56,096 bases of DNA, taken from positions 1 through 56,096 of the forward strand of contig JAYGCV010000090.1 in the NCBI GenBank assembly GCA_046583195.1, in the 5' to 3' direction. How positions within the stretch are numbered: position 1 is the stretch's first letter; each line of letters starts with the position of its first letter. The notes below the pieces were generated by a model. The model did not search any database. It saw only the letters and a list, made by a program, of their open reading frames with translations, and was not told the DNA's origin. Positions 1 to 56,096 of this stretch are shown here, in pieces. The position numbers and the translations under genes were made by a program. The DNA comes from Myxococcota bacterium (GTDB lineage Bacteria; Myxococcota_A; UBA9160; UBA4427).

Positions 1-1
1 T

Positions 2-1315
2 GTCGCAGGAGGCTGTGGAGCCTACCCGGCGGACGTCTACAGCCAAAACCCAGGCGCTAGCCTCAAATTCATATACGCCAGCAACCAGTGCAACAACGAT
101 CAACTCCTCCCGGAGGCCAACAGCGGACAGGGCCTGCCCCAGTGTGCCCAGTTCCAGCGGAAGCAGTTCGGAACTCCCTACGGGACGGTCGGAACTCCCT
201 ACGTTCCGGTCTACGCCCAGGGTGTCGGTCATCCCTTCACGGGCCAGCCCTGGTCGAACGAGATCGCGGCCTTTTCGTGGAACTTCCTGACGCTGCTGGT
301 GGCGGCGTCCGCCGAGTACCAGGACCTGAAAATCCCCCGGCGCATCGAGGAGATCCTCCCGAAGAATCCCTTCCCGGCCTTCGAGTTCCCGCAGAGCTAT
401 AAGCAGCCGCTGGCCTACGCGACCTTCGACCCCAACGATCCCGACAACGCCGCCGTGATCGCGCAGATTCGCGTGCTCGAGGCGCTCTCGCCCAACGAGG
501 ATCGCTTCGACCAGTTGCAGACACTGCGGCAAGAGCTGAATCCGATCTGCTCGTTCATCACCACCAAGACCTGCGGCACGGTGACGGCGCTGATGGGCCT
601 GGCCGGGCAGGGCCCGCCGGTGGTACGTGCGGGGGGCAACGGAACCTACGGCCGGCGCTGTGCGATCTGGTCCTGCGGTGGACAGATCACCCTCGACTAC
701 GACAAGCGCAACGTGCTCGGCTTCGGTGCGGACTACGCCGAGGACTACACGAAGTCGAACTGGGGTCTCGAGTGGACCTGGATTCCGGACGTGGCCTACG
801 GCGACTCGGCCTCCGAGAGCATGATCACGCGGGTCGACACCTTCAACCTGACACTCTCGGTGGATCGTCCGACCTTCATCAACTTCCTGAACCAGAACCG
901 GACCTTCTTCATCACGACCCAGTGGTTCTTCCAGTACATCGACGGCTACCGGCAGAGCTTCACTACACCGCGCGGTCCGTTCAACGTCCTGGGCATCCTC
1001 TTCATCCAGACGGGTTACTTCCAGGATCGCCTGCTGCCGAAGCTCACCCTGGTCTACGACGTAAAATCGGTCTCGGCGGCGGTCATCGCGGAGTTCACCT
1101 ATCGCTTCAGCGACACCTTCTCGATGGCCTTCGGGACGGCGTTCTTCATGGGCCGTGAGTTCCTCACCGACATGTCGGTGAACCCGCTGGCCTACGGAAA
1201 CCGGTGCAACTCGGACGAGTGCGGCGGGCACCCCTACAAAAACTCGACGACCCCGGGTCTCGGGATCGTTCGCGACCGCGACTCGGTCTTCTTCCGGCTC
1301 CGTTACACCTTCTAG
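2..1315 (+). CDS. DUF1302-like outer-membrane beta-barrel protein (5' partial)
   Basis: Frame is open from base 2 to TAG at 1313-1315. Alternating amphipathic beta-strands and a C-terminal barrel signal (VFFRLRYTF); adjacent to a DUF1329-like gene. Confidence 0.65.
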   Translation, partial: VAGGCGAYPADVYSQNPGASLKFIYASNQCNNDQLLPEANSGQGLPQCAQFQRKQFGTPYGTVGTPYVPVYAQGVGHPFTGQPWSNEIAAFSWNFLTLLVAASAEYQDLKIPRRIEEILPKNPFPAFEFPQSYKQPLAYATFDPNDPDNAAVIAQIRVLEALSPNEDRFDQLQTLRQELNPICSFITTKTCGTVTALMGLAGQGPPVVRAGGNGTYGRRCAIWSCGGQITLDYDKRNVLGFGADYAEDYTKSNWGLEWTWIPDVAYGDSASESMITRVDTFNLTLSVDRPTFINFLNQNRTFFITTQWFFQYIDGYRQSFTTPRGPFNVLGILFIQTGYFQDRLLPKLTLVYDVKSVSAAVIAEFTYRFSDTFSMAFGTAFFMGREFLTDMSVNPLAYGNRCNSDECGGHPYKNSTTPGLGIVRDRDSVFFRLRYTF

Positions 1316-1322
1316 CCAGCGG

Positions 1323-1349
1323 ACCGGGACGCCAAAACGACGTCCCGGT
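1323..1349. terminator. GC-rich hairpin between convergent genes, possible terminator
   Basis: ACCGGGACG (1323-1331) pairs with CGTCCCGGT (1341-1349); only a short T tail on +. Confidence 0.4.
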
Positions 1350-1359
1350 TTCCGTTGCT

Positions 1360-2859
1360 TCAGTGGTTGCGCATGAGTGCGTTGGCTGAACTCATGAAGC
1401 GGCGCTTGCTGGCGGAGAAGGGGATCGAGCGCAGGTCGAAGGACTCGCGCCGCCAGCCGCCGCGCCCGGCCAAGGCGTTGTAGAACGAGGCGGCCACCGG
1501 TTCGAAGATGGCGGCCTGCTTTCCGCCGGGCCAGTCGGGGTAGTCGAAGACGTCGCCGCTGAAGCGATGCGCGAGGATGCCGATATTGAGCAGGCGCCGA
1601 CGATCGGTTCGCGTGATCCAGTAGAGCGGCTGAAGCGTCTGGTAGTCGATGTAGATCGTGACCGTGCGTAGGGTCGAGTTGCGCTCGAGCAGGGCCCCCT
1701 CGATCACCACCGCCCGGCGCACGTCCCAGGTGTCCGATGCCAGCGAGAGGCCACTAAACCCGAAGTTCCGGTCGGGGCGCCCCGGGAAGCCGTCCTTCCG
1801 GAGATTGATCGGCGCGAGGATGTCTCGCTCCCCCTTGTAGCGCCAGACGTAGGCGTTGGGACGCAGCGAGATCCCGGTGAGACCGCGCTCGACGTGGACC
1901 GTGGTGGCACTGGATTGGCCGGCAGTGGGGTTGATCGAAGCCGAGCCGCCGCCCATGGGGTCGCCGAAGGCCATGCCGCCGCCGCCACTGTCGCCCGAGT
2001 AGCCATAGCTCGGGAAGTAGAGGCCATCGACATAGCCCGAGGAGGCGCGCCGCACTTTTCGCATGGTCGGCACGTAGACAAAGGTGTCGTCGGAGGTCTG
2101 CCAGGCTTCGCGAGAATCCGCTGGGCGCATCTGGCGCCAGGAGAGGAAGCGCGCGTCGAAGGGCTTCTTGAACTCGCCGCCTGCGATGAACGTGCGCTTG
2201 GAGCCCAGCTCGAGGTGATAGCCGTCGTCGGGGTGGTCCGAACGAGCGCTGGTCTGGAGCATGAAAAAGACGCCCTCGTAGGTCTGCGCGGTGCCGATCC
2301 GCGTGGGATAGTCGACGATCCGGAAGCGACCGGAGAAGCCCGCGCCGCGGAAGCGATTTTCGAGATTCCAGGCCCACTTCGTGGCGGCATCGGGCGACTT
2401 CGGGTCGATCCCAGCGGGGGGGAAGGGCACCCCAGCGGTGTAGCTCTCGAGGTTTCCGTCGGCGTCGAGCTTCGGCTGCCCGCTGAACTTCTGGGTGGCC
2501 GCCTCGTAGAAGCTGGGAATGGCATAGCGGCGGTGGCAGGGCCCGATCTCCATGCTCATGCCCTCGTGGAAGAAGACCTCGCGGTGCCTCCAGATCTCGG
2601 GCGGTAGCAGCGAGCGCAGCAGCAGCAGGTCCTCGGCGCGGATCTTCATCCCCGTCTTGATCAGGATCGGGGCGGCATCTACGTCGTCGGCGCCACGGCC
2701 GGGCACCCCGGTGACCGCCGGGCAATCGCCCTCGTCGGGGGGCACGGCGGCGGACTCGAGGGCCAGGGCGAAAACGGCGGCGAGGACAGCACCGGCGATG
2801 CCTTTGCCTCGCCCTGCGCGCGGCGTAGTTTCGTTCGGTCGGAGGCAGGGGCTTTGCAT
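1360..2859 (-). CDS. DUF1329-like periplasmic protein
   Basis: Signal-peptide-like N-terminus; motifs GVPFP...WAWN, FVYVPTMRKVRR and IYIDYQTL resemble DUF1329/LolA-like proteins. Confidence 0.7.
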   Translation of the reverse strand: MQSPCLRPNETTPRAGRGKGIAGAVLAAVFALALESAAVPPDEGDCPAVTGVPGRGADDVDAAPILIKTGMKIRAEDLLLLRSLLPPEIWRHREVFFHEGMSMEIGPCHRRYAIPSFYEAATQKFSGQPKLDADGNLESYTAGVPFPPAGIDPKSPDAATKWAWNLENRFRGAGFSGRFRIVDYPTRIGTAQTYEGVFFMLQTSARSDHPDDGYHLELGSKRTFIAGGEFKKPFDARFLSWRQMRPADSREAWQTSDDTFVYVPTMRKVRRASSGYVDGLYFPSYGYSGDSGGGGMAFGDPMGGGSASINPTAGQSSATTVHVERGLTGISLRPNAYVWRYKGERDILAPINLRKDGFPGRPDRNFGFSGLSLASDTWDVRRAVVIEGALLERNSTLRTVTIYIDYQTLQPLYWITRTDRRRLLNIGILAHRFSGDVFDYPDWPGGKQAAIFEPVAASFYNALAGRGGWRRESFDLRSIPFSASKRRFMSSANALMRNH

Positions 2860-2921
2860 TTCGGCGGGATCATAACACTGGCCCCTTGTGGATCCCGGTG
2901 CGAGCGTGCGACCCTCGCCAC

Positions 2922-3701
2922 GTGTCCGATCGACTCCGCATCCATGTCGAGCCCCTGCTGCGCGACTCGGCCCTCGTCCTCGCCTTCAGTGGCTGGAACG
3001 ACGCGGGGGAGTCGGCCACGTCGGCGCTCGAATTTCTCGACCACGCGATCCAGTCAGTCCCGCTTGCGGACATCGATCCCGACGAGTTCTACGATTTCGT
3101 CCTGCGCCGCCCCGATGTCGCCATCGGCGAGGATGGCGTGCGGCGCATCGAGTGGCCGGGCTTCGGCTTTCGCTACGGCTCGGTCGATTCCACGCGCGAA
3201 CTGGTGACGGGTCTCGGCGCGGAGCCCAACCTGCGCTGGTCGGCCTTCAGCGACAGCGTCGTCGATCTCTGCAGCCAACTGGGGATTGGGCGCGTCGTGT
3301 TGATGGGGGCTTATCTCGCCGACGTCGTCTACAGCCGCCCCGTCCAGGTGACGGGCTCGGCCAGCGATTCGGAGGTGCTGGCGAAGAGCGGCATCGTCGA
3401 GTCGGGTTACGAGGGGCCAACGGGGATCGTCGGCGTGCTGGCGGATCGGTTGGTCCGAGAGGGGGCGTCGGTGCTCAGCCTGTGGGCGGGTTTGCCGCAC
3501 TACATCGAGGCCTCGCCCAACCCGCGCGGCTCGTTGGCGTTGATCCAGGCACTTTCGCAGCACCTCGGCGTGGTGATCGACGACGGTCCCCTGCGCAAAC
3601 GTGCGGCGGAGTTCGAACAGAAGATTGCCGAGACGGTGGCCGACGATTCCGAACTCGCCGACTACGTCAAGCAACTCAAGCGCCGCGACTTCGCGCAGTA
3701 G
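2922..3701 (+). CDS. PAC2 family (proteasome assembly chaperone-like) protein
   Basis: AFSGWNDAGESA, DPDEFYDF..RP, GAEPNLRW, SGYEGPTGIVG and WAGLPHY motifs; GTG start at 2922 inferred. Confidence 0.85.
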   Translation: MSDRLRIHVEPLLRDSALVLAFSGWNDAGESATSALEFLDHAIQSVPLADIDPDEFYDFVLRRPDVAIGEDGVRRIEWPGFGFRYGSVDSTRELVTGLGAEPNLRWSAFSDSVVDLCSQLGIGRVVLMGAYLADVVYSRPVQVTGSASDSEVLAKSGIVESGYEGPTGIVGVLADRLVREGASVLSLWAGLPHYIEASPNPRGSLALIQALSQHLGVVIDDGPLRKRAAEFEQKIAETVADDSELADYVKQLKRRDFAQ

Positions 3702-3813
3702 CGTCCCCGGGAGCGTGTCGTTGGTTGCAGGCGGCCACGGTCCGGGCTACGCAATTCGGGCTTCGAAAAGACCCGCGAGTCTTCTGCCCGGGTCTTCTGC
3801 CTGGCCCCGGGCG

Positions 3814-4065
3814 CTAGTCGATCTCGATTGACTCTTCGATCAACATCACCGGGATGTCGTCCTCGACGAGGTAGAGGATGCGGCCGTCCTCGCGCAGCAG
3901 GCCCTCGGTGATGGGCCCCCCGACGACGTCGCCGCCGCGGTTGCGCAGTTGGCCGGCCTGCGCCGCCTGGTTCAGGCGCTCCAGCAGCTCGGCATCGGCC
4001 AGGGCAACCGGCTGGCGCGTTTCCGGGCAGACCAGGATTTCGAGTAGGGCGCTTTCGACGGCCAT
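3814..4065 (-). CDS. Trm112 family protein
   Basis: MAVESALLEILVCPETRQPV...YLVEDDIPVMLIEE; ATG at 4065 with an upstream GGAGG. Confidence 0.85.
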   Translation of the reverse strand: MAVESALLEILVCPETRQPVALADAELLERLNQAAQAGQLRNRGGDVVGGPITEGLLREDGRILYLVEDDIPVMLIEESIEID

Positions 4066-4476
4066 CGGGTTCCTCCAGCGCGGACAGGCGGTGTCCGGGC
4101 GGTAGCGGGACTTCCGTGGGGCGGAAAATTCAAGGTATGGATTCCGCCTCGAAACGCAAGCTCCGCAGGAGGGGCGCTCTGGGCGCGTTCGAGTTCGGCT
4201 CGGTCCCGTGCAACGATTCGCTGCGCCGCTGGAGCCCACTTCCCAGGCCCAATTCCTTGACGGTCCAAGGCCGAAAAGGCTACCAACGGGCCGCCCGAGA
4301 TGGCTTTCCGAGGCGGGGTTCTGTGCCTCGTGCGCCGCGAGTGCCGCCCAGGGGGGACCGCGGACGCAGCAGTCACCTCGGGTGCCAACCGCGATGAAAG
4401 CGGATTCGACCGAGCGGTCGCGCGAGGCGAATCGGGCCGAATGAATCCGACCCACCGGGGAGACTCGAAGAAGTCG

Positions 4477-5229
4477 ATGCGAAGCGCAGGCACAACACGC
4501 GGAACGCGGCGGGGCAAGGCCGTGGTCGCCGTTGCGGCGGGAGTCCTCGCGGCCGGTGTATGGGGCGCCCTGCAAGCCTCCGCGCGCGAGGCCGAGCCCA
4601 CCGGCACTCCGCAAGTTGCGACCAGCGTCTGTGATGCCCAGCGCCTGAAGGCGTTGAAGGAGCAGGATCCCCACCTGTCCATCGAGATTCCCGCCGAGTT
4701 CAACCAGCAGTGGCCCTCGCTCGCGGCCTGCGAGTCGCACGAGGCGGCCTGGGACCCGGATGCGCCGGGCCCGATCCAGCCGATTCCCTTCAGCCACAAG
4801 CACCACGCGGGCGAGTTCGGCATCGACTGCCAGTACTGCCATTCGGGGACCGATCGCTCGCGCGCCGCCGGCGTGCCCTCGGTCCAGGTCTGCATGGGTT
4901 GTCACTCCCAGTTCCCGGCCAGCTACGACGAACTCGAGGGGATCCAGATCCTCAAGCAACATTGGGAAGAGCAGAAGCCCATCGAGTGGAACCAGATCTA
5001 CCGCCTGCCCGAGCACGTGAAGTTCCGGCACAACCGCCACGTCGCCGCGGGCATCGACTGCCAGCGCTGCCACGGCCCGGTGGAGAAGATCGACAAGCTC
5101 TACCTCGTGCCCGACACCTTCTGGTGGTACGGCGTACCGGTGAAGAAGCCGGAAATGGGCTGGTGCATCGAGTGCCACCGCCAGAACGATCAACAGGCTT
5201 CGCAGGACTGCCTGACTTGTCACTACTAA
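4477..5229 (+). CDS. actA: Alternative complex III pentaheme cytochrome c subunit
   Basis: N-terminal TM helix, QPIPFSHKHHAG, five CxxCH (CQYCH, CMGCH, CQRCH, CIECH, CLTCH); first gene of the act operon. The start could also be 4441. Confidence 0.9.
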   Translation: MRSAGTTRGTRRGKAVVAVAAGVLAAGVWGALQASAREAEPTGTPQVATSVCDAQRLKALKEQDPHLSIEIPAEFNQQWPSLAACESHEAAWDPDAPGPIQPIPFSHKHHAGEFGIDCQYCHSGTDRSRAAGVPSVQVCMGCHSQFPASYDELEGIQILKQHWEEQKPIEWNQIYRLPEHVKFRHNRHVAAGIDCQRCHGPVEKIDKLYLVPDTFWWYGVPVKKPEMGWCIECHRQNDQQASQDCLTCHY

Positions 5230-5259
5230 GACCCTCGCGCAGCGCGAGAGGATGGACCC

Positions 5260-8200
5260 ATGCCTGAACTCAATCGTCGTCATTTCATCAAGCTCGTCGG
5301 CCTCTCGGCCGGCGCGGCGGCGGCGGCGGGTTGTGCAGACCCGGTCGAGAAGCTCGTCCCCTACGTGATCCAGCCCGAGGTGATCACTCCGGGTATCGCG
5401 GTGGAGTACGCCTCGACCTGCACCGAGTGCCCGACCGGCTGCGGTCTGCGCGTGCGCACCCGCGAGGCCCGTCCGATCAAGCTCGACGGCAACCCCGAGC
5501 ACCCGATCAACGCCGGCGCTCTGTGCCCGCGCGGCCAGGCCGCGATCGCGCGCCCCTATCTGCCCCAACGCTTCGACGGTCCGCGCCGCCAGGGACGCGA
5601 CGGCAACTCCCAGCCGGTCCCCTGGCAGGAAGCACTCGCCGCCGTGGGGGCGAAGATCCAGGCCGACGGCGCACGCACCGCCATCCTCGGAGGCCAGGTC
5701 GGCCCGACTCTTTCGGGAGTGATCGACGGCTTCGCAGCAGGCGTGGGCGGTGCCGAGCGCGTGGTCTACGAGCCCTTTGCCTACGAAGCGCTGCGCGAAG
5801 CCTCCGAGTGGGTTTTTGGTTTGCGCGCGATCCCGGTCTTTGATCTCACCGAGACCGATCTGATCGTCGACTTCGGTTCGAACTTCATGGAGGGCGGGCC
5901 CTCACCGGTCGAATTGATGCGCCAATTCGCCGCGGCTCGCGACCTTGCGAAGCACCCGAACGGCGGCGCGCGGCTGGTTTCGATCTCGCCGCGGCTGACG
6001 CTCACCGGGGCCAACGCCGACGAGTGGCTGGCACCGAAGCCGGGCTCCGAGGGGCCCCTCGCCCTGGCGCTGGCCGCCATCCTGCACCGCGGGGGCATGC
6101 GCGCGGGCGGCGACACCGCTGCTGTGGCGCAACTCCTTTCGGGTGTCGATGCGAAGGCCGTGGCCGCCGAAGCGGGCCTCGAAGCCGGCCAACTCGAAGG
6201 CCTCGCCAATCGTCTCGCCCACGCGAAGAATGCGGTGGCGCTGCCCCCGGGCGTGGCCGCAACCACCGCGAACGCGACCTCCGCTGCAGCCGCGGTGCTG
6301 CTCCTCAATGCCATCCTCGGTGCCAACGGCCGGGCGATGACGCTGCCCGCCAGCGACGTAGCGGGTGCCCCGGCGCCGCTTTCCGAGGTGCTGGCGCTGG
6401 TCGAGAAGATGAAGGCCGGCGCGATCGACGTGCTGGTGATCCATGACGCCAACCCGATCTACTCGCTGCCGGCCTCCGCCGGTTTCGAGGCGGCTCTCGC
6501 CAAGGTGGGAACGGTGGTTTCCACCGCGACGTTGCCCGACGAGACCTCGGTGAAGGCCGACTGGGTCCTGCCCCAAAGCGCCTCGCTCGAATCCTGGGGC
6601 GACGCCGAGCCGCGCCCGGGGATTCGCTCGATCCAGCAGCCGACCCTGCGTCCGCTCCACGACACCCTCGAGTTGGGGGATCTCTTCCTCGAACTGGGCC
6701 GTGCTGCCGGCGCCAGCGACACGCCCGAGGGCTCGTTCCGCGAGGTGGTGCAGGCCGCCTGGTCCGACACCGATTTCCGGCGCGCCCTCGCGAAGGGCGG
6801 CGTCTTCAACGCGGCGGCTCCGGCCAACGTGAGCGTGGGTGCGGGCGTCTCGAAGATCGAGGCCCGCTTCCCGAAGCTCGCGGGCCCGGGCGAGTTCGCG
6901 CTGGTGACCTTCCCGCATGCCTACCAGGGCGATGGTTCCTCCTCGGATCTGCCCTGGGCCCAGGAAACACCCGACCCCACCACGAAGCTTTCGTGGTCGT
7001 CCTGGGTCGAGATGAGCCTCGCCACCGCCGAGAAGCTCGGCGTGACCTTCGGCGACGCCGTGAGCGTCGAGACCCCGAACGGAAACGTCGAGGTTTCGGT
7101 CTTCCCGCGCGGCGGCATCCGCGACGACGTGATCGCCATCCCCATGGGCGGGGGCCATACCGAAAGCCACTACGGCTCGCTCGCCGGGGACGGCTTCGAG
7201 GGCGTGGCTCGCGGCGTCAACGCGATTTCGCTGCTCTCTGCAGACGCGGGCGCCACCGGCGGCCGGGTCTGGCTCGGCAGCAACGCCAGCGTGCGCCGCA
7301 CCGGCCGCTTTCAGCGCTTGGCACTTTCCCAGTGGACCGACAACCAGCGCGGGCGCGGTTTCGCCCAGAAGATCTCGCTGGCGGCGCTCGCCGCCAACGG
7401 TCACAACGGGGCCGACGGCGGCGAAGCCCACGAGGGTGGCAACGAATTTGCATTGCCCTACGACCCGGCGAACGATGCCTCTCCCGAGAGCGAATACCGC
7501 TGGGGCATGACCATCGACACCGATCGCTGCACCGGCTGCAGTGCTTGCGTCGTGGCCTGCTCGATCGAGAACAACGTGCCGATCGTCGGCGAGGAACAGG
7601 CGATCCGCCACCGCGAGATGTCCTGGCTGCGCATCGACCGCTTCATCGGAGACGGCGACTCCGAGGGCGGCGAAGCGCGCCGTCCCTTCCCCGACCGCGA
7701 GCGTGTCGGCGAAACCGATGTGCGTCACTCGCCGATGCTCTGCCAGCAGTGTGGCGCCGCACCCTGCGAATCCGTCTGCCCGCCGATTGCGACCTACCAC
7801 TCGGACGAGGGCATCAACGCGATGGTCTACAACCGCTGCATCGGCACGCGGTACTGCGCCAACAACTGCACCTACGACGTGCGGCGCTTCAACTACTTCG
7901 ACTACGGCCGCGAGAACTGGCCCGGCAACCTTCCCTTCATGCTCAACCCCGACGTCACGGCGCGCGGTCAGGGCGTGATGGAGAAGTGCATGTTCTGCGT
8001 CCAGCGGATCAACGGCGCGCGTCAGATCGCGAAGAACGAGGGTCGCCCGATTGCAGACGGCGAGGTGGTGACGGCTTGCCAGCAGGCCTGCCCGACCCAG
8101 GCGATCCACTTCGGCAACACCAAGGACAAGCAGAGCGAAGTCGTGAAACAGGCCGACGACGAGGCCCGTAAGTACATCGCACTGCACGAGCTCAATACCC

Positions 8201-8262
8201 GACCCGCCGTCACCTACCTGGCCGCGGTCGATCGCAGCGACGACGAGAGGTCTCACGGATGA
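5260..8262 (+). CDS. actB: Alternative complex III molybdopterin-oxidoreductase-like / Fe-S subunit
   Basis: Tat signal NRRHFIK and lipobox AAGC; molybdopterin-oxidoreductase-like domain fused to a Fe-S domain (CTGCSACVVAC, CQQC..PCESVCP, CIGTRYCANNC, EKCMFC..ACQQACP). Confidence 0.92.
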   Translation: MPELNRRHFIKLVGLSAGAAAAAGCADPVEKLVPYVIQPEVITPGIAVEYASTCTECPTGCGLRVRTREARPIKLDGNPEHPINAGALCPRGQAAIARPYLPQRFDGPRRQGRDGNSQPVPWQEALAAVGAKIQADGARTAILGGQVGPTLSGVIDGFAAGVGGAERVVYEPFAYEALREASEWVFGLRAIPVFDLTETDLIVDFGSNFMEGGPSPVELMRQFAAARDLAKHPNGGARLVSISPRLTLTGANADEWLAPKPGSEGPLALALAAILHRGGMRAGGDTAAVAQLLSGVDAKAVAAEAGLEAGQLEGLANRLAHAKNAVALPPGVAATTANATSAAAAVLLLNAILGANGRAMTLPASDVAGAPAPLSEVLALVEKMKAGAIDVLVIHDANPIYSLPASAGFEAALAKVGTVVSTATLPDETSVKADWVLPQSASLESWGDAEPRPGIRSIQQPTLRPLHDTLELGDLFLELGRAAGASDTPEGSFREVVQAAWSDTDFRRALAKGGVFNAAAPANVSVGAGVSKIEARFPKLAGPGEFALVTFPHAYQGDGSSSDLPWAQETPDPTTKLSWSSWVEMSLATAEKLGVTFGDAVSVETPNGNVEVSVFPRGGIRDDVIAIPMGGGHTESHYGSLAGDGFEGVARGVNAISLLSADAGATGGRVWLGSNASVRRTGRFQRLALSQWTDNQRGRGFAQKISLAALAANGHNGADGGEAHEGGNEFALPYDPANDASPESEYRWGMTIDTDRCTGCSACVVACSIENNVPIVGEEQAIRHREMSWLRIDRFIGDGDSEGGEARRPFPDRERVGETDVRHSPMLCQQCGAAPCESVCPPIATYHSDEGINAMVYNRCIGTRYCANNCTYDVRRFNYFDYGRENWPGNLPFMLNPDVTARGQGVMEKCMFCVQRINGARQIAKNEGRPIADGEVVTACQQACPTQAIHFGNTKDKQSEVVKQADDEARKYIALHELNTRPAVTYLAAVDRSDDERSHG

Positions 8263-9626
8263 CGCCTCCGCCTCCCGGAGCCGAGGCTTTGGCGCTGCCG
8301 GCGCCGAAGGATTCGATCTACAACCGCGACATCATGGCGGTCACGAAGGGTTTCTCCCTCAAGTGGCTGGCGCTCGTGCTGCTCGCGCTCGGCGGACTGC
8401 TGCAGGCGGTCGGAGTCTTCGCCTACCAGACCTACACAGGGCTCGGCGTGGCGGGCTACCAGGCGCCGGTCTTCTGGGGCGTCTACATCATCACCTTCGT
8501 GTTCTGGATCGGCATCGGCCACGCGGGCACGCTGATCTCGGCGATCCTATTCCTGTTCCGCGCGAAGTGGCGCAACGCGATCAACCGCGGCGCCGAGGCG
8601 ATGACGGTCTTCGCGGTGCTCACCGCGGCGCTCTTCCCGTTGATCCACATTGGGCGGCTCTGGAAGTTCTATTTCATGATCCCCTACCCGAATCAGCGGG
8701 GCCTGTGGGTCAACTTCAAGAGCCCGCTGCTCTGGGATCTCTTCGCGATCAACACCTACCTCACGATTTCGGTGGTGTTCTTCTTCGTGGGCCTGATCCC
8801 CGATCTCGCCATCGCACGCGACCGCGCGCCGAACGGCATCAAGAAGCTGCTCTACACCGTGCTCTCGCTGGGTTGGCAGGGCACGGGGCGCCAGTGGAAG
8901 GCTCACAGCCGCACGGTGCTCCACCTCTCGGGCCTGGCGACGCCGCTGGTGCTGTCGGTGCACTCGGTGGTTTCGTGGGACTTCGCCATGTCGGTTTTGC
9001 CCGGCTGGCACGCCACCATCTTTGCCCCCTACTTCGTGGCGGGCGCGATCTTCGGTGGCTTCGCGATGGTGCTCACCCTGATGATCCCGGTGCGACGGAT
9101 CTGGGGTCTCGAGCACATCATCACCGACTATCACTTCGAGAACATGTCGAGGTTCATTCTGTTCACCTCTTGGATCGTCGGCTACGCCTACACCATGGAG
9201 TACTTCATCGCCTGGTACAGCGGCGTCGAGTGGGAGCAGACCTCGTTCTTCCTGCGCGCCTTCGGGCCCTATTGGCTCTCCACCTGGATCATGATCTTCT
9301 GCAACGTGGTGGCGCCCCAGGTGCTGTGGTTCAAGAGTTGTCGCACCAATGTGCACCTGCTCTTCGTGCTCTCGGTGATCATCAACATCGGCATGTGGTT
9401 CGAGCGCTACGTGATCATCATCACGTCTCTGTCTCGCGACTTCGTGCCGGCCGCGTGGGGTATCTACATCCCGAGCCCGGTCGAACTCTCAATTTTGGTG
9501 GGTAGCTTCAGCTTCTTTTCCCTGCTCTTCCTGCTCTTCCTGAAGGTGTTCCCGGTGATCGCGATCACCGAGGTGAAGGAACTCGCGATCCATGCCCGGG
9601 ATCACGCACACGGGGGGGCGCACTGA
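8259..9626 (+). CDS. actC: Alternative complex III NrfD-family quinol-binding subunit
   Basis: FVFWIGIGHAGTLISAIL, SPLLWD, PLVLSVHSVVS and GMWFERYVII motifs; polytopic membrane protein. Confidence 0.93.
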   Translation: MTPPPPGAEALALPAPKDSIYNRDIMAVTKGFSLKWLALVLLALGGLLQAVGVFAYQTYTGLGVAGYQAPVFWGVYIITFVFWIGIGHAGTLISAILFLFRAKWRNAINRGAEAMTVFAVLTAALFPLIHIGRLWKFYFMIPYPNQRGLWVNFKSPLLWDLFAINTYLTISVVFFFVGLIPDLAIARDRAPNGIKKLLYTVLSLGWQGTGRQWKAHSRTVLHLSGLATPLVLSVHSVVSWDFAMSVLPGWHATIFAPYFVAGAIFGGFAMVLTLMIPVRRIWGLEHIITDYHFENMSRFILFTSWIVGYAYTMEYFIAWYSGVEWEQTSFFLRAFGPYWLSTWIMIFCNVVAPQVLWFKSCRTNVHLLFVLSVIINIGMWFERYVIIITSLSRDFVPAAWGIYIPSPVELSILVGSFSFFSLLFLLFLKVFPVIAITEVKELAIHARDHAHGGAH

Positions 9627-10129
9627 TGCCGACCGTGGTGAGTATTTTTGACCGGCCGAGCGATGTGGCGAAGGCCGTGCGGAAGCTGCGCGATCGTGGC
9701 CACGACCAGCTCACGACCTATTCGCCTGCGCCGTTCACAGAGGTCGAGGACGCCGAAGATCCGAAGCCGAGCAAGGTTCGGCTCTTCACGCTGATCGGCG
9801 GCCTTTTGGGTCTCGTTACCGGTTTTGCCATCCAGATCTGGATGTCGCTGGATTGGCCGCTCAAGATTGGCGGCAAGGCCTATGCCTCGATCCCCGCCTA
9901 CGTGATCGTCGGCTTCGAGTTGACGATCCTCTTCGGTGGCCTCGCCACCTTCCTGGGGCTGATGCTCGTGGGTCGGCTGGTACCGGGTCGGCTGGACAAG
10001 GCCTACAGCAAGCGTTTTTCCGCCGAAGAGTTTGGCGTCGCCGTCGATTGCAAGGACAGCGACGTGGCCGAAATCGACGCGCTGATGCGCGCGCACACCG
10101 CAAAGGAGGTTCACGTTGTCCAGGCGTGA
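9626..10129 (+). CDS. actD: Alternative complex III subunit D (DUF3341)
   Basis: TYSPAP, DWPLKIGGK and FELTILF motifs; two TM helices; operon position. Confidence 0.88.
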   Translation: MPTVVSIFDRPSDVAKAVRKLRDRGHDQLTTYSPAPFTEVEDAEDPKPSKVRLFTLIGGLLGLVTGFAIQIWMSLDWPLKIGGKAYASIPAYVIVGFELTILFGGLATFLGLMLVGRLVPGRLDKAYSKRFSAEEFGVAVDCKDSDVAEIDALMRAHTAKEVHVVQA

Positions 10130-10700
10130 CCCGAAGCTGCGCTCCTGGCTCACCGTGGCCCTTGGCCTCGCCCTGGTGGCGGGGATTGGCTGCTGGGAGC
10201 AGGTCGACGACGGAAACTGGTTTCCGCAGATGAAGCGCCAGCCGACCTTCCAGGCTTTCGAGCGCGTGCCCTACCGCGACCAGAAGCAGGGGTTCGTGCC
10301 GCCCGAGGGAACCGTCCCGGTGGGTTGGGGGGACGTGCCGGAACTCGCGGCGATGGGCATGACCGAGCAGGACGCCGTGCAGAACCCGCAAGCCTCCACC
10401 TTCGCGTCGCTCGAGCGCGGCGCCGAGCTCTACAACCGCTATTGCACCACCTGCCACGGCCAGGACGGCGGAGGCAACGGCCCGGTGGCGGGCCCGCCCT
10501 TCGGCAAGGGCCCCTTCGGGCTGGTCCTGCCCATTGGCGGGCCGATGAGCGTGGCGAAGGGCCTCACTGACGGTCACATCTACACCACGATTTCGATCAA
10601 TCGCGGCCGCATGCCCTCCTACCAGCGGATCTTGCCCGAAGACCGATGGCACATCGTCAACTACCTGCGGCAGCTGAACGGACAGGGAGGTTCGCAGTGA
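10116..10700 (+). CDS. actE: Alternative complex III monoheme cytochrome c lipoprotein
   Basis: Lipobox GIGC, PPEGTVP, single CTTCH, RMPSY and DRWHIVNYLR. Confidence 0.88.
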   Translation: MSRRDPKLRSWLTVALGLALVAGIGCWEQVDDGNWFPQMKRQPTFQAFERVPYRDQKQGFVPPEGTVPVGWGDVPELAAMGMTEQDAVQNPQASTFASLERGAELYNRYCTTCHGQDGGGNGPVAGPPFGKGPFGLVLPIGGPMSVAKGLTDGHIYTTISINRGRMPSYQRILPEDRWHIVNYLRQLNGQGGSQ

Positions 10701-12019
10701 GTTCGGCCCAGAGCGCCATCGAGAAGGTCCGACCCGGCCGACTGCCCCAGCCGCTCACCTCGATCCTTGCGGCGCTGCTCGCCGTGGGCGTAGCCGCCTT
10801 TGCCTACGGGCTCTCTTCGGACCCCCAGGTGACCTGGCTCGCCTTCCACACCAACTTCATCTACTTCGCGGCGCTCTCCAACGGCGCCCTGATCCTGCTC
10901 TGCGCCTTCGTGATTGTCGGCGCGAAGTGGCCTGGGCCCCTGCGCCATATCGCCGAGGGCCTCGCCGCCTGGGTGCCGATCTCGTTCCTGCTTGGCTGCG
11001 TCGGTTATTTCGGCGGCGATTATCTCTTCGAGTGGCTGCGCGAGGGCGCGGTGCACGGCAAGGAGCCCTGGCTCAACGCGCCGCGCTTCTATATCACCGA
11101 TCTCGGAGTGCTCGCGGCGCTGGGCCTGCTTGCGATGGTTTTCTTGAAGACCACTTCACGGCCGCTGCTCGGCGGCGGGGCGGCAGATTCGATGACCGGC
11201 TTCGCCAAGCGCATGGCCGATGGTTGGACCACCAATTGGCGCGGGGACCGCGAGGAGATCGAGGCCGCCCACGCCAAGTTGGCGAAGCTCTCGCCGGTGA
11301 TTGTGATCCTCTTTGCGATGGGTTTCTCGGTCTTCATCTTCGACCAGGTCATGTCGATGGAGCAGACCTGGTATTCGAACCTCTTTGGCGCTTTCGTGAG
11401 TTGGGGGGGCATCCTCTCGGCGGTGGCCGCGATCTCGCTGATGTCGGTGCTGCACCGCAACTCGGAAGCCATCGGTTCGGGCATTACCGAAGAGCGTCTC
11501 CACGACATCGGCAAGATGATGTTCGCCTTCTCGATCTTCTGGATGTACCTCTTCTTCTCGCAGTACCTGGTGATCTGGTACGGCAACCTCCCGGAAGAGA
11601 CGCAATTCTTCCTCGATCGCCTCGGCCCACAGTTCCTCAACGACAAGGGCTTCACGCCCATCGAGTGGGCGCTCTCCTGGAGCGACTGGAACTTCAGCTG
11701 GGAGCGCTTCGACCAGAACTACGCCTGGCTCTCGATGGTGGTCTGGGCCTGCTGCTGGCTCATCCCCTTCTGGGTGCTGCTGGGGGAGAAGCCGAAGAAG
11801 ACCCCCTGGATCCTGGGTCCGGTGGCCGTGGTGGTGTTGCTCGGCTTCTGGCTCGAGCGCAACCTGCTGATCTGGCCTTCGGTGATCAAGCAGGTGAACA
11901 CCCTCTACCTCGGGCCGATCCCGATCCTGATCGCCCTCGGCTTCTTCGGCGCCTTCGGCCTGGTGTTTCTCTTCTACACCCGGGTCTTCCCCTCCTTCGC
12001 CGTCGAAGAAGAGAACTAG
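10697..12019 (+). CDS. actF: Alternative complex III membrane subunit F
   Basis: DQVMSME..WYSNLFG, LHDIGKMMFAFSIFWMYLFFSQYLVIWYGNLPEE; GTG start overlaps the actE stop and follows a GGAGG RBS. Confidence 0.9.
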   Translation: MSSAQSAIEKVRPGRLPQPLTSILAALLAVGVAAFAYGLSSDPQVTWLAFHTNFIYFAALSNGALILLCAFVIVGAKWPGPLRHIAEGLAAWVPISFLLGCVGYFGGDYLFEWLREGAVHGKEPWLNAPRFYITDLGVLAALGLLAMVFLKTTSRPLLGGGAADSMTGFAKRMADGWTTNWRGDREEIEAAHAKLAKLSPVIVILFAMGFSVFIFDQVMSMEQTWYSNLFGAFVSWGGILSAVAAISLMSVLHRNSEAIGSGITEERLHDIGKMMFAFSIFWMYLFFSQYLVIWYGNLPEETQFFLDRLGPQFLNDKGFTPIEWALSWSDWNFSWERFDQNYAWLSMVVWACCWLIPFWVLLGEKPKKTPWILGPVAVVVLLGFWLERNLLIWPSVIKQVNTLYLGPIPILIALGFFGAFGLVFLFYTRVFPSFAVEEEN

Positions 12020-12127
12020 CGGGACCGCCATCGCCGCTGCCCGCGTCCGCGCGGACCGTTTGCGTGTCGGGGGCTGTGAAGGCGTTCCGCGGCTGCGCGC
12101 TACCTTCGCGCGCATGGAGACTCGCGG

Positions 12128-13567
12128 GTGAGCGTTGGGACGACGGGGTACGAGGCACCGATCCCGGAACGCCGCGAAATCCCCCTGCGCAGGCGCCGCA
12201 GCCTGCGTCTCGAAGCCGCCGGCTTCCGCTGGGTGAAGCACGCGCGGCGAACCGAGCACGCCGGGCCGCTGCAGCCCTACGCCGACATCACCCACATCGC
12301 AGTGGCTCCGAAGGCCATCTGGGTGGGGATGCGGCGCGACACCTGGCTGCTGCGTCGCAAGCACTTCGAGGATCCCCAGGGTCCCGAACACCTCTTCACG
12401 GCGCTCTACCGCGCAATTCTGGCCCAGCCGGACGGGCCCGCGCAGTGGCAGCGCATCGCCGCTGTCGAAGAGCGCGCCGCCCACCCGGCGCGCCGGACCG
12501 CTACTGCGGGGGTGGTGGTGGTATGTCTCGCGGTGATGGCGCTGCAGTGGCTCGACCCCTTCGTCACCGACGTGGCCTCGTTCGTGCCCGAACTCGTGGC
12601 CCACGGCGAGTGGTGGCGCGCCATCACCGGCAACCTGCTGCACAGCCCGGTGCTCTTTCCCTTCCACATCGCCTCGAATCTGCTCCTGATCGTGGGCTTT
12701 GCCTTCTTGGTGGAGCGCCCGCTCGGCTCTCTGCGGACGCTCTTGGTGATGGCGGCTGCGGGGCTCGGCTCGATGGCGGCCAGTGCCTTCGCCGGGTACG
12801 ACGAGGTGATCGGGGCTTCCGGCATGGCGGCGGGTTTGATCGGCGCAGAGCTAGCCCTCGAGCTGCGCTTTGGCGAGCGCCTGCCCGCCTCCTGGCGGCT
12901 CTCGCGGCCGCTCTTTTTCTCGGTGCTGGTGCTACAGGCGGGGATCGACCTGTTGATCCCCTTCATCGCCGGCGCCGCCCACATCGGTGGCTTCGTCGTG
13001 GGCTATGCGATGACCCTCGTGCTGGCCCCCGCCGCGTTCGCCGGCGAGTCGCCGTCGCCGCGGTTGCGCTTTGCCGTCGCCGCGACGCTGGCGATCGTCG
13101 CCACCAGCCTCGTGGTCCCGCTGCCGCTGATGTTGCGTGACCCCGCGGCCCTCTCGCGCCACGGCCGGGCGGTGCTCGCCAGTGAGGACACCGGGCCGGG
13201 GCGCAGCAACGATCTCGCCTGGCGCATGCTGACCGAGAGCCAACTCTCCCCCGAGCAGGCCCAGGTGGCGGTGGCGCTGGCCGAACGCGCGGTCGCCGAG
13301 ACCGAGCGCCAGAACCCCGACATTCTCGACACCCTGGCCGAGGCGCTCTTCGTGCAGGGCGATCAACACGGCGCTCTCGAGGTGATCGACGAGGCCATCG
13401 GTCTCGACGCCGACGAGACCTACTACATCGAGCAGCGTCGGCGCTACCGCGGCGAACGTGCCTTTGACGACCGCCCCGCGCCGCCAGCCATGCCCTGGTT
13501 CCTGCGTGCGCCCGAGGCCCCCGCGCTCCGGGTCTTCATCGACCCGTCGGACGGGGTTGAGATCTAG
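12128..13567 (+). CDS. Rhomboid family intramembrane serine protease with N-terminal soluble domain and C-terminal TPR-like region
   Basis: GEWWRAIT..LLH, HIASN, catalytic GASG and AHIGG; C-terminal ILDTLAEALF helical repeat. Confidence 0.88.
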   Translation: MSVGTTGYEAPIPERREIPLRRRRSLRLEAAGFRWVKHARRTEHAGPLQPYADITHIAVAPKAIWVGMRRDTWLLRRKHFEDPQGPEHLFTALYRAILAQPDGPAQWQRIAAVEERAAHPARRTATAGVVVVCLAVMALQWLDPFVTDVASFVPELVAHGEWWRAITGNLLHSPVLFPFHIASNLLLIVGFAFLVERPLGSLRTLLVMAAAGLGSMAASAFAGYDEVIGASGMAAGLIGAELALELRFGERLPASWRLSRPLFFSVLVLQAGIDLLIPFIAGAAHIGGFVVGYAMTLVLAPAAFAGESPSPRLRFAVAATLAIVATSLVVPLPLMLRDPAALSRHGRAVLASEDTGPGRSNDLAWRMLTESQLSPEQAQVAVALAERAVAETERQNPDILDTLAEALFVQGDQHGALEVIDEAIGLDADETYYIEQRRRYRGERAFDDRPAPPAMPWFLRAPEAPALRVFIDPSDGVEI

Positions 13568-13627
13568 CGGCGCGTGCGGCCACGGGGGAGGGGGCCTCGC
13601 GTCGACCGGCGGCACCGGGTGCTTCCG

Positions 13628-13924
13628 CTAGGCGGTCTTGCGCCACTTCCGACGGAGGGGGAGCGCACCGCCGAGCGTCATCAACCCGATCAAGGTCCAT
13701 TGGCCGAAGGCGCCGAAGACCGGGACTTCGTCCTCCGGCGGCGTGCTCGAAGCGTCTAGCGGGTCGGTACCGAGGACGATTTCGACCTCGTCAGAGTAGC
13801 CGTCGTTGTCGTCATCGGGGTCGGCGTTGTTTCCGATTTCATCGCCGTCGGTGTCTAACCATTCGGTGGGATCCAGGGGGAAGGCGTCGTCGTCATCGGC
13901 CACGCCGTCACCATCGGTGTCCAC
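13628..13924 (-). pseudogene. Probable C-terminal remnant of a surface protein with thrombospondin type-3-like Ca-binding repeats and an IPTL-CTERM-like tail
   Basis: DTDGDGVADDDDAFPLDP..DTDGDEIGNNADPDDDNDG repeats; VPVFG + TM helix + RRKWRK tail; no signal peptide. Confidence 0.55.
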
Positions 13925-13998
13925 CGGGGACGAAACCGGGAACCGGAACTCATGGGGGGCGAGGAGCAGGCGGCCGCCTAAGCCCGGACCGCTCCGCC

Positions 13999-14964
13999 TC
14001 AGGGCGTGTAGCGGTCGCCGTCCGCGGCGACTTCGAGGCGACCGGAGAAGGCGTCGTCGATGATCATCTCGACCTGGATGTCGAAGAAGGGCGGCGGGCG
14101 CATCCGGGTGACCACCAACGTGTGGACGCCGGCGCGCCGGGCGAGGTCGCCGACATCGAGGATCGAGGTGTGGAGCGCGGCTTCGCGGCGCAGGCGTTCG
14201 GGGTCGGCCACGATGCCAGCACTCTCGATGTCCTCGGGCGGCGGCACGTAGACCGCCTCGTGCACCAGGATGTCGACGCCGCTGGCAAAGCGCACCAGAT
14301 CGTCAGGACCCCAGCCGGTGCCCGAGACCACCACGGAGTCTTCGCCCACTTCGAAGCGCCAAGCCAGCGCCGACAGCGGCCCGCCCGAAAGTTCCCCCGC
14401 CGAGATGTGCAGGTCGCCGAGCGTTTCGCTGTAGCCGCCGCTCACGTCGAAGGCTTCGATGCGCACGCCTTCGGACGGCAGCGCCAGCGCTTCGCCCAGG
14501 CCCGCCGCGCCGCGCCGGTGGGCCGCTTGCAGTGCGGTGGCAAATTCTTGGGTGCCGGGCGGGCCCACGAGGCGGAGCGGCTCGCTGCGTCCCACCAGCC
14601 AGCCCGAGAGCAATAGATCGTCGAGGCCTGCGGTGTTGATCGGCAACAAGTTGGTGATAAAAACCGTGGTGGGCTGCCAGACCGGGATCCCGGCGTAGCG
14701 CAGCGCCTCGGCCACGCCGCGGCCCGCGTCCACCAGCACCAGCTGCTCGCCCGAGCCGATCCCCGTGGCGGGCCCCAGGCGTTCGGGGTTCTCGTAGGCA
14801 CTGCCGGTGCCCACGGTGATCACCTCGAGGGGCGCGAAACTCTGGGCCTCGAGGGGCATCACGTTCTCGCCCACGGTGGCGGCGCGCAGCATCACGCAGG
14901 CGCCGCCCCAGCCGACCACCAGCATCCCCGCCAGGAAGCCAAAGAACGCCAGGCGGGCGCTCAC
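13999..14964 (-). CDS. Exported MBL-fold (RNase Z/arylsulfatase-like) protein with degenerate metal site
   Basis: VGTGS..NPER.GP, LVDAGRG, VGPPGT, LVHEA and LHTS motifs; HxHxDH replaced by NLLPIN. Confidence 0.75.
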   Translation of the reverse strand: MSARLAFFGFLAGMLVVGWGGACVMLRAATVGENVMPLEAQSFAPLEVITVGTGSAYENPERLGPATGIGSGEQLVLVDAGRGVAEALRYAGIPVWQPTTVFITNLLPINTAGLDDLLLSGWLVGRSEPLRLVGPPGTQEFATALQAAHRRGAAGLGEALALPSEGVRIEAFDVSGGYSETLGDLHISAGELSGGPLSALAWRFEVGEDSVVVSGTGWGPDDLVRFASGVDILVHEAVYVPPPEDIESAGIVADPERLRREAALHTSILDVGDLARRAGVHTLVVTRMRPPPFFDIQVEMIIDDAFSGRLEVAADGDRYTP

Positions 14965-15286
14965 AGCGGGCCCCGGCCGGTGCCGTGGTCAAGGCACACG
15001 CCTTCGGATACGTTGGATTCAGGGGATCTCACTCATCCTCGAGTTCCGCGGTCAGCGTCGGGCGATGCTGCTTGCGGGGCGGCCCGGAGGGGCGGGAACG
15101 GCGCCCACCCTCACACCGGGAACCGAGCGGGGTCTGGGCCTCGCAGGTTTTTCCCAAGCCGACATGGAGGTGAAACATTGGACCAAAGTAGCACTACGGC
15201 GAGTGAGGTGGCGGCGTCCTGACGCCTGGCCGACTTGCCAATCGATGTCGGCGCTTTGGGGACGGACGGTTCCCAGCGCCACCGCC

Positions 15287-15348
15287 CCCGGGAGCGCGGA
15301 CGCCGTAGCCGCAACAGGGTCGCAAGACCTGCTCCCGGGTGTTTTTTT
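15287..15348 (+). terminator. Intrinsic terminator-like structure on the + strand
   Basis: CCCGGGAGC (15287-15295) pairs with GCTCCCGGG (15331-15339), encloses a GGTC-GCAA-GACC hairpin and is followed by T7 at 15342-15348. Confidence 0.5.
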
Positions 15349-15397
15349 GCCCGCGCGTCGGGATCTGCGGCACGATCCGCCCGAAGCGGTTGCGTCG

Positions 15398-16144
15398 CTA
15401 GCCCGAAGCCGCGAGCCGCGCTTCGACCTTCGCAATGTCGGCGGGCACGTCGACGGCGCAACTTTCGAAGGCTTCGACGATCACCGCTTGGATGGCGTAG
15501 CCGTGCTCGAGGGCGCGCAACTGCTCGAGCCCCTCGGCGACTTCGAGGCAGGTGCGCGGCAGCGCGACGAACTCGAGCAGAAATTCGCGCCGGTAGGCGT
15601 AGATTCCGATGTGCTGCAGGAAGCGCGGCGCGTCGTCCGCTGTGCCGGCTCCGCCCGTGTGTTGCGCCGGGATTGGCGCGCGAGAGAAGTAGAGTGCGCG
15701 CCCGGCGGCGTCGAGCACCACTTTCACGCGGTGGGGGTCGCTTGCGATCGCGGCGCCGGCGGGGTGGACTAGCGTGGCCATTGGGATGTTCGGATTCGCA
15801 AGCAAGGCGTCGACGCAGGCGTCGATCTGCGCCGGGTCGATCAGCGGTTCGTCGCCCTGGATGTTCACCACGATCTCGCAATCGAGATCCTGACAGGCCT
15901 CAGCCAGACGGTCGCTGCCGGTGGGGTGGTCGGGTGAGGTCATCGCCACCGGCGCGCCAAATCCGCGCGCGGCGTCGGCGATGCGCGCGTCGTCGGTGGC
16001 GATCCAGACTTCGTCGAGGTGCTTGGCTCGGCAGGCGCGCTCGTAGACGTGCTGGATCATCGGGCGCCCGGCGATCGGGGCCAGGGGCTTTCCCGGAAAG
16101 CGCGTCGACGCATAGCGAGCCGGGATGATGCCGACGGCCTTCAT
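15398..16144 (-). CDS. kdsB: 3-deoxy-manno-octulosonate cytidylyltransferase
   Basis: IIPARYASTRFPGKPL, VNIQGDEP, ALYFSRAPIP, HIGIYAY and LEQLRALE motifs. Confidence 0.96.
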   Translation of the reverse strand: MKAVGIIPARYASTRFPGKPLAPIAGRPMIQHVYERACRAKHLDEVWIATDDARIADAARGFGAPVAMTSPDHPTGSDRLAEACQDLDCEIVVNIQGDEPLIDPAQIDACVDALLANPNIPMATLVHPAGAAIASDPHRVKVVLDAAGRALYFSRAPIPAQHTGGAGTADDAPRFLQHIGIYAYRREFLLEFVALPRTCLEVAEGLEQLRALEHGYAIQAVIVEAFESCAVDVPADIAKVEARLAASG

Positions 16145-16257
16145 GGCAACCATGCTACCCGATGGGTATTCTGACCGCCCCGCGGAGGCCCGCGTGCCTC
16201 CGTCCCCGCCCGGCGTCGCGCCGGCGCGAGACACCGGTCCGCACCCGAGGAGACGTG

Positions 16258-17502
16258 ATGGCGACATTCGGAATCTTGGTGGGCGGCGGTCCCGCCCCGG
16301 GAATCAACGGCGTGATCGGCGCCGCGACGATCACCGCGCTCGAGGCCGGGCACCGCGTCGTCGGCCTCCTCGATGGCTTCGAGCACCTGATGGCGGGGTT
16401 GTCGGTGGACGAACTCCGCAGCCACACCCGCGAGCTCTCGCGCGAAGAGGTGGCCACCATCCACCAGCGCGGCGGTTCGATCCTGCATACCTCACGCGCC
16501 AACCCCACCAAGGACCCCGCCCATCTCGAGCGCTGCGTGGCGTCGCTCGACGCTCTGGGCATCGACCACCTCGTCACCATCGGCGGCGACGACACCGCCT
16601 TCTCCTCGAAGCGAGTATCGGATACGGCAAAGGGTCGCATCGCCTGCGTGCACGTGCCGAAGACTATCGACAACGATCTGCCGCTGCCCGCGGGCGTGCC
16701 GACCTTCGGCTACGAGACCGCGCGCGACGTCGCCACGGGCGTGGTCGAGAACCTGATGGAAGATTGCCGCACCACGGGGCGCTGGTTCTTCGTGATCATG
16801 ATGGGCCGCAAGGCCGGCCACCTGGCGCTCGGCGCCGGGCTCTCGGCGGGGGCCGCGGTGACGCTGATCCCCGAAGAGTTCGCGACCGGCGATAAGATTC
16901 GGCTCGCGGACGTGGCCCGGGTGCTCGAAGGCGCCATCCTGAAGCGCCTGGCTCGCGGTCAACGCGATGGTGTGGCGGTGATCGCCGAGGGAGTGTCCGA
17001 GTTCCTCGACCCCGGCGACCTCGCCGAATTGAAGGACGCGCCGCGCGACGAGCACGGCCACATCCGCCTGGCCGACGTGCCGCTCGGAAAGGTGCTGGCG
17101 AACCGCGTAAAGGCCGATCTCGCCGACCGCGGTGTTGCGGTCGCCATCGGCACCAAGGATGTCGGCTACGAGCTGCGCTGCGCCTCGCCCTGCGCCTTCG
17201 ACCGCGAGTACACCCGCGATCTCGGCGCCGGCGCCGTCGACCTGCTGCTCTCCGGGCGCAGTGCAGCGCTGGTGACCCGGCGCGAGGGGCAGATCGAACC
17301 GATCGCTTTCGAGGACCTGATCGACGCCGAGACCGGTCGCACCAAGGTCCGCATGGTCGAGACCGGCAGCGATTTCTACGCCCACGCGCTCGCGCTCCAG
17401 GACCGCATCCGCGCAGCGGACCTCTCGGACGCCGGGCGCCTCGAAGCCCTGGCCGCCGCCTCGAACCAATCCGCCGAAGAAACCAAAGCCCGCTTCGCCT
17501 AG
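16258..17502 (+). CDS. pfp: Pyrophosphate-dependent 6-phosphofructokinase
   Basis: GGGPAPGING, GGDDT (Asp indicates PPi specificity), PKTIDND, MGRKAG and GYELRC. Confidence 0.85.
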   Translation: MATFGILVGGGPAPGINGVIGAATITALEAGHRVVGLLDGFEHLMAGLSVDELRSHTRELSREEVATIHQRGGSILHTSRANPTKDPAHLERCVASLDALGIDHLVTIGGDDTAFSSKRVSDTAKGRIACVHVPKTIDNDLPLPAGVPTFGYETARDVATGVVENLMEDCRTTGRWFFVIMMGRKAGHLALGAGLSAGAAVTLIPEEFATGDKIRLADVARVLEGAILKRLARGQRDGVAVIAEGVSEFLDPGDLAELKDAPRDEHGHIRLADVPLGKVLANRVKADLADRGVAVAIGTKDVGYELRCASPCAFDREYTRDLGAGAVDLLLSGRSAALVTRREGQIEPIAFEDLIDAETGRTKVRMVETGSDFYAHALALQDRIRAADLSDAGRLEALAAASNQSAEETKARFA

Positions 17503-17511
17503 GACCGGAAG

Positions 17512-17632
17512 AACGGGGACGGGTTTTCTTTTTTTCCTTTTCGGGTCCTGCCGAAGAACGGAGACGGGTCTCTCCGCTTCGAGCCGACCCGAAAAAGAAA
17601 AAAAGAAAACCCGTCCCCGTTTTCCCGTCCCC
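17512..17632. repeat. REP/REPIN-like long inverted repeat, copy 1
   Basis: 36-bp arms 17512-17547 and 17586-17621 (AACGGGGACGGGTTTTCTTTTTTTCCTTTTCGGGTC, one mismatch), with partial end copies internally and at about 17624-17632. Confidence 0.85.
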
Positions 17633-17633
17633 T

Positions 17634-18110
17634 ATGCTCTCGCCCATGACAGCGAACCTCGTCTTCTGGTCCGGCGCGCTGGTCAACCTGGCGCTGGTTT
17701 GCGTGCTGGCGCTGCGCGGCGTGCAGTTGGCGCGCCAGCAGGAGTTCCCCCGCCATCGGCGCCAGATGTTTGCCGTCAGCGGTTTGGTGCTTTTCTTCCT
17801 GGTTTCGTACGTGGTGAAGCTGGCGTTCCTGGGCAAAGAGGATCTCACGGTCTGGAGTCCCAGCGATGTCCTGTGGCTGCGCATCCACGAGACCTGCGTC
17901 GGTGTCATGCTGGTCGCCGGTGCAACCGCGCTCGTCCTCGGTCGGCGCTTCGCACGCACCCAATTGGTAGACCCGGACTCGGAAGCGCCGCCGCCCCCCG
18001 CGCGCTTGTGCCGCCTACACCGAGTGGTGGGGCGCATCGCGGTGTTCGGCGCAGTCTCTGGCTTCGCCACCGCGGCCGCCGTCCTCGCCGGGATGTTCGC
18101 CCGCGCCTAA
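17634..18110 (+). CDS. DUF420 family membrane protein
   Basis: Four TM helices with HRRQM, FLVSY, IHE and HRVVGR motifs. The start may be 17646. Confidence 0.7.
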   Translation: MLSPMTANLVFWSGALVNLALVCVLALRGVQLARQQEFPRHRRQMFAVSGLVLFFLVSYVVKLAFLGKEDLTVWSPSDVLWLRIHETCVGVMLVAGATALVLGRRFARTQLVDPDSEAPPPPARLCRLHRVVGRIAVFGAVSGFATAAAVLAGMFARA

Positions 18111-20077
18111 GCCACCCCCCGCGCCTGTAACTCGACGAAGCCGCGGTAAGCGCCGTCCGGGAGGGCCATCAGTTCTTCGTGGCTGCCGCGCTCGGTGATG
18201 CGGCCGTCGTCGATGAAGCAGATCAGGTCTGCGCTGCGGATGGTGGAGAGCCGGTGGGCCACCACGAAGACCACGCGATCGCGGCTGGCCAGGCGCAGGC
18301 TTTCCACCAGGCGCTGTTCGGTCTCAGGGTCCAGAGCCGAGGTCGGCTCGTCGAGGATCAGGATGCGCGCATCGCGCACCAGTGCACGGGCGATGGCCAG
18401 TCGCTGCTTCTGTCCCACCGAAAGCTTGCCGCCCGCGCGGCCCAGCGGTGTCTGGTAGCCCTGGGGCAGTCGCTCGATGAACTCGTCGGCGCCGGCTGCG
18501 CGGGCCGCCTGACGCACTTCGGCGTCGCTGGCGTCGGGCTTGCCTACGCGGATGTTTTCTTCGACCGTCGCGTCGAAGAGCGTCGTCTCCTGGAACACGA
18601 AGGCGGTCTGATCGCGCAGGTCGCGGTGGCTCACCCGGGCGAGGTCCTGGTCGTCGAAAAACACCCGGCCCGCACTCGGTTCGAGAAAACGCGGGAGTAG
18701 GTAGGCGAGGGTGGTCTTCCCGGCTCCCGCCGCGCCCACCAGCGCGATGCGCTGCCCCACCCGCGCTTCGAGGTCGATGCCCCGGAGCGCGTGAGTGCCG
18801 TCTGGATAGTGGTAGTGCACGTCCTCCATGCGCACGCGCTCGCGCAGCCGGTGCAGCGGCTCCGCCCCAGCGTCGTCCTCGCCGGGTTGGTCCATCATGA
18901 AGAACACCCGGTGCAGGCCGGCGGCGTTTTCTTGCAAGCGGAACCAGAGCGCGCCGAGTCCCGAGGCGGTGAAGGCGATGCGCACGTAGTAGTAGAAGAG
19001 CAGCGCGAAGTCTCCCACCGAGAGCTGGCCGGCGATCACCAGATCCGAAACCCGCAGCAGCACGTAGACCGCAAGTGCGGTCCCCATAACGACCGATCCC
19101 ACGACCGACAGCAACTGCGCCACCATCACGCCGCGGTAGCGACCGAACGAGGCCCAGCTGTCGCGTTCGAAGTGCGCCAACTGCCGCTTCTCGCCGCCCA
19201 GGCTCTGGACCGCCAGCACCTGCGAGACGCCTTCCTCGGCGGTGGCGGTGGTGGTTGCGCCCGCTTGCCGACTCGCGCCGCTGCGGCGCCGCAGCATCCC
19301 GGCAAAGGGCAGGGTCGAGATCAACGCGACGGGGATCGCTGCCAACCCGGCCCAGACCAGGAAGCTGTAGCCGCTAAAGGCCACCCCCATCGTGGCGACG
19401 TAGAGTCCGATCGCGATTGGAGTCGCGATCGGTGTCAGGATCACGCGGTAGCAGGCGTTGGTGATCGCCGGGGTATCCACCATCACCCGGTAGACCGCGT
19501 CGCCGATGCGCTCGTCGTCGAAGGCCGTCATCGGCAGCGTCTGGATGCGTCGGAAAAGTTTCGAGCGGTAGTGGTGGTTGAAGGCCTGGGTGAGCCGCAG
19601 CGTCCAGCAATAGTCGATCACACCGAGGATGCCGCCGCTGAAGCTCCAGCCCTCGTTGGCCTCGTTCTCGCTGCGCGTGGCGGTGTCAAAGCCCTGCGAA
19701 AGCCCGCTGTAGGTGCCGTCGCGCTCGTTGCCCGAGGTGCCGAAGGATCCGGAGAAGAACAGCAGCATCAGCTGTGCGCCGACCACCGCCCACAGGATCT
19801 CGCTGGTGGAGAGCCCGACGAGCCGATCGATGAAGGGCTGGATGAAGCCCGGGTAGGGCACCAGCGGGTCGTTGATCGGCCGCTCTCCGATCACGTTGTC
19901 GATCAAAATCTTGATCGGCCAGGGCAGCAGCAGCCCCGGCAGGATGCCGACCAGCAACAGCCCCAACTTCACGCCGAACTGGAAGCGAAAGGGCCAGACG
20001 AAGCGCAGCGAGCGCCGGATCACGGTGGCGGCGGTGTCCGCCCCGATGCCGCTGTCCTCTCGGAAGCGTTCGCTCAC
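18107..20077 (-). CDS. ABC exporter half-transporter (TMD+NBD)
   Basis: Walker A GAAGAGKT, signature LSVGQKQR, Walker B ILILDEPT and H-loop AHR. Confidence 0.93.
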   Translation of the reverse strand: MSERFREDSGIGADTAATVIRRSLRFVWPFRFQFGVKLGLLLVGILPGLLLPWPIKILIDNVIGERPINDPLVPYPGFIQPFIDRLVGLSTSEILWAVVGAQLMLLFFSGSFGTSGNERDGTYSGLSQGFDTATRSENEANEGWSFSGGILGVIDYCWTLRLTQAFNHHYRSKLFRRIQTLPMTAFDDERIGDAVYRVMVDTPAITNACYRVILTPIATPIAIGLYVATMGVAFSGYSFLVWAGLAAIPVALISTLPFAGMLRRRSGASRQAGATTTATAEEGVSQVLAVQSLGGEKRQLAHFERDSWASFGRYRGVMVAQLLSVVGSVVMGTALAVYVLLRVSDLVIAGQLSVGDFALLFYYYVRIAFTASGLGALWFRLQENAAGLHRVFFMMDQPGEDDAGAEPLHRLRERVRMEDVHYHYPDGTHALRGIDLEARVGQRIALVGAAGAGKTTLAYLLPRFLEPSAGRVFFDDQDLARVSHRDLRDQTAFVFQETTLFDATVEENIRVGKPDASDAEVRQAARAAGADEFIERLPQGYQTPLGRAGGKLSVGQKQRLAIARALVRDARILILDEPTSALDPETEQRLVESLRLASRDRVVFVVAHRLSTIRSADLICFIDDGRITERGSHEELMALPDGAYRGFVELQARGVA

Positions 20078-22062
20078 GAGGCGGTCGCCGCGGACAGTGC
20101 GCCGTGGGCGTCGGCCAGTGCGCGGTAGCGGCCCCCCTCCCGCGCGATCAATTCGTCGTGGCTTCCGTGCTCGAGGATGCGACCGTCGGCGAGCACCGCA
20201 ATCGAGTCCGAACGTCGAATCGTCGACAGCCGATGGGTGATCAGGAAGATCGCGCGGCCCCGGCCCCAGGCCGTCAAGTTGTCCATCAACTGCAGTTCGG
20301 TCTGGGCGTCGAGCGAGGCGCTGGGCTCGTCGAGGATCAGGATCGGCGTATCCTTCAAGATGGCGCGTGCGATCGAGAGCCGCTGGCGCTGCCCGGTGGA
20401 GAGTTTCGTGCCGCGCTCGCCGAGCAGCGTGTCGTAGCCCTCGGAAAGCCCGCGAATGAACTCGTCCGCGCAGGCCACGCGGGCGGCCGCCTCCACCGCT
20501 TCGCGCGGGGCGCCGGGGACCGCGAAGCGGATGTTCTCGAGCACGGTTTCGCCAAAGAGCAGGTTCTCCTGCAGCGCGATCGAGACCGAAGCCCGCAGGC
20601 TTTCGAGTTGGATGCCGCGCAGGTCGCGTCCGTCAATCTCGATGGCGCCGCGGTCGGGATCGAAGAGCCGCAACAGCAACGAGAGCAGGGTGCTCTTGCC
20701 GGAGCCGGTGGTGCCGACGATGGCGGTGATGCTGCCGATCTCGGCTTCGAGATCGACCCCCGCGAGCACCGGGTGACCCTCCTGGTACTGGAAGTGGACG
20801 TCGCGGAACGTGACCCGGTCTTTGAAGGGGGGCAACAAGATGGCGTCATCGGCGTCTTGCACCTCGGGTTCGAGGTCGAGCACCTCGAAGGCCCGGTCGA
20901 GGCCGATGGCGATGTCCTGCACCCGGCCCCAGGTTCCAAACAGGTCGCGCAGTGCTTCGGTGCCGTTGCCGAGTTGGCCCTTGAAGACGTTGTAGAGCCC
21001 GAGGTTCCAGGCCGTGAAGCCCGCGGCGGCCACCGCCAGCGGAACGGCATCGCGGGTTTGGAGCGTGGCGATGGCGATGGCCGTCAGCGTCGCAGTACCC
21101 AGCACCCAGAAAATCACCACGTGAAAACTCGCCAGCCAGCTGCGGGCCCGGAAAGCCGTGCGGAAGGCCTCGCGGCTACTCCACTCGAAGCGCTCCTGCT
21201 CCGCGGTTTCGATGCCGTAGGCCTTGATCACCCGAATCCCGGTGAGGGTTTCCTGGATGCGCGAGGTGAGGCGGCTGTTGGCTTCGCGCGAGTCGCGGAA
21301 GCGGACGCGCAGGCGCTTCGAAACGAAGGCGCCGATCAGCAGCGCCGGCGGCCAGATCAGCAGCAAGAGCCCCGCCAGCTGCGGGTCGTAGGCACTCACC
21401 ACGGCCAGGCTGAAGAAGAAACGGCCGAACGAAAGCAGCGGTGTGATGAACAGCACCTCGATCAACTGGGTCACCATCGCGGAGTCCTGGTAGATCCGGT
21501 AGAGCGCGTCGCCCACTTTGTTCTCGGCGTGGAACCGCAGCGACAGCGACTGCAGTCGCTCCATCAGCTGGACCCGCAGGAGCTGGTTGACCCGCTGCAG
21601 GATCCACATCCCGTAGTAGAGCAGCCCCAGGAAGACGGGCGTCAGCGCGATGGTCAATACCACGGCAATCCACAGCACCTGCTCGACCAGTTCGCGGCGC
21701 ACGCTTTCGCTGAGCTTTGCGACGGCCACCGTCTGGGCGGGGTCCCAGCCGAGCAGCCAGGCTTCTTCGGCGGTCAGCGGATCTCCCAAGAGGGCGCGGG
21801 TCCAGAAGACGTCGCCGCCGATCACGACCACCGGAAACAGCGCCAGGCTGAGCAGGCTGAAGCCGCCGAGCAGGGCCCCGAGGTGCTTTCGCACCGGCCG
21901 CAACAGGTGCACGCAGCGCCACAACAGTCCCAGCACGAGTTTGAAGCCCATGCGATCGTGGCGCCCGCCCGAGCCCATCAATGAGAGGTCTTCGAGCGCG
22001 CCCGTCGGCGTTCGCGGGGGCACTGCGTCCCCCCCCGGCGGATTCATCGCTGCGTCGTTCAT
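20074..22062 (-). CDS. ABC exporter half-transporter (TMD+NBD), likely heterodimer partner
   Basis: Walker A GTTGSGKS, LSTGQRQR, ILILDEPS and THR; 4-bp overlap with the next gene. Confidence 0.93.
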   Translation of the reverse strand: MNDAAMNPPGGDAVPPRTPTGALEDLSLMGSGGRHDRMGFKLVLGLLWRCVHLLRPVRKHLGALLGGFSLLSLALFPVVVIGGDVFWTRALLGDPLTAEEAWLLGWDPAQTVAVAKLSESVRRELVEQVLWIAVVLTIALTPVFLGLLYYGMWILQRVNQLLRVQLMERLQSLSLRFHAENKVGDALYRIYQDSAMVTQLIEVLFITPLLSFGRFFFSLAVVSAYDPQLAGLLLLIWPPALLIGAFVSKRLRVRFRDSREANSRLTSRIQETLTGIRVIKAYGIETAEQERFEWSSREAFRTAFRARSWLASFHVVIFWVLGTATLTAIAIATLQTRDAVPLAVAAAGFTAWNLGLYNVFKGQLGNGTEALRDLFGTWGRVQDIAIGLDRAFEVLDLEPEVQDADDAILLPPFKDRVTFRDVHFQYQEGHPVLAGVDLEAEIGSITAIVGTTGSGKSTLLSLLLRLFDPDRGAIEIDGRDLRGIQLESLRASVSIALQENLLFGETVLENIRFAVPGAPREAVEAAARVACADEFIRGLSEGYDTLLGERGTKLSTGQRQRLSIARAILKDTPILILDEPSASLDAQTELQLMDNLTAWGRGRAIFLITHRLSTIRRSDSIAVLADGRILEHGSHDELIAREGGRYRALADAHGALSAATAS

Positions 22063-22172
22063 GGCTCCGCGCTGGCGGGGGGCGGTCGGAGGCGCATCCG
22101 ATGTCCCGCCGCCGGGGATGATGACCGACGCCCGAGAAGGCCGCTACGAGCCCCCCGCTGCCGCCTTCGCGG

Positions 22173-22766
22173 CTACAGGCGGAGGCGGCCGCTGCGTCGT
22201 CGCCGCGAGAGCACCGCCTTTAGCAGGGCGCCGACGAGCCCGCCGGTGGCCAGGATCCCGGCCCCGGTGAGCCACTCGGGCCAACGTTCGCCGGCCTCGT
22301 AGCGCAGGTTGGCGCGCGTCAGCGTTTCGATCTCCCGGCCTTGGCGCTCGAGCGTTGCGGCTGCATTGTCGCTGCGCTGCCGCAGCATCTGCACTTCGAG
22401 CTCTGCGGTGTCGCGCTCGGTCTCCAGCGTCGCCACTTCGTCGCGCAGGCGATCGCGTTCGAGCAGCGCCGGTGGCGTGGCCTCGAGGTACCCGACCGGG
22501 ACCCAGCCGCTGCGACCTCCGGGGAGCTGCACGCGGGTCCACTTCGCGCGGCGCTCGAGGATCGCGACGCGGTCGCCGGTCTCCACCGCTTCCAGGATCC
22601 GGTACTTGGTCCCCGGACCGGTTCGCAGGTTGAGCTGGATCGTTCCGCCGACCCAGGCCTCGTCGGCCGCCTGTGCAGGACTGGCGACGGCCAGCGCGGC
22701 AAGCCACACGAGCATCCAGCAGAAGCCCGGAGCGGGCAGGTGGGCCACGTTGAGGGGGGATTGCAT
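22173..22766 (-). CDS. SH3b domain membrane protein (YgiM/TIGR04211-like)
   Basis: Signal peptide, LNLRTGPGTKYRIL..WTRV..GRSGWV, coiled coil, C-terminal TM helix and Arg-rich tail. Confidence 0.8.
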   Translation of the reverse strand: MQSPLNVAHLPAPGFCWMLVWLAALAVASPAQAADEAWVGGTIQLNLRTGPGTKYRILEAVETGDRVAILERRAKWTRVQLPGGRSGWVPVGYLEATPPALLERDRLRDEVATLETERDTAELEVQMLRQRSDNAAATLERQGREIETLTRANLRYEAGERWPEWLTGAGILATGGLVGALLKAVLSRRRRSGRLRL

Positions 22767-22801
22767 GTGCGGACTCGTTTCGGCCGCGAGAGCCGGGGCA
22801 G

Positions 22802-22877
22802 TGGCTCCCCGGGTAGGACTTGAACCTACGACCCAGCGGTTAACAGCCGCTTGCTCTACCAACTGAGCTACCGGGGA
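22802..22877 (-). tRNA. tRNA-Asn(GTT)
   Basis: TCCCCGGTAGCTCAGTTGGTAGAGC..CTGTTAA..GGTTCAAGTCC..GGGGAGCCA; 76 nt cloverleaf with encoded CCA. Confidence 0.97.
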
Positions 22878-22986
22878 ACAGAATCGCCGAGCGAGCGAGT
22901 CTAGAGGGTGACCGCCGAAACGCAAAGGCGAGCCGCGTTCGCCAGCCGGGGCCGCGTCACGTGCTCGTGGGACGCGCTCGCGGGCG

Positions 22987-23463
22987 CTATTCGAAGCCGA
23001 TCCCGAGAATCTCGAGTTGCCGGGTGCCCTTTGGCACCTTCACCCGCACCTCGTCGCCCACCTCGCGGCTCATCAGCGCCTGGGCAACGGGAGAGGTCAC
23101 CGAGATCAGACCCTTGCTGATGTCCGCTTCGTCCTCGCCCACGATCCGGTAGCGGACCTGTTCGCCGGTCTCGCTGTCTTCGAGGCGAACCGTCACGCCG
23201 AAGTGCACCTTCTCCGGTGTCTGCCCGGTGGGGTCGATGACCTGGGCGCGGGCCAGCTTGTCCTCGGTCATCACGATCTGGCCGGCGAGATGAGCCTGTC
23301 GCTCCTTGGCGGCGTTAAATTCGGCGTTCTCCGAAATGTCGCCGTGGGCACGGGCCTCTTCGATGTCCTTGACGTTTTCGGGGCGCTCTACGGTCTTCAG
23401 GCGCACCAGAGTGGCCTTCAGGGCCTCGTAGCCCTCGCGAGTCATCGGTACGCGCTGCGCCAT
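22987..23463 (-). CDS. greA: Transcription elongation factor GreA
   Basis: PMTREGY, ARAHGDISENAEF, YRIVGEDEAD and ISVTSPVA. Confidence 0.96.
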   Translation of the reverse strand: MAQRVPMTREGYEALKATLVRLKTVERPENVKDIEEARAHGDISENAEFNAAKERQAHLAGQIVMTEDKLARAQVIDPTGQTPEKVHFGVTVRLEDSETGEQVRYRIVGEDEADISKGLISVTSPVAQALMSREVGDEVRVKVPKGTRQLEILGIGFE

Positions 23464-23674
23464 GCTGGCCGCTCTTTCTTCGCTTCGTTGCGGTCGGGGT
23501 CGCTCGATCTCGCCGGTAGACTCCGGCGCCAAGAGACTCCGATGGGCGGTGGCGGGGCCAGCTATAGATAGCTCGCCCGGGAAATCTTCGAATCCACCGC
23601 GCTGCCTTGGACTCGCCGCGGTGTGCCCCAAGGGGCGAACTCCAAGATTACCCCCCGATGGCAGGAGGGTCAAC

Positions 23675-24355
23675 GTGGTCGCATCGAAACCTTCGGCAGA
23701 CGGCAGCCCTGAACTCTCGGGGCGGGGCCCGGGGCCGAGCGCGCGCACCTGGCTGGTGCGTGGCTGCGGGTTCTACGCGCTGCTGGCGGCGCTCGGCTGG
23801 GCCTGGCGCTCCGGCCTCTACGGTGAGCCAGTGTTCTATTCGTCGCTCGAGGCGGCGATCCACGGGCCCAGCTGGGTCTCCGACCTGGGCATCGGTGTCG
23901 GGGCCGGGGTGTTGCTCGTGGGGCTCTCGAATCTCTACACCGAGAAGACCGCCTCGGGGAAGCGGCTGGCGGACCGCCTGGCGGAGGTCCTCGCGAACCT
24001 GCCGGTGGGGCCGGCGATCGCCCTGGCGCTGGTCAGCAGCATCGGCGAGGAGGTGTTCTTCCGCGGGGCCCTGCAGCCGCGAGTGGGGTGGATCGTCGCC
24101 AGCCTGCTCTTTGGCCTGGTGCACGTGGGACCGGGGAAGGACTTCCTGCCGTGGACGCTCTCGGCCCTCTTCGCCGGCCTTTTGCTGGGCGGGCTGTTTC
24201 TCTACACCGGGAACCTGGCGGCGCCGATCGCCGCCCACGCCGTGGTGAACGGCGTCAACCTTCCAATGCTGGCCCGGCGAGGCCGGGCGCTTCGCTCTGC
24301 AGCGCAAGCGGCAGCGTCCGGTCCGGCTGCAGCCGCTCTTCGAGAGCCCGAATGA
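23675..24355 (+). CDS. CPBP (Abi/CAAX) family intramembrane metalloprotease
   Basis: EEVFFRG, FGLVH and AHAVVN motifs; GTG start after AGGAGG. Confidence 0.88.
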   Translation: MVASKPSADGSPELSGRGPGPSARTWLVRGCGFYALLAALGWAWRSGLYGEPVFYSSLEAAIHGPSWVSDLGIGVGAGVLLVGLSNLYTEKTASGKRLADRLAEVLANLPVGPAIALALVSSIGEEVFFRGALQPRVGWIVASLLFGLVHVGPGKDFLPWTLSALFAGLLLGGLFLYTGNLAAPIAAHAVVNGVNLPMLARRGRALRSAAQAAASGPAAAALREPE

Positions 24356-24551
24356 GGTAGCCCAGGAGCATCAACTCGGGCAGGCGACCCGTGTCGAGTC
24401 GAACCTTCTCGGACTGCAACTGGTCGGTGTAGGAAAAGAAAAACTGCAACGCCTCGACCGGAACGTTCTTCTCGAGCAGTTCGTCCATCTGCGCGAGGTC
24501 GAGACCCTCAAAGGTCTCGATAAAACAACCGGCGAGTTCTTCGAAGGTCAT
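24255..24551 (-). CDS. Hypothetical small acidic protein
   Basis: Helical protein-like composition; ATG preceded by GGAG. The 3' end overlaps the convergent CPBP gene by about 100 bp. Confidence 0.55.
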   Translation of the reverse strand: MTFEELAGCFIETFEGLDLAQMDELLEKNVPVEALQFFFSYTDQLQSEKVRLDTGRLPELMLLGYLIRALEERLQPDRTLPLALQSEAPGLAGPALEG

Positions 24552-24933
24552 CGCGATCCGCTCTCCGCTGTGGCCGTTTCGGCTCTTCCGCGTTTCACCG
24601 TCGCCATCCGAGAGCTTGACCGGATGCCTTCAGCCGCGCGTTGCACACCCGGGCCCTCCCACCTTCGCACTTTCGAAGAGTGCGTGTCAACGCTAGAAGC
24701 GCGATTTTGCAGTCCTTCTCGCCATGCGTCACGCGCTGCTGCGGGCTTCGTCACAGGGGCCTTCAAGGCGACGCGGCGCGCCCCGGAAGGTCGTCTCCCG
24801 GAAAGGCGAGAGAATCCAAGAGACTGGGAACGCGGTTGCACATCGGTGTCAACCCTGCGCCAGGGCGTCGCGGCGTGGGCTCCGGCGAGCCCATTCGGCC
24901 GCTTTCGATCGCGGACGCTGCGACCGGGCAGGC

Positions 24934-25010
24934 TGGTCGGGGCGACTGGATTCGAACCAGCGACCTCTTCGCCCCGAACGAAGCGCGCTACCAAGCTGCG
25001 CCACGCCCCG
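24934..25010 (-). tRNA. tRNA-Pro(CGG)
   Basis: CGGGGCGTGGCGCAGCTTGGTAGCGCG-CTTCG-TTCGGGG-CGAAG..GGTTCGAATCC..CCCCGACCA; 77 nt. Confidence 0.97.
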
Positions 25011-25215
25011 ACATGCCTGGCCCGCAGAGGCGAGCGACGCCGGAGTATGCCCGCTCCTCGGTGGGGGTCAAGCGAGTGCCCGCGGCGCTGCCTTTCGCGC
25101 CTAGCCTAGACTTCGGCGCGCTGGCGGCGGCTCACCGCGCAAGGAGGGCCGGCCAGGCAGCGGGGTGGGCTTCGGCGTGGATCAATCGCAACAGGACGCG
25201 GCCACGGTCGCCTTC

Positions 25216-27558
25216 ATGGCGGTGTCGACCTTCGCCTTCGTCGCCGCCTTCGCGGTGGTGGCCTTCCGGCCGCGCTGGATCGTGGGGCATCCGCGCAGCG
25301 TCCTCTGGGCACTCGCGGGGATCTCGTTGCTCGCCGTCCTGGCGCTGGTTCGGGTGGCGCCGCCGGGGCTCCGCCTCGCCTTCGATCCCTCCACCGAGCC
25401 ACTGCTACCCGCCGGCGATCCCGGCCGGGCCCTCTACCAGCAGGCCGTCCTCGAATTTGGCGATGACCAGGTTTTCGTCATCGCGATCCGCTGCGAGGAG
25501 GTATTCACGGTCGAGTGTCTTTCGGTGATCGACCGCATCACCGGTCGCGTGGCGCGACTTTCGGGTGTGCGCTCGGTGAGCAGCCTGCTCGACGTGACCT
25601 CCTTTTTCTACGAGGTCGGTCCCGACTGGGTGGTGGTCGAGCCCTTCATCGACAAGGTGCCCGAAGCGCCCGAAGTGCTGGCGCGGTTGCGTGCGCGAGC
25701 GCTGGCGGATCCGGTCTATCGGCGCACCATCATCTCCGACGATGCGAAGACCGCCGCGGTGAACGTGCGCTTCCGTGAGATGAGCGACGACGAGTTCATC
25801 GATTCGGGTCTCGACGCCACCATCCAGACGATCGTCCGGGAAGAAACGGGAACGACGGCGCGTTTTCATGTGGCGGGGCGGCCGCACATCAAGGTGCACG
25901 TCTACGAGGGGATGGTGCAGGACCTGCAGCGCCTGATCCCGCTCTCGGTTGCGGTGATGGCGGCGCTCCTGTGGTTGTTCACGGGTTCGATTCGTGGCGT
26001 GGTGGCGCCCCTGTTTACGGCGCTCGGCACCAACCTCTGGACCTTCGGTGCGATGGCCTGGCTCGGCTTCCCGCTGACCCTGCTCACGGGCCTGCTCGGG
26101 CCGATGTTGTTGGCGCTCGGCAGTGTCTACGGGGTGCACGTACTCGCCCGGACCGAGGAGCACGAAGCCCAGATCCCCGATCCGAAGGCGGCGGTGCTTG
26201 CGGCGCTCTCGCACCTGCGCGTTCCGGTGCTGATCGCGGGCTTCACCACCGTGGTCGGGTTCGCAGCGCTGCTGATCACCGACGTGCCCGCGGTGCTCGA
26301 ACTCGGCGCCTTCTCGATCTTCGGTGTCGCCTCGGGAACCCTGCTGGTGGCGACCGGGGTCCCGGCCCTCCTGGTTTCGTGGCCGCGATCCGCTCCGCAC
26401 AGGGCTTCGAGGGGGGCGCTGCTCGTGGCGATCGACCGCGGACTCGAGGCGGCACTCGGCGCCCTGGGGCGGGGCGTCGTCCGGCACGTGCGTCCGATTC
26501 TCTGGGTGTCGGGGGCGGCCGTCTTGCTGGCTGTCATGGCGATCCCTCGCATCGTGATCGACACCGACTACCTCTCCTACTTCGACGAAGACGCCCCGCT
26601 GCGCCTCGACTTCGAAGCGGTAAACGAGTTGCTGGCCGGAGCGATCCCCCTCTACGTCGTTTTGGAGAGCGACGGGCCCGGCAGCTTTCGCGAGCCCGCG
26701 GCAACGGATGCGATGGCCCGGCTGCAAGCCGGCTTCGACGGGGTCGAGGGCGTGAGCCGCACGCTCTCCTTCCTCGATTCGATGCGCGTGCTGAACCGCG
26801 CCCTGCACGCCGACGATCCCGCCGCGGAGAAGATCCCGGAGACGCGGCCGGGGATTACCGAGTTGCTCTTCATGATCCCCAAGAACGAACTGCAGCGTTT
26901 CACCACGGTGAACCACGGGCGCAGCAACGTCGTCGTGCGCACGGGCGAGGTAGGGTCCGCGGCGATCAACGAGTTGACCGCGGCCCTAAAGGGGGTGATC
27001 GAATCGACACCCCTGCCCGAGACGATGCGCGCGGGGGTGACGGGGAACGCGATCCTGCTGGCGCGCAGCGCCGACGGCATCGCAGAGGGGCAGCCGCGCA
27101 GCGTCGCGCTGGCGGCGGTGACAATTTTTTTGGTGATTGCCCTGGGTCTTCGTTCGCCGCGGCTCGGGGCGGTGGCGATGATTCCGAACTTGGTCCCGGT
27201 GTTGCTCTACTTCGGCATACTGGGCCTGGGCGCGGCGCCGCTCTCGCTGCCGACGAGCCTGATCGGTTGCGTGGCCCTCGGCATCGCCATCGACGACACC
27301 GTTCACTTTCTGGTTCGCTACCGCGAGGAACGCTCCGCGGGAGCCACCCCGGAAGCGGCGGCCCAGCGCTGCACGCGTTTCGTCGGCCGGCCGATTGCCG
27401 TGACCTCGGTGGTGTTGGTGGCAGGCTTTCTGGTGGTGACGCTCTCGGAGTTCGCGACCCTCCAGGAGTTTGGGGTGCTGGCGGCGATCACGATGACACT
27501 CTGCCTGCTCACCGACCTCGTCCTACTCCCCGCGCTGCTGCTCCGCTTTCGCATCTGA
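25216..27558 (+). CDS. MMPL/RND family transporter
   Basis: Two repeats of TM-periplasmic domain-5TM; GIAIDDTVHF and LTDLVLLPALL. The start may be 25165. Confidence 0.9.
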   Translation: MAVSTFAFVAAFAVVAFRPRWIVGHPRSVLWALAGISLLAVLALVRVAPPGLRLAFDPSTEPLLPAGDPGRALYQQAVLEFGDDQVFVIAIRCEEVFTVECLSVIDRITGRVARLSGVRSVSSLLDVTSFFYEVGPDWVVVEPFIDKVPEAPEVLARLRARALADPVYRRTIISDDAKTAAVNVRFREMSDDEFIDSGLDATIQTIVREETGTTARFHVAGRPHIKVHVYEGMVQDLQRLIPLSVAVMAALLWLFTGSIRGVVAPLFTALGTNLWTFGAMAWLGFPLTLLTGLLGPMLLALGSVYGVHVLARTEEHEAQIPDPKAAVLAALSHLRVPVLIAGFTTVVGFAALLITDVPAVLELGAFSIFGVASGTLLVATGVPALLVSWPRSAPHRASRGALLVAIDRGLEAALGALGRGVVRHVRPILWVSGAAVLLAVMAIPRIVIDTDYLSYFDEDAPLRLDFEAVNELLAGAIPLYVVLESDGPGSFREPAATDAMARLQAGFDGVEGVSRTLSFLDSMRVLNRALHADDPAAEKIPETRPGITELLFMIPKNELQRFTTVNHGRSNVVVRTGEVGSAAINELTAALKGVIESTPLPETMRAGVTGNAILLARSADGIAEGQPRSVALAAVTIFLVIALGLRSPRLGAVAMIPNLVPVLLYFGILGLGAAPLSLPTSLIGCVALGIAIDDTVHFLVRYREERSAGATPEAAAQRCTRFVGRPIAVTSVVLVAGFLVVTLSEFATLQEFGVLAAITMTLCLLTDLVLLPALLLRFRI

Positions 27559-27734
27559 GCGGACGGAGTTCCGCGGCGAATGCGCAGGACGGAAGTGTGG
27601 CGGCTGTACCGGGCGCGGCGTCTCCGGGGGGCCGCTCGGACCGTGCCGCCTTCACCCGCATTCGCGATCCCGTTTCGCCCCAGATGTATGGAGGCAACTC
27701 CCAATCGAAGCGCGGCCCGCAGGGGCGCGATCGG

Positions 27735-28664
27735 TCAGTGTGCGATCAGGCGGCGCATCTCGAAGGTCGTCTCTTCGAAGATGACGTTGGGTTCGATGTC
27801 CTCCACCTCCAGGCGGGTATATGAACCCTGCTGCAGGTTGCGCATGGTCATGCGCATGGCCACCCAGACGTCCGCGTGCTTCTCGATCGCGGCGCGGTCG
27901 ACGTCAAGGGTCTTCGTCTCGATGCCGCGTTCGCTCCAGTAGCGCGTCAGCAGCGGAATGGCGCGATCCTTCTCGATGTAGATCCGCAGTTTCGAGTATT
28001 CGGAAATGGTCCCGCTTTTCGGCGTGGCTTCGATCACGAAGACCGCGACCTGGTCGAGGGCCTCGTCGTCGATCCGCGTGTAGTCGAAGTCGTCGATGTC
28101 GCTCGGCAGCACGTCCTCGAAGCTGAAGTCGCTGCCGAAGACGGGCTCACCGCGCAGGCTGACGCGCCGGATGCGTCGCTCGCTAGCGAGGTAGAGGAAC
28201 TGGTCGCTCGGGCCGGTGTGGCGGTTGAGAATCAGGTAGCCGGTGTGCCGCAGATCGAAGGGTTCGAGGTAACGCACGAGGGTCTGGGAGGCGATCATCC
28301 GACTCGGGTTCGATCCCCGACCTGCCGCGCCGGCACGCTCGCGGTCCTCTTTGGGGGCGTCCTCGGTGAACCACATGCGGAAGGCGGATTCCTGCTGGTT
28401 TCCGGCGCGGTCGCCGGAGACGAGGCGCGCGGTCTGGCGGAAGCTGTGGAAACGGTTTTCGAGCACGCGCGCGTAGATGTCGCGCCCGCTCTGGCCGGCG
28501 TCCTCGGCGCGGGCTTCGCCGCTCGCTGGAACTTCGTCCGGAACCGGGCGATTCGCCTGGGCATGGGGTGCGAGCAGCGCCGCGAGAGCCAGACCTGCGA
28601 GCAACGCTCGGAGCGCCTGCGGGTTTCGCAGGGGGGAGCGGCGCAGCCTCGCGGGAAGGGGCAT
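27735..28664 (-). CDS. LolA-like outer-membrane lipoprotein-sorting family protein
   Basis: Signal peptide ending AQA; PFDLRHTGYL, DQFLYL..RRIRRV and FGSDFSFED motifs. Confidence 0.8.
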   Translation of the reverse strand: MPLPARLRRSPLRNPQALRALLAGLALAALLAPHAQANRPVPDEVPASGEARAEDAGQSGRDIYARVLENRFHSFRQTARLVSGDRAGNQQESAFRMWFTEDAPKEDRERAGAAGRGSNPSRMIASQTLVRYLEPFDLRHTGYLILNRHTGPSDQFLYLASERRIRRVSLRGEPVFGSDFSFEDVLPSDIDDFDYTRIDDEALDQVAVFVIEATPKSGTISEYSKLRIYIEKDRAIPLLTRYWSERGIETKTLDVDRAAIEKHADVWVAMRMTMRNLQQGSYTRLEVEDIEPNVIFEETTFEMRRLIAH

Positions 28665-28684
28665 GGGTCTGGTTGCGCGCGGTC

Positions 28685-29374
28685 CTACGAGCGCGCTGCC
28701 TCGGCGCAACTGCGCAGCGATTCGATGGCGCCCTTGTAGTCGGCTTCTCCGAAGATCGCGGTGCCGGCGACGAAGACGTTGGCGCCGGCCTCGGAGGCGA
28801 CTCCGATGGTGCTCGCCGTGACGCCGCCATCGACTTCGATGTCGACCGAAAGTCCGCGCTCGAGGGTCCACTCGCGCAGTTGGCGGACCTTCGACATCGC
28901 GCTGGCGATGAATTTCTGCCCGCCGAATCCCGGATTGACGGTCATCACCAGCACCTGGTCCAGATCGCCAAGGACGGGCTCGAGCGTCTGGACGGGGGTC
29001 GCGGGGTTGATCACCGCGCAGGCACGCGCACCGAGTTCGCGGATCTGGGCCAGCGTGCGGTGCAGGTGGGGACAGGTCTCGGCGTGCACGCCCACCGTGT
29101 CGGCCCCTGCGCCCACGTAGTCGGCGATCGAGGTCTCGGGCGATTCGATCATCAAGTGCACGTCGAGGGGAAGCGAAGTCGAGCGGCGAACGCTTTCGAC
29201 GATGGGCGGACCGAGGGTCAGGTTCGGCACGAAGTGACCGTCCATCACGTCGATGTGGATCCAGTCGGCACCCGCGGCCTCGACCGCGCGCACCTCTTCG
29301 CCAAGACGAGCGAAGTCAGAGGCGAGAATCGAGGGGGCGATGCGGAGGGTCGGTGCGTCGGAACCGGGTGTCAC
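28685..29374 (-). CDS. rpe: Ribulose-phosphate 3-epimerase
   Basis: IAPSILASDF, HIDVMDGHFVPN, DVHLM, MTVNPGFGGQ and EVDGG. Confidence 0.97.
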   Translation of the reverse strand: MTPGSDAPTLRIAPSILASDFARLGEEVRAVEAAGADWIHIDVMDGHFVPNLTLGPPIVESVRRSTSLPLDVHLMIESPETSIADYVGAGADTVGVHAETCPHLHRTLAQIRELGARACAVINPATPVQTLEPVLGDLDQVLVMTVNPGFGGQKFIASAMSKVRQLREWTLERGLSVDIEVDGGVTASTIGVASEAGANVFVAGTAIFGEADYKGAIESLRSCAEAARS

Positions 29375-30816
29375 GGAGCGCGCTCCAAACGTGCGGCGTA
29401 GAAACCGTCCGTGTTGTGTTTATGGGGAAGGCAGCGGAGGTCTCCGCTCTCGTCGAGCAACGCGTGCAGCGGGCTCTCCTTCTCGCGAGGGACAGCGCGC
29501 TGCAGATCCGGGCGCTCCGCGAGCAGTTCTTCCACCACCTCCTCGTTTTCCCCGGAAACCAGGGTGCAGGTACTGTAGACGAGGGTTCCCCCCGGTCTCA
29601 AGGCGTCTGCCGCGCGCGCAAGGATTGCCCTCTGCACCGCGCGGAGTTTCGGCAGGTCGCTGGGTTGGATGCGCCAGCGGGCGTCGGGTCGTCGGCGCAG
29701 GGTTCCGAGCCCGGAGCAGGGCGCATCGACCAGGACCCGGTCGAAGCCCTCGCGGGCCGTTTCCGGGCGTTCGAGATCTCGGAGCGTGCCCATTGCGTCG
29801 TGCTGCAGGGTGGTGAAGTTCGTGATGCCGAGGCGCCGCGCTCCCCTGGCGATCTGGGCGAGCCGACCTTCGTGGCGATCGAGCGCCAGGATGAAGCCGT
29901 CGTCGCCGAGGCGCTCGGCGATCGCCATCGTCTTGGTGCCCGGGGCCGCGCAGGTGTCGAGAATCGATTCGCCCGGCTGCGGATCAAGGAACTCCACCAC
30001 CAACTGCGAAGCCTCGTCCTGCGGGCTCATGCGTCCGGCCAGGAAGGCCGGGTCGCGAGTCGCTCCCTTTCCCAGAATCAACGCGTCCGGAGAAAAAAGC
30101 CCGCGGCGCGCTTCGGGAAAGCGCGGGAGGAGCTCTTCGAGGAGTTCGTCGGCGGAGTTGCGCAGGCGGTTGGCTCGGACGGTGGCGGGGGGCGTCTGGT
30201 TCGATACGGCGGCCAACTCCGCGGCCTCCTCGGGTCCGAAGCGCTGGAGCCAGAGTTCGGCGATCCACTTTGGAATCGAAAGCGCGTGGACCAGGTGGCC
30301 CTGTGGGTCGCGCACCGGATTCGGGAGCGGGATCTTCGTGTGCTCGCGGGCCAGGCGGCGCAGCGCGGCGTTGATCAGGCCGGCGGCGCGTTCGCTGCCA
30401 AGGGCGCGGATGCAGTGGACGGATTGATCGACAGCGGCCGAATCGGGGATGCGATCGCAGAAAACGATCTGGTAGGCGCCCATGCGGAGCGTGCTCGTGA
30501 CCAGCGGCTCGGTGCGATCAAGCGGCCGGTCCAGGACATGGGAGAGCAGGAAGTCGAGCCGTCCTCGCCAGCGCAGGGTTCCGAAGACGAGTTCGGTGGC
30601 GAGGGCGCGGTCTTCGGAGGAGAGTTCGCTGCGTGAAAGGGCCGCGTGGAGTGCAATGTCCGCGAAGGCCTGCACCTTCTCGACGCGATCGAGGACACGG
30701 ATCGCCAGCAGGCGCGCCGCGGTCGGGCCGGCGCCCCGGCGCTGCCCGGGACCTTCTCGGGCGAGTTTCGGGCGCCCGCGTCCGCGTCGCTTCGTGTTCT
30801 TTTCGGGGGGCAGCAC
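29371..30816 (-). CDS. rsmB: 16S rRNA m5C967 methyltransferase
   Basis: N-terminal NusB-like domain; QDEASQ, DTCAAPGTK, DAPCSGLG and YSTCT. Confidence 0.95.
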   Translation of the reverse strand: MLPPEKNTKRRGRGRPKLAREGPGQRRGAGPTAARLLAIRVLDRVEKVQAFADIALHAALSRSELSSEDRALATELVFGTLRWRGRLDFLLSHVLDRPLDRTEPLVTSTLRMGAYQIVFCDRIPDSAAVDQSVHCIRALGSERAAGLINAALRRLAREHTKIPLPNPVRDPQGHLVHALSIPKWIAELWLQRFGPEEAAELAAVSNQTPPATVRANRLRNSADELLEELLPRFPEARRGLFSPDALILGKGATRDPAFLAGRMSPQDEASQLVVEFLDPQPGESILDTCAAPGTKTMAIAERLGDDGFILALDRHEGRLAQIARGARRLGITNFTTLQHDAMGTLRDLERPETAREGFDRVLVDAPCSGLGTLRRRPDARWRIQPSDLPKLRAVQRAILARAADALRPGGTLVYSTCTLVSGENEEVVEELLAERPDLQRAVPREKESPLHALLDESGDLRCLPHKHNTDGFYAARLERAP

Positions 30817-30860
30817 GCGCCTTCCTCCAGGCTCGCTTGGATTCGCGGAGCCGGCGGAGT

Positions 30861-31850
30861 CTAGCGGTCCTGCCCGGGCCCCCCTGCGCCTCCGAGTTTC
30901 GTACCGTTCGGGATCTCGCGTCCGCGCAGGAAGGCATCGATCGCAAGCGCCCGGCCGCCGGCGCGCTGCACGCTGCGCGGGAGGAGCCAGCCCTGGCCGG
31001 TGGCGATGCGCAGGGCGCCGTCGTCGCCCCGGCGTGAGACGAGCCCGGGGGTGGCGCCGGCGTCGCCGACGTCACCGGTGTTGCCGACGTCACCGGGTTC
31101 GCTGACGGCTTCGAGGATGCGCAGGCGGTCGTCGCCGAGTTCGGTCACAGCACCGGGCTTCGGGGCCATCGCGCGAACCTGCCGGACGATGGTTTCGGCG
31201 GATCGGCTCCAGTCGATGTGCGCGTCTTCGGGGCCGATCTTCGGCGCGGCGGTGGCGTGCCCGGCATCTTGTTCTTCGAAGACGAGTTCTCCTGCGGCGA
31301 GGATGTCGAGGGCTTCGCCGAGCAGCTCGGCCGCGAGCTCTGCCAGGCGCGCTGCGAGATCTCCGGCGTTTTCGTCCGGGCCGATCTCGAGAGAACGCGC
31401 GAGGGCCACCGGCCCGGCGTCCATCTCGCGAACGATCTTCATGATCGATACGCCGGTGTGTGAATCGCCGGCGAGGATCGCGTGGGCGATCGGGGCGGCT
31501 CCGCGATGGCGGGGCAACAGGCTGGCGTGACCGTTCAGCAGGTAACCCCGGCGCGGGAGTTCGCGGACGGCCCTTGGCAGAAATTGACCAAAGGCCACCA
31601 CCACGCCGATATCGGGTTCGAGTGCGCGGAGCCTCTCCTGAAAGATCGGGTCCCCGGCCGATTCCGGTTGGAGAACCTCGATGCCGGCCGCCCGGGCACA
31701 TTGCGCCACCGGCGTCACCGCGCTGCGCCGGCCTCGACCGCGTCGCCGGTCGGGCTGGCTCACCACCGCCAGCGGCGGGTGCGGGCTTTCGATCAGCCGC
31801 TGGAGCGTGGGCACCGCGAATTCCGGCGTTCCGAAGAAGACCGTACGCAT
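30861..31850 (-). CDS. fmt: Methionyl-tRNA formyltransferase
   Basis: MRTVFFGTPEFA, VVSQPDR, HASLLPRHRGAAPI and MDAGP. Confidence 0.96.
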   Translation of the reverse strand: MRTVFFGTPEFAVPTLQRLIESPHPPLAVVSQPDRRRGRGRRSAVTPVAQCARAAGIEVLQPESAGDPIFQERLRALEPDIGVVVAFGQFLPRAVRELPRRGYLLNGHASLLPRHRGAAPIAHAILAGDSHTGVSIMKIVREMDAGPVALARSLEIGPDENAGDLAARLAELAAELLGEALDILAAGELVFEEQDAGHATAAPKIGPEDAHIDWSRSAETIVRQVRAMAPKPGAVTELGDDRLRILEAVSEPGDVGNTGDVGDAGATPGLVSRRGDDGALRIATGQGWLLPRSVQRAGGRALAIDAFLRGREIPNGTKLGGAGGPGQDR

Positions 31851-31861
31851 CGGCTGGGGGC

Positions 31862-32407
31862 TCAGAACCGGGCCCGTCCCGCTTCGGCTTCGTCTTCTTC
31901 CTGGGCGAGCTGCTTTTTCCGCTTCTTCACGTAGAGGCTGCGTTTCAGGCGACTGATGCGGTCGATGAAGAGGATGCCATCGAGGTGGTCGACCTCGTGC
32001 TGGAAGCAGACGGCGCGCAGACCCTCGGCGTGCTCCTCGATGGGGTTCCCGTCGAGGTCGGTTCCGAAGACGGTCACCCGCTGGGCGCGATCCACGTCGG
32101 CGGTGTAGTCCGGAACCGAGAGGCAGCCCTCGTTCCAGGTGAGGCTGCCTTCGGGCTGTACGAGTTCGGGGTTGATCACAACGAGGGCGTCGCGGTCGTT
32201 CCCTTCGTCGTTCCACTCGGTGTCGACCACGATCAGCCGGATGGCGACGCCGACCTGGGGCGCGGCCAGGCCGATCCCGGGTTCGTCGTACATCACGTCG
32301 CACATATCGCTTGCCAGCTCGCGATGCGCGTCGGTGATCTCGGTGATCGGCTCGCTCTTGCGCTTCAGGCGTGCGTCGGGAAACTGGAGAACCTCCCGGA
32401 GAGCCAT
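31862..32407 (-). CDS. def: Peptide deformylase
   Basis: GIGLAAPQ, EGCLS and QHEVDHLDG motifs. Confidence 0.97.
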   Translation of the reverse strand: MALREVLQFPDARLKRKSEPITEITDAHRELASDMCDVMYDEPGIGLAAPQVGVAIRLIVVDTEWNDEGNDRDALVVINPELVQPEGSLTWNEGCLSVPDYTADVDRAQRVTVFGTDLDGNPIEEHAEGLRAVCFQHEVDHLDGILFIDRISRLKRSLYVKKRKKQLAQEEDEAEAGRARF

Positions 32408-32414
32408 GGGCGCT

Positions 32415-34868
32415 TCATAGCATGTTGACCGGATCGACGTCCAACGCCGTGCGCACGGCTTTGGGCAGCGCCTGGGTGCGTGCGAGCAGCTGGCGAGCGG
32501 CCTTTAGCAGCGAAGCTTCGTCGGTCGATTTCAGCAGCAATTGGAAGCGATAACGCCCGCGCAGTCGCGGAAAGGGTGAGGGAGCCGGGCCCAGGATCTC
32601 GACGTTGTGCAGGCCATCGCGTTCGAAATCGCGCTGGATGTCGCCCGCCAGCGCCTGGATGGCCTCGGAGCCCGCTGCCTCTTCGGGGTGCGAAAGCAGG
32701 AGGTGCGCGATGCGGCCGAAGGGTGGGTACGAGAGCTGCTGGCGCAGCGCGATTTCGCGGTCGTAAAAGCTGTCGTAGTCGTGTCGACTGGCCGCGGCGA
32801 TGGCGTAGTGGTCGGGGACGTAGGTCTGCACCACGACCTCCCCCGGCAGTTCGGCGCGCCCGGCGCGGCCCGCCACCTGGGTGAGGAGTTGGAAGCTCCG
32901 CTCCGCCGCGCGGAAATCCGGCAGGTGGAGCCCGGTGTCGGCGAAGACCACGCCCACCAGCCGCACGCCCGGGAAGTCGTGCCCCTTCGCCACCAGTTGG
33001 GTGCCCACGAGAATGTCGAGTTCGCCCTGCCGAAGCTGGGTGAGGATCTCTTCGGTCGCCCCGCGGCGCCGCGCGATATCGCGATCGAGTCGCGCGATGC
33101 GAGCGCCCGGAAAGGCAATGCGCGTCTCCTCTTCGAGGCGTTGGGTTCCCATGCCGAGCAGAGCGGTCTCGGGGGCGCCGCAGGCCTCGCACGTCTCGAT
33201 GGGGGGACGCCGGAAATCGCAGTAGTGGCAGCGCAGTTTGTGATCGGCGGAATGAAAGACGAGCGCGACCTCGCAATTCGGGCAGTGCTCGGCGTGTCCG
33301 CATTCGAAACAGAAAATCTGGGTCGAGAAGCCCCGGCGATTGAGGAAGAGGATGGTCTGGCCCCCGTCCTCCAGGGTTCGCGCCATCGCGCGGCGAAGCG
33401 GCTGGCTGATGCTGCGCCTTGCGCCTCGAGGCGCGCGCGCGCGCTCGGCGGCGAGGTCCACGAGTTGGACCCGCGGCAGTGGGCGGTTGCCGACGCGCTT
33501 GGACAGCACCAGCCGGGTGAGGTCGCCCCGTTCGGCCTTGAAGCGACTTTCGAGGCTCGGTGTGGCCGAGCCCGAAATCAGCGGACACCCGTGGGCCACC
33601 GAAAGGGCGCTCGCGAGTTCCGAGGCGCGGTAGCGAAAGCCCTCATCGTTCTTGTACGCCGAGTCGTGTTCTTCGTCGATCACGATCAGCCCGAGGTTCT
33701 CGAGCGGAGCGAAGAGTGCGCTGCGCGCTCCCACGGCGATCGGCTTCTCGCCGCTTCGCAGGCGCTGCCATTCTGCCAGGCGTTCGTTGGGTCGCAGGCC
33801 ACTGTGCAAGATCGCCAGGGCATCCCCGAAACGCGCCCGCAGGCGCTGCACCATTTGGTGGGTGAGGGTGATTTCGGGGACCAGAACGAGAGCCTGCAGG
33901 TTGCGGTCGAGGGCTTCGGCAATGGCCCGCAGGTAGATCTCGGTCTTGCCGCTGCCGGTCACCCCGTGGAGCAGAAAGTGCTCCGCGCGCCCGGCACGCA
34001 GGCTCTCGAGGACGGGGGTGAGGGCGGTCTGCTGATCGGGGGTGAGCGGCAGGGGTTGATCGCGTTCAACGGCGCCCCGCAAGGCCGAGTGCTGGACCTC
34101 GCGCTGGTCGTGTTTCAGGAGGTCTCGCTTCGAGAGTTCGCGCAAGATGGCCGGGGCGCCCGGGAAGGTTTCGCGCAGCTCGGCCCGCCGCAGCGGCCCT
34201 CTGGCAGCGGCAAGGTGGCGCAGCAGCGCGGCCTGCTTCGGGGCTCGGGCCAGTTGCTCGGCGCACACGCTTTCGACATCGACGCCCTCGCGAACCGAAA
34301 CGATCGCATCCAGGGACGGTCGCGCCCCGGGCGGCTTCTCCTCGGTCTCTTTCAGGAGCAAGCCATCCCGCTGCAGTCTCGCGCTCGCACGCTGCTCCTC
34401 CGCGGTTCGCGGTTGGCTGCCGGCGGCGATTTTTTCGAGCAGGGCGTGGTCCTGGCTACCGAGGAGCTTTCGCGCCAACGCTTCGCGACCGCGCGGGCTC
34501 GGCGCAAGAACGGACCGCCAGGTCGGTGCCCCGCCCGAGGGCAGGGCGGTGTGCAGTGCAAGGCCCACCGGACACAGGACACGCTTCGCGGCTTCGCGTA
34601 GGATGGTGGCCATCTTCGGGGACATCACCGGTTCCGCGTCGAGAATGCGTTCGACGGGAGCGAGCGTGGGGTCCACGGTGCCGGGAACCGGCTCGATGAT
34701 GAGACCCACGAGCAAGCGTCCCGAAAAGCGGACCATCGCGCGACAGCCCGGGCGCGCCGCGTCGGCAAGCGAGTCGGGGACGCGGTAGTCGAAGAGCGAA
34801 TCCACCGGTACCGGGAGTGCCATCCGGACCGCGCTGCCAGCGCTTCCGGCGAAGAGCGGATCATTCAT
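32415..34868 (-). CDS. priA: Primosomal protein N' (replication restart helicase)
   Basis: GVTGSGKTE, DEEHD, SAT and Zn-finger CxxC pairs; start inferred. Confidence 0.96.
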   Translation of the reverse strand: MNDPLFAGSAGSAVRMALPVPVDSLFDYRVPDSLADAARPGCRAMVRFSGRLLVGLIIEPVPGTVDPTLAPVERILDAEPVMSPKMATILREAAKRVLCPVGLALHTALPSGGAPTWRSVLAPSPRGREALARKLLGSQDHALLEKIAAGSQPRTAEEQRASARLQRDGLLLKETEEKPPGARPSLDAIVSVREGVDVESVCAEQLARAPKQAALLRHLAAARGPLRRAELRETFPGAPAILRELSKRDLLKHDQREVQHSALRGAVERDQPLPLTPDQQTALTPVLESLRAGRAEHFLLHGVTGSGKTEIYLRAIAEALDRNLQALVLVPEITLTHQMVQRLRARFGDALAILHSGLRPNERLAEWQRLRSGEKPIAVGARSALFAPLENLGLIVIDEEHDSAYKNDEGFRYRASELASALSVAHGCPLISGSATPSLESRFKAERGDLTRLVLSKRVGNRPLPRVQLVDLAAERARAPRGARRSISQPLRRAMARTLEDGGQTILFLNRRGFSTQIFCFECGHAEHCPNCEVALVFHSADHKLRCHYCDFRRPPIETCEACGAPETALLGMGTQRLEEETRIAFPGARIARLDRDIARRRGATEEILTQLRQGELDILVGTQLVAKGHDFPGVRLVGVVFADTGLHLPDFRAAERSFQLLTQVAGRAGRAELPGEVVVQTYVPDHYAIAAASRHDYDSFYDREIALRQQLSYPPFGRIAHLLLSHPEEAAGSEAIQALAGDIQRDFERDGLHNVEILGPAPSPFPRLRGRYRFQLLLKSTDEASLLKAARQLLARTQALPKAVRTALDVDPVNML

Positions 34869-35598
34869 GCGGATATTGTATGGGGGCCGAAAGACGCGCG
34901 CCGGAAAACCCGGCCGGATCCAGGTGCGTGAGAGCCGTTTCGGGCGCGAACTCTGGGTGGATGGAACCTTCGCCTCGCTCCACCGCCCGGGCGAGGTGGC
35001 CACCGGCTCGGTCTGGGACGCGCTGGCCGCTGGAGTGCTCGCGCTAAAGACAGCGCGTCAAAAGAAGGTGGCGATTCTCGGTCTCGGTGCGGGGAGCTGC
35101 GCGCGGTTGGTTCGCGCTCTGCTGCCCGATGCCGAAATTCTCGGGGTGGAATTCGATCCGGAAATCGTCCGCGTGGCACGTCGCCACTTCGGCCTCGACG
35201 ACCTCGGAGTCGAGGTGGTGGTGGCCGATGCGCGCGAATTCCTCGGCAGCACCCGGAGGCGCTTCGACGCAATTCTCGAGGATGTCTTCATCGGGTCGGG
35301 GGACGCGGTCCGTAAACCCGCCTGGCTGCCCCAGCCCGGGCTCGCCCTGGCGGCGCGAAGGCTCCGGCCCGGCGGGGTGCTGGTGTCCAACGCCCTCGAC
35401 GAAGCGGCCTTCGTCTCGTTCGCGCTGCGCGATCTCTTTCCGACGGTCGTGCGGATCGAGGTGCGCGACTACGACAACCAGGTCTTCGTGGCCGGGGGGC
35501 TCTCGGCGCGTGCTCTGCGGGCTCGCATCTTTGCCGAGCCGACCCTTCGCGACGCGCTCGCACTGCTGCGCCTCCGCACCGAACCCCCGCTCGCCTAA
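34867..35598 (+). CDS. Spermidine-synthase-like class I SAM-dependent methyltransferase
   Basis: ILGLGAGS, VEFDPEIV..ARRHF, DAREFL, FDAILED and LRPGGVL; exact start uncertain. Confidence 0.8.
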   Translation: MRILYGGRKTRAGKPGRIQVRESRFGRELWVDGTFASLHRPGEVATGSVWDALAAGVLALKTARQKKVAILGLGAGSCARLVRALLPDAEILGVEFDPEIVRVARRHFGLDDLGVEVVVADAREFLGSTRRRFDAILEDVFIGSGDAVRKPAWLPQPGLALAARRLRPGGVLVSNALDEAAFVSFALRDLFPTVVRIEVRDYDNQVFVAGGLSARALRARIFAEPTLRDALALLRLRTEPPLA

Positions 35599-35740
35599 AA
35601 CGTAAAACGGTAAAACGGTAAAACGGTAAAACGGGGGCGGGTTTTCTTTTTTTCCTTTTCGGTGGGTAGGCCGTGCTCGGCGTGACTCCGGGGCCGAAAA
35701 GGAAAAAAATAAAACCCGTCCCCGTTTTATCCCCGTTTTA
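35596..35740. repeat. REP/REPIN-like long inverted repeat, copy 2, with tandem TAAAACGG end units
   Basis: 36-bp arms 35627-35662 and 35694-35729 (two mismatches), near-identical to copy 1. Four TAAAACGG units plus a partial at 35596-35634; an extra CCGTTTTA at 35733-35740. Confidence 0.88.
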
Positions 35741-36337
35741 GTCCATGGGCTGCCGGTTGCCCAGCGATCGCCCGACGGTGACGTGATCGGCGTACTCGAA
35801 ATCGCCACCCAAAGGCATGCCGCAGGCGATCCGGCTGACGAGGATGCCGGCGGATCGGACGCGCTCGGCGATGAAGTGGGCCGTGGCGTCGCCCTCGGCA
35901 GTGGGGTTCATCGCTAGGACCAATTCCCGAAGGCCCCCCTCGCGGACACGCGCTTCGAGGTCGGCGATGCGCAGATCTTTGGGGCCGATGCCCTCGATCG
36001 GCGAAAGGGCACCGCCGAGCACGAAGTAACGCCCGCTGTAGCTCTGGCTGCGCTCGATCGAGGCCAGGTCGGCGGGTTCCTCGACGACACAGAGTTGCGA
36101 CGCGTCGCGTGTCTCGCTGCGGCAGATCGCGCACGGGGACTCGTCTGTCAGGTTGAAGCACGACTCACAGAGGACAGTGTCCTGCTTGAGTCGGCCGAGG
36201 GCCTGGGCGAGTTCCTGCACCCAGGCGTCGGGGGCGCCGAGCAGAAAAAAGGTCAGCCGTGTCGCCGATTTTTCGCCGATGCCGGGGAGTCGCTTCAGGC
36301 TCGCCACCAGTCTTTCGATGGCCGGGGAGGATTCCAC
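35738..36337 (-). CDS. recR: Recombination mediator RecR
   Basis: LPGIGEKSA HhH, C4 zinc finger and Toprim VEE..NPTAEGDAT. Confidence 0.97.
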   Translation of the reverse strand: MESSPAIERLVASLKRLPGIGEKSATRLTFFLLGAPDAWVQELAQALGRLKQDTVLCESCFNLTDESPCAICRSETRDASQLCVVEEPADLASIERSQSYSGRYFVLGGALSPIEGIGPKDLRIADLEARVREGGLRELVLAMNPTAEGDATAHFIAERVRSAGILVSRIACGMPLGGDFEYADHVTVGRSLGNRQPMD

Positions 36338-36343
36338 GCGGGG

Positions 36344-36673
36344 CTACCCGGTGCCCGTTCCCGGGAAGAGTGACGCGAGGTCGATCCCACCGGAAGCGCG
36401 CTGCAATTCCTCTTGCACGCTCTGCTGCGCATTGCGCAGGGCGGCATTGACCGCCGCGGCCGTGAGGTCCTGGATCATTTCGCGATCCCCGGAATCGTAG
36501 AATGCGGCTTCGATGCGGATTTCGAGGATCTTGAGATCGCCGCTGCAGGCCGCGGTGACCATTCCGGCGCCCGCCGATCCCTCGAAGCGCCGCCTGGCCA
36601 GATCGCGCTGAATCTCCGCCATCCGGCTCTGGAGTTCCCGGGCCCGGCCGAAGAGATCGCCGAGGTCGGTCAC
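36344..36673 (-). CDS. ybaB: YbaB/EbfC nucleoid-associated protein
   Basis: GSAGAGMV and DREMIQDL.AAAVNAAL; dnaX-ybaB-recR synteny. Confidence 0.93.
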   Translation of the reverse strand: MTDLGDLFGRARELQSRMAEIQRDLARRRFEGSAGAGMVTAACSGDLKILEIRIEAAFYDSGDREMIQDLTAAAVNAALRNAQQSVQEELQRASGGIDLASLFPGTGTG

Positions 36674-38439
36674 GGCTTCGCGCCGAGGGGGCGAATCTCG
36701 ACGAGTTGCGCGTCGAGTTCCTTGAGGGCCATGTTGATCGCCTTGTTCTCGAGGGCGTTCTTGCGGTAACGGCGAATGGACTCGCGATCGTTTTCAGGAC
36801 TCGAGAGGCTCTTCGCGCCTCCACCGAGGGCTCTGATTTCGATCTTCATCCGGCTGCCGAAAAAGCGCTCGCAGATGGCGTCGACTTCGCTGATGCGATC
36901 GATGAGGCGCTGGGAGTGGAAGGCGTTGCTGACGCCGATGCACAGCCGGCTGTCCTGGTGCTCGAGCAATTTCCCGCCTTCGAGCGAGGCGAAGAGACCG
37001 CGGTTCTGGTTCTGGGCGAAGGCGCGCAGTCGGTCGAAGACTTCGTCGAGGGAGGCATCGGATTCGATCACCGCGGCCTTGGCGGGCGTGACGGCCGGGG
37101 TCGTGGCGTCGACGACGGGCTGCGTGGCCGTGGCCTCGGCCTTCGGCGCCGGGGTGTCTCCTGGGCCAGCTTTCGTCTCCGGAACGGCGGCGGGGCGGGG
37201 CTTCTCGGGTTCCGGGGCCGGACGCGGCGGGGGGCGCGTGGCTGCCGGGCGTATCGCCGCCACGGAACCTCGACCGCCCTGGATGCTCCCGCTGCCCAGC
37301 TGCTTCTCGAGGGCTTCAAGCTTTGAAACCAATGCGGCGACTTCAACGCCTTCGGGGAGAGAGGCCAGCCGTACCAAGGTCATCTCGAAGACCGCGAAGG
37401 GATGGGGCGCCCAGCCCAGTTCCTCCTGCTCGGTGACCAGCGTCCGGAACATGCGCCGCAGGCGCACCGGATCGGTGGCTTCGGAGAGATCGCGCAGCTG
37501 CTGCAGCTCGTCGTCGTTGCACTCGACGAGATTGGAAGCACCCGGGGCTACGCGCAACACCACGAGGTCCCGGAAGAGCTGCATCAGGTCCGAGGCCAGG
37601 CGGCTGGCTTCGGTGCCGGCCTCGAAGGCACCAGCGCTGGCCTCGAGGGCGGCGGCGGCATCGCCCTCGACGCAGGCCCGGGCGATTGCCAGCAACACCG
37701 ATCGATCGGTGAGGTCGAGGACTTCGGCGATCGAAGCGTCGGAGACATCGGTTCCGCCGTAGGAAAGGATCTGGTCCATCAACGTCTGGGCATCGCGCAT
37801 CGAACCGTCGCCTTCGCGGGCGATGGCGCGCAGGCCGGCGTCGGAAATCGTCACCGACTCCGCGTCGGCGATGGCGCGCAGGCGTTGCGCCACCTGGGTG
37901 ATGGGGATGCGCCGCAGGTCGTAGCGCTGGCAGCGAGACAACACGGTGAAGGGGATGCGCTCTGGCTCGGTGGTGGCAAAGACAAAGAGACTCCGCGGCG
38001 GCGGCTCCTCGAGCGTCTTGAGCAGGGCGTTGAAGGCCGGCTTCGAGAGCATGTGGACTTCGTCGACCACGTAGATGCGATACTTGCCGGGAGAAGGGGC
38101 GTAGCGGATCGACTCGATCAGATCGCGCACGTCGTCGACACTGTTACGGCTGGCCGCATCGATTTCCTGCACGTCCGTTGAGCGACCGTCGGTGATCTCG
38201 ACACACGAGTCGCAGGTGCCGCAGGGTTCTTCGGTCGGGCCCTGCTCGCAGTTCAGGCAGTGCGCCAGGATGCGTGCGAGGGTCGTCTTGCCGACGCCGC
38301 GCGGGCCCGCGAGCAACACCGCATGGGGGACGCGGTCGCTGCGGATGGCGTTGCGCAGCGGTGTGGTGACGTGGTCCTGGCCGATGACCTCGTCAAAGGT
38401 CTTCGGACGCCATTTCCGCGCGATGACTTCGTAACTCAA
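36670..38439 (-). CDS. dnaX: DNA polymerase III subunit gamma/tau
   Basis: SYEVIARKWRP, GPRGVGKTT, DEVHML and SRC; TTG start at 38439. Confidence 0.96.
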   Translation of the reverse strand: MSYEVIARKWRPKTFDEVIGQDHVTTPLRNAIRSDRVPHAVLLAGPRGVGKTTLARILAHCLNCEQGPTEEPCGTCDSCVEITDGRSTDVQEIDAASRNSVDDVRDLIESIRYAPSPGKYRIYVVDEVHMLSKPAFNALLKTLEEPPPRSLFVFATTEPERIPFTVLSRCQRYDLRRIPITQVAQRLRAIADAESVTISDAGLRAIAREGDGSMRDAQTLMDQILSYGGTDVSDASIAEVLDLTDRSVLLAIARACVEGDAAAALEASAGAFEAGTEASRLASDLMQLFRDLVVLRVAPGASNLVECNDDELQQLRDLSEATDPVRLRRMFRTLVTEQEELGWAPHPFAVFEMTLVRLASLPEGVEVAALVSKLEALEKQLGSGSIQGGRGSVAAIRPAATRPPPRPAPEPEKPRPAAVPETKAGPGDTPAPKAEATATQPVVDATTPAVTPAKAAVIESDASLDEVFDRLRAFAQNQNRGLFASLEGGKLLEHQDSRLCIGVSNAFHSQRLIDRISEVDAICERFFGSRMKIEIRALGGGAKSLSSPENDRESIRRYRKNALENKAINMALKELDAQLVEIRPLGAKP

Positions 38440-38483
38440 AGGGGGTGGGGCCTCGCGAATGCTGGGGGCCTGCCCCGGTCCAA

Positions 38484-38587
38484 GATCGCAGGGCACCCCC
38501 GCTTGCGACCGGTCCCCCGCTACCGCTGCTTCCTTCCGGATCTGACGGGGTTCACAAGGTTCCGAGTCCGAGCGGGACCCTGCGATC
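38484..38587 (-). ncRNA. ffs: Signal recognition particle RNA (4.5S)
   Basis: Long hairpin containing GTCAGATCCGGAAGGAAGCAGC (SRP helix 8) with complementary GATCGCAGGG ends; upstream of dnaX. Confidence 0.95.
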
Positions 38588-38805
38588 AAGGTCCGAGACA
38601 GACCCCGGTCGCAATCTACACGGGGCCCTCGGGGCGGTCAATCAGTCGCATCCACCCCGCGCAGCAGAAGGCGGCGTGGCCCCCTGGGGCCGAGCTCGGT
38701 CGCCGGGCCAGCAGGCGCAGCGGGCGTGGACTAGGTTCCGGCCTCCCCGGGCCCGCCGCGATCACAGGCCGATGGCGGCGCGAGGGGCTCGGCAAGGAGC
38801 ATGGA

Positions 38806-39705
38806 ATGCCGGAAGAGCAGGGCGACGCCCGAGATCGGCGCGGCGCCCTCCTGCTGGGCGTGGGGGCCCTCATTGGAATCGGGCTGGCCGCTTCCGGGGC
38901 GTTTTCGCCGGCGGACTTCAACGCGGTGGGGGGCAACGTAATCGCGCGCGTGAACGGCCGTGCGGTCGCCGCCGAGAGCTACGCCCTCGCGCGCGATCGC
39001 CTGGCCCTCGACAAGCGCAACCCGATGACCGACGCCGACCGCGAGCACGTCCTTCGGCGACTGGTCGAAGAGGAACTGCTGATCCAGCGCGGCGAGGCCA
39101 TCGGGCTCGTCGAATCGGAGCCCTCGATCCGGAAGGCGATCGCGGCGGCGATGATCCAGGCCATCGTGGCCGAGAGTGAGAGCCAGCAGCCGGACCGCGG
39201 GGAGCTTCTCGCCTTCTATGAAGAGAATCGCGGTTATTTTACACCGCCGGGCACGCTGCACGTGCGCCAGCTTCGGATTCGCAAACGTGCCGGGGAAGAG
39301 GCCGCCGACTGGCGCGCGCGGGGACGCGAAGCGGCCAGTGCCCTGGCAGCGGGAGAGCACTTCGAATCGGTGGGCGAGCGCCTCGGGGATGCTCCGCTGC
39401 TGGTGATTCCCGACGCCCCGCTGCCTTCGCAGAAGTTGCGACAGTACCTCGGGCCGAGCCTCACGCGTCTCGCGGCCGGGCTGCCGACCGGGTCGACTAG
39501 CGCATTCGTCGAGGCGGAAGACGGCGGGCGCATCCTGCTGCTGGTGGCGGCGACCGAGGGAACGACGCCGGCCTTCGAGGCGATCTCCAATCAGGTCGAG
39601 GTCGCCCACCGCCGCTTTGCGGGGGACCAGGCCCTGCGCGAGGTCCTCGAGAGCCTGTGGCACGACGCTGCCATCGAATTCGCGCCCGGGGCGCCGCTGC
39701 ACTGA
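38806..39705 (+). CDS. SurA-N / PpiC-like peptidyl-prolyl isomerase-family membrane-anchored protein
   Basis: N-terminal TM helix, IARVNG, LVEEELLIQR..IGL and a rotamase-like C-terminal half; coupled to the HupE/UreJ gene. Confidence 0.7.
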   Translation: MPEEQGDARDRRGALLLGVGALIGIGLAASGAFSPADFNAVGGNVIARVNGRAVAAESYALARDRLALDKRNPMTDADREHVLRRLVEEELLIQRGEAIGLVESEPSIRKAIAAAMIQAIVAESESQQPDRGELLAFYEENRGYFTPPGTLHVRQLRIRKRAGEEAADWRARGREAASALAAGEHFESVGERLGDAPLLVIPDAPLPSQKLRQYLGPSLTRLAAGLPTGSTSAFVEAEDGGRILLLVAATEGTTPAFEAISNQVEVAHRRFAGDQALREVLESLWHDAAIEFAPGAPLH

Positions 39706-40937
39706 TGCGAAGGCGTTCCGGGACGCTTCGCCGCGCCTTCGTGCTCGGCGCCCTCCTGCTGGGGGCCGCCGCCGCGGCGCAGGCCCACACCCGCAGCCAA
39801 TCGTTCTCGAACTGGGAGATTGCAGGGGACGGGACCGTTCGCGCGAGCTTCAGCGTGCTGGCTCGGGAAGCGACGCGACTGGTGCCGCTCGAGGCGGCGG
39901 CTTCGAACCTCGAAGCGGTCTTCGTGGCGCATCTCGCGCGCCGGGTCGAGGTGCACTCGGCGGACGGCGTGTGTGTTCCCGTTGGCGGGCCGCGGCCGCT
40001 GCGGGCACGCGAGGGGCACTTGCGGGCGGAGTGGCATTTTGACTGCCCGCCCGGGAGCGATCTCGAGATTGGCATTGCGAGTTTCTTCGATGTCTCCCCC
40101 TCCCACGTCCATTTCGCTCGGGTTCGGCGGGGCGATGCTCTCCCGCGCGAGTATTTGTACACCGACGCCACCCGAAGCCATCCACTCGCGGCGACCGAAA
40201 CCGCCGAGTCGTCGTCCACCGCCACCACCTTCACCCAGTATGTCTCGCTCGGCGTCGAGCACATCTGGGCCGGCTTTGATCACATCGCCTTCCTGCTCGC
40301 GCTGCTGCTGCTCTCGAGTCGGCTCCGGGATGTCGCCTGGATGGTCACCGGCTTCACGCTGGGACACAGCCTGACGCTGACCCTGGCCGCACTCGGCTGG
40401 GTGGTCCCGGATGTTCCCGTCATCGAAGCGTTGATCGGCTTCACCATCGCGTTGGTGGCGATCGAGAGCGTCGCGGTCGAATCGGGGCACGCCCGTCCCA
40501 TTGCCGCCGCGCTGGCCCTGGGCCTCCTCGCGCTCGCCGGCGCGACGATGCTTGGCCTAACGCGGCTGCCCGTGGAGGTTTCGCTGGGTCTCGCGCTCTT
40601 TGGCTATTGCAGCCTGCGGCTGGCTTCGACCCGAGAGGCCGCGCGCCGCTTCAGCCCGGTGCTCACGGTGGTCTTCGGGTTGGTGCACGGCTTTGGCTTC
40701 GCCAGCGTGCTGATGGAGATCGGGCTGCCGCGCGATCGCCTGGTGCCGGCACTCTTTGGATTCAACATCGGTGTCGAGGTCGGGCAGTTGGTGATCGTGG
40801 CGGGGGCCTTTACCGGCGTCACGCTGCTCGCGCGGCACCTCTCTTTGCAAATGCGAAGCTTGGGTCGGAGCCTGCTCGCAGCGGGGCTCTGCGGCCTCGG
40901 GCTCTACTGGTTCGTACTCCGCGCGACGCTCGCGTGA
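39705..40937 (+). CDS. HupE/UreJ family protein
   Basis: Signal peptide AQA-H; LGVEHIWAGFDHIAFL, FTLGHSLTL, FGLVHGFGFA and FNIGVEVGQ. Confidence 0.88.
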   Translation: MRRRSGTLRRAFVLGALLLGAAAAAQAHTRSQSFSNWEIAGDGTVRASFSVLAREATRLVPLEAAASNLEAVFVAHLARRVEVHSADGVCVPVGGPRPLRAREGHLRAEWHFDCPPGSDLEIGIASFFDVSPSHVHFARVRRGDALPREYLYTDATRSHPLAATETAESSSTATTFTQYVSLGVEHIWAGFDHIAFLLALLLLSSRLRDVAWMVTGFTLGHSLTLTLAALGWVVPDVPVIEALIGFTIALVAIESVAVESGHARPIAAALALGLLALAGATMLGLTRLPVEVSLGLALFGYCSLRLASTREAARRFSPVLTVVFGLVHGFGFASVLMEIGLPRDRLVPALFGFNIGVEVGQLVIVAGAFTGVTLLARHLSLQMRSLGRSLLAAGLCGLGLYWFVLRATLA

Positions 40938-41009
40938 GGCGTCGCGCTTCTGCCGCGCGGCCGTTTCTGCTCGTGACTTCGTGTAGAGTAGCGAGAGGAG
41001 ACGCGGACG

Positions 41010-42782
41010 ATGTCGGATCGTAGCGGCGAGGGCGCAGTGACTGCGGGGACTGAAGCCGCGGAACTCAACCCGCTTGTCGAGAAAGCGCCCGTCGGGGAAG
41101 CGACGGACCTGCCCCGGGCCTTCGCGCTCCTGGCAGAGATGACGCGGCGTTTCGCCGACAGCCTCGAGGTGACGCCGGCGTTGGTGGCGGCCCTCGAATC
41201 GATCGCTGCGCAGCTCGGCGCCGAGGGCGGATCGTTGTGGCTGCGCGACGATCAGGCGGGCGAGGCGGGCGAGATCGTGTGCGAAGCCTCGGTGGGGCCC
41301 GCCGACATCACCGGGCTGCGCCTGTCGATCGAGGAGGGGATCGTCGGGCGCTGCGTCCGCGAGAACGCTTGCCAGAGCGTGTTCGACACGGCCAAGGATC
41401 CCGCCTTCGCAAGCTCGGTGGACAAGGCCTCGGGAATTCGGACGCGCTCGATCCTGTGTGCGCCGATGCCGGGGAGCGACGGCGCCATTGGTGCAGTCGA
41501 GTTGATCAACCGCAGGGAGGGCGATGGCTGCTTCTCTGCCGGGGACCTTCACGTGCTCGAGGTGCTGGCTTCTTCGGCGGCGCTGGCGCTGAGCAATGCG
41601 CGCATGGCGACCGCGGCCGCCGAGCACCGCCGGGTGCAGCGCGAACTCGAGCTCGCAGCCGAGATCCAGCGCGCGTTGCTGCCCGAGGCCGGGGCGGTGG
41701 ACGCGCCGATTCACGGCGAGAACGTCCCCGCGCGAACCGTCTCGGGGGACTTCTTTGACTACCTCGAGCTCTCCGATGGTCGCATCTCGTTCTGCCTGGG
41801 AGACGTCTCGGGGAAAGGCATGAATGCAGCGCTGTTGATGGCGAAGACCGCGAGTCTCTACCGCTGCCTGACGAAAACAATCCCGAGCCCAGGGCGCCTG
41901 CTCGCGGTGATCAACGATGAACTCGCCGAGACTTCCTCGCGCGGGATGTTCGTGACGATGGCCGCGGGGGTCTATGACCCCGCGAGCGGACAGGTCGTGC
42001 TGGCGAACGCGGGCCATGAGCCCCCGCTCTTTCGCAGCACCGACGGAGGTTTTCGGGGGATACCGGCGCTCGAGCCGCCGCTGGGTGTGATCCAGGGGCT
42101 GCTGCCGCCCGAGGGCTACCCGGAAACGACGATCGACCTCGCGGGCGGTCGACTCTTCGTCTTCTCGGACGGGCTCACCGAGGCGATCGGCGCCGACGGT
42201 GAGCAGATCGGTTCCGAGGGGCTAGAGGCGCTCTTCGACGAGTACCAGGAAGACAGCATCGCCGATTGTGTGGCCGCCGTGATCCGTCGCGTTGGCGATC
42301 TCGAGCACCGCGACGACCTCACGCTTCTCGGTCTCGAGCAACGCGCTGGGAGCACATCAGAGGAGCGTGCAGAGGTACTTTGGGAGCACCGCTGCCCCGC
42401 CGAGGCGAAGCAGCTCGCGGGCATTCGCAAGGATCTGCGCGGCGCCCTGGCCGCTGCGGGCCTCGACGACACCCGTGCGGCCGATTTCGTGACTGCGATC
42501 GACGAGGCCTGTCAGAACGTGGTCCGCCATGCCTACGCCGACGCCCCTGTCGGAGACATGCAGGTGACACTGCTGCGCTGCGGCAGCGAGTGGACGCTGC
42601 TGCTGCGCGACTGGGCGCCTCCGGTCGACCCGAGCTGCCTCGATGCCGGACGCGATTTCGACGATCTCCGTCCGGGAGGGCTGGGGACGCGCTTCATGAA
42701 GGAGCTGATGGACGAGGTCTCCTTCGACTCTCCTCCTGCCGGCGGAGGCAATCGGCTCCGGCTCGTGAAGCGGTTATCCTAA
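41010..42782 (+). CDS. GAF - SpoIIE/PP2C phosphatase - RsbW-type HATPase_c kinase fusion
   Basis: GAF (GIVG..RSILCAPM..VELINR); PP2C SGDFFD, GDVSGKG, NAGH, SDGLTEA and RDDLT; kinase DEACQNVVRHAY and PGGLG. Confidence 0.9.
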   Translation: MSDRSGEGAVTAGTEAAELNPLVEKAPVGEATDLPRAFALLAEMTRRFADSLEVTPALVAALESIAAQLGAEGGSLWLRDDQAGEAGEIVCEASVGPADITGLRLSIEEGIVGRCVRENACQSVFDTAKDPAFASSVDKASGIRTRSILCAPMPGSDGAIGAVELINRREGDGCFSAGDLHVLEVLASSAALALSNARMATAAAEHRRVQRELELAAEIQRALLPEAGAVDAPIHGENVPARTVSGDFFDYLELSDGRISFCLGDVSGKGMNAALLMAKTASLYRCLTKTIPSPGRLLAVINDELAETSSRGMFVTMAAGVYDPASGQVVLANAGHEPPLFRSTDGGFRGIPALEPPLGVIQGLLPPEGYPETTIDLAGGRLFVFSDGLTEAIGADGEQIGSEGLEALFDEYQEDSIADCVAAVIRRVGDLEHRDDLTLLGLEQRAGSTSEERAEVLWEHRCPAEAKQLAGIRKDLRGALAAAGLDDTRAADFVTAIDEACQNVVRHAYADAPVGDMQVTLLRCGSEWTLLLRDWAPPVDPSCLDAGRDFDDLRPGGLGTRFMKELMDEVSFDSPPAGGGNRLRLVKRLS

Positions 42783-42860
42783 TTCGCGGCTCCCGGAGTG
42801 GCGCGCGGAGCGCCCCGCCCGGACTGCGGCCGCAAGTCCAAGTAAAGGACACGAGACGCC

Positions 42861-43187
42861 ATGCAGCACGAAGTCCGGGAAGAAGGTGAAACCCTGGTGG
42901 TGGCGCTCGCGGGCGAGATCGACCTCGAACATTCGCCGAAAGCGCGCGAAGTGTTGCTCGAATGTGTCGGGCGATCGCGTCCCATCCTGGTGGATCTCTC
43001 GGGTGTCGAGTACATCGACAGCTCTGGCGTGGCGAGCCTGGTCGAAGCCCTGCAGCAGGCGAAGGCGCGTGGCCAGTCGTTGGCACTGGCGTCGGTGAGC
43101 GCCTCGGCGTTGCGCGTGCTCGAACTCGCGCGCCTCGACAAGGTCTTCACGATCCACGCGAGTGTTGCGGAGGGGCTGGGTGGCTGA
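42861..43187 (+). CDS. STAS domain protein (anti-anti-sigma / MlaB-like)
   Basis: GEIDL and DLSGVEYIDSSG with the conserved Ser. Confidence 0.92.
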   Translation: MQHEVREEGETLVVALAGEIDLEHSPKAREVLLECVGRSRPILVDLSGVEYIDSSGVASLVEALQQAKARGQSLALASVSASALRVLELARLDKVFTIHASVAEGLGG

Positions 43188-43998
43188 ACCCCAGGGCGCA
43201 GCCTCGCGCGCCGGCGCCCTTCTCGAATCCGTCGGGCGCGCGGTCGGCGAACTGCTCGAGGCGGTGGGTGTGGGCGCGTCGTTCTTCGGGCAGTCTTTCT
43301 ACTGGCTTGCAATGGGGCGGCGCCGGCGACAGGTCGTACGCTTCGAATCGATCGTGGCGGAGATGGTCGAAACCGGAATCGGAGCGATCCCGATCGTCGT
43401 GGTGCTCTGCACCACCATCGGCTTGATGCTCGCGCTCCAGGGGATCAACGCCCTCGAGCAGTTTGGCGCACAGCACCAGGTGACCTTCGGCGTGGCCCTC
43501 TCGGTGACGCGCGAGTTTGCACCGCTGATCACCGGGATCGTCGTGGCCGGGCGTTCGGGCTCGGCGCTGGCGGCGCGGATCGGCACGATGACCATCAGCA
43601 ACGAGGTCGACGCACTGCAGGTGATGGGGATCTCGCCGGTGCGCTTTCTGGTGGCCCCGCCGCTATTGGCGATGCTGCTGATGGTTCCGTGCCTGGCATT
43701 GCTGGGGGATATCGTGGCCCTGCTCGGGGCGGGGCTCTACATCACCTCGGATCTCGGGATCTCGATGTCCGCCTACTACCACCAGGTGATGGCAGCGGTC
43801 ACGCTGCGCGATCTCCTGGAGGGGCTCGCGAAGGCCACGCTCTTTGGCGGGCTCACGGCCATCGTTGGCGTGGTGAACGGCGCGCGCGTGCAGGGCGGCG
43901 CCGAGGGCGTCGGCCGTGCCACCACCAACGCGGTGGTGCAGTCGATCGCTTTGATCATTCTCACCGACATGGTCTTCACCTTTGCGACCACCCGCTGA
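43180..43998 (+). CDS. mlaE: MlaE family ABC permease
   Basis: REFAPLIT..AGRSGSALAARIGTM..EVDAL and GGAEGVGRATT; GTG start overlaps the STAS 3' end. Confidence 0.9.
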   Translation: MAEPQGAASRAGALLESVGRAVGELLEAVGVGASFFGQSFYWLAMGRRRRQVVRFESIVAEMVETGIGAIPIVVVLCTTIGLMLALQGINALEQFGAQHQVTFGVALSVTREFAPLITGIVVAGRSGSALAARIGTMTISNEVDALQVMGISPVRFLVAPPLLAMLLMVPCLALLGDIVALLGAGLYITSDLGISMSAYYHQVMAAVTLRDLLEGLAKATLFGGLTAIVGVVNGARVQGGAEGVGRATTNAVVQSIALIILTDMVFTFATTR

Positions 43999-43999
43999 C

Positions 44000-44845
44000 A
44001 TGAGCGTCCCCCAGCCGAGCGATCTTGCCGAATCCGTTGAGTCCGGAGAACTTCCCGAAACCGTGATCCGGGTTCGGGACATGGTGAAGTTCTACGGAGA
44101 CCGCGAGATCCTGAAGGGGATCGACGTGGATATCCGCCGCGGTGAGATCATGGTGGTGATGGGGGGCAGCGGCTCGGGGAAGAGCACCTTCCTGCGGCAC
44201 ATCATCGGTCTCGAGCGGCCGACGTCGGGTTCGATCCAGGTGCTCGGCAAGGAACTGTCCGAGATGAGCGCTCTCGAGACCACCGAGTTCTCGAAAAATA
44301 TCGGGGTTGCCTTTCAGGGAGGCGCCCTGTTCTCGTCGATGACGGTGGGCGAGAACGTGATGTTGCCCCTGCGCGAGCACACATCGCTTGACCCCATGAC
44401 GATGGAAATCATGATGCGGATGAAGCTCGAGGTGGTGAGCCTCTCGGGCTTCGAAGATCTGATGCCCTCGGAACTCTCCGGTGGCATGATCAAGCGCGCG
44501 GCCTTCGCACGGGCCATCGTGACCGATCCCCAGATCCTGTTCTGCGATGAGCCCTCGGCGGGTCTTGACCCGGTGGTTTCGGCGGCCCTTGACGAACTGA
44601 TCCTGCGGCTGCGCGATGCCATGCAGATGACCATCGTGGTGGTCACCCACGAACTCGAGTCGGCATTTCGGATCGCCGATCGGATCACGGTCCTGGACCG
44701 CGGGAAGATCCTGATCACGGGAAGCGTCGACGAAGTGCGGAACTGCGAACACGGGCGGGTGCAGGATCTCCTGAACCGCCGCTTCGAAGAAGAAGAACTC
44801 GACCCCGACGCTTATCTCGAGCGTTTGACCGGAGGAGCACCCTAG
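44000..44845 (+). CDS. mlaF: MlaF/Mkl family ABC ATPase
   Basis: GGSGSGKS, FQGGALFSSM, ELSGGMIKR, DEPSAGLDP and VTHE. Confidence 0.9.
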   Translation: MSVPQPSDLAESVESGELPETVIRVRDMVKFYGDREILKGIDVDIRRGEIMVVMGGSGSGKSTFLRHIIGLERPTSGSIQVLGKELSEMSALETTEFSKNIGVAFQGGALFSSMTVGENVMLPLREHTSLDPMTMEIMMRMKLEVVSLSGFEDLMPSELSGGMIKRAAFARAIVTDPQILFCDEPSAGLDPVVSAALDELILRLRDAMQMTIVVVTHELESAFRIADRITVLDRGKILITGSVDEVRNCEHGRVQDLLNRRFEEEELDPDAYLERLTGGAP

Positions 44846-44897
44846 TGATCTGCACCCAGGGCGAAACAGCGAAATCGAGAACTGGAGGGGCAGCGCA

Positions 44898-45803
44898 ATG
44901 ATCGAAGCGCGGCGCAACTACATCGTCGTCGGGGGCTTCGTGGTGGCGATGCTCACCGCGGGGATCGCGTGGGTCGCGGTCCTCTCCGGGGGCGCAGGCG
45001 CCAACGACGAGTACTGGATCCGCTACGAAAACGTGATGGGGCTCTCCTCCGGGGCGCAGATCCTCTTCGAGGGCTACCCGGTGGGGCGCATCGAGGCAAT
45101 CGCCCCGATCCCGGAAGCCGAGGACGGCGGTTTCCGTCTCGATGTCAGCGTGCAGAGCGGCTGGCCGATCCCGGTGGACAGCCGCGCGGAGGTCACCTCC
45201 GCCGGGCCGCTTTCGGCGGTGGTCGTCAACATCGTTCGCGGCGAGTCGGCACAGGTGCTGGCTCCCGGCAGCGAAATCGCCAGTGACGAATCGCCCGGCT
45301 TGATGCAGGCGCTCTCCTCGGTGGCCGGCCAGGTGGGGGCGCTGACCGCCCAGATCGAACCCGTGCTGGCGAGCCTCGGTGACACGGTTCCGATCATCCT
45401 CGACGATGTGCGCGGGCTCACCGAGCGCCTCAGTGGGGCGGCGGATCGGCTCTCGGCGATGCTCTCGCCCGAGAACGCCGAGCACGTCAGTCGCATCCTG
45501 GCGGAACTCGACAACACCGCGACCAACACCGCGAGGCTCTCCGGCGAACTCGTAGCGACCCGTGCCGAAGTCGACGGACTCCTCGCCTCGATGCAGGGCA
45601 TGGTCGACGAGAATCGACCCGACGTGCGCCAGGCGGTCTCGGACATGCAGACCTCGCTCGCCGTGCTGGCCGACCACATGTCGGCGGTCACGCGCAACCT
45701 CGAGGCGACCATGCGGAACATGAACGAGTTCAGCGCGCAGATTCGGCGCGACCCGAGTCGGCTGATCCTGCCAAGCCGGCCTGCGGACGGGGAGGATCAG
45801 TGA
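44898..45803 (+). CDS. mlaD: Single-MCE-domain MlaD family protein with helical C-terminal extension
   Basis: N-terminal TM helix; GLSSGAQILFEGYPVGRI; heptad-rich helical tail ending RRDPSRLI. Confidence 0.88.
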   Translation: MIEARRNYIVVGGFVVAMLTAGIAWVAVLSGGAGANDEYWIRYENVMGLSSGAQILFEGYPVGRIEAIAPIPEAEDGGFRLDVSVQSGWPIPVDSRAEVTSAGPLSAVVVNIVRGESAQVLAPGSEIASDESPGLMQALSSVAGQVGALTAQIEPVLASLGDTVPIILDDVRGLTERLSGAADRLSAMLSPENAEHVSRILAELDNTATNTARLSGELVATRAEVDGLLASMQGMVDENRPDVRQAVSDMQTSLAVLADHMSAVTRNLEATMRNMNEFSAQIRRDPSRLILPSRPADGEDQ

Positions 45804-46444
45804 TGCCGCACGCTAACGGTCGCCCGCTTCCCCGTTTCCGGGTGGTGCGCTTGGCGGCCTCTCTCGGCGTGGTGGCGGCGCTGGGCTGCGCTTCGACCGC
45901 ATCGCCGCCGGATCGCTTCTACCCGCTCCTGGTGGCGGCACCCACGGTCGGTGCGGGTGCCTGTCGCGTCGAGGGGGTGTTGCAGGTGAACCGTCCGGTG
46001 GCGGACGCCACCACCGACCAGCGCAATCTCGTCTACCAACCGGATCCGACCTCGGCGGAGTTGCGACGCCACACCTTCCACCTCTTTACCGACGTGCCGA
46101 GCCTGCTCTTCCAGGACGAGTTGGCGAGCTATCTGCGGAAGGCGGGCGTCGCCCCCACCGTGGTGACACCCGACCTGCGGGCGCGCGCCGATTACGCCCT
46201 CAACGCCCGGATCGTGACCCTGCACCGCGTTCTGGGTGACCCGGCACGCGCCGAAATCGGCATCGAACTCAGCCTGGTGCGTCTGCGCGACCGCAAGGTC
46301 CTGGTGCAGGCGACCGAGTCGGCCTCGCTGCTGGCACCGGATGTGGAGTCGGCGGTAGCGGCCTACGGCGCGGCGGCGGGGACGCTCTTTGACGCCTTCT
46401 TGCGCGACTGCAGCCGCCAACTGGGGGGTCGGAGCGACGGCTGA
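45803..46444 (+). CDS. PqiC-like ABC transport auxiliary lipoprotein
   Basis: Lipobox ALGC followed by PPDRFYPL; typical position after an MCE gene. Confidence 0.75.
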   Translation: MPHANGRPLPRFRVVRLAASLGVVAALGCASTASPPDRFYPLLVAAPTVGAGACRVEGVLQVNRPVADATTDQRNLVYQPDPTSAELRRHTFHLFTDVPSLLFQDELASYLRKAGVAPTVVTPDLRARADYALNARIVTLHRVLGDPARAEIGIELSLVRLRDRKVLVQATESASLLAPDVESAVAAYGAAAGTLFDAFLRDCSRQLGGRSDG

Positions 46445-46456
46445 CGCGGCCGCCCG

Positions 46457-48073
46457 CTAGCCGTGGATGCGCCTTTCGCGGCCGGCCCAGGCAGCCTCGC
46501 GCAGCTTGAACTTCTGGATCTTCCCGGTGGCGGTTTTTGGGAGTTCGCCGAAGGTCACCGCCTTCGGACACTTGAAATGCGAGAGGCGCTCGCGGGCGAA
46601 GGCGATCAGAAGAGCCTCGGTGAGGAAGGTCCCCGGCTTCTTGGTGACGAAGGCCTTCGGAACCTCGCCCCACTTCTCGTCGGGAATGCCGACGACGGCG
46701 ACTTCCTGCACATCCGGGTGTTGGTAGAGCGTGTTCTCCACCTCGATCGTCGAGATGTTCTCGCCCCCGGAGATGATGATGTCCTTGCTGCGATCACGAA
46801 GCTCGATGTAACCGTCGGGGTGCACTACCCCGAGGTCGCCCGAGTGGAACCAGTCGCCGCGAAAGGCTTCGGCGGTCGCTTCGGGATCCTGGAAGTAGCC
46901 GAGCATCACGTTGTTCCCGCGCATCACGACTTCGCCGATGCTGCGGGTGTCGGCGGGCACGTCGTTCATCGCTTCGTCGACCACGCGCAAGTGGATTGCA
47001 AAAAGGAAGGGCACCCCCTGGCGCGACATCAGCCGGGCCCGTTCCTCGAGGTCGAGGTCTTCCCACCCGTCCTGGATCTCGCAGACGACGTGGGGGCCGT
47101 AGGTTTCGGTGAGGCCGTAAAGGTGGGTGACGCGGAAGCCCAGCCCCTCCATGCGGGCGAGCAGCGTGGGCGACGGCGGGGCGCCGCCGGTGCAGACGCG
47201 GATCGGGGGGTCAAAGCGGCGGCCTTCGGCGGCGGGGTCGGAGCCGAGCATCAGCAGCACCGTCGGCGCGCCGTTGAAGTGCGTGACCCCGTGCTCGTCG
47301 ATCAAGCGGAAGACCTCGGGTGGGTCGATCGCGCGAAGGCAGACGTGGACGCCTGCGGCACCGGTCACCGCCCAGGGCATGCACCAACCGTTGCAGTGGA
47401 ACATGGGCAGCGTCCACAGGAAGGTGGTGCGTTTCGAGAGTTCGTGGGCGCTGATCTGCCCCAGGGCATTGAGGGCCCCGCCGCGGTGACTGAACATCAC
47501 ACCCTTGGGGCGGCCCGTGGTGCCAGAGGTGTAGTTGATCGAGAGCAGGGTGTTCTCGTCTTCGAGGTGCGATTCGATCGGGAGCACTTCGGCGCCCGAG
47601 AGAAAATCGTCGTAGGTCGCGGCCCCCTCGCGCGCACAGACGCTCCCGTCGGCTACCTCGATCACGCGCTCGAGAGTGTCGATGCCGCCGAGGACCCCGT
47701 CGAGGGCCGGTGCCAGTTCGGGGTCGACGAGCAGCATGCGCGCCCCCGAGTGCTCGAGGATATAGGCGATCTCCGCGGCACCGAGGCGCGTGTTGATCGA
47801 GACGAGCGGGGCCTCGATCAGCGGCAGCGCGAAGTGCGCCGCCAGGTGAACGGGGGTGTTGGGGAGCAGGACTGCGACGCGATCGCCGGCCCCGATTCCC
47901 GCGCGGCGCAGGGCGCCCGCCAGACGGCCCACTTCCTGGCCGAAGCGCGCGTAGTTCCAGCGGAGGTCGCCGTGGACGATCGCAGCGCGATCCGGGAACA
48001 CCCGCAGTGTGCGCTCGAGCAGGGTGATGGGAGTGAGCGGGTCGTTTGAAACCGCGGGATGCGAGATGGCGAT
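46457..48073 (-). CDS. Acyl-CoA synthetase (AMP-binding enzyme); start uncertain, probably non-canonical ATC at 48073
   Basis: YTSGTTGRPKG, YGLTE, HSGDLG, DRSKDIIISGGENI and PKTATGK. The family-like PLTPITLLERT lies upstream of the GTG at 48001. Confidence 0.9.
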   Translation of the reverse strand: MAISHPAVSNDPLTPITLLERTLRVFPDRAAIVHGDLRWNYARFGQEVGRLAGALRRAGIGAGDRVAVLLPNTPVHLAAHFALPLIEAPLVSINTRLGAAEIAYILEHSGARMLLVDPELAPALDGVLGGIDTLERVIEVADGSVCAREGAATYDDFLSGAEVLPIESHLEDENTLLSINYTSGTTGRPKGVMFSHRGGALNALGQISAHELSKRTTFLWTLPMFHCNGWCMPWAVTGAAGVHVCLRAIDPPEVFRLIDEHGVTHFNGAPTVLLMLGSDPAAEGRRFDPPIRVCTGGAPPSPTLLARMEGLGFRVTHLYGLTETYGPHVVCEIQDGWEDLDLEERARLMSRQGVPFLFAIHLRVVDEAMNDVPADTRSIGEVVMRGNNVMLGYFQDPEATAEAFRGDWFHSGDLGVVHPDGYIELRDRSKDIIISGGENISTIEVENTLYQHPDVQEVAVVGIPDEKWGEVPKAFVTKKPGTFLTEALLIAFARERLSHFKCPKAVTFGELPKTATGKIQKFKLREAAWAGRERRIHG

Positions 48074-48103
48074 GACGGTTCCCCTTTTTCGGATTGGCTG
48101 GTT

Positions 48104-49375
48104 TCAGGCGGCCGAAGCCATCCGGCGAAGCTTCAACTGTCGCGGTCCACGGATCAAGAACGAGTGGATACGCGGTACCGGCCCCTCGATCTCGAGGGCC
48201 GAGAGTCGCGGCACCAGGCCTTCGAGGGCTGCGCGCGCTTCGAGGCGCGCCAGCGAAGCGCCGAGGCAGAAGTGTGCGCCGAAACCGAAGCCCAGGTGGC
48301 CCGAGCGCGAGCGGCCGAGGCGGAAGACGTCGGGATCGTCGAACTGGCGCTCGTCGCGATTCGCGGAGCCGAGGAGCGGGACGACGATTTCACCCTTCGC
48401 GATGCGGGTGCCATTGATCTCGGTGTCGCAGGTCGCCTCGCGAAAGAGCAACTGGATCGGCGCGTCGTAGCGGAGAGCCTCCTCGATCGCCTCCGGGACG
48501 AGCGAGAGGTCGTCTTCGACGGCCTTCCGGGCTTCGGGATGCTGCAACAGGGCCAGCGTCGCATTGCCGATCAGGTTCGTGGTGGTCTCGTTTCCTGCCA
48601 CCATCAGCAGGGTGACGAAGTTCACCACATCCAGGGTCGAGAGGCTCTCCTCGCCGGCGTTCCCGTGAACGATCGTGCTGATGAGATCGTCGCCCGGATG
48701 TTTCGCGCGCTGACGGGCGATGCGGCTGAAGTAGGTGACCAGTTCGAGGAAGGTCTTGAAGACCCGCGCTTCAAAGGGGGCGTCGCGCCCCGGCCCGGTG
48801 GAGACGTCTACGATGGCGTCGGACCAGCGCTTGAAATCTTCGCGTTTGCCAACTTCGATGCCGAGGATCTCGCAGATCAGGCTCACTGGAAGGGGAATGG
48901 CGAGATCGCGAACCAGGTCGAAGGGGCCGCCGGCGTCGAGGATCTGCATCGAGACCGCGACGAGTTCGCGCGCCTGCACTTCCAAGCGAGCCACCTGGCT
49001 CGGGGTAAAGCCGCGGTTCACGATGTTGCGCATCTCAGCGTGCGGAGGGCCGTCCTCGGAGATCAGGTTGCGACCATTCTGCATCCGGTAGGGATTGACG
49101 CGCGCGCGCAGGATCAGCCCGAAGAAGAAGCGCAGCGCCGGAAGGGAGAGCGGCGGGCGCTCGCTGCGACCGCCATTCATCAAGAAGGTGCGCATCGCGC
49201 TCGAGGAGAACGTGTCCGAATCCTTGAGCACCGCGGCGACGTCTTCGTAGCGGGCGATGCAAAGGGCGCCGGTGCTCGTCGAGCGGTGGATCGGGGCTTC
49301 GTCGCGCAGCTGGCGGTAGAAGGGATAGGGATCGGAGACGTCGGGGTGATGGCAGGGGTCGAATTCGATCGTCAT
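48104..49375 (-). CDS. Cytochrome P450
   Basis: AGNETT I-helix, EALR ExxR motif and heme motif FGFGAHFCLG. Confidence 0.96.
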   Translation of the reverse strand: MTIEFDPCHHPDVSDPYPFYRQLRDEAPIHRSTSTGALCIARYEDVAAVLKDSDTFSSSAMRTFLMNGGRSERPPLSLPALRFFFGLILRARVNPYRMQNGRNLISEDGPPHAEMRNIVNRGFTPSQVARLEVQARELVAVSMQILDAGGPFDLVRDLAIPLPVSLICEILGIEVGKREDFKRWSDAIVDVSTGPGRDAPFEARVFKTFLELVTYFSRIARQRAKHPGDDLISTIVHGNAGEESLSTLDVVNFVTLLMVAGNETTTNLIGNATLALLQHPEARKAVEDDLSLVPEAIEEALRYDAPIQLLFREATCDTEINGTRIAKGEIVVPLLGSANRDERQFDDPDVFRLGRSRSGHLGFGFGAHFCLGASLARLEARAALEGLVPRLSALEIEGPVPRIHSFLIRGPRQLKLRRMASAA

Positions 49376-49489
49376 CTCGGGATCTCGGGGTCCGCTTGCG
49401 TGCGCGCGGGCCCAGCATAGCCGCTCGTGGGGCCCTGGAGGCCGGCCGGGGCGGGGTAGGCCCTCGACGCGGGGAGGGCGAGGCGTCAG

Positions 49490-49515
49490 ACTGGAACGCG
49501 TTTCAGTTCTAGAAC
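49490..49515. promoter_or_regulatory. Palindromic operator matching the KstR consensus TnnAACnnGTTnnA
   Basis: TGGAACGCGTTTCA at 49492-49505 lies within the near-palindrome ACTGGAACGCGTTTCAGT, followed by the palindrome GTTCTAGAAC; divergent P450/ACAD intergenic region. Confidence 0.65.
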
Positions 49516-49539
49516 CGGCCCCAACCGGCGAGGCAAACG

Positions 49540-50718
49540 ATGTACATCGGATACGACGACGAGCAGGAGGCGCTGCGACGCGAACTCCGCGCGTACTACG
49601 AAAAACTGCTCACCCCCGAAACCGTTCAGGAACTTCGCCGAGGCGAAGGCGTGGGCGAGGCGATGCGCCGGGTCGTACGGCAGATGGGCGAGGATGGTTG
49701 GCTGGGCATCGGCTGGCCCGAGGAGTACGGCGGCCAGGGTCGCTCCGTCATGGAGCAGTTCATCTTCTTCGACGAGTCGATGAAGGCCGGCGCCCCGGTC
49801 CCGATGCTGACGATCAACAGCGTTGCCCCCACGTTGATGCAATACGGCAGCGATGAACAGAAGGCCTTCTTCCTGCCGAAGATCCTGAAGGGCGATCTGC
49901 ACTTCTGCATCGGCTACACCGAGCCGAATGCGGGGACCGATCTGGCCTCGCTCACGACCCGCGCCGATCGCGACGGCGACGATTGGGTGATCAACGGGCA
50001 GAAGGTCTTTACCAGCCTCGCCGGCGACGCCGACTACGTGTGGCTTGCGGTTCGCACCGACCCAGAGGTCGCGAAGCACGAGGGACTCTCGCTCTTCGCC
50101 GTGGAAATGAAGACCCCGGGAATTTCAAAGGACCCGATGGATCTTCTCTCGGACCACGATATCCACACCACCTACTACGACAACGTGCGCGTTCCGGCCT
50201 CGGCCCTCGTCGGTGGTCTGAACCGCGGCTGGCGTCTGATCATCAACCAATTGAATCACGAGCGCGTCACCCTCTGCTCGCCGGGGATGCTCGAGGGCGT
50301 TTATGACGAAACCGTCCGGTGGGCACGCGAAACGCGGCGTCCGGACGGTCGGCGCGTGATCGACGACGAGTGGGTGCAGGTGAACCTGGCACGTGTGCGG
50401 GCTGGCCTCGAGTTTTTGCGGCTGATCAACTGGAAGGTGGCGTGGACGGGAACCCAGGGGAGGCTCGACGTGGCCGATGCCTCGGCGGTCAAGGTCTTCG
50501 GGACCGAGTTTTACATGGAATCGTTTCGCCACCTGATGGAGGTGCTCGGGCCCCGCGGCTACCTGGCCCCGGGATCGCCCGGAAGCGCCGTTCGCGGCCA
50601 CCTCGAGACCCTCTACCGCAGTCTTTTGATCTTGACCTTCGGCGGCGGCACCAACGAGATCCAGCGCGACCTGATCGGAATGTTTGGCCTCGGCCTGCCG
50701 CGGGCGCCGCGGTTCTAG
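49540..50718 (+). CDS. Acyl-CoA dehydrogenase, FadE26/ChsE4-like
   Basis: GAPVPMLTINSVAPT, GYTEPNAGTDLA, QLNHERV, WVQVNLARV and LILTFGGGTNEIQRD closely resemble mycobacterial FadE26 as recalled. Confidence 0.88.
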   Translation: MYIGYDDEQEALRRELRAYYEKLLTPETVQELRRGEGVGEAMRRVVRQMGEDGWLGIGWPEEYGGQGRSVMEQFIFFDESMKAGAPVPMLTINSVAPTLMQYGSDEQKAFFLPKILKGDLHFCIGYTEPNAGTDLASLTTRADRDGDDWVINGQKVFTSLAGDADYVWLAVRTDPEVAKHEGLSLFAVEMKTPGISKDPMDLLSDHDIHTTYYDNVRVPASALVGGLNRGWRLIINQLNHERVTLCSPGMLEGVYDETVRWARETRRPDGRRVIDDEWVQVNLARVRAGLEFLRLINWKVAWTGTQGRLDVADASAVKVFGTEFYMESFRHLMEVLGPRGYLAPGSPGSAVRGHLETLYRSLLILTFGGGTNEIQRDLIGMFGLGLPRAPRF

Positions 50719-50730
50719 GGGGAAGAAAGA

Positions 50731-51861
50731 ATGGATTTCGCCTACAGCGACGAACAGGGTGCGATCAGCGAACTCGCGCGGAAGATCTTCAGCGATCGGG
50801 TCCAGCCCGACGGGCTGCGAGCGCTCGAGCGTTCCGAGGCGCCGCGCTTTGACGAGGGTCTCTGGAGGGCACTGGCCGATGCGGGCCTGGTGGGCATCGC
50901 GATCCCCGAGGCCGAGGGCGGGGGCGGACTCGGTTTTCTCGAACTGTCGGTGATCCTCGACGAACTCGGCCGCGCCGTGGCCCCCGTGCCCCTCTACGAA
51001 TCGTTGGTGCTGGGTTCGCTGCCGCTGGTGGAGTTTGGCAGCGACGCGCAGCGCGAGCGTTGGCTGCCGGCGATGGCCTGCGGCGAGGCGATCTGGACCG
51101 CGGCGTTGCAGGAGCCCGAGGCTTCGGCGGCGGCACCCGAGACGCGGGCGCGAGCGGTGGAAGGCGGCTTTGAGCTTTCGGGCGAGAAGATCGGTGTGCC
51201 GGCAGCGGAACTCGCCAGCGGAATCTGGACGCCAGCGCTCCTGGAAGACGGAAGCGTTGGAATCTTCGGGCTCGACCCGACGGTGAGCGGTGTCGAGATC
51301 GTGCCGGTCGTGACCACGAGCGGACAGCCCGAGGCGATGCTGCGACTCGATGGCGCCCGGGTAGAAGCAGAAGCGAGGCTCGCACCGGATAGGGATGGCC
51401 TCGAAGTGATTGACTGGATTCGCCTGCGCGCCACTGCCGGGCTGTGCTCGATGGCGGCCGGCGTCTGCCAGATCGCCCTCGATCTGACTGCCGAGTACGT
51501 AAAGACGCGAAAGCAGTTCGACCAGCCGATCGCGATGTTCCAGGCCGTCGGGCACCGTGTCGCCGACGCCTACATCGATACCGAGTCGGTGAAGCTTTCG
51601 GCCCAACAGGCGGCCTGGAGAATCGGGGCAGGGCGGCCCGCCGAGGCGCAGGTGGCGATCGCAAAATTTTTCGCGGCGGAGGCGGGCAACCGCGTGGTGT
51701 TGGCGGCGCAGCACCTCCACGGGGGCATAGGGGTTGATCGCGACTACCCGCTGCACCGCTACTACCTCTACGCGAAGCAGATCGAGTTGACTCTCGGCGG
51801 CGCCAGCTACCAGCTGCGCACCCTCGGTCGCATGCTCGCCGACGAGGGCGCGTCGACCTGA
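50731..51861 (+). CDS. Acyl-CoA dehydrogenase, FadE27/ChsE5-like partner subunit
   Basis: MDF start, RFDEGLWRAL, RKQFDQPIAMFQAV and HLHGGIGVDRDYPLHRY; tandem with the FadE26-like gene. Confidence 0.85.
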   Translation: MDFAYSDEQGAISELARKIFSDRVQPDGLRALERSEAPRFDEGLWRALADAGLVGIAIPEAEGGGGLGFLELSVILDELGRAVAPVPLYESLVLGSLPLVEFGSDAQRERWLPAMACGEAIWTAALQEPEASAAAPETRARAVEGGFELSGEKIGVPAAELASGIWTPALLEDGSVGIFGLDPTVSGVEIVPVVTTSGQPEAMLRLDGARVEAEARLAPDRDGLEVIDWIRLRATAGLCSMAAGVCQIALDLTAEYVKTRKQFDQPIAMFQAVGHRVADAYIDTESVKLSAQQAAWRIGAGRPAEAQVAIAKFFAAEAGNRVVLAAQHLHGGIGVDRDYPLHRYYLYAKQIELTLGGASYQLRTLGRMLADEGAST

Positions 51862-51867
51862 GCGCCT

Positions 51868-52791
51868 TCAGTCCTTCGCCCACACGGGCGAACGCACGAG
51901 CGAGGTCAAAAGGCCCAGGTAGGTCTGGCTGCGGGGGGGCAGGTCGCCGGTGGCCTCGAGCCCCAAGGTCGTTCGCCGCAGGGCGTAATAGGGAATCGCC
52001 GGGTGCTCGTGGTGCGTGCGGTGCTCGGAGAAGCCGTAGCAGCCAAAGAGCAGCGTCTGCAGGCGGCCGCAGCGGAAGTTTCGCAGGGCCGCGTCGCCCT
52101 CGACCGCGTCGTCGAAGGGAGTGCGCTGGTGTTCGGCGATGGCGCGCAGCGAGGCCATCAGCGAGGTCAGGCTCACCAGGGCGTAGAGGATGGTGGTGCC
52201 GTAGACGACGAGCGCCCAGGCAAGGGCAGCGCTCCAGCTGGGGCTCCCGATCCTTGCGGCTGCGACGAGCAGGGCCAGCACCACGCTCTGCGCGAGGGCC
52301 GCGCGCAGCAGCCAGCCGACCCCCTGCGAGCGGAACTCGGGCCGGGCGAGGTGCGGGCTCGTCTGCAGCCGGAACTTCCGCAAACCCTCGGTGAGAGTGA
52401 GCGAGCGCAGGATCAGCGCCGCGAGGCGACGGCCGCCGATTTTCTCGCGATAGGTGAGCTTCGTGTCGCGGTCGGTTCCGAGTTCGCGGTGGTGCTCCCA
52501 ATGCCGATTTTGGTAGCTGTCGTGGTCGGTGCCGATCAGTGGGCCGACGACATAGCGACCGAGCCGCACCGAGCGGCGCTTGGTGCGAAAGACCAGCCCA
52601 TGGGCGCATTCGTGGAGCAGGTTCAGGAGACCGTTGCCGAAGAGTCCGAAGTGGAGCCAGGCGAGCGGAAGCAGCCAGGGTTCGAAGGCGGCGGCCGCCA
52701 CCAGAGGTCCCGCGTAGACGAAACCGATGTGTCCCGAAATGGCCAGGGCCGAAACCGCGTCGCTGCGCCGTTCGCGGGTGACTTCGACCAT
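51868..52791 (-). CDS. Membrane fatty acid desaturase family protein
   Basis: His boxes HECAH, HWEHH and HRTHH; TM segments. Confidence 0.85.
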   Translation of the reverse strand: MVEVTRERRSDAVSALAISGHIGFVYAGPLVAAAAFEPWLLPLAWLHFGLFGNGLLNLLHECAHGLVFRTKRRSVRLGRYVVGPLIGTDHDSYQNRHWEHHRELGTDRDTKLTYREKIGGRRLAALILRSLTLTEGLRKFRLQTSPHLARPEFRSQGVGWLLRAALAQSVVLALLVAAARIGSPSWSAALAWALVVYGTTILYALVSLTSLMASLRAIAEHQRTPFDDAVEGDAALRNFRCGRLQTLLFGCYGFSEHRTHHEHPAIPYYALRRTTLGLEATGDLPPRSQTYLGLLTSLVRSPVWAKD

Positions 52792-52795
52792 GGCG

Positions 52796-53752
52796 TTAGC
52801 CGAGAGCCTTGACGGCTTCGTCGTGAGTGCGCGCCACGAAGTCGATCATGCCGGGCGAGTTCGCGAGGCGTTCGATCGGGTAGCCAAAGCAGGCCGCCGC
52901 CAGCCCGGCGTACCAGCTGAGGCCCGTGCGCGGGATCGATCCACCCTCGCTTCCGTTGCGGAGCGAGAGCAGGCTCACCGCGATGCCGGCGGGATTGAAG
53001 GCTGGACGCACCGGGCAGTCGTCGATGCCGAGCCGCGCGAAGAGGGCGCGCACGCCCGCGGGCGAGAAGATCACGGTGTGCCGGGGCGCGTGGTAGCCGC
53101 TCCAGCGCGGGCCGAAAAGCCAGCGCTCGAGCGAGGCCGGGTTCGGGGTCTGGCCTTCGAAAATACCGCCGGGAAGCATTCGCTCGGAGAGTTTCCGGAA
53201 GGTGTTTGCCGGATCGGGCAGGTGCTCGATCACGTGGTTCATCGTCACGAGTCGGAGTTTCGGCAGCGCTTCGACCAGGAAGTCGACCGAGCCCCGGATC
53301 AACACGACGCGCCCGTCGCGGTGGCGGTCGATTGCTTCGTCCTCTGCGATCTCGAAGCCGAAAAGCGGGTTCGGGATGATCTCAGCGGCGGCAAAGAGGA
53401 ACTGCCCCCCGCCGCAGCCGAAATCGAGCAGCGGTTCCGACGCATCGCGTAGCAGGGGCCGCAGGCCTGCGAGGCGTGAGCGGTGCTTCCAGCGCGCCAG
53501 GCGCCCGGCTTCCCCCGCTGCAAAGCTGTGGTAGCCGGGGACGTAGAAGGTCGCGAGTTGGGTGGCGTCGGGCATGGGGACCTGGGTGAGGCTCTGGCAG
53601 CTCGCGCAGGTGTGGTATTCGACGCGCACCGGGGTGCGGTACTCGTGGTCCGGGACCGAGATTCGCTCGGCGCCGACGCCCCCGGCGAGGGGTTCGTCGC
53701 AGGCACCGCAGCGAGGCATTTCGTTCTGCGATTCGGCTCGACTCTCGTCCAT
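52796..53752 (-). CDS. Class I SAM-dependent methyltransferase with N-terminal Zn-ribbon
   Basis: CGAC..CASC, LLDFGCGGG, HVIEHLPDP and PRHTVIFS; start inferred. Confidence 0.85.
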   Translation of the reverse strand: MDESRAESQNEMPRCGACDEPLAGGVGAERISVPDHEYRTPVRVEYHTCASCQSLTQVPMPDATQLATFYVPGYHSFAAGEAGRLARWKHRSRLAGLRPLLRDASEPLLDFGCGGGQFLFAAAEIIPNPLFGFEIAEDEAIDRHRDGRVVLIRGSVDFLVEALPKLRLVTMNHVIEHLPDPANTFRKLSERMLPGGIFEGQTPNPASLERWLFGPRWSGYHAPRHTVIFSPAGVRALFARLGIDDCPVRPAFNPAGIAVSLLSLRNGSEGGSIPRTGLSWYAGLAAACFGYPIERLANSPGMIDFVARTHDEAVKALG

Positions 53753-53904
53753 TCTCGCCGTTTCCGGTTGCACACCCGAAGGCGCGCTCCTAGGGTAGAT
53801 CCAAGCTGGATCGGGAGCTAGGGGGATCAGCGCTTGGGGCGACACGTGGCGCTTCGCTTCACTCGTGGGCCGCGAGGCTCCGTCGTCCACCCGGGCTGGC
53901 GTCC

Positions 53905-55362
53905 GTGACCGCAGGGCTGCGCGGTCAAAGGCTCGTCACCGCGTTCGGCTTTGCGCTCGTCGTCGGCTGGATCCTTCTCGCCAAGCTCCTCGCCTACGAA
54001 CGGCTGGGAACGACCTCGGATCTCTACAGCGCGTACCAGCTGGCGACCACCTGGCTGGACGGGAATTTTCTGTACGAGAACGCGTTCGGCCAGCACCTGA
54101 GCATGCACACCTACTTCCTGACGCCGCTGTTGGCAGTGGTGGCCGTGCCCTTTGGTCCGCCGGGCCTGCTCGGGTTGGTCGCGCTTTCGGCGGGTGCCTC
54201 CTTCGTCGCGGCCCAGCGCATCCTCGAGGACCAGGGCTGGTCGTCGGCCTCGGCCGGGGGCGTCGGGCTCGTCCTGCTCTTGTGTCCGCTCTCGTTCCAT
54301 CTCTATTTCGACTCGCTCTACGGTTTCCACATCGAATTGCTGGCGCCCGCCCTGTCGCTCTGGCTGCTGGTTTTCCTGTTACGCGGTCGCACTGTCCCGG
54401 CGCTCGCCATGGCCTTCTCGTTGATTCTGATGAAGGAGGAGATTCCCCTGCTCGTGGCGGTGGTCGCGGGCATCGGGTTTTGCGAGAGCTGGATCGGCGG
54501 CCGGGCTCTGGACGGGCCCGAGCGACGTCGCGCAATTCGCCGCGCCTCGCTCTACACGCTGGCGTTGGCGGTGGTGGGGCTGGCTTTCTGCATGGCGATC
54601 CTCGAGGCGAACCAGCGGGTGGGGCCCTCGTGGGGAAGCTTCAGCCGGCTCGTCGAGACCCGCGGCGAAGGCATCGGAGACGCCACTTCGCTCGTCGCCT
54701 TCGCGCTTGCGAACGCGGGTTCGTGGTTCTCCTTTACGCTCGAAAAGGGGTGGCTCGCGCTGCTCTTCTTCGGAAGTTTTGGGGCCATTCTGTTTCGCCC
54801 GCACTATGTCGTGCTCGGCTTCGGCCTGTCGATCACGGCGTGGATGATGCGCGACGATCCCCTGTGGCCCGCGCGCCTGGCGCCGACCTGGTCGTTCCTG
54901 CTGTGTGTCAGCGTGCTCGGTGCGGGGAGTGCGCGGCGCCTTCCAAGGTCGCTCGGCGGGGGCCGGATACCCGTGGTGGCGCTCGGGCTTCTGGCGTCGG
55001 TGGTGGTGGTGGCGTCGCTTGGCTGGCAGTGGAGCGTGGCCCCGAGTTCAAAGCAGGTCTACACGCTCAAGACCGGGAGTGCCTACTCGGCGGCAGATCG
55101 CGCAGACGCAGATCACACCTTTGCGTACTACGAGGCCGCTCGCGGACCCGCCGACCCAGTGATCGCGGCCACGCTGCTCTTTCGGTACGCGGACGCCGAT
55201 CACCTCTACTGGTCCGATCGGCTCGAGAACGCTCCTTTCATCGAGTGGATCCTCTGGGATGGGGACTTCGATTTTTCATCGAGTCGCCTGGCCGAGGAGC
55301 GCTACGCCATTGAGTGGCGCGAAGGGCGCTTCGTGCTCTACCGGCGTCGAGGCGCCGGCTAG
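53905..55362 (+). CDS. DUF2079-like polytopic membrane protein (possible GT-C glycosyltransferase)
   Basis: SDL..YQ, H.YFLTPLLA, GFHIE and LMKEE motifs; many TM helices. Confidence 0.65.
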   Translation: MTAGLRGQRLVTAFGFALVVGWILLAKLLAYERLGTTSDLYSAYQLATTWLDGNFLYENAFGQHLSMHTYFLTPLLAVVAVPFGPPGLLGLVALSAGASFVAAQRILEDQGWSSASAGGVGLVLLLCPLSFHLYFDSLYGFHIELLAPALSLWLLVFLLRGRTVPALAMAFSLILMKEEIPLLVAVVAGIGFCESWIGGRALDGPERRRAIRRASLYTLALAVVGLAFCMAILEANQRVGPSWGSFSRLVETRGEGIGDATSLVAFALANAGSWFSFTLEKGWLALLFFGSFGAILFRPHYVVLGFGLSITAWMMRDDPLWPARLAPTWSFLLCVSVLGAGSARRLPRSLGGGRIPVVALGLLASVVVVASLGWQWSVAPSSKQVYTLKTGSAYSAADRADADHTFAYYEAARGPADPVIAATLLFRYADADHLYWSDRLENAPFIEWILWDGDFDFSSSRLAEERYAIEWREGRFVLYRRRGAG

Positions 55363-55384
55363 GCGACCGGGGCGTGGGGTGCGG

Positions 55385-55477
<93 letters not shown>

Positions 55478-55623
55478 GCAGCGAGCCGCATCGGGTCAGA
55501 CCCGAGCCGCGGCCCGCAGGGTAACGATTTCTGGAGCGAGGGCGAATAGGGCTGGTTGCGCATGGCCGCCGTCGGCGGCCCTGCTCTACCATCGCACCCG
55601 CCACCCACCGTGGGGACTTTTCG

Positions 55624-56096
55624 ATGCCCTCCCGCCCCCTTCACAACGCGCTGCTTACGGCTCTCTTGCCGGTCGTTCTCGGTCTCGGCGGCTGCTCGGA
55701 CCGGGGCGAACCCGCGACCTGGGGCGTCGGCAGCGACGCCCATGCGAGTGATCTGGTCGCGCCGGTGTCGGCGGAAGAGCCCCTGTGGCGGGACGGAGGC
55801 GTTGGCCCGGTGCCGGCTGGGCTTCCCGATTTTGCGACTTTGGCCGCAAACGCTTCGCCCGCGGTGGTCAATGTGAAGGCGTTGCGCACCGTTGACTCGA
55901 GGATGCCCCCCGGCATGGAGGAGTTTTTGGAGCGGGGCCCGTTTGGGGGTCGATTGTTTCCTGGTTTTGAGCGACCGGGTCGTCGTGCGTTCAAGGTGCC
56001 GAGCCTGGGGAGCGGATTTGTAATTTCGTCGGATGGATACATCGTGACGAACAACCACGTGGTGGAAGACGTGGACGAGATCGTGGTGGTATTTGC
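55624..56096 (+). CDS. HtrA/DegP (Do family) serine protease, lipoprotein-like N-terminus (3' partial)
   Basis: Read manually (absent from the ORF track): MPSRPLHNALL..LGGC, LPDFATLA..PAVVNV and SLGSGFVISSDGYIVTNNHVV. Confidence 0.92.
   Translation, partial: MPSRPLHNALLTALLPVVLGLGGCSDRGEPATWGVGSDAHASDLVAPVSAEEPLWRDGGVGPVPAGLPDFATLAANASPAVVNVKALRTVDSRMPPGMEEFLERGPFGGRLFPGFERPGRRAFKVPSLGSGFVISSDGYIVTNNHVVEDVDEIVVVF

Follow-up and report, generated by a model that had tools for sequence, protein, structure and literature searches.

Described partner-switching systems and Mla transporters

RsbU-RsbV-RsbW and SpoIIE-SpoIIAA-SpoIIAB of Bacillus are partner-switching systems. The multidomain protein Rv1364c of Mycobacterium tuberculosis (3ke6) contains a PP2C phosphatase, an RsbW-like kinase and their STAS target, and HsbR of Pseudomonas combines the same two enzyme types in one polypeptide that targets the STAS protein HsbA, a Gram-negative switch protein with an unlinked target. 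SypE of Vibrio fischeri, described as having both serine kinase and phosphatase activity, phosphorylates SypA at Ser56 (PMC8256260). In the Pseudomonas SiaABCD system, SiaC activates the cyclase SiaD (PMC8457831), and in the HenR/All4160 system of Anabaena phosphorylation inactivates the STAS-like protein (bioRxiv 10.64898/2026.04.08.717354).

In Escherichia coli MlaFB, the helical face of MlaB lies on the helical subdomain of MlaF with Thr52 in a central position, and a "handshake" extension of MlaF docks at the MlaF-MlaB groove (Kolich et al., 2020, PMC7367683). The phosphomimetic T52E variant of MlaB gave a weaker MlaF pull-down, and T52A, as quoted in the same article, was non-functional yet bound MlaF; therefore, the role of the central residue may go beyond the gating of binding. 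In its accessible text, that article treats phosphoregulation of MlaB as only an open possibility, with no known kinase (Kolich et al., 2020, PMC7367683). Literature searches found no published description of a phospho-module wired to an MCE lipid transporter, in agreement with the first-pass annotation, which knew of no such system.

Gene organization of the locus

The window was the whole contig C92 (56,096 nucleotides) of a Myxococcota genome that was 95.6% complete, and the locus studied spanned positions 41010-46444 of the + strand. The evidence for wiring of the module to the transporter is computational throughout. Pfam and NCBIfam profiles, together with the ORF coordinates, bore out the six genes and positions of the first-pass annotation, all on the + strand and with a third-position GC of 0.78-0.88:

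41010..42782, +, GAF-PP2C-kinase fusion protein, 590 aa (Pfam matches; AGGAG precedes the ATG)
41187..41597, +, GAF domain, aa 60-196 of the fusion (GAF_2, E 2e-12)
41772..42338, +, SpoIIE/RsbU-type PP2C phosphatase domain, aa 255-443 (E 4e-41)
42396..42770, +, RsbW/SpoIIAB-like GHKL serine kinase domain, aa 463-587 (HATPase_c_2, E 7e-24)
42861..43187, +, single-domain STAS protein of RsbV/SpoIIAA type, 108 aa (STAS, E 4e-21)
43180..43998, +, MlaE-family permease (PF02405, E 7e-68; TIGR00056, 213.1 bits, cut-off 212.2)
44000..44845, +, MlaF-type ABC ATPase, 281 aa from ATG 44000 (best NCBIfam match, MlaF PRK11831)
44898..45803, +, MCE/MlaD protein, 301 aa (PF02470, E 1e-10)
45800..46444, +, PqiC/YmbA-family lipoprotein (ABC_trans_aux), 214 aa (PF03886, 28.7 bits, cut-off 26; lipobox ALGC)
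40941..40961, +, terminator-like hairpin in the gap that separates the fusion gene from the upstream HupE/UreJ-like gene

The genes were tightly packed, with an 8-bp overlap of STAS and mlaE, an mlaF start 2 nt past the mlaE stop, and a 4-bp overlap of the MCE and lipoprotein genes, and one operon-like unit is the best explanation of the cluster. The longest mlaE ORF began at the alternative start GTG 43162; the overlap reported earlier was reproduced with the start GTG 43180, which lies 7 nt behind a GGAGG (43169-43173), the STAS stop codon being 43185-43187. For mlaF, ATG 44000 is a likelier start than TTG 43982, from which the longest ORF ran. The hairpin possibly marks the upstream boundary of the unit, but this evidence is weak because the region contained three hairpins of this kind, and chance alone would give 2.8.

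Phosphatase/kinase fusion protein

The GAF-PP2C-RsbW fusion and its catalytic motifs, as first annotated, were confirmed by Pfam matches and by conservation of the motifs in relatives. The phosphatase motifs SGDF[FY]D, GDVSGKG, AGH[EQ]P, DG[LV]TE, and DDLT showed no or almost no variation across 44-47 sequences. In the kinase domain, E499 and N503 were invariant (46 sequences), H507 was present in 43 of 45, and RPGGLG was invariant or nearly so (44 sequences); D534 was invariant and was followed by x-A in 32 sequences and x-G in 12, so that the G1 box read D-x-A in 32/44 sequences, including this locus. ATP binding by the kinase domain was assumed. The GAF residues N167, F175, and D179 varied little or not at all among 47 relatives, and the top PDB sequence matches of this domain were the cyclic-nucleotide GAFs of phosphodiesterases and of adenylate cyclase 1ykd. 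The nearest solved chain to the PP2C and kinase part was Rv1364c (3ke6). The kinase domain alone matched RsbW (6m36) at E 4e-6, and its top named relatives in NCBIfam were anti-sigma factors, every score being below cut-off.

The fusion of phosphatase and kinase holds for this locus but not as a general trait, since relatives encoded the two as adjacent genes as often as in one fusion. At least six fusion or splitting events were placed on the MlaF tree, three of them forced by well-supported branches, and such repeated fusion and splitting fits two activities that act on one substrate. Kinase-STAS fusion proteins of the same subfamily were also present in metagenomes (P0003, P0005, P0006).

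Transporter genes

MlaF scored 192.6 bits on PRK11831, under the cut-off of 441. It carried the LSGGM signature, with S160-M163 invariant, and a C-terminal extension in which Y272, R275, and L276 were nearly invariant (35 sequences). The MCE protein (69.5 bits on TIGR00996, below cut-off) contained an N-terminal membrane helix, a single MCE domain (aa 38-114), and a long C-terminal part that probably forms a helical needle, with weak helical-repeat matches at aa 136-283. No MlaC or MlaA gene was present in the cluster. The genes of the Mla/MCE transporter and the PqiC-like gene that had been annotated are thus present, but they encode a transporter of Mla-Pqi chimeric (Mpc) build, in which STAS has its own gene, and not a classical Mla system.

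Conservation of the gene cluster

The survey covered 53 related loci in 52 other genomes of Myxococcota, Alpha- and Betaproteobacteria, and Desulfobulbia, including Rhodospirillales, Rhodocyclaceae and relatives, and one Desulfobulbia MAG; genes were counted where the DNA continued. The phosphatase/kinase was followed by STAS in 48/48 loci and by MlaE in 48/48, then by MlaF in 43/44, MCE in 41/42, and the lipoprotein in 40/41. The six-gene order noted at first was therefore kept with a single exception (L046), which contained the module and MlaE without MlaF, MCE, and lipoprotein, and was cut after MlaE. In the reverse search from MlaE, all 12 close homologues (52-78% identity) had the module upstream. 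No other gene family was conserved in the flanks, where the largest true cluster covered 7/52 loci. The arrangement, found in all 48 loci continuing past the kinase, is far beyond chance, and its retention in dozens of distant bacteria suggests that reversible phosphorylation turns the transporter on and off.

STAS protein and sigma factors

The DSSG motif that had been pointed out in the STAS protein (residues 53-56) was confirmed; it was present in all 42 listed orthologues, and D53, S54, S55, and G56 were invariant in the 35 aligned. When the protein was aligned to TM1442, only the first Ser of DSSG was matched, and Ser54 is the proposed phospho-acceptor. The protein is proposed here as an MlaB-like transporter subunit, although its sequence places it with the RsbV/SpoIIAA-type antagonists and not with MlaB: it scored 87.3 bits on TIGR00377, "anti-sigma factor antagonist" (cut-off 53.45), and 27.4 bits on the MlaB model NF033618 (cut-off 90), and its profile matched solved MlaB chains at 24-25 bits at most vs. 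86 for TM1442. Its closest solved relatives were TM1442, SpoIIAA, and RsbV.

These matches, together with the RsbW-like kinase, would also suit a conventional partner switch whose output lies elsewhere, in an unlinked sigma factor, an anti-sigma factor, or another enzyme; the module would then have only its operon in common with the transporter, and STAS would not be a transporter subunit. Two FliA-like sigma factors, which the kinase could in principle bind, are encoded elsewhere in the genome, and Gram-negative switches with unlinked targets are known, such as SypA (PMC8256260, as far as its available text goes). This explanation is nevertheless considered unlikely. The claim that the window lacks a sigma factor gene held for the sigma-70 family: none of the 11 Sigma70_r2 matches of the genome was on the contig. 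Among the 52 loci searched in relatives, one had an ECF-like match, approximately 5 kb away, and no sigma factor or other regulator was conserved beside the module. Moreover, co-occurrence with the transporter was complete in both search directions across several phyla or classes, the STAS gene overlaps mlaE, and a highly confident complex model, whose controls were clean, put STAS on MlaF (see below).

The locus STAS was the only PF01740 match in the genome, its phosphatase the only SpoIIE-type phosphatase, and its kinase the only RsbW-type kinase and only strong HATPase_c_2 match; these single copies leave the enzymes one recognisable substrate, encoded beside mlaE. The genome also contained an Mpc-like paralogue with a fused STAS-MlaE on contig C122. 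BLASTP gave no match between the locus STAS and the STAS domain of this fusion, and the locus MlaE was 38% identical to the fused paralogue vs. 48-78% to module-linked orthologues from other classes.

Predicted STAS-MlaF complex and proposed mechanism

The binding of STAS to MlaF, on which the first-pass annotation relied, is supported by the predicted complex, with an ipSAE of 0.86 in three runs vs. 0.01 for the best of three controls, a partner pLDDT of 92, and at least 93% of contacts common to the runs. The ipSAE mark was reached by 58/80 solved complexes and 2/110 mismatched pairs, rates that hold only roughly because own alignments were used, and the score may gain from likeness because E. 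coli MlaFB is solved. The predicted interface joins STAS residues 21-29, 53-62, and 82-92 to MlaF residues 128-145, 174-176, and 203-209. The model sets STAS against the helical subdomain of MlaF so that Ser54 falls inside the interface, the same mode as that described for E. coli MlaFB. The invariant MlaF residues K142 and R140, as well as D131 and D176, lie near Ser54 in the predicted interface.

The locus may thus encode a partner-switching phospho-module whose output is an envelope-spanning Mla-Pqi chimeric MCE transporter, presumably for lipids, instead of a sigma factor. STAS would replace MlaB, or the MlaE-fused STAS domain of Mpc systems. With Ser54 unphosphorylated, helices 1-3 on its helical face would bind the MlaF helical subdomain and help the MlaF2E2 core to assemble or to hydrolyse ATP; the kinase domain would phosphorylate Ser54 at the interface, so that STAS is released and the transporter is switched off, and the PP2C domain would undo this phosphorylation. 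A small ligand bound by the GAF domain would set the balance of kinase and phosphatase. That phosphorylation of an MlaB-like subunit gates the transporter, as first proposed, is in our judgment probable, with moderate confidence, in view of the gene linkage, the complex model, and the lack of a linked sigma gene.

STAS could instead be a subunit under another logic: phospho-STAS may be the active form, STAS may inhibit MlaF, or it may stay bound and tune the ATPase rate. The inactive complex of E. coli MlaB T52A with MlaF (quoted in Kolich et al., 2020, PMC7367683), the statement that Ser phosphorylation of Bordetella BtrV promotes BtrW binding (PMC8256260), and the MlaF residues modelled near Ser54 would accommodate such schemes. 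We regard them as rather improbable, given the weaker pull-down of T52E and the disruption of partner binding by phosphorylation in classical systems, as discussed in Kolich et al. (2020, PMC7367683).

Information could also flow in reverse, with the STAS-MlaF contact reporting the nucleotide or load state of the transporter to the kinase/phosphatase and with an output outside the cluster. The MlaF-facing surface of STAS in the model includes the proposed target residue of the kinase, and by analogy with solved SpoIIAA-SpoIIAB complexes MlaF and the kinase may therefore compete for STAS. This possible competition and the metagenomic kinase-STAS fusions are compatible with this direction. However, besides kinase and phosphatase no output domain is present in the fusion protein, a second STAS substrate is absent from the genome, and no further gene is conserved nearby, which makes reverse flow very improbable.

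Comparison with known systems

Under the preferred reading, in which phosphorylation of STAS gates the transporter, the locus combines features of several described systems. As in E. coli MlaFEDB, it contains an MlaE permease and an MlaF with LSGGM and a C-terminal extension, and E. coli MlaB is likewise a single-domain STAS with helices 1-3 on MlaF and a central conserved Ser/Thr (PMC7367683), an arrangement modelled alike here. The C-terminal Y-x-x-R-L helix of MlaF resembles the E. coli "handshake" extension. In contrast to E. coli Mla, the STAS protein is RsbV-like, is encoded upstream of mlaE, and has its own kinase and phosphatase genes, and the long MCE protein is followed by a PqiC-like lipoprotein, without MlaC or MlaA in the cluster.

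MpcEFDA of Brucella abortus (Lannoy et al., 2025, PMC12436622) has the same four-part build of MlaE-type permease, MlaF-type ATPase, MCE protein, and PqiC-like lipoprotein, the last gene encoding the lipoprotein; its MCE protein has 331 aa (approximately twice MlaD) vs. 301 aa here. Mpc carries its STAS domain as an N-terminal fusion to MpcE, and the accessible text of that report describes no kinase or phosphatase (PMC12436622). STAS-MlaE fusions are thus found in Brucella MpcE (PMC12436622) and the C122 paralogue, whereas the locus STAS is free, belongs to a different subfamily, and has a dedicated phospho-module.

The locus shares with the RsbUVW and SpoIIE-AA-AB switches of Bacillus a SpoIIE-family PP2C, a HATPase_c_2 GHKL Ser kinase, and a STAS phospho-Ser motif, but differs in the GAF domain on the phosphatase, the fusion of kinase and phosphatase, the absence of a co-encoded sigma factor, and the ABC transporter neighbours. 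Rv1364c, SypE, and HsbR also join phosphatase and kinase in one chain that acts on STAS; they feed into biofilm or sigma-linked regulation, whereas a transporter is the output proposed here. Their sensor domains are REC or PAS, vs. GAF here, and the domain order of SypE differs from that of the fusion protein. In SiaABCD and HenR/All4160, as described in the available texts, a STAS-like protein set by kinase and PP2C acts directly on a non-transcriptional protein, as proposed for this locus; the targets are a diguanylate cyclase (PMC8457831) and a polysaccharide biosynthetic enzyme (bioRxiv 10.64898/2026.04.08.717354), respectively, whereas here an ABC lipid transporter is proposed to be targeted through its ATPase.

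Gene organization of the cluster

The six co-directional genes at 41010-46444 had a coding-type composition, with third-position GC of 0.78-0.88, and domain matches and gene calls confirmed the cluster as described in the first-pass annotation, namely a fused phosphatase-kinase followed by a STAS gene and the genes of an Mla/MCE transporter:

Gene 1 (+), 590 aa: GAF domain, SpoIIE-family PP2C phosphatase (PF07228, E 4e-41) and HATPase_c_2 domain of the RsbW/SpoIIAB kind (PF13581, E 7e-24)
Gene 2 (+), 108 aa: single STAS domain, with DSSG at residues 53-56
Gene 3 (+): MlaE permease (PF02405, E 7e-68; TIGR00056, 213.1 bits, cut-off 212.2)
Gene 4 (+): ABC ATPase, with MlaF as best NCBIfam match, below the equivalog cut-off
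Gene 5 (+), 301 aa: MCE protein (MCE domain, aa 38-114)
Gene 6 (+): ABC_trans_aux (PqiC/YmbA) lipoprotein (lipobox present; PF03886, 28.7 bits, cut-off 26)

The 8-bp overlap between the STAS stop and mlaE, also noted earlier, holds with a GTG start at 43180 that is preceded by GGAGG 7 nt upstream; the longest mlaE ORF would start at 43162. The mlaF gene most likely starts at ATG 44000, 2 nt past mlaE, and a 4-bp overlap joins the MCE gene to the lipoprotein gene. The upstream neighbour was a HupE/UreJ-like membrane protein gene followed by a weak terminator-like hairpin, and the downstream neighbour was a convergent acyl-CoA synthetase gene. Site counts in the promoter and terminator scan were no higher than chance.

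Other genes in the window included a fatty-acid-type group right after the transporter (46457-51861), comprising the acyl-CoA synthetase (-), a cytochrome P450 (-), and two acyl-CoA dehydrogenases (+). Genes for dnaX (clamp-loader tau/gamma), ybaB/ebfC, and recR were located at 35738-38589 (-) in their usual order. A SurA-like/PPIase ORF at 38260-39705 (+) overlapped almost fully with an antisense ORF of 323 aa at 38731-39702 (-), and third-position GC was high in both; the antisense ORF had no Pfam match and is probably a shadow frame of the kind seen in high-GC genomes.

Phosphatase, kinase, and STAS proteins

The catalytic residues of the module were strongly conserved. The PP2C motifs SGDF[FY]D, GDVSGKG, AGH[EQ]P, DG[LV]TE, and DDLT were invariant or nearly so among 44-47 sequences, and all of these except AGH[EQ]P presumably carry the metal ligands. 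In the N box of the kinase, E499 and N503 were invariant and H507 was present in 43/45 sequences; the G1 box contained an invariant D534 followed by x-A in 32/44 sequences or x-G in 12/44, and the G2 box RPGGLG was invariant or nearly so. The NCBIfam RsbW models scored far under their cut-off on the kinase (41.8 vs 145), and the closest solved chain to the fused phosphatase-kinase was Rv1364c. Invariant residues of the GAF domain included N167, F175, and D179. Its nearest solved relatives by sequence were cyclic-nucleotide-binding GAF domains, and the genome encoded four class III cyclase domains; the GAF ligand is possibly a cyclic nucleotide, which should be read as a lead rather than a finding.

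The STAS protein resembled MlaB in that its gene sits in a transporter operon, whereas it failed the MlaB sequence model NF033618 (27.4 bits, cut-off 90), and solved MlaB chains matched the STAS profile at 24-25 bits only. It passed TIGR00377, the NCBI model for anti-sigma-factor antagonists, with 87.3 bits against a cut-off of 53.45. Residues D53, S54, S55, and G56 were invariant in 35 aligned orthologues, and Ser54 is the likely acceptor because only the first serine of DSSG pairs with the serine of the solved antagonist TM1442. The STAS gene was free-standing in the window and in all 48 related loci, where it was never fused to the permease.

Three metagenome proteins of about 250 aa (P0003, P0005, and P0006) were kinase-STAS fusions of the same subfamily; each came from one contig, and they look cleaner than the STAS+MlaE proteins, with P0003 having been checked. 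With the phosphatase-kinase fusions counted as well, each of the three parts of the module is fused to another one somewhere. The STAS+MlaE proteins (P0001, P0007, and P0009), which emerged from a search of longer proteins and were likewise found on one contig each, contained stretches rich in Arg that appear to be translated out of frame. These were rejected as Rosetta-stone evidence, taken as frameshift or gene-calling artefacts, and left uncounted.

Conservation of the linkage

A scan with the fusion protein, using one genome per species, identified 273 relatives, and the best 80 of these were taken further. Among the best 80, 47 (loci L004-L050) matched the phosphatase and, if the DNA reached that far, also the kinase, at 40-71% identity, and the other 33 matched the phosphatase or GAF part only, none with an MlaE match nearby. 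A reverse scan from MlaE returned 13 loci. The module was present in 12/12 of the close ones (52-78% identity), and the remaining one, a Bacteroidota MAG at 30% identity, was without it. The reverse scan contributed five genomes and the missing half of one split MAG, giving a final tally of 53 loci in 52 genomes, in which each gene was counted only where the DNA continues.

Genes linked to the phosphatase/kinase module in related loci
STAS: 48/48 loci
MlaE, adjoining STAS: 48/48 loci
MlaF: 43/44 loci
MCE protein: 41/42 loci
Lipoprotein: 40/41 loci (31 by tblastn and nine as an abutting lipoprotein ORF, 3/9 of which were verified with Pfam)

The linkage on which the first-pass annotation depended was thus conserved, with STAS and MlaE following the phosphatase/kinase in all 48 loci. 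As for its six-gene arrangement, the gene order was kept across relatives, whereas the phosphatase-kinase fusion was not general. Phosphatase and kinase were in one frame in 16/47 loci, and in two more a single frame ran on up to the end of the contig; phosphatase and kinase occupied two adjacent frames in 28/47, one of which was in three frames and may be broken, and 1/47 ended too early to tell fused from split. The five loci added by the reverse scan are probably split, on the basis of two separate matches each. In a Propionivibrio MAG (L049:5947-7570), the phosphatase gene extended over three reading frames, reflecting either a frameshifted or decaying copy or a sequencing error. A tree of MlaF was built from 35 module-linked sequences with intact STAS and MlaF (L012 being left out) and two paralogues as outgroup. 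The fused/split state changed at least six times on this tree, and three changes were forced by branches well supported by a quick method. Because these changes recur, the fused six-gene form is one of two interchangeable forms, and the split form gives the wider family seven genes.

The single exception in the transporter genes was Magnetospirillum sp. UT-4 (L046:7977-12769), in which the module and mlaE were present and MlaF, MCE, and lipoprotein were missing. The C-terminal half of hypF began 2 nt after mlaE, followed by hypD and a hypE-like ORF; this is either a deletion/rearrangement joint or an assembly joint (chimera). When the 848 ORFs flanking 52 loci were clustered all against all, no conserved flank gene emerged: what looked like the biggest cluster, with 10 loci, consisted of lipoprotein genes that tblastn had overlooked, and the next comprised seven loci. 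The HupE/UreJ-like gene upstream and the acyl-CoA synthetase gene downstream were common only to the closest relative (L004, the same as L084; 81% identity).

According to record titles, the carriers belonged to Myxococcota, Rhodospirillales and Magnetospirillaceae, Rhodocyclaceae, Azonexaceae, Comamonadaceae, and one Desulfobulbia MAG. The titles of L013 (Opitutales), L024/L089 (Spirochaetales), and L027 (Patescibacteria) probably reflect mis-binned contigs. The MlaF of L013 nested among Myxococcota rows in the MlaF tree, and L024/L089 and L027, which are absent from that tree, resembled Myxococcota copies by identity alone. The module was patchy in Myxococcota, being present in 16/401 sampled genomes (own genome included), in 1/25 genomes of the window genome's own family, and in 9/11 of one other family.

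Transporter type and paralogues

The transporter had the composition of the Mla-Pqi chimeric transporter (Mpc) of Brucella abortus, i.e., an MlaE-type permease, an MlaF-type ATPase, a long single-MCE protein, and a PqiC-like lipoprotein as last gene. The described lengths are 331 aa for MpcD and 183 aa for MlaD (Lannoy et al., 2025; PMC12436622). The 301-aa MCE protein of the window, as judged from its sequence, has an extended C-terminal part and about twice the length of MlaD, similar to MpcD. In the Brucella Mpc, the STAS domain is described as fused to the permease, whereas it is encoded by a separate gene in the window; Casali and Riley had already pointed out such fusions of STAS and permease in MCE operons in 2007.

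Two further MlaE loci were located in the same genome, on contigs C99 and C122. The window MlaE shared 38 and 33% identity with these two paralogues (38% with that of C122), and the window MlaF 47 and 43%. C122:9143-12703 contained an Mpc-like set with an MlaE ORF of 403 aa, MlaF, a 317-aa MCE protein, and a PqiC-like lipoprotein. The N-terminus of this permease weakly matched STAS_2 (25.9 bits, below cut-off), with D-S-T in place of DSSG. C99:42266-46236 contained a classical mlaF-mlaE-mlaD set with a 154-aa MlaD, followed by a 288-aa ORF; a STAS gene was not observed in this set.

Across the genome, which is 95.6% complete, a PF01740 STAS and a SpoIIE phosphatase were each found once and HATPase_c_2 had a single strong match, in every case in the six-gene cluster of the window; two further weak HATPase_c_2 matches were in frames of 498 and 736 aa. 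Because STAS, phosphatase, and kinase are each single in the genome, the two enzymes have one recognizable substrate; the fused STAS of C122 might be a second one, since the genome has only one kinase. An alternative is that the module acts on an unlinked sigma factor or another target. All eleven sigma-70-family genes of the genome were on contigs other than that of the window, and two of them look FliA-like by sequence. No Sigma70_r2 match was present on the window contig, which bears out, for the sigma-70 family, the earlier remark that it holds no sigma factor gene, and linkage to a sigma factor was not found in the related loci, where an ECF-like match occurred in only 1/52, about 5 kb off.

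Predicted STAS-MlaF complex and mechanism

A two-chain model of MlaF and STAS was built from 35-row alignments of each chain, with rows in matching order. The ipSAE was 0.86 in all three runs and 0.01 in the best of three controls, the partner pLDDT was 92, and the runs shared at least 93% of contacts. The score mark was reached by 58/80 solved complexes and 2/110 mismatched pairs, which is a rough guide only, since the MlaF-STAS model was run on custom alignments. As a similar complex (MlaFB) has already been solved, the score indicates likeness rather than proof. The modelled interface involved STAS residues 21-29, 53-62, and 82-92 and MlaF residues 128-145, 174-176, and 203-209, nearly all of which were invariant in the family; contacts with the kinase and the phosphatase would equally be expected to keep the STAS face invariant. 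In E. coli MlaFB, the helical face of MlaB is described as lying on the helical subdomain of MlaF with Thr52 central, and the model predicts the same arrangement here. The LSGGM signature is retained in MlaF, and its C-terminus has a conserved segment, Y272-x-x-R275-L276, which recalls the E. coli "handshake" extension, where Tyr261, Leu265, and Leu266 are reported at the MlaF-MlaB groove.

Unphosphorylated STAS would bind MlaF and support its ATPase, like MlaB in E. coli, where MlaF was reported not to stay on the complex without MlaB (Kolich, 2020; PMC7367683). The kinase would then phosphorylate Ser54 in the middle of the interface and release STAS, and the GAF-controlled phosphatase would restore it. 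The nearest experimental precedent is the phosphomimetic T52E in E. coli MlaB, which weakened MlaF pull-down, and T52A was reported to retain MlaF binding and lose function (Kolich, 2020; PMC7367683). Because T52A binds yet loses function, the sign and mode of STAS control may differ from this scheme. Alternatives are that the logic of STAS is inverse or one of tuning, or that information runs in the reverse direction. That STAS phosphorylation gates the transporter is the reading we hold with moderate confidence. This interpretation, as put forward in the first-pass annotation, is supported by computational evidence from conservation, genome-wide uniqueness, and the controlled model.

The cluster bears on the post-translational regulation of MCE/Mla lipid transporters. 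One joint reading, to which we give an even chance, is that the cluster represents the first dedicated partner switch on a bacterial ABC transporter and that MlaB is a kinase-less relic. If so, an RsbV-type STAS partners alternately with its own kinase and with MlaF, the ATPase of a lipid bridge that spans the envelope; inter-membrane lipid transport is switched on and off in seconds, and without transcription, by a metabolite sensed through the GAF domain; and the STAS subunits of Mla and Mpc are relics of such switches that have lost the kinase. The central Ser/Thr in the MlaB-MlaF interface would then be explained by the origin of MlaB as a relic. Such gating would also add membrane transport to the known outputs of partner switches, so far sigma factors and a few enzymes, and offer a way to learn under which conditions cells run an Mpc-type lipid bridge. 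Sensor, kinase, phosphatase, and STAS are encoded next to the transporter, and the cluster thus offers a naturally occurring system. The phosphoregulation hypothesis is directly testable because this is also the case in Telmatospirillum siberiense 26-4b1 (L030) and Paramagnetospirillum caucaseum SO-1 (L015), which are cultured and not pathogenic.

Comparison with known systems

Partner switches with non-sigma outputs, fused phosphatase-kinases (such as Rv1364c and HsbR), and STAS-permease fusions were already known. Non-sigma outputs are described for SypE/SypA (review, PMC8256260), SiaABCD (PMC8457831), and HenR/All4160 of Anabaena (bioRxiv 10.64898/2026.04.08.717354). No paper linking an Mla/MCE transporter to a kinase or phosphatase was found in the literature covered, mainly the main text of openly available papers, and to this extent the statement of the first-pass annotation that no such system had been described agrees with the literature. 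The words "kinase" and "phosphatase" were absent from the main text of a phylogenomic survey of Mla components, as were "Mla," "ABC transporter," and "lipid" from the review of STAS-only proteins (PMC8256260). Phosphorylation of the STAS subunit has been proposed, at that time without a kinase or evidence of phosphorylation (Kolich, 2020; PMC7367683). Compared with these systems, the cluster is predicted to combine a partner switch whose output is of a new class with an Mpc-type transporter whose STAS subunit is free and phospho-regulated.
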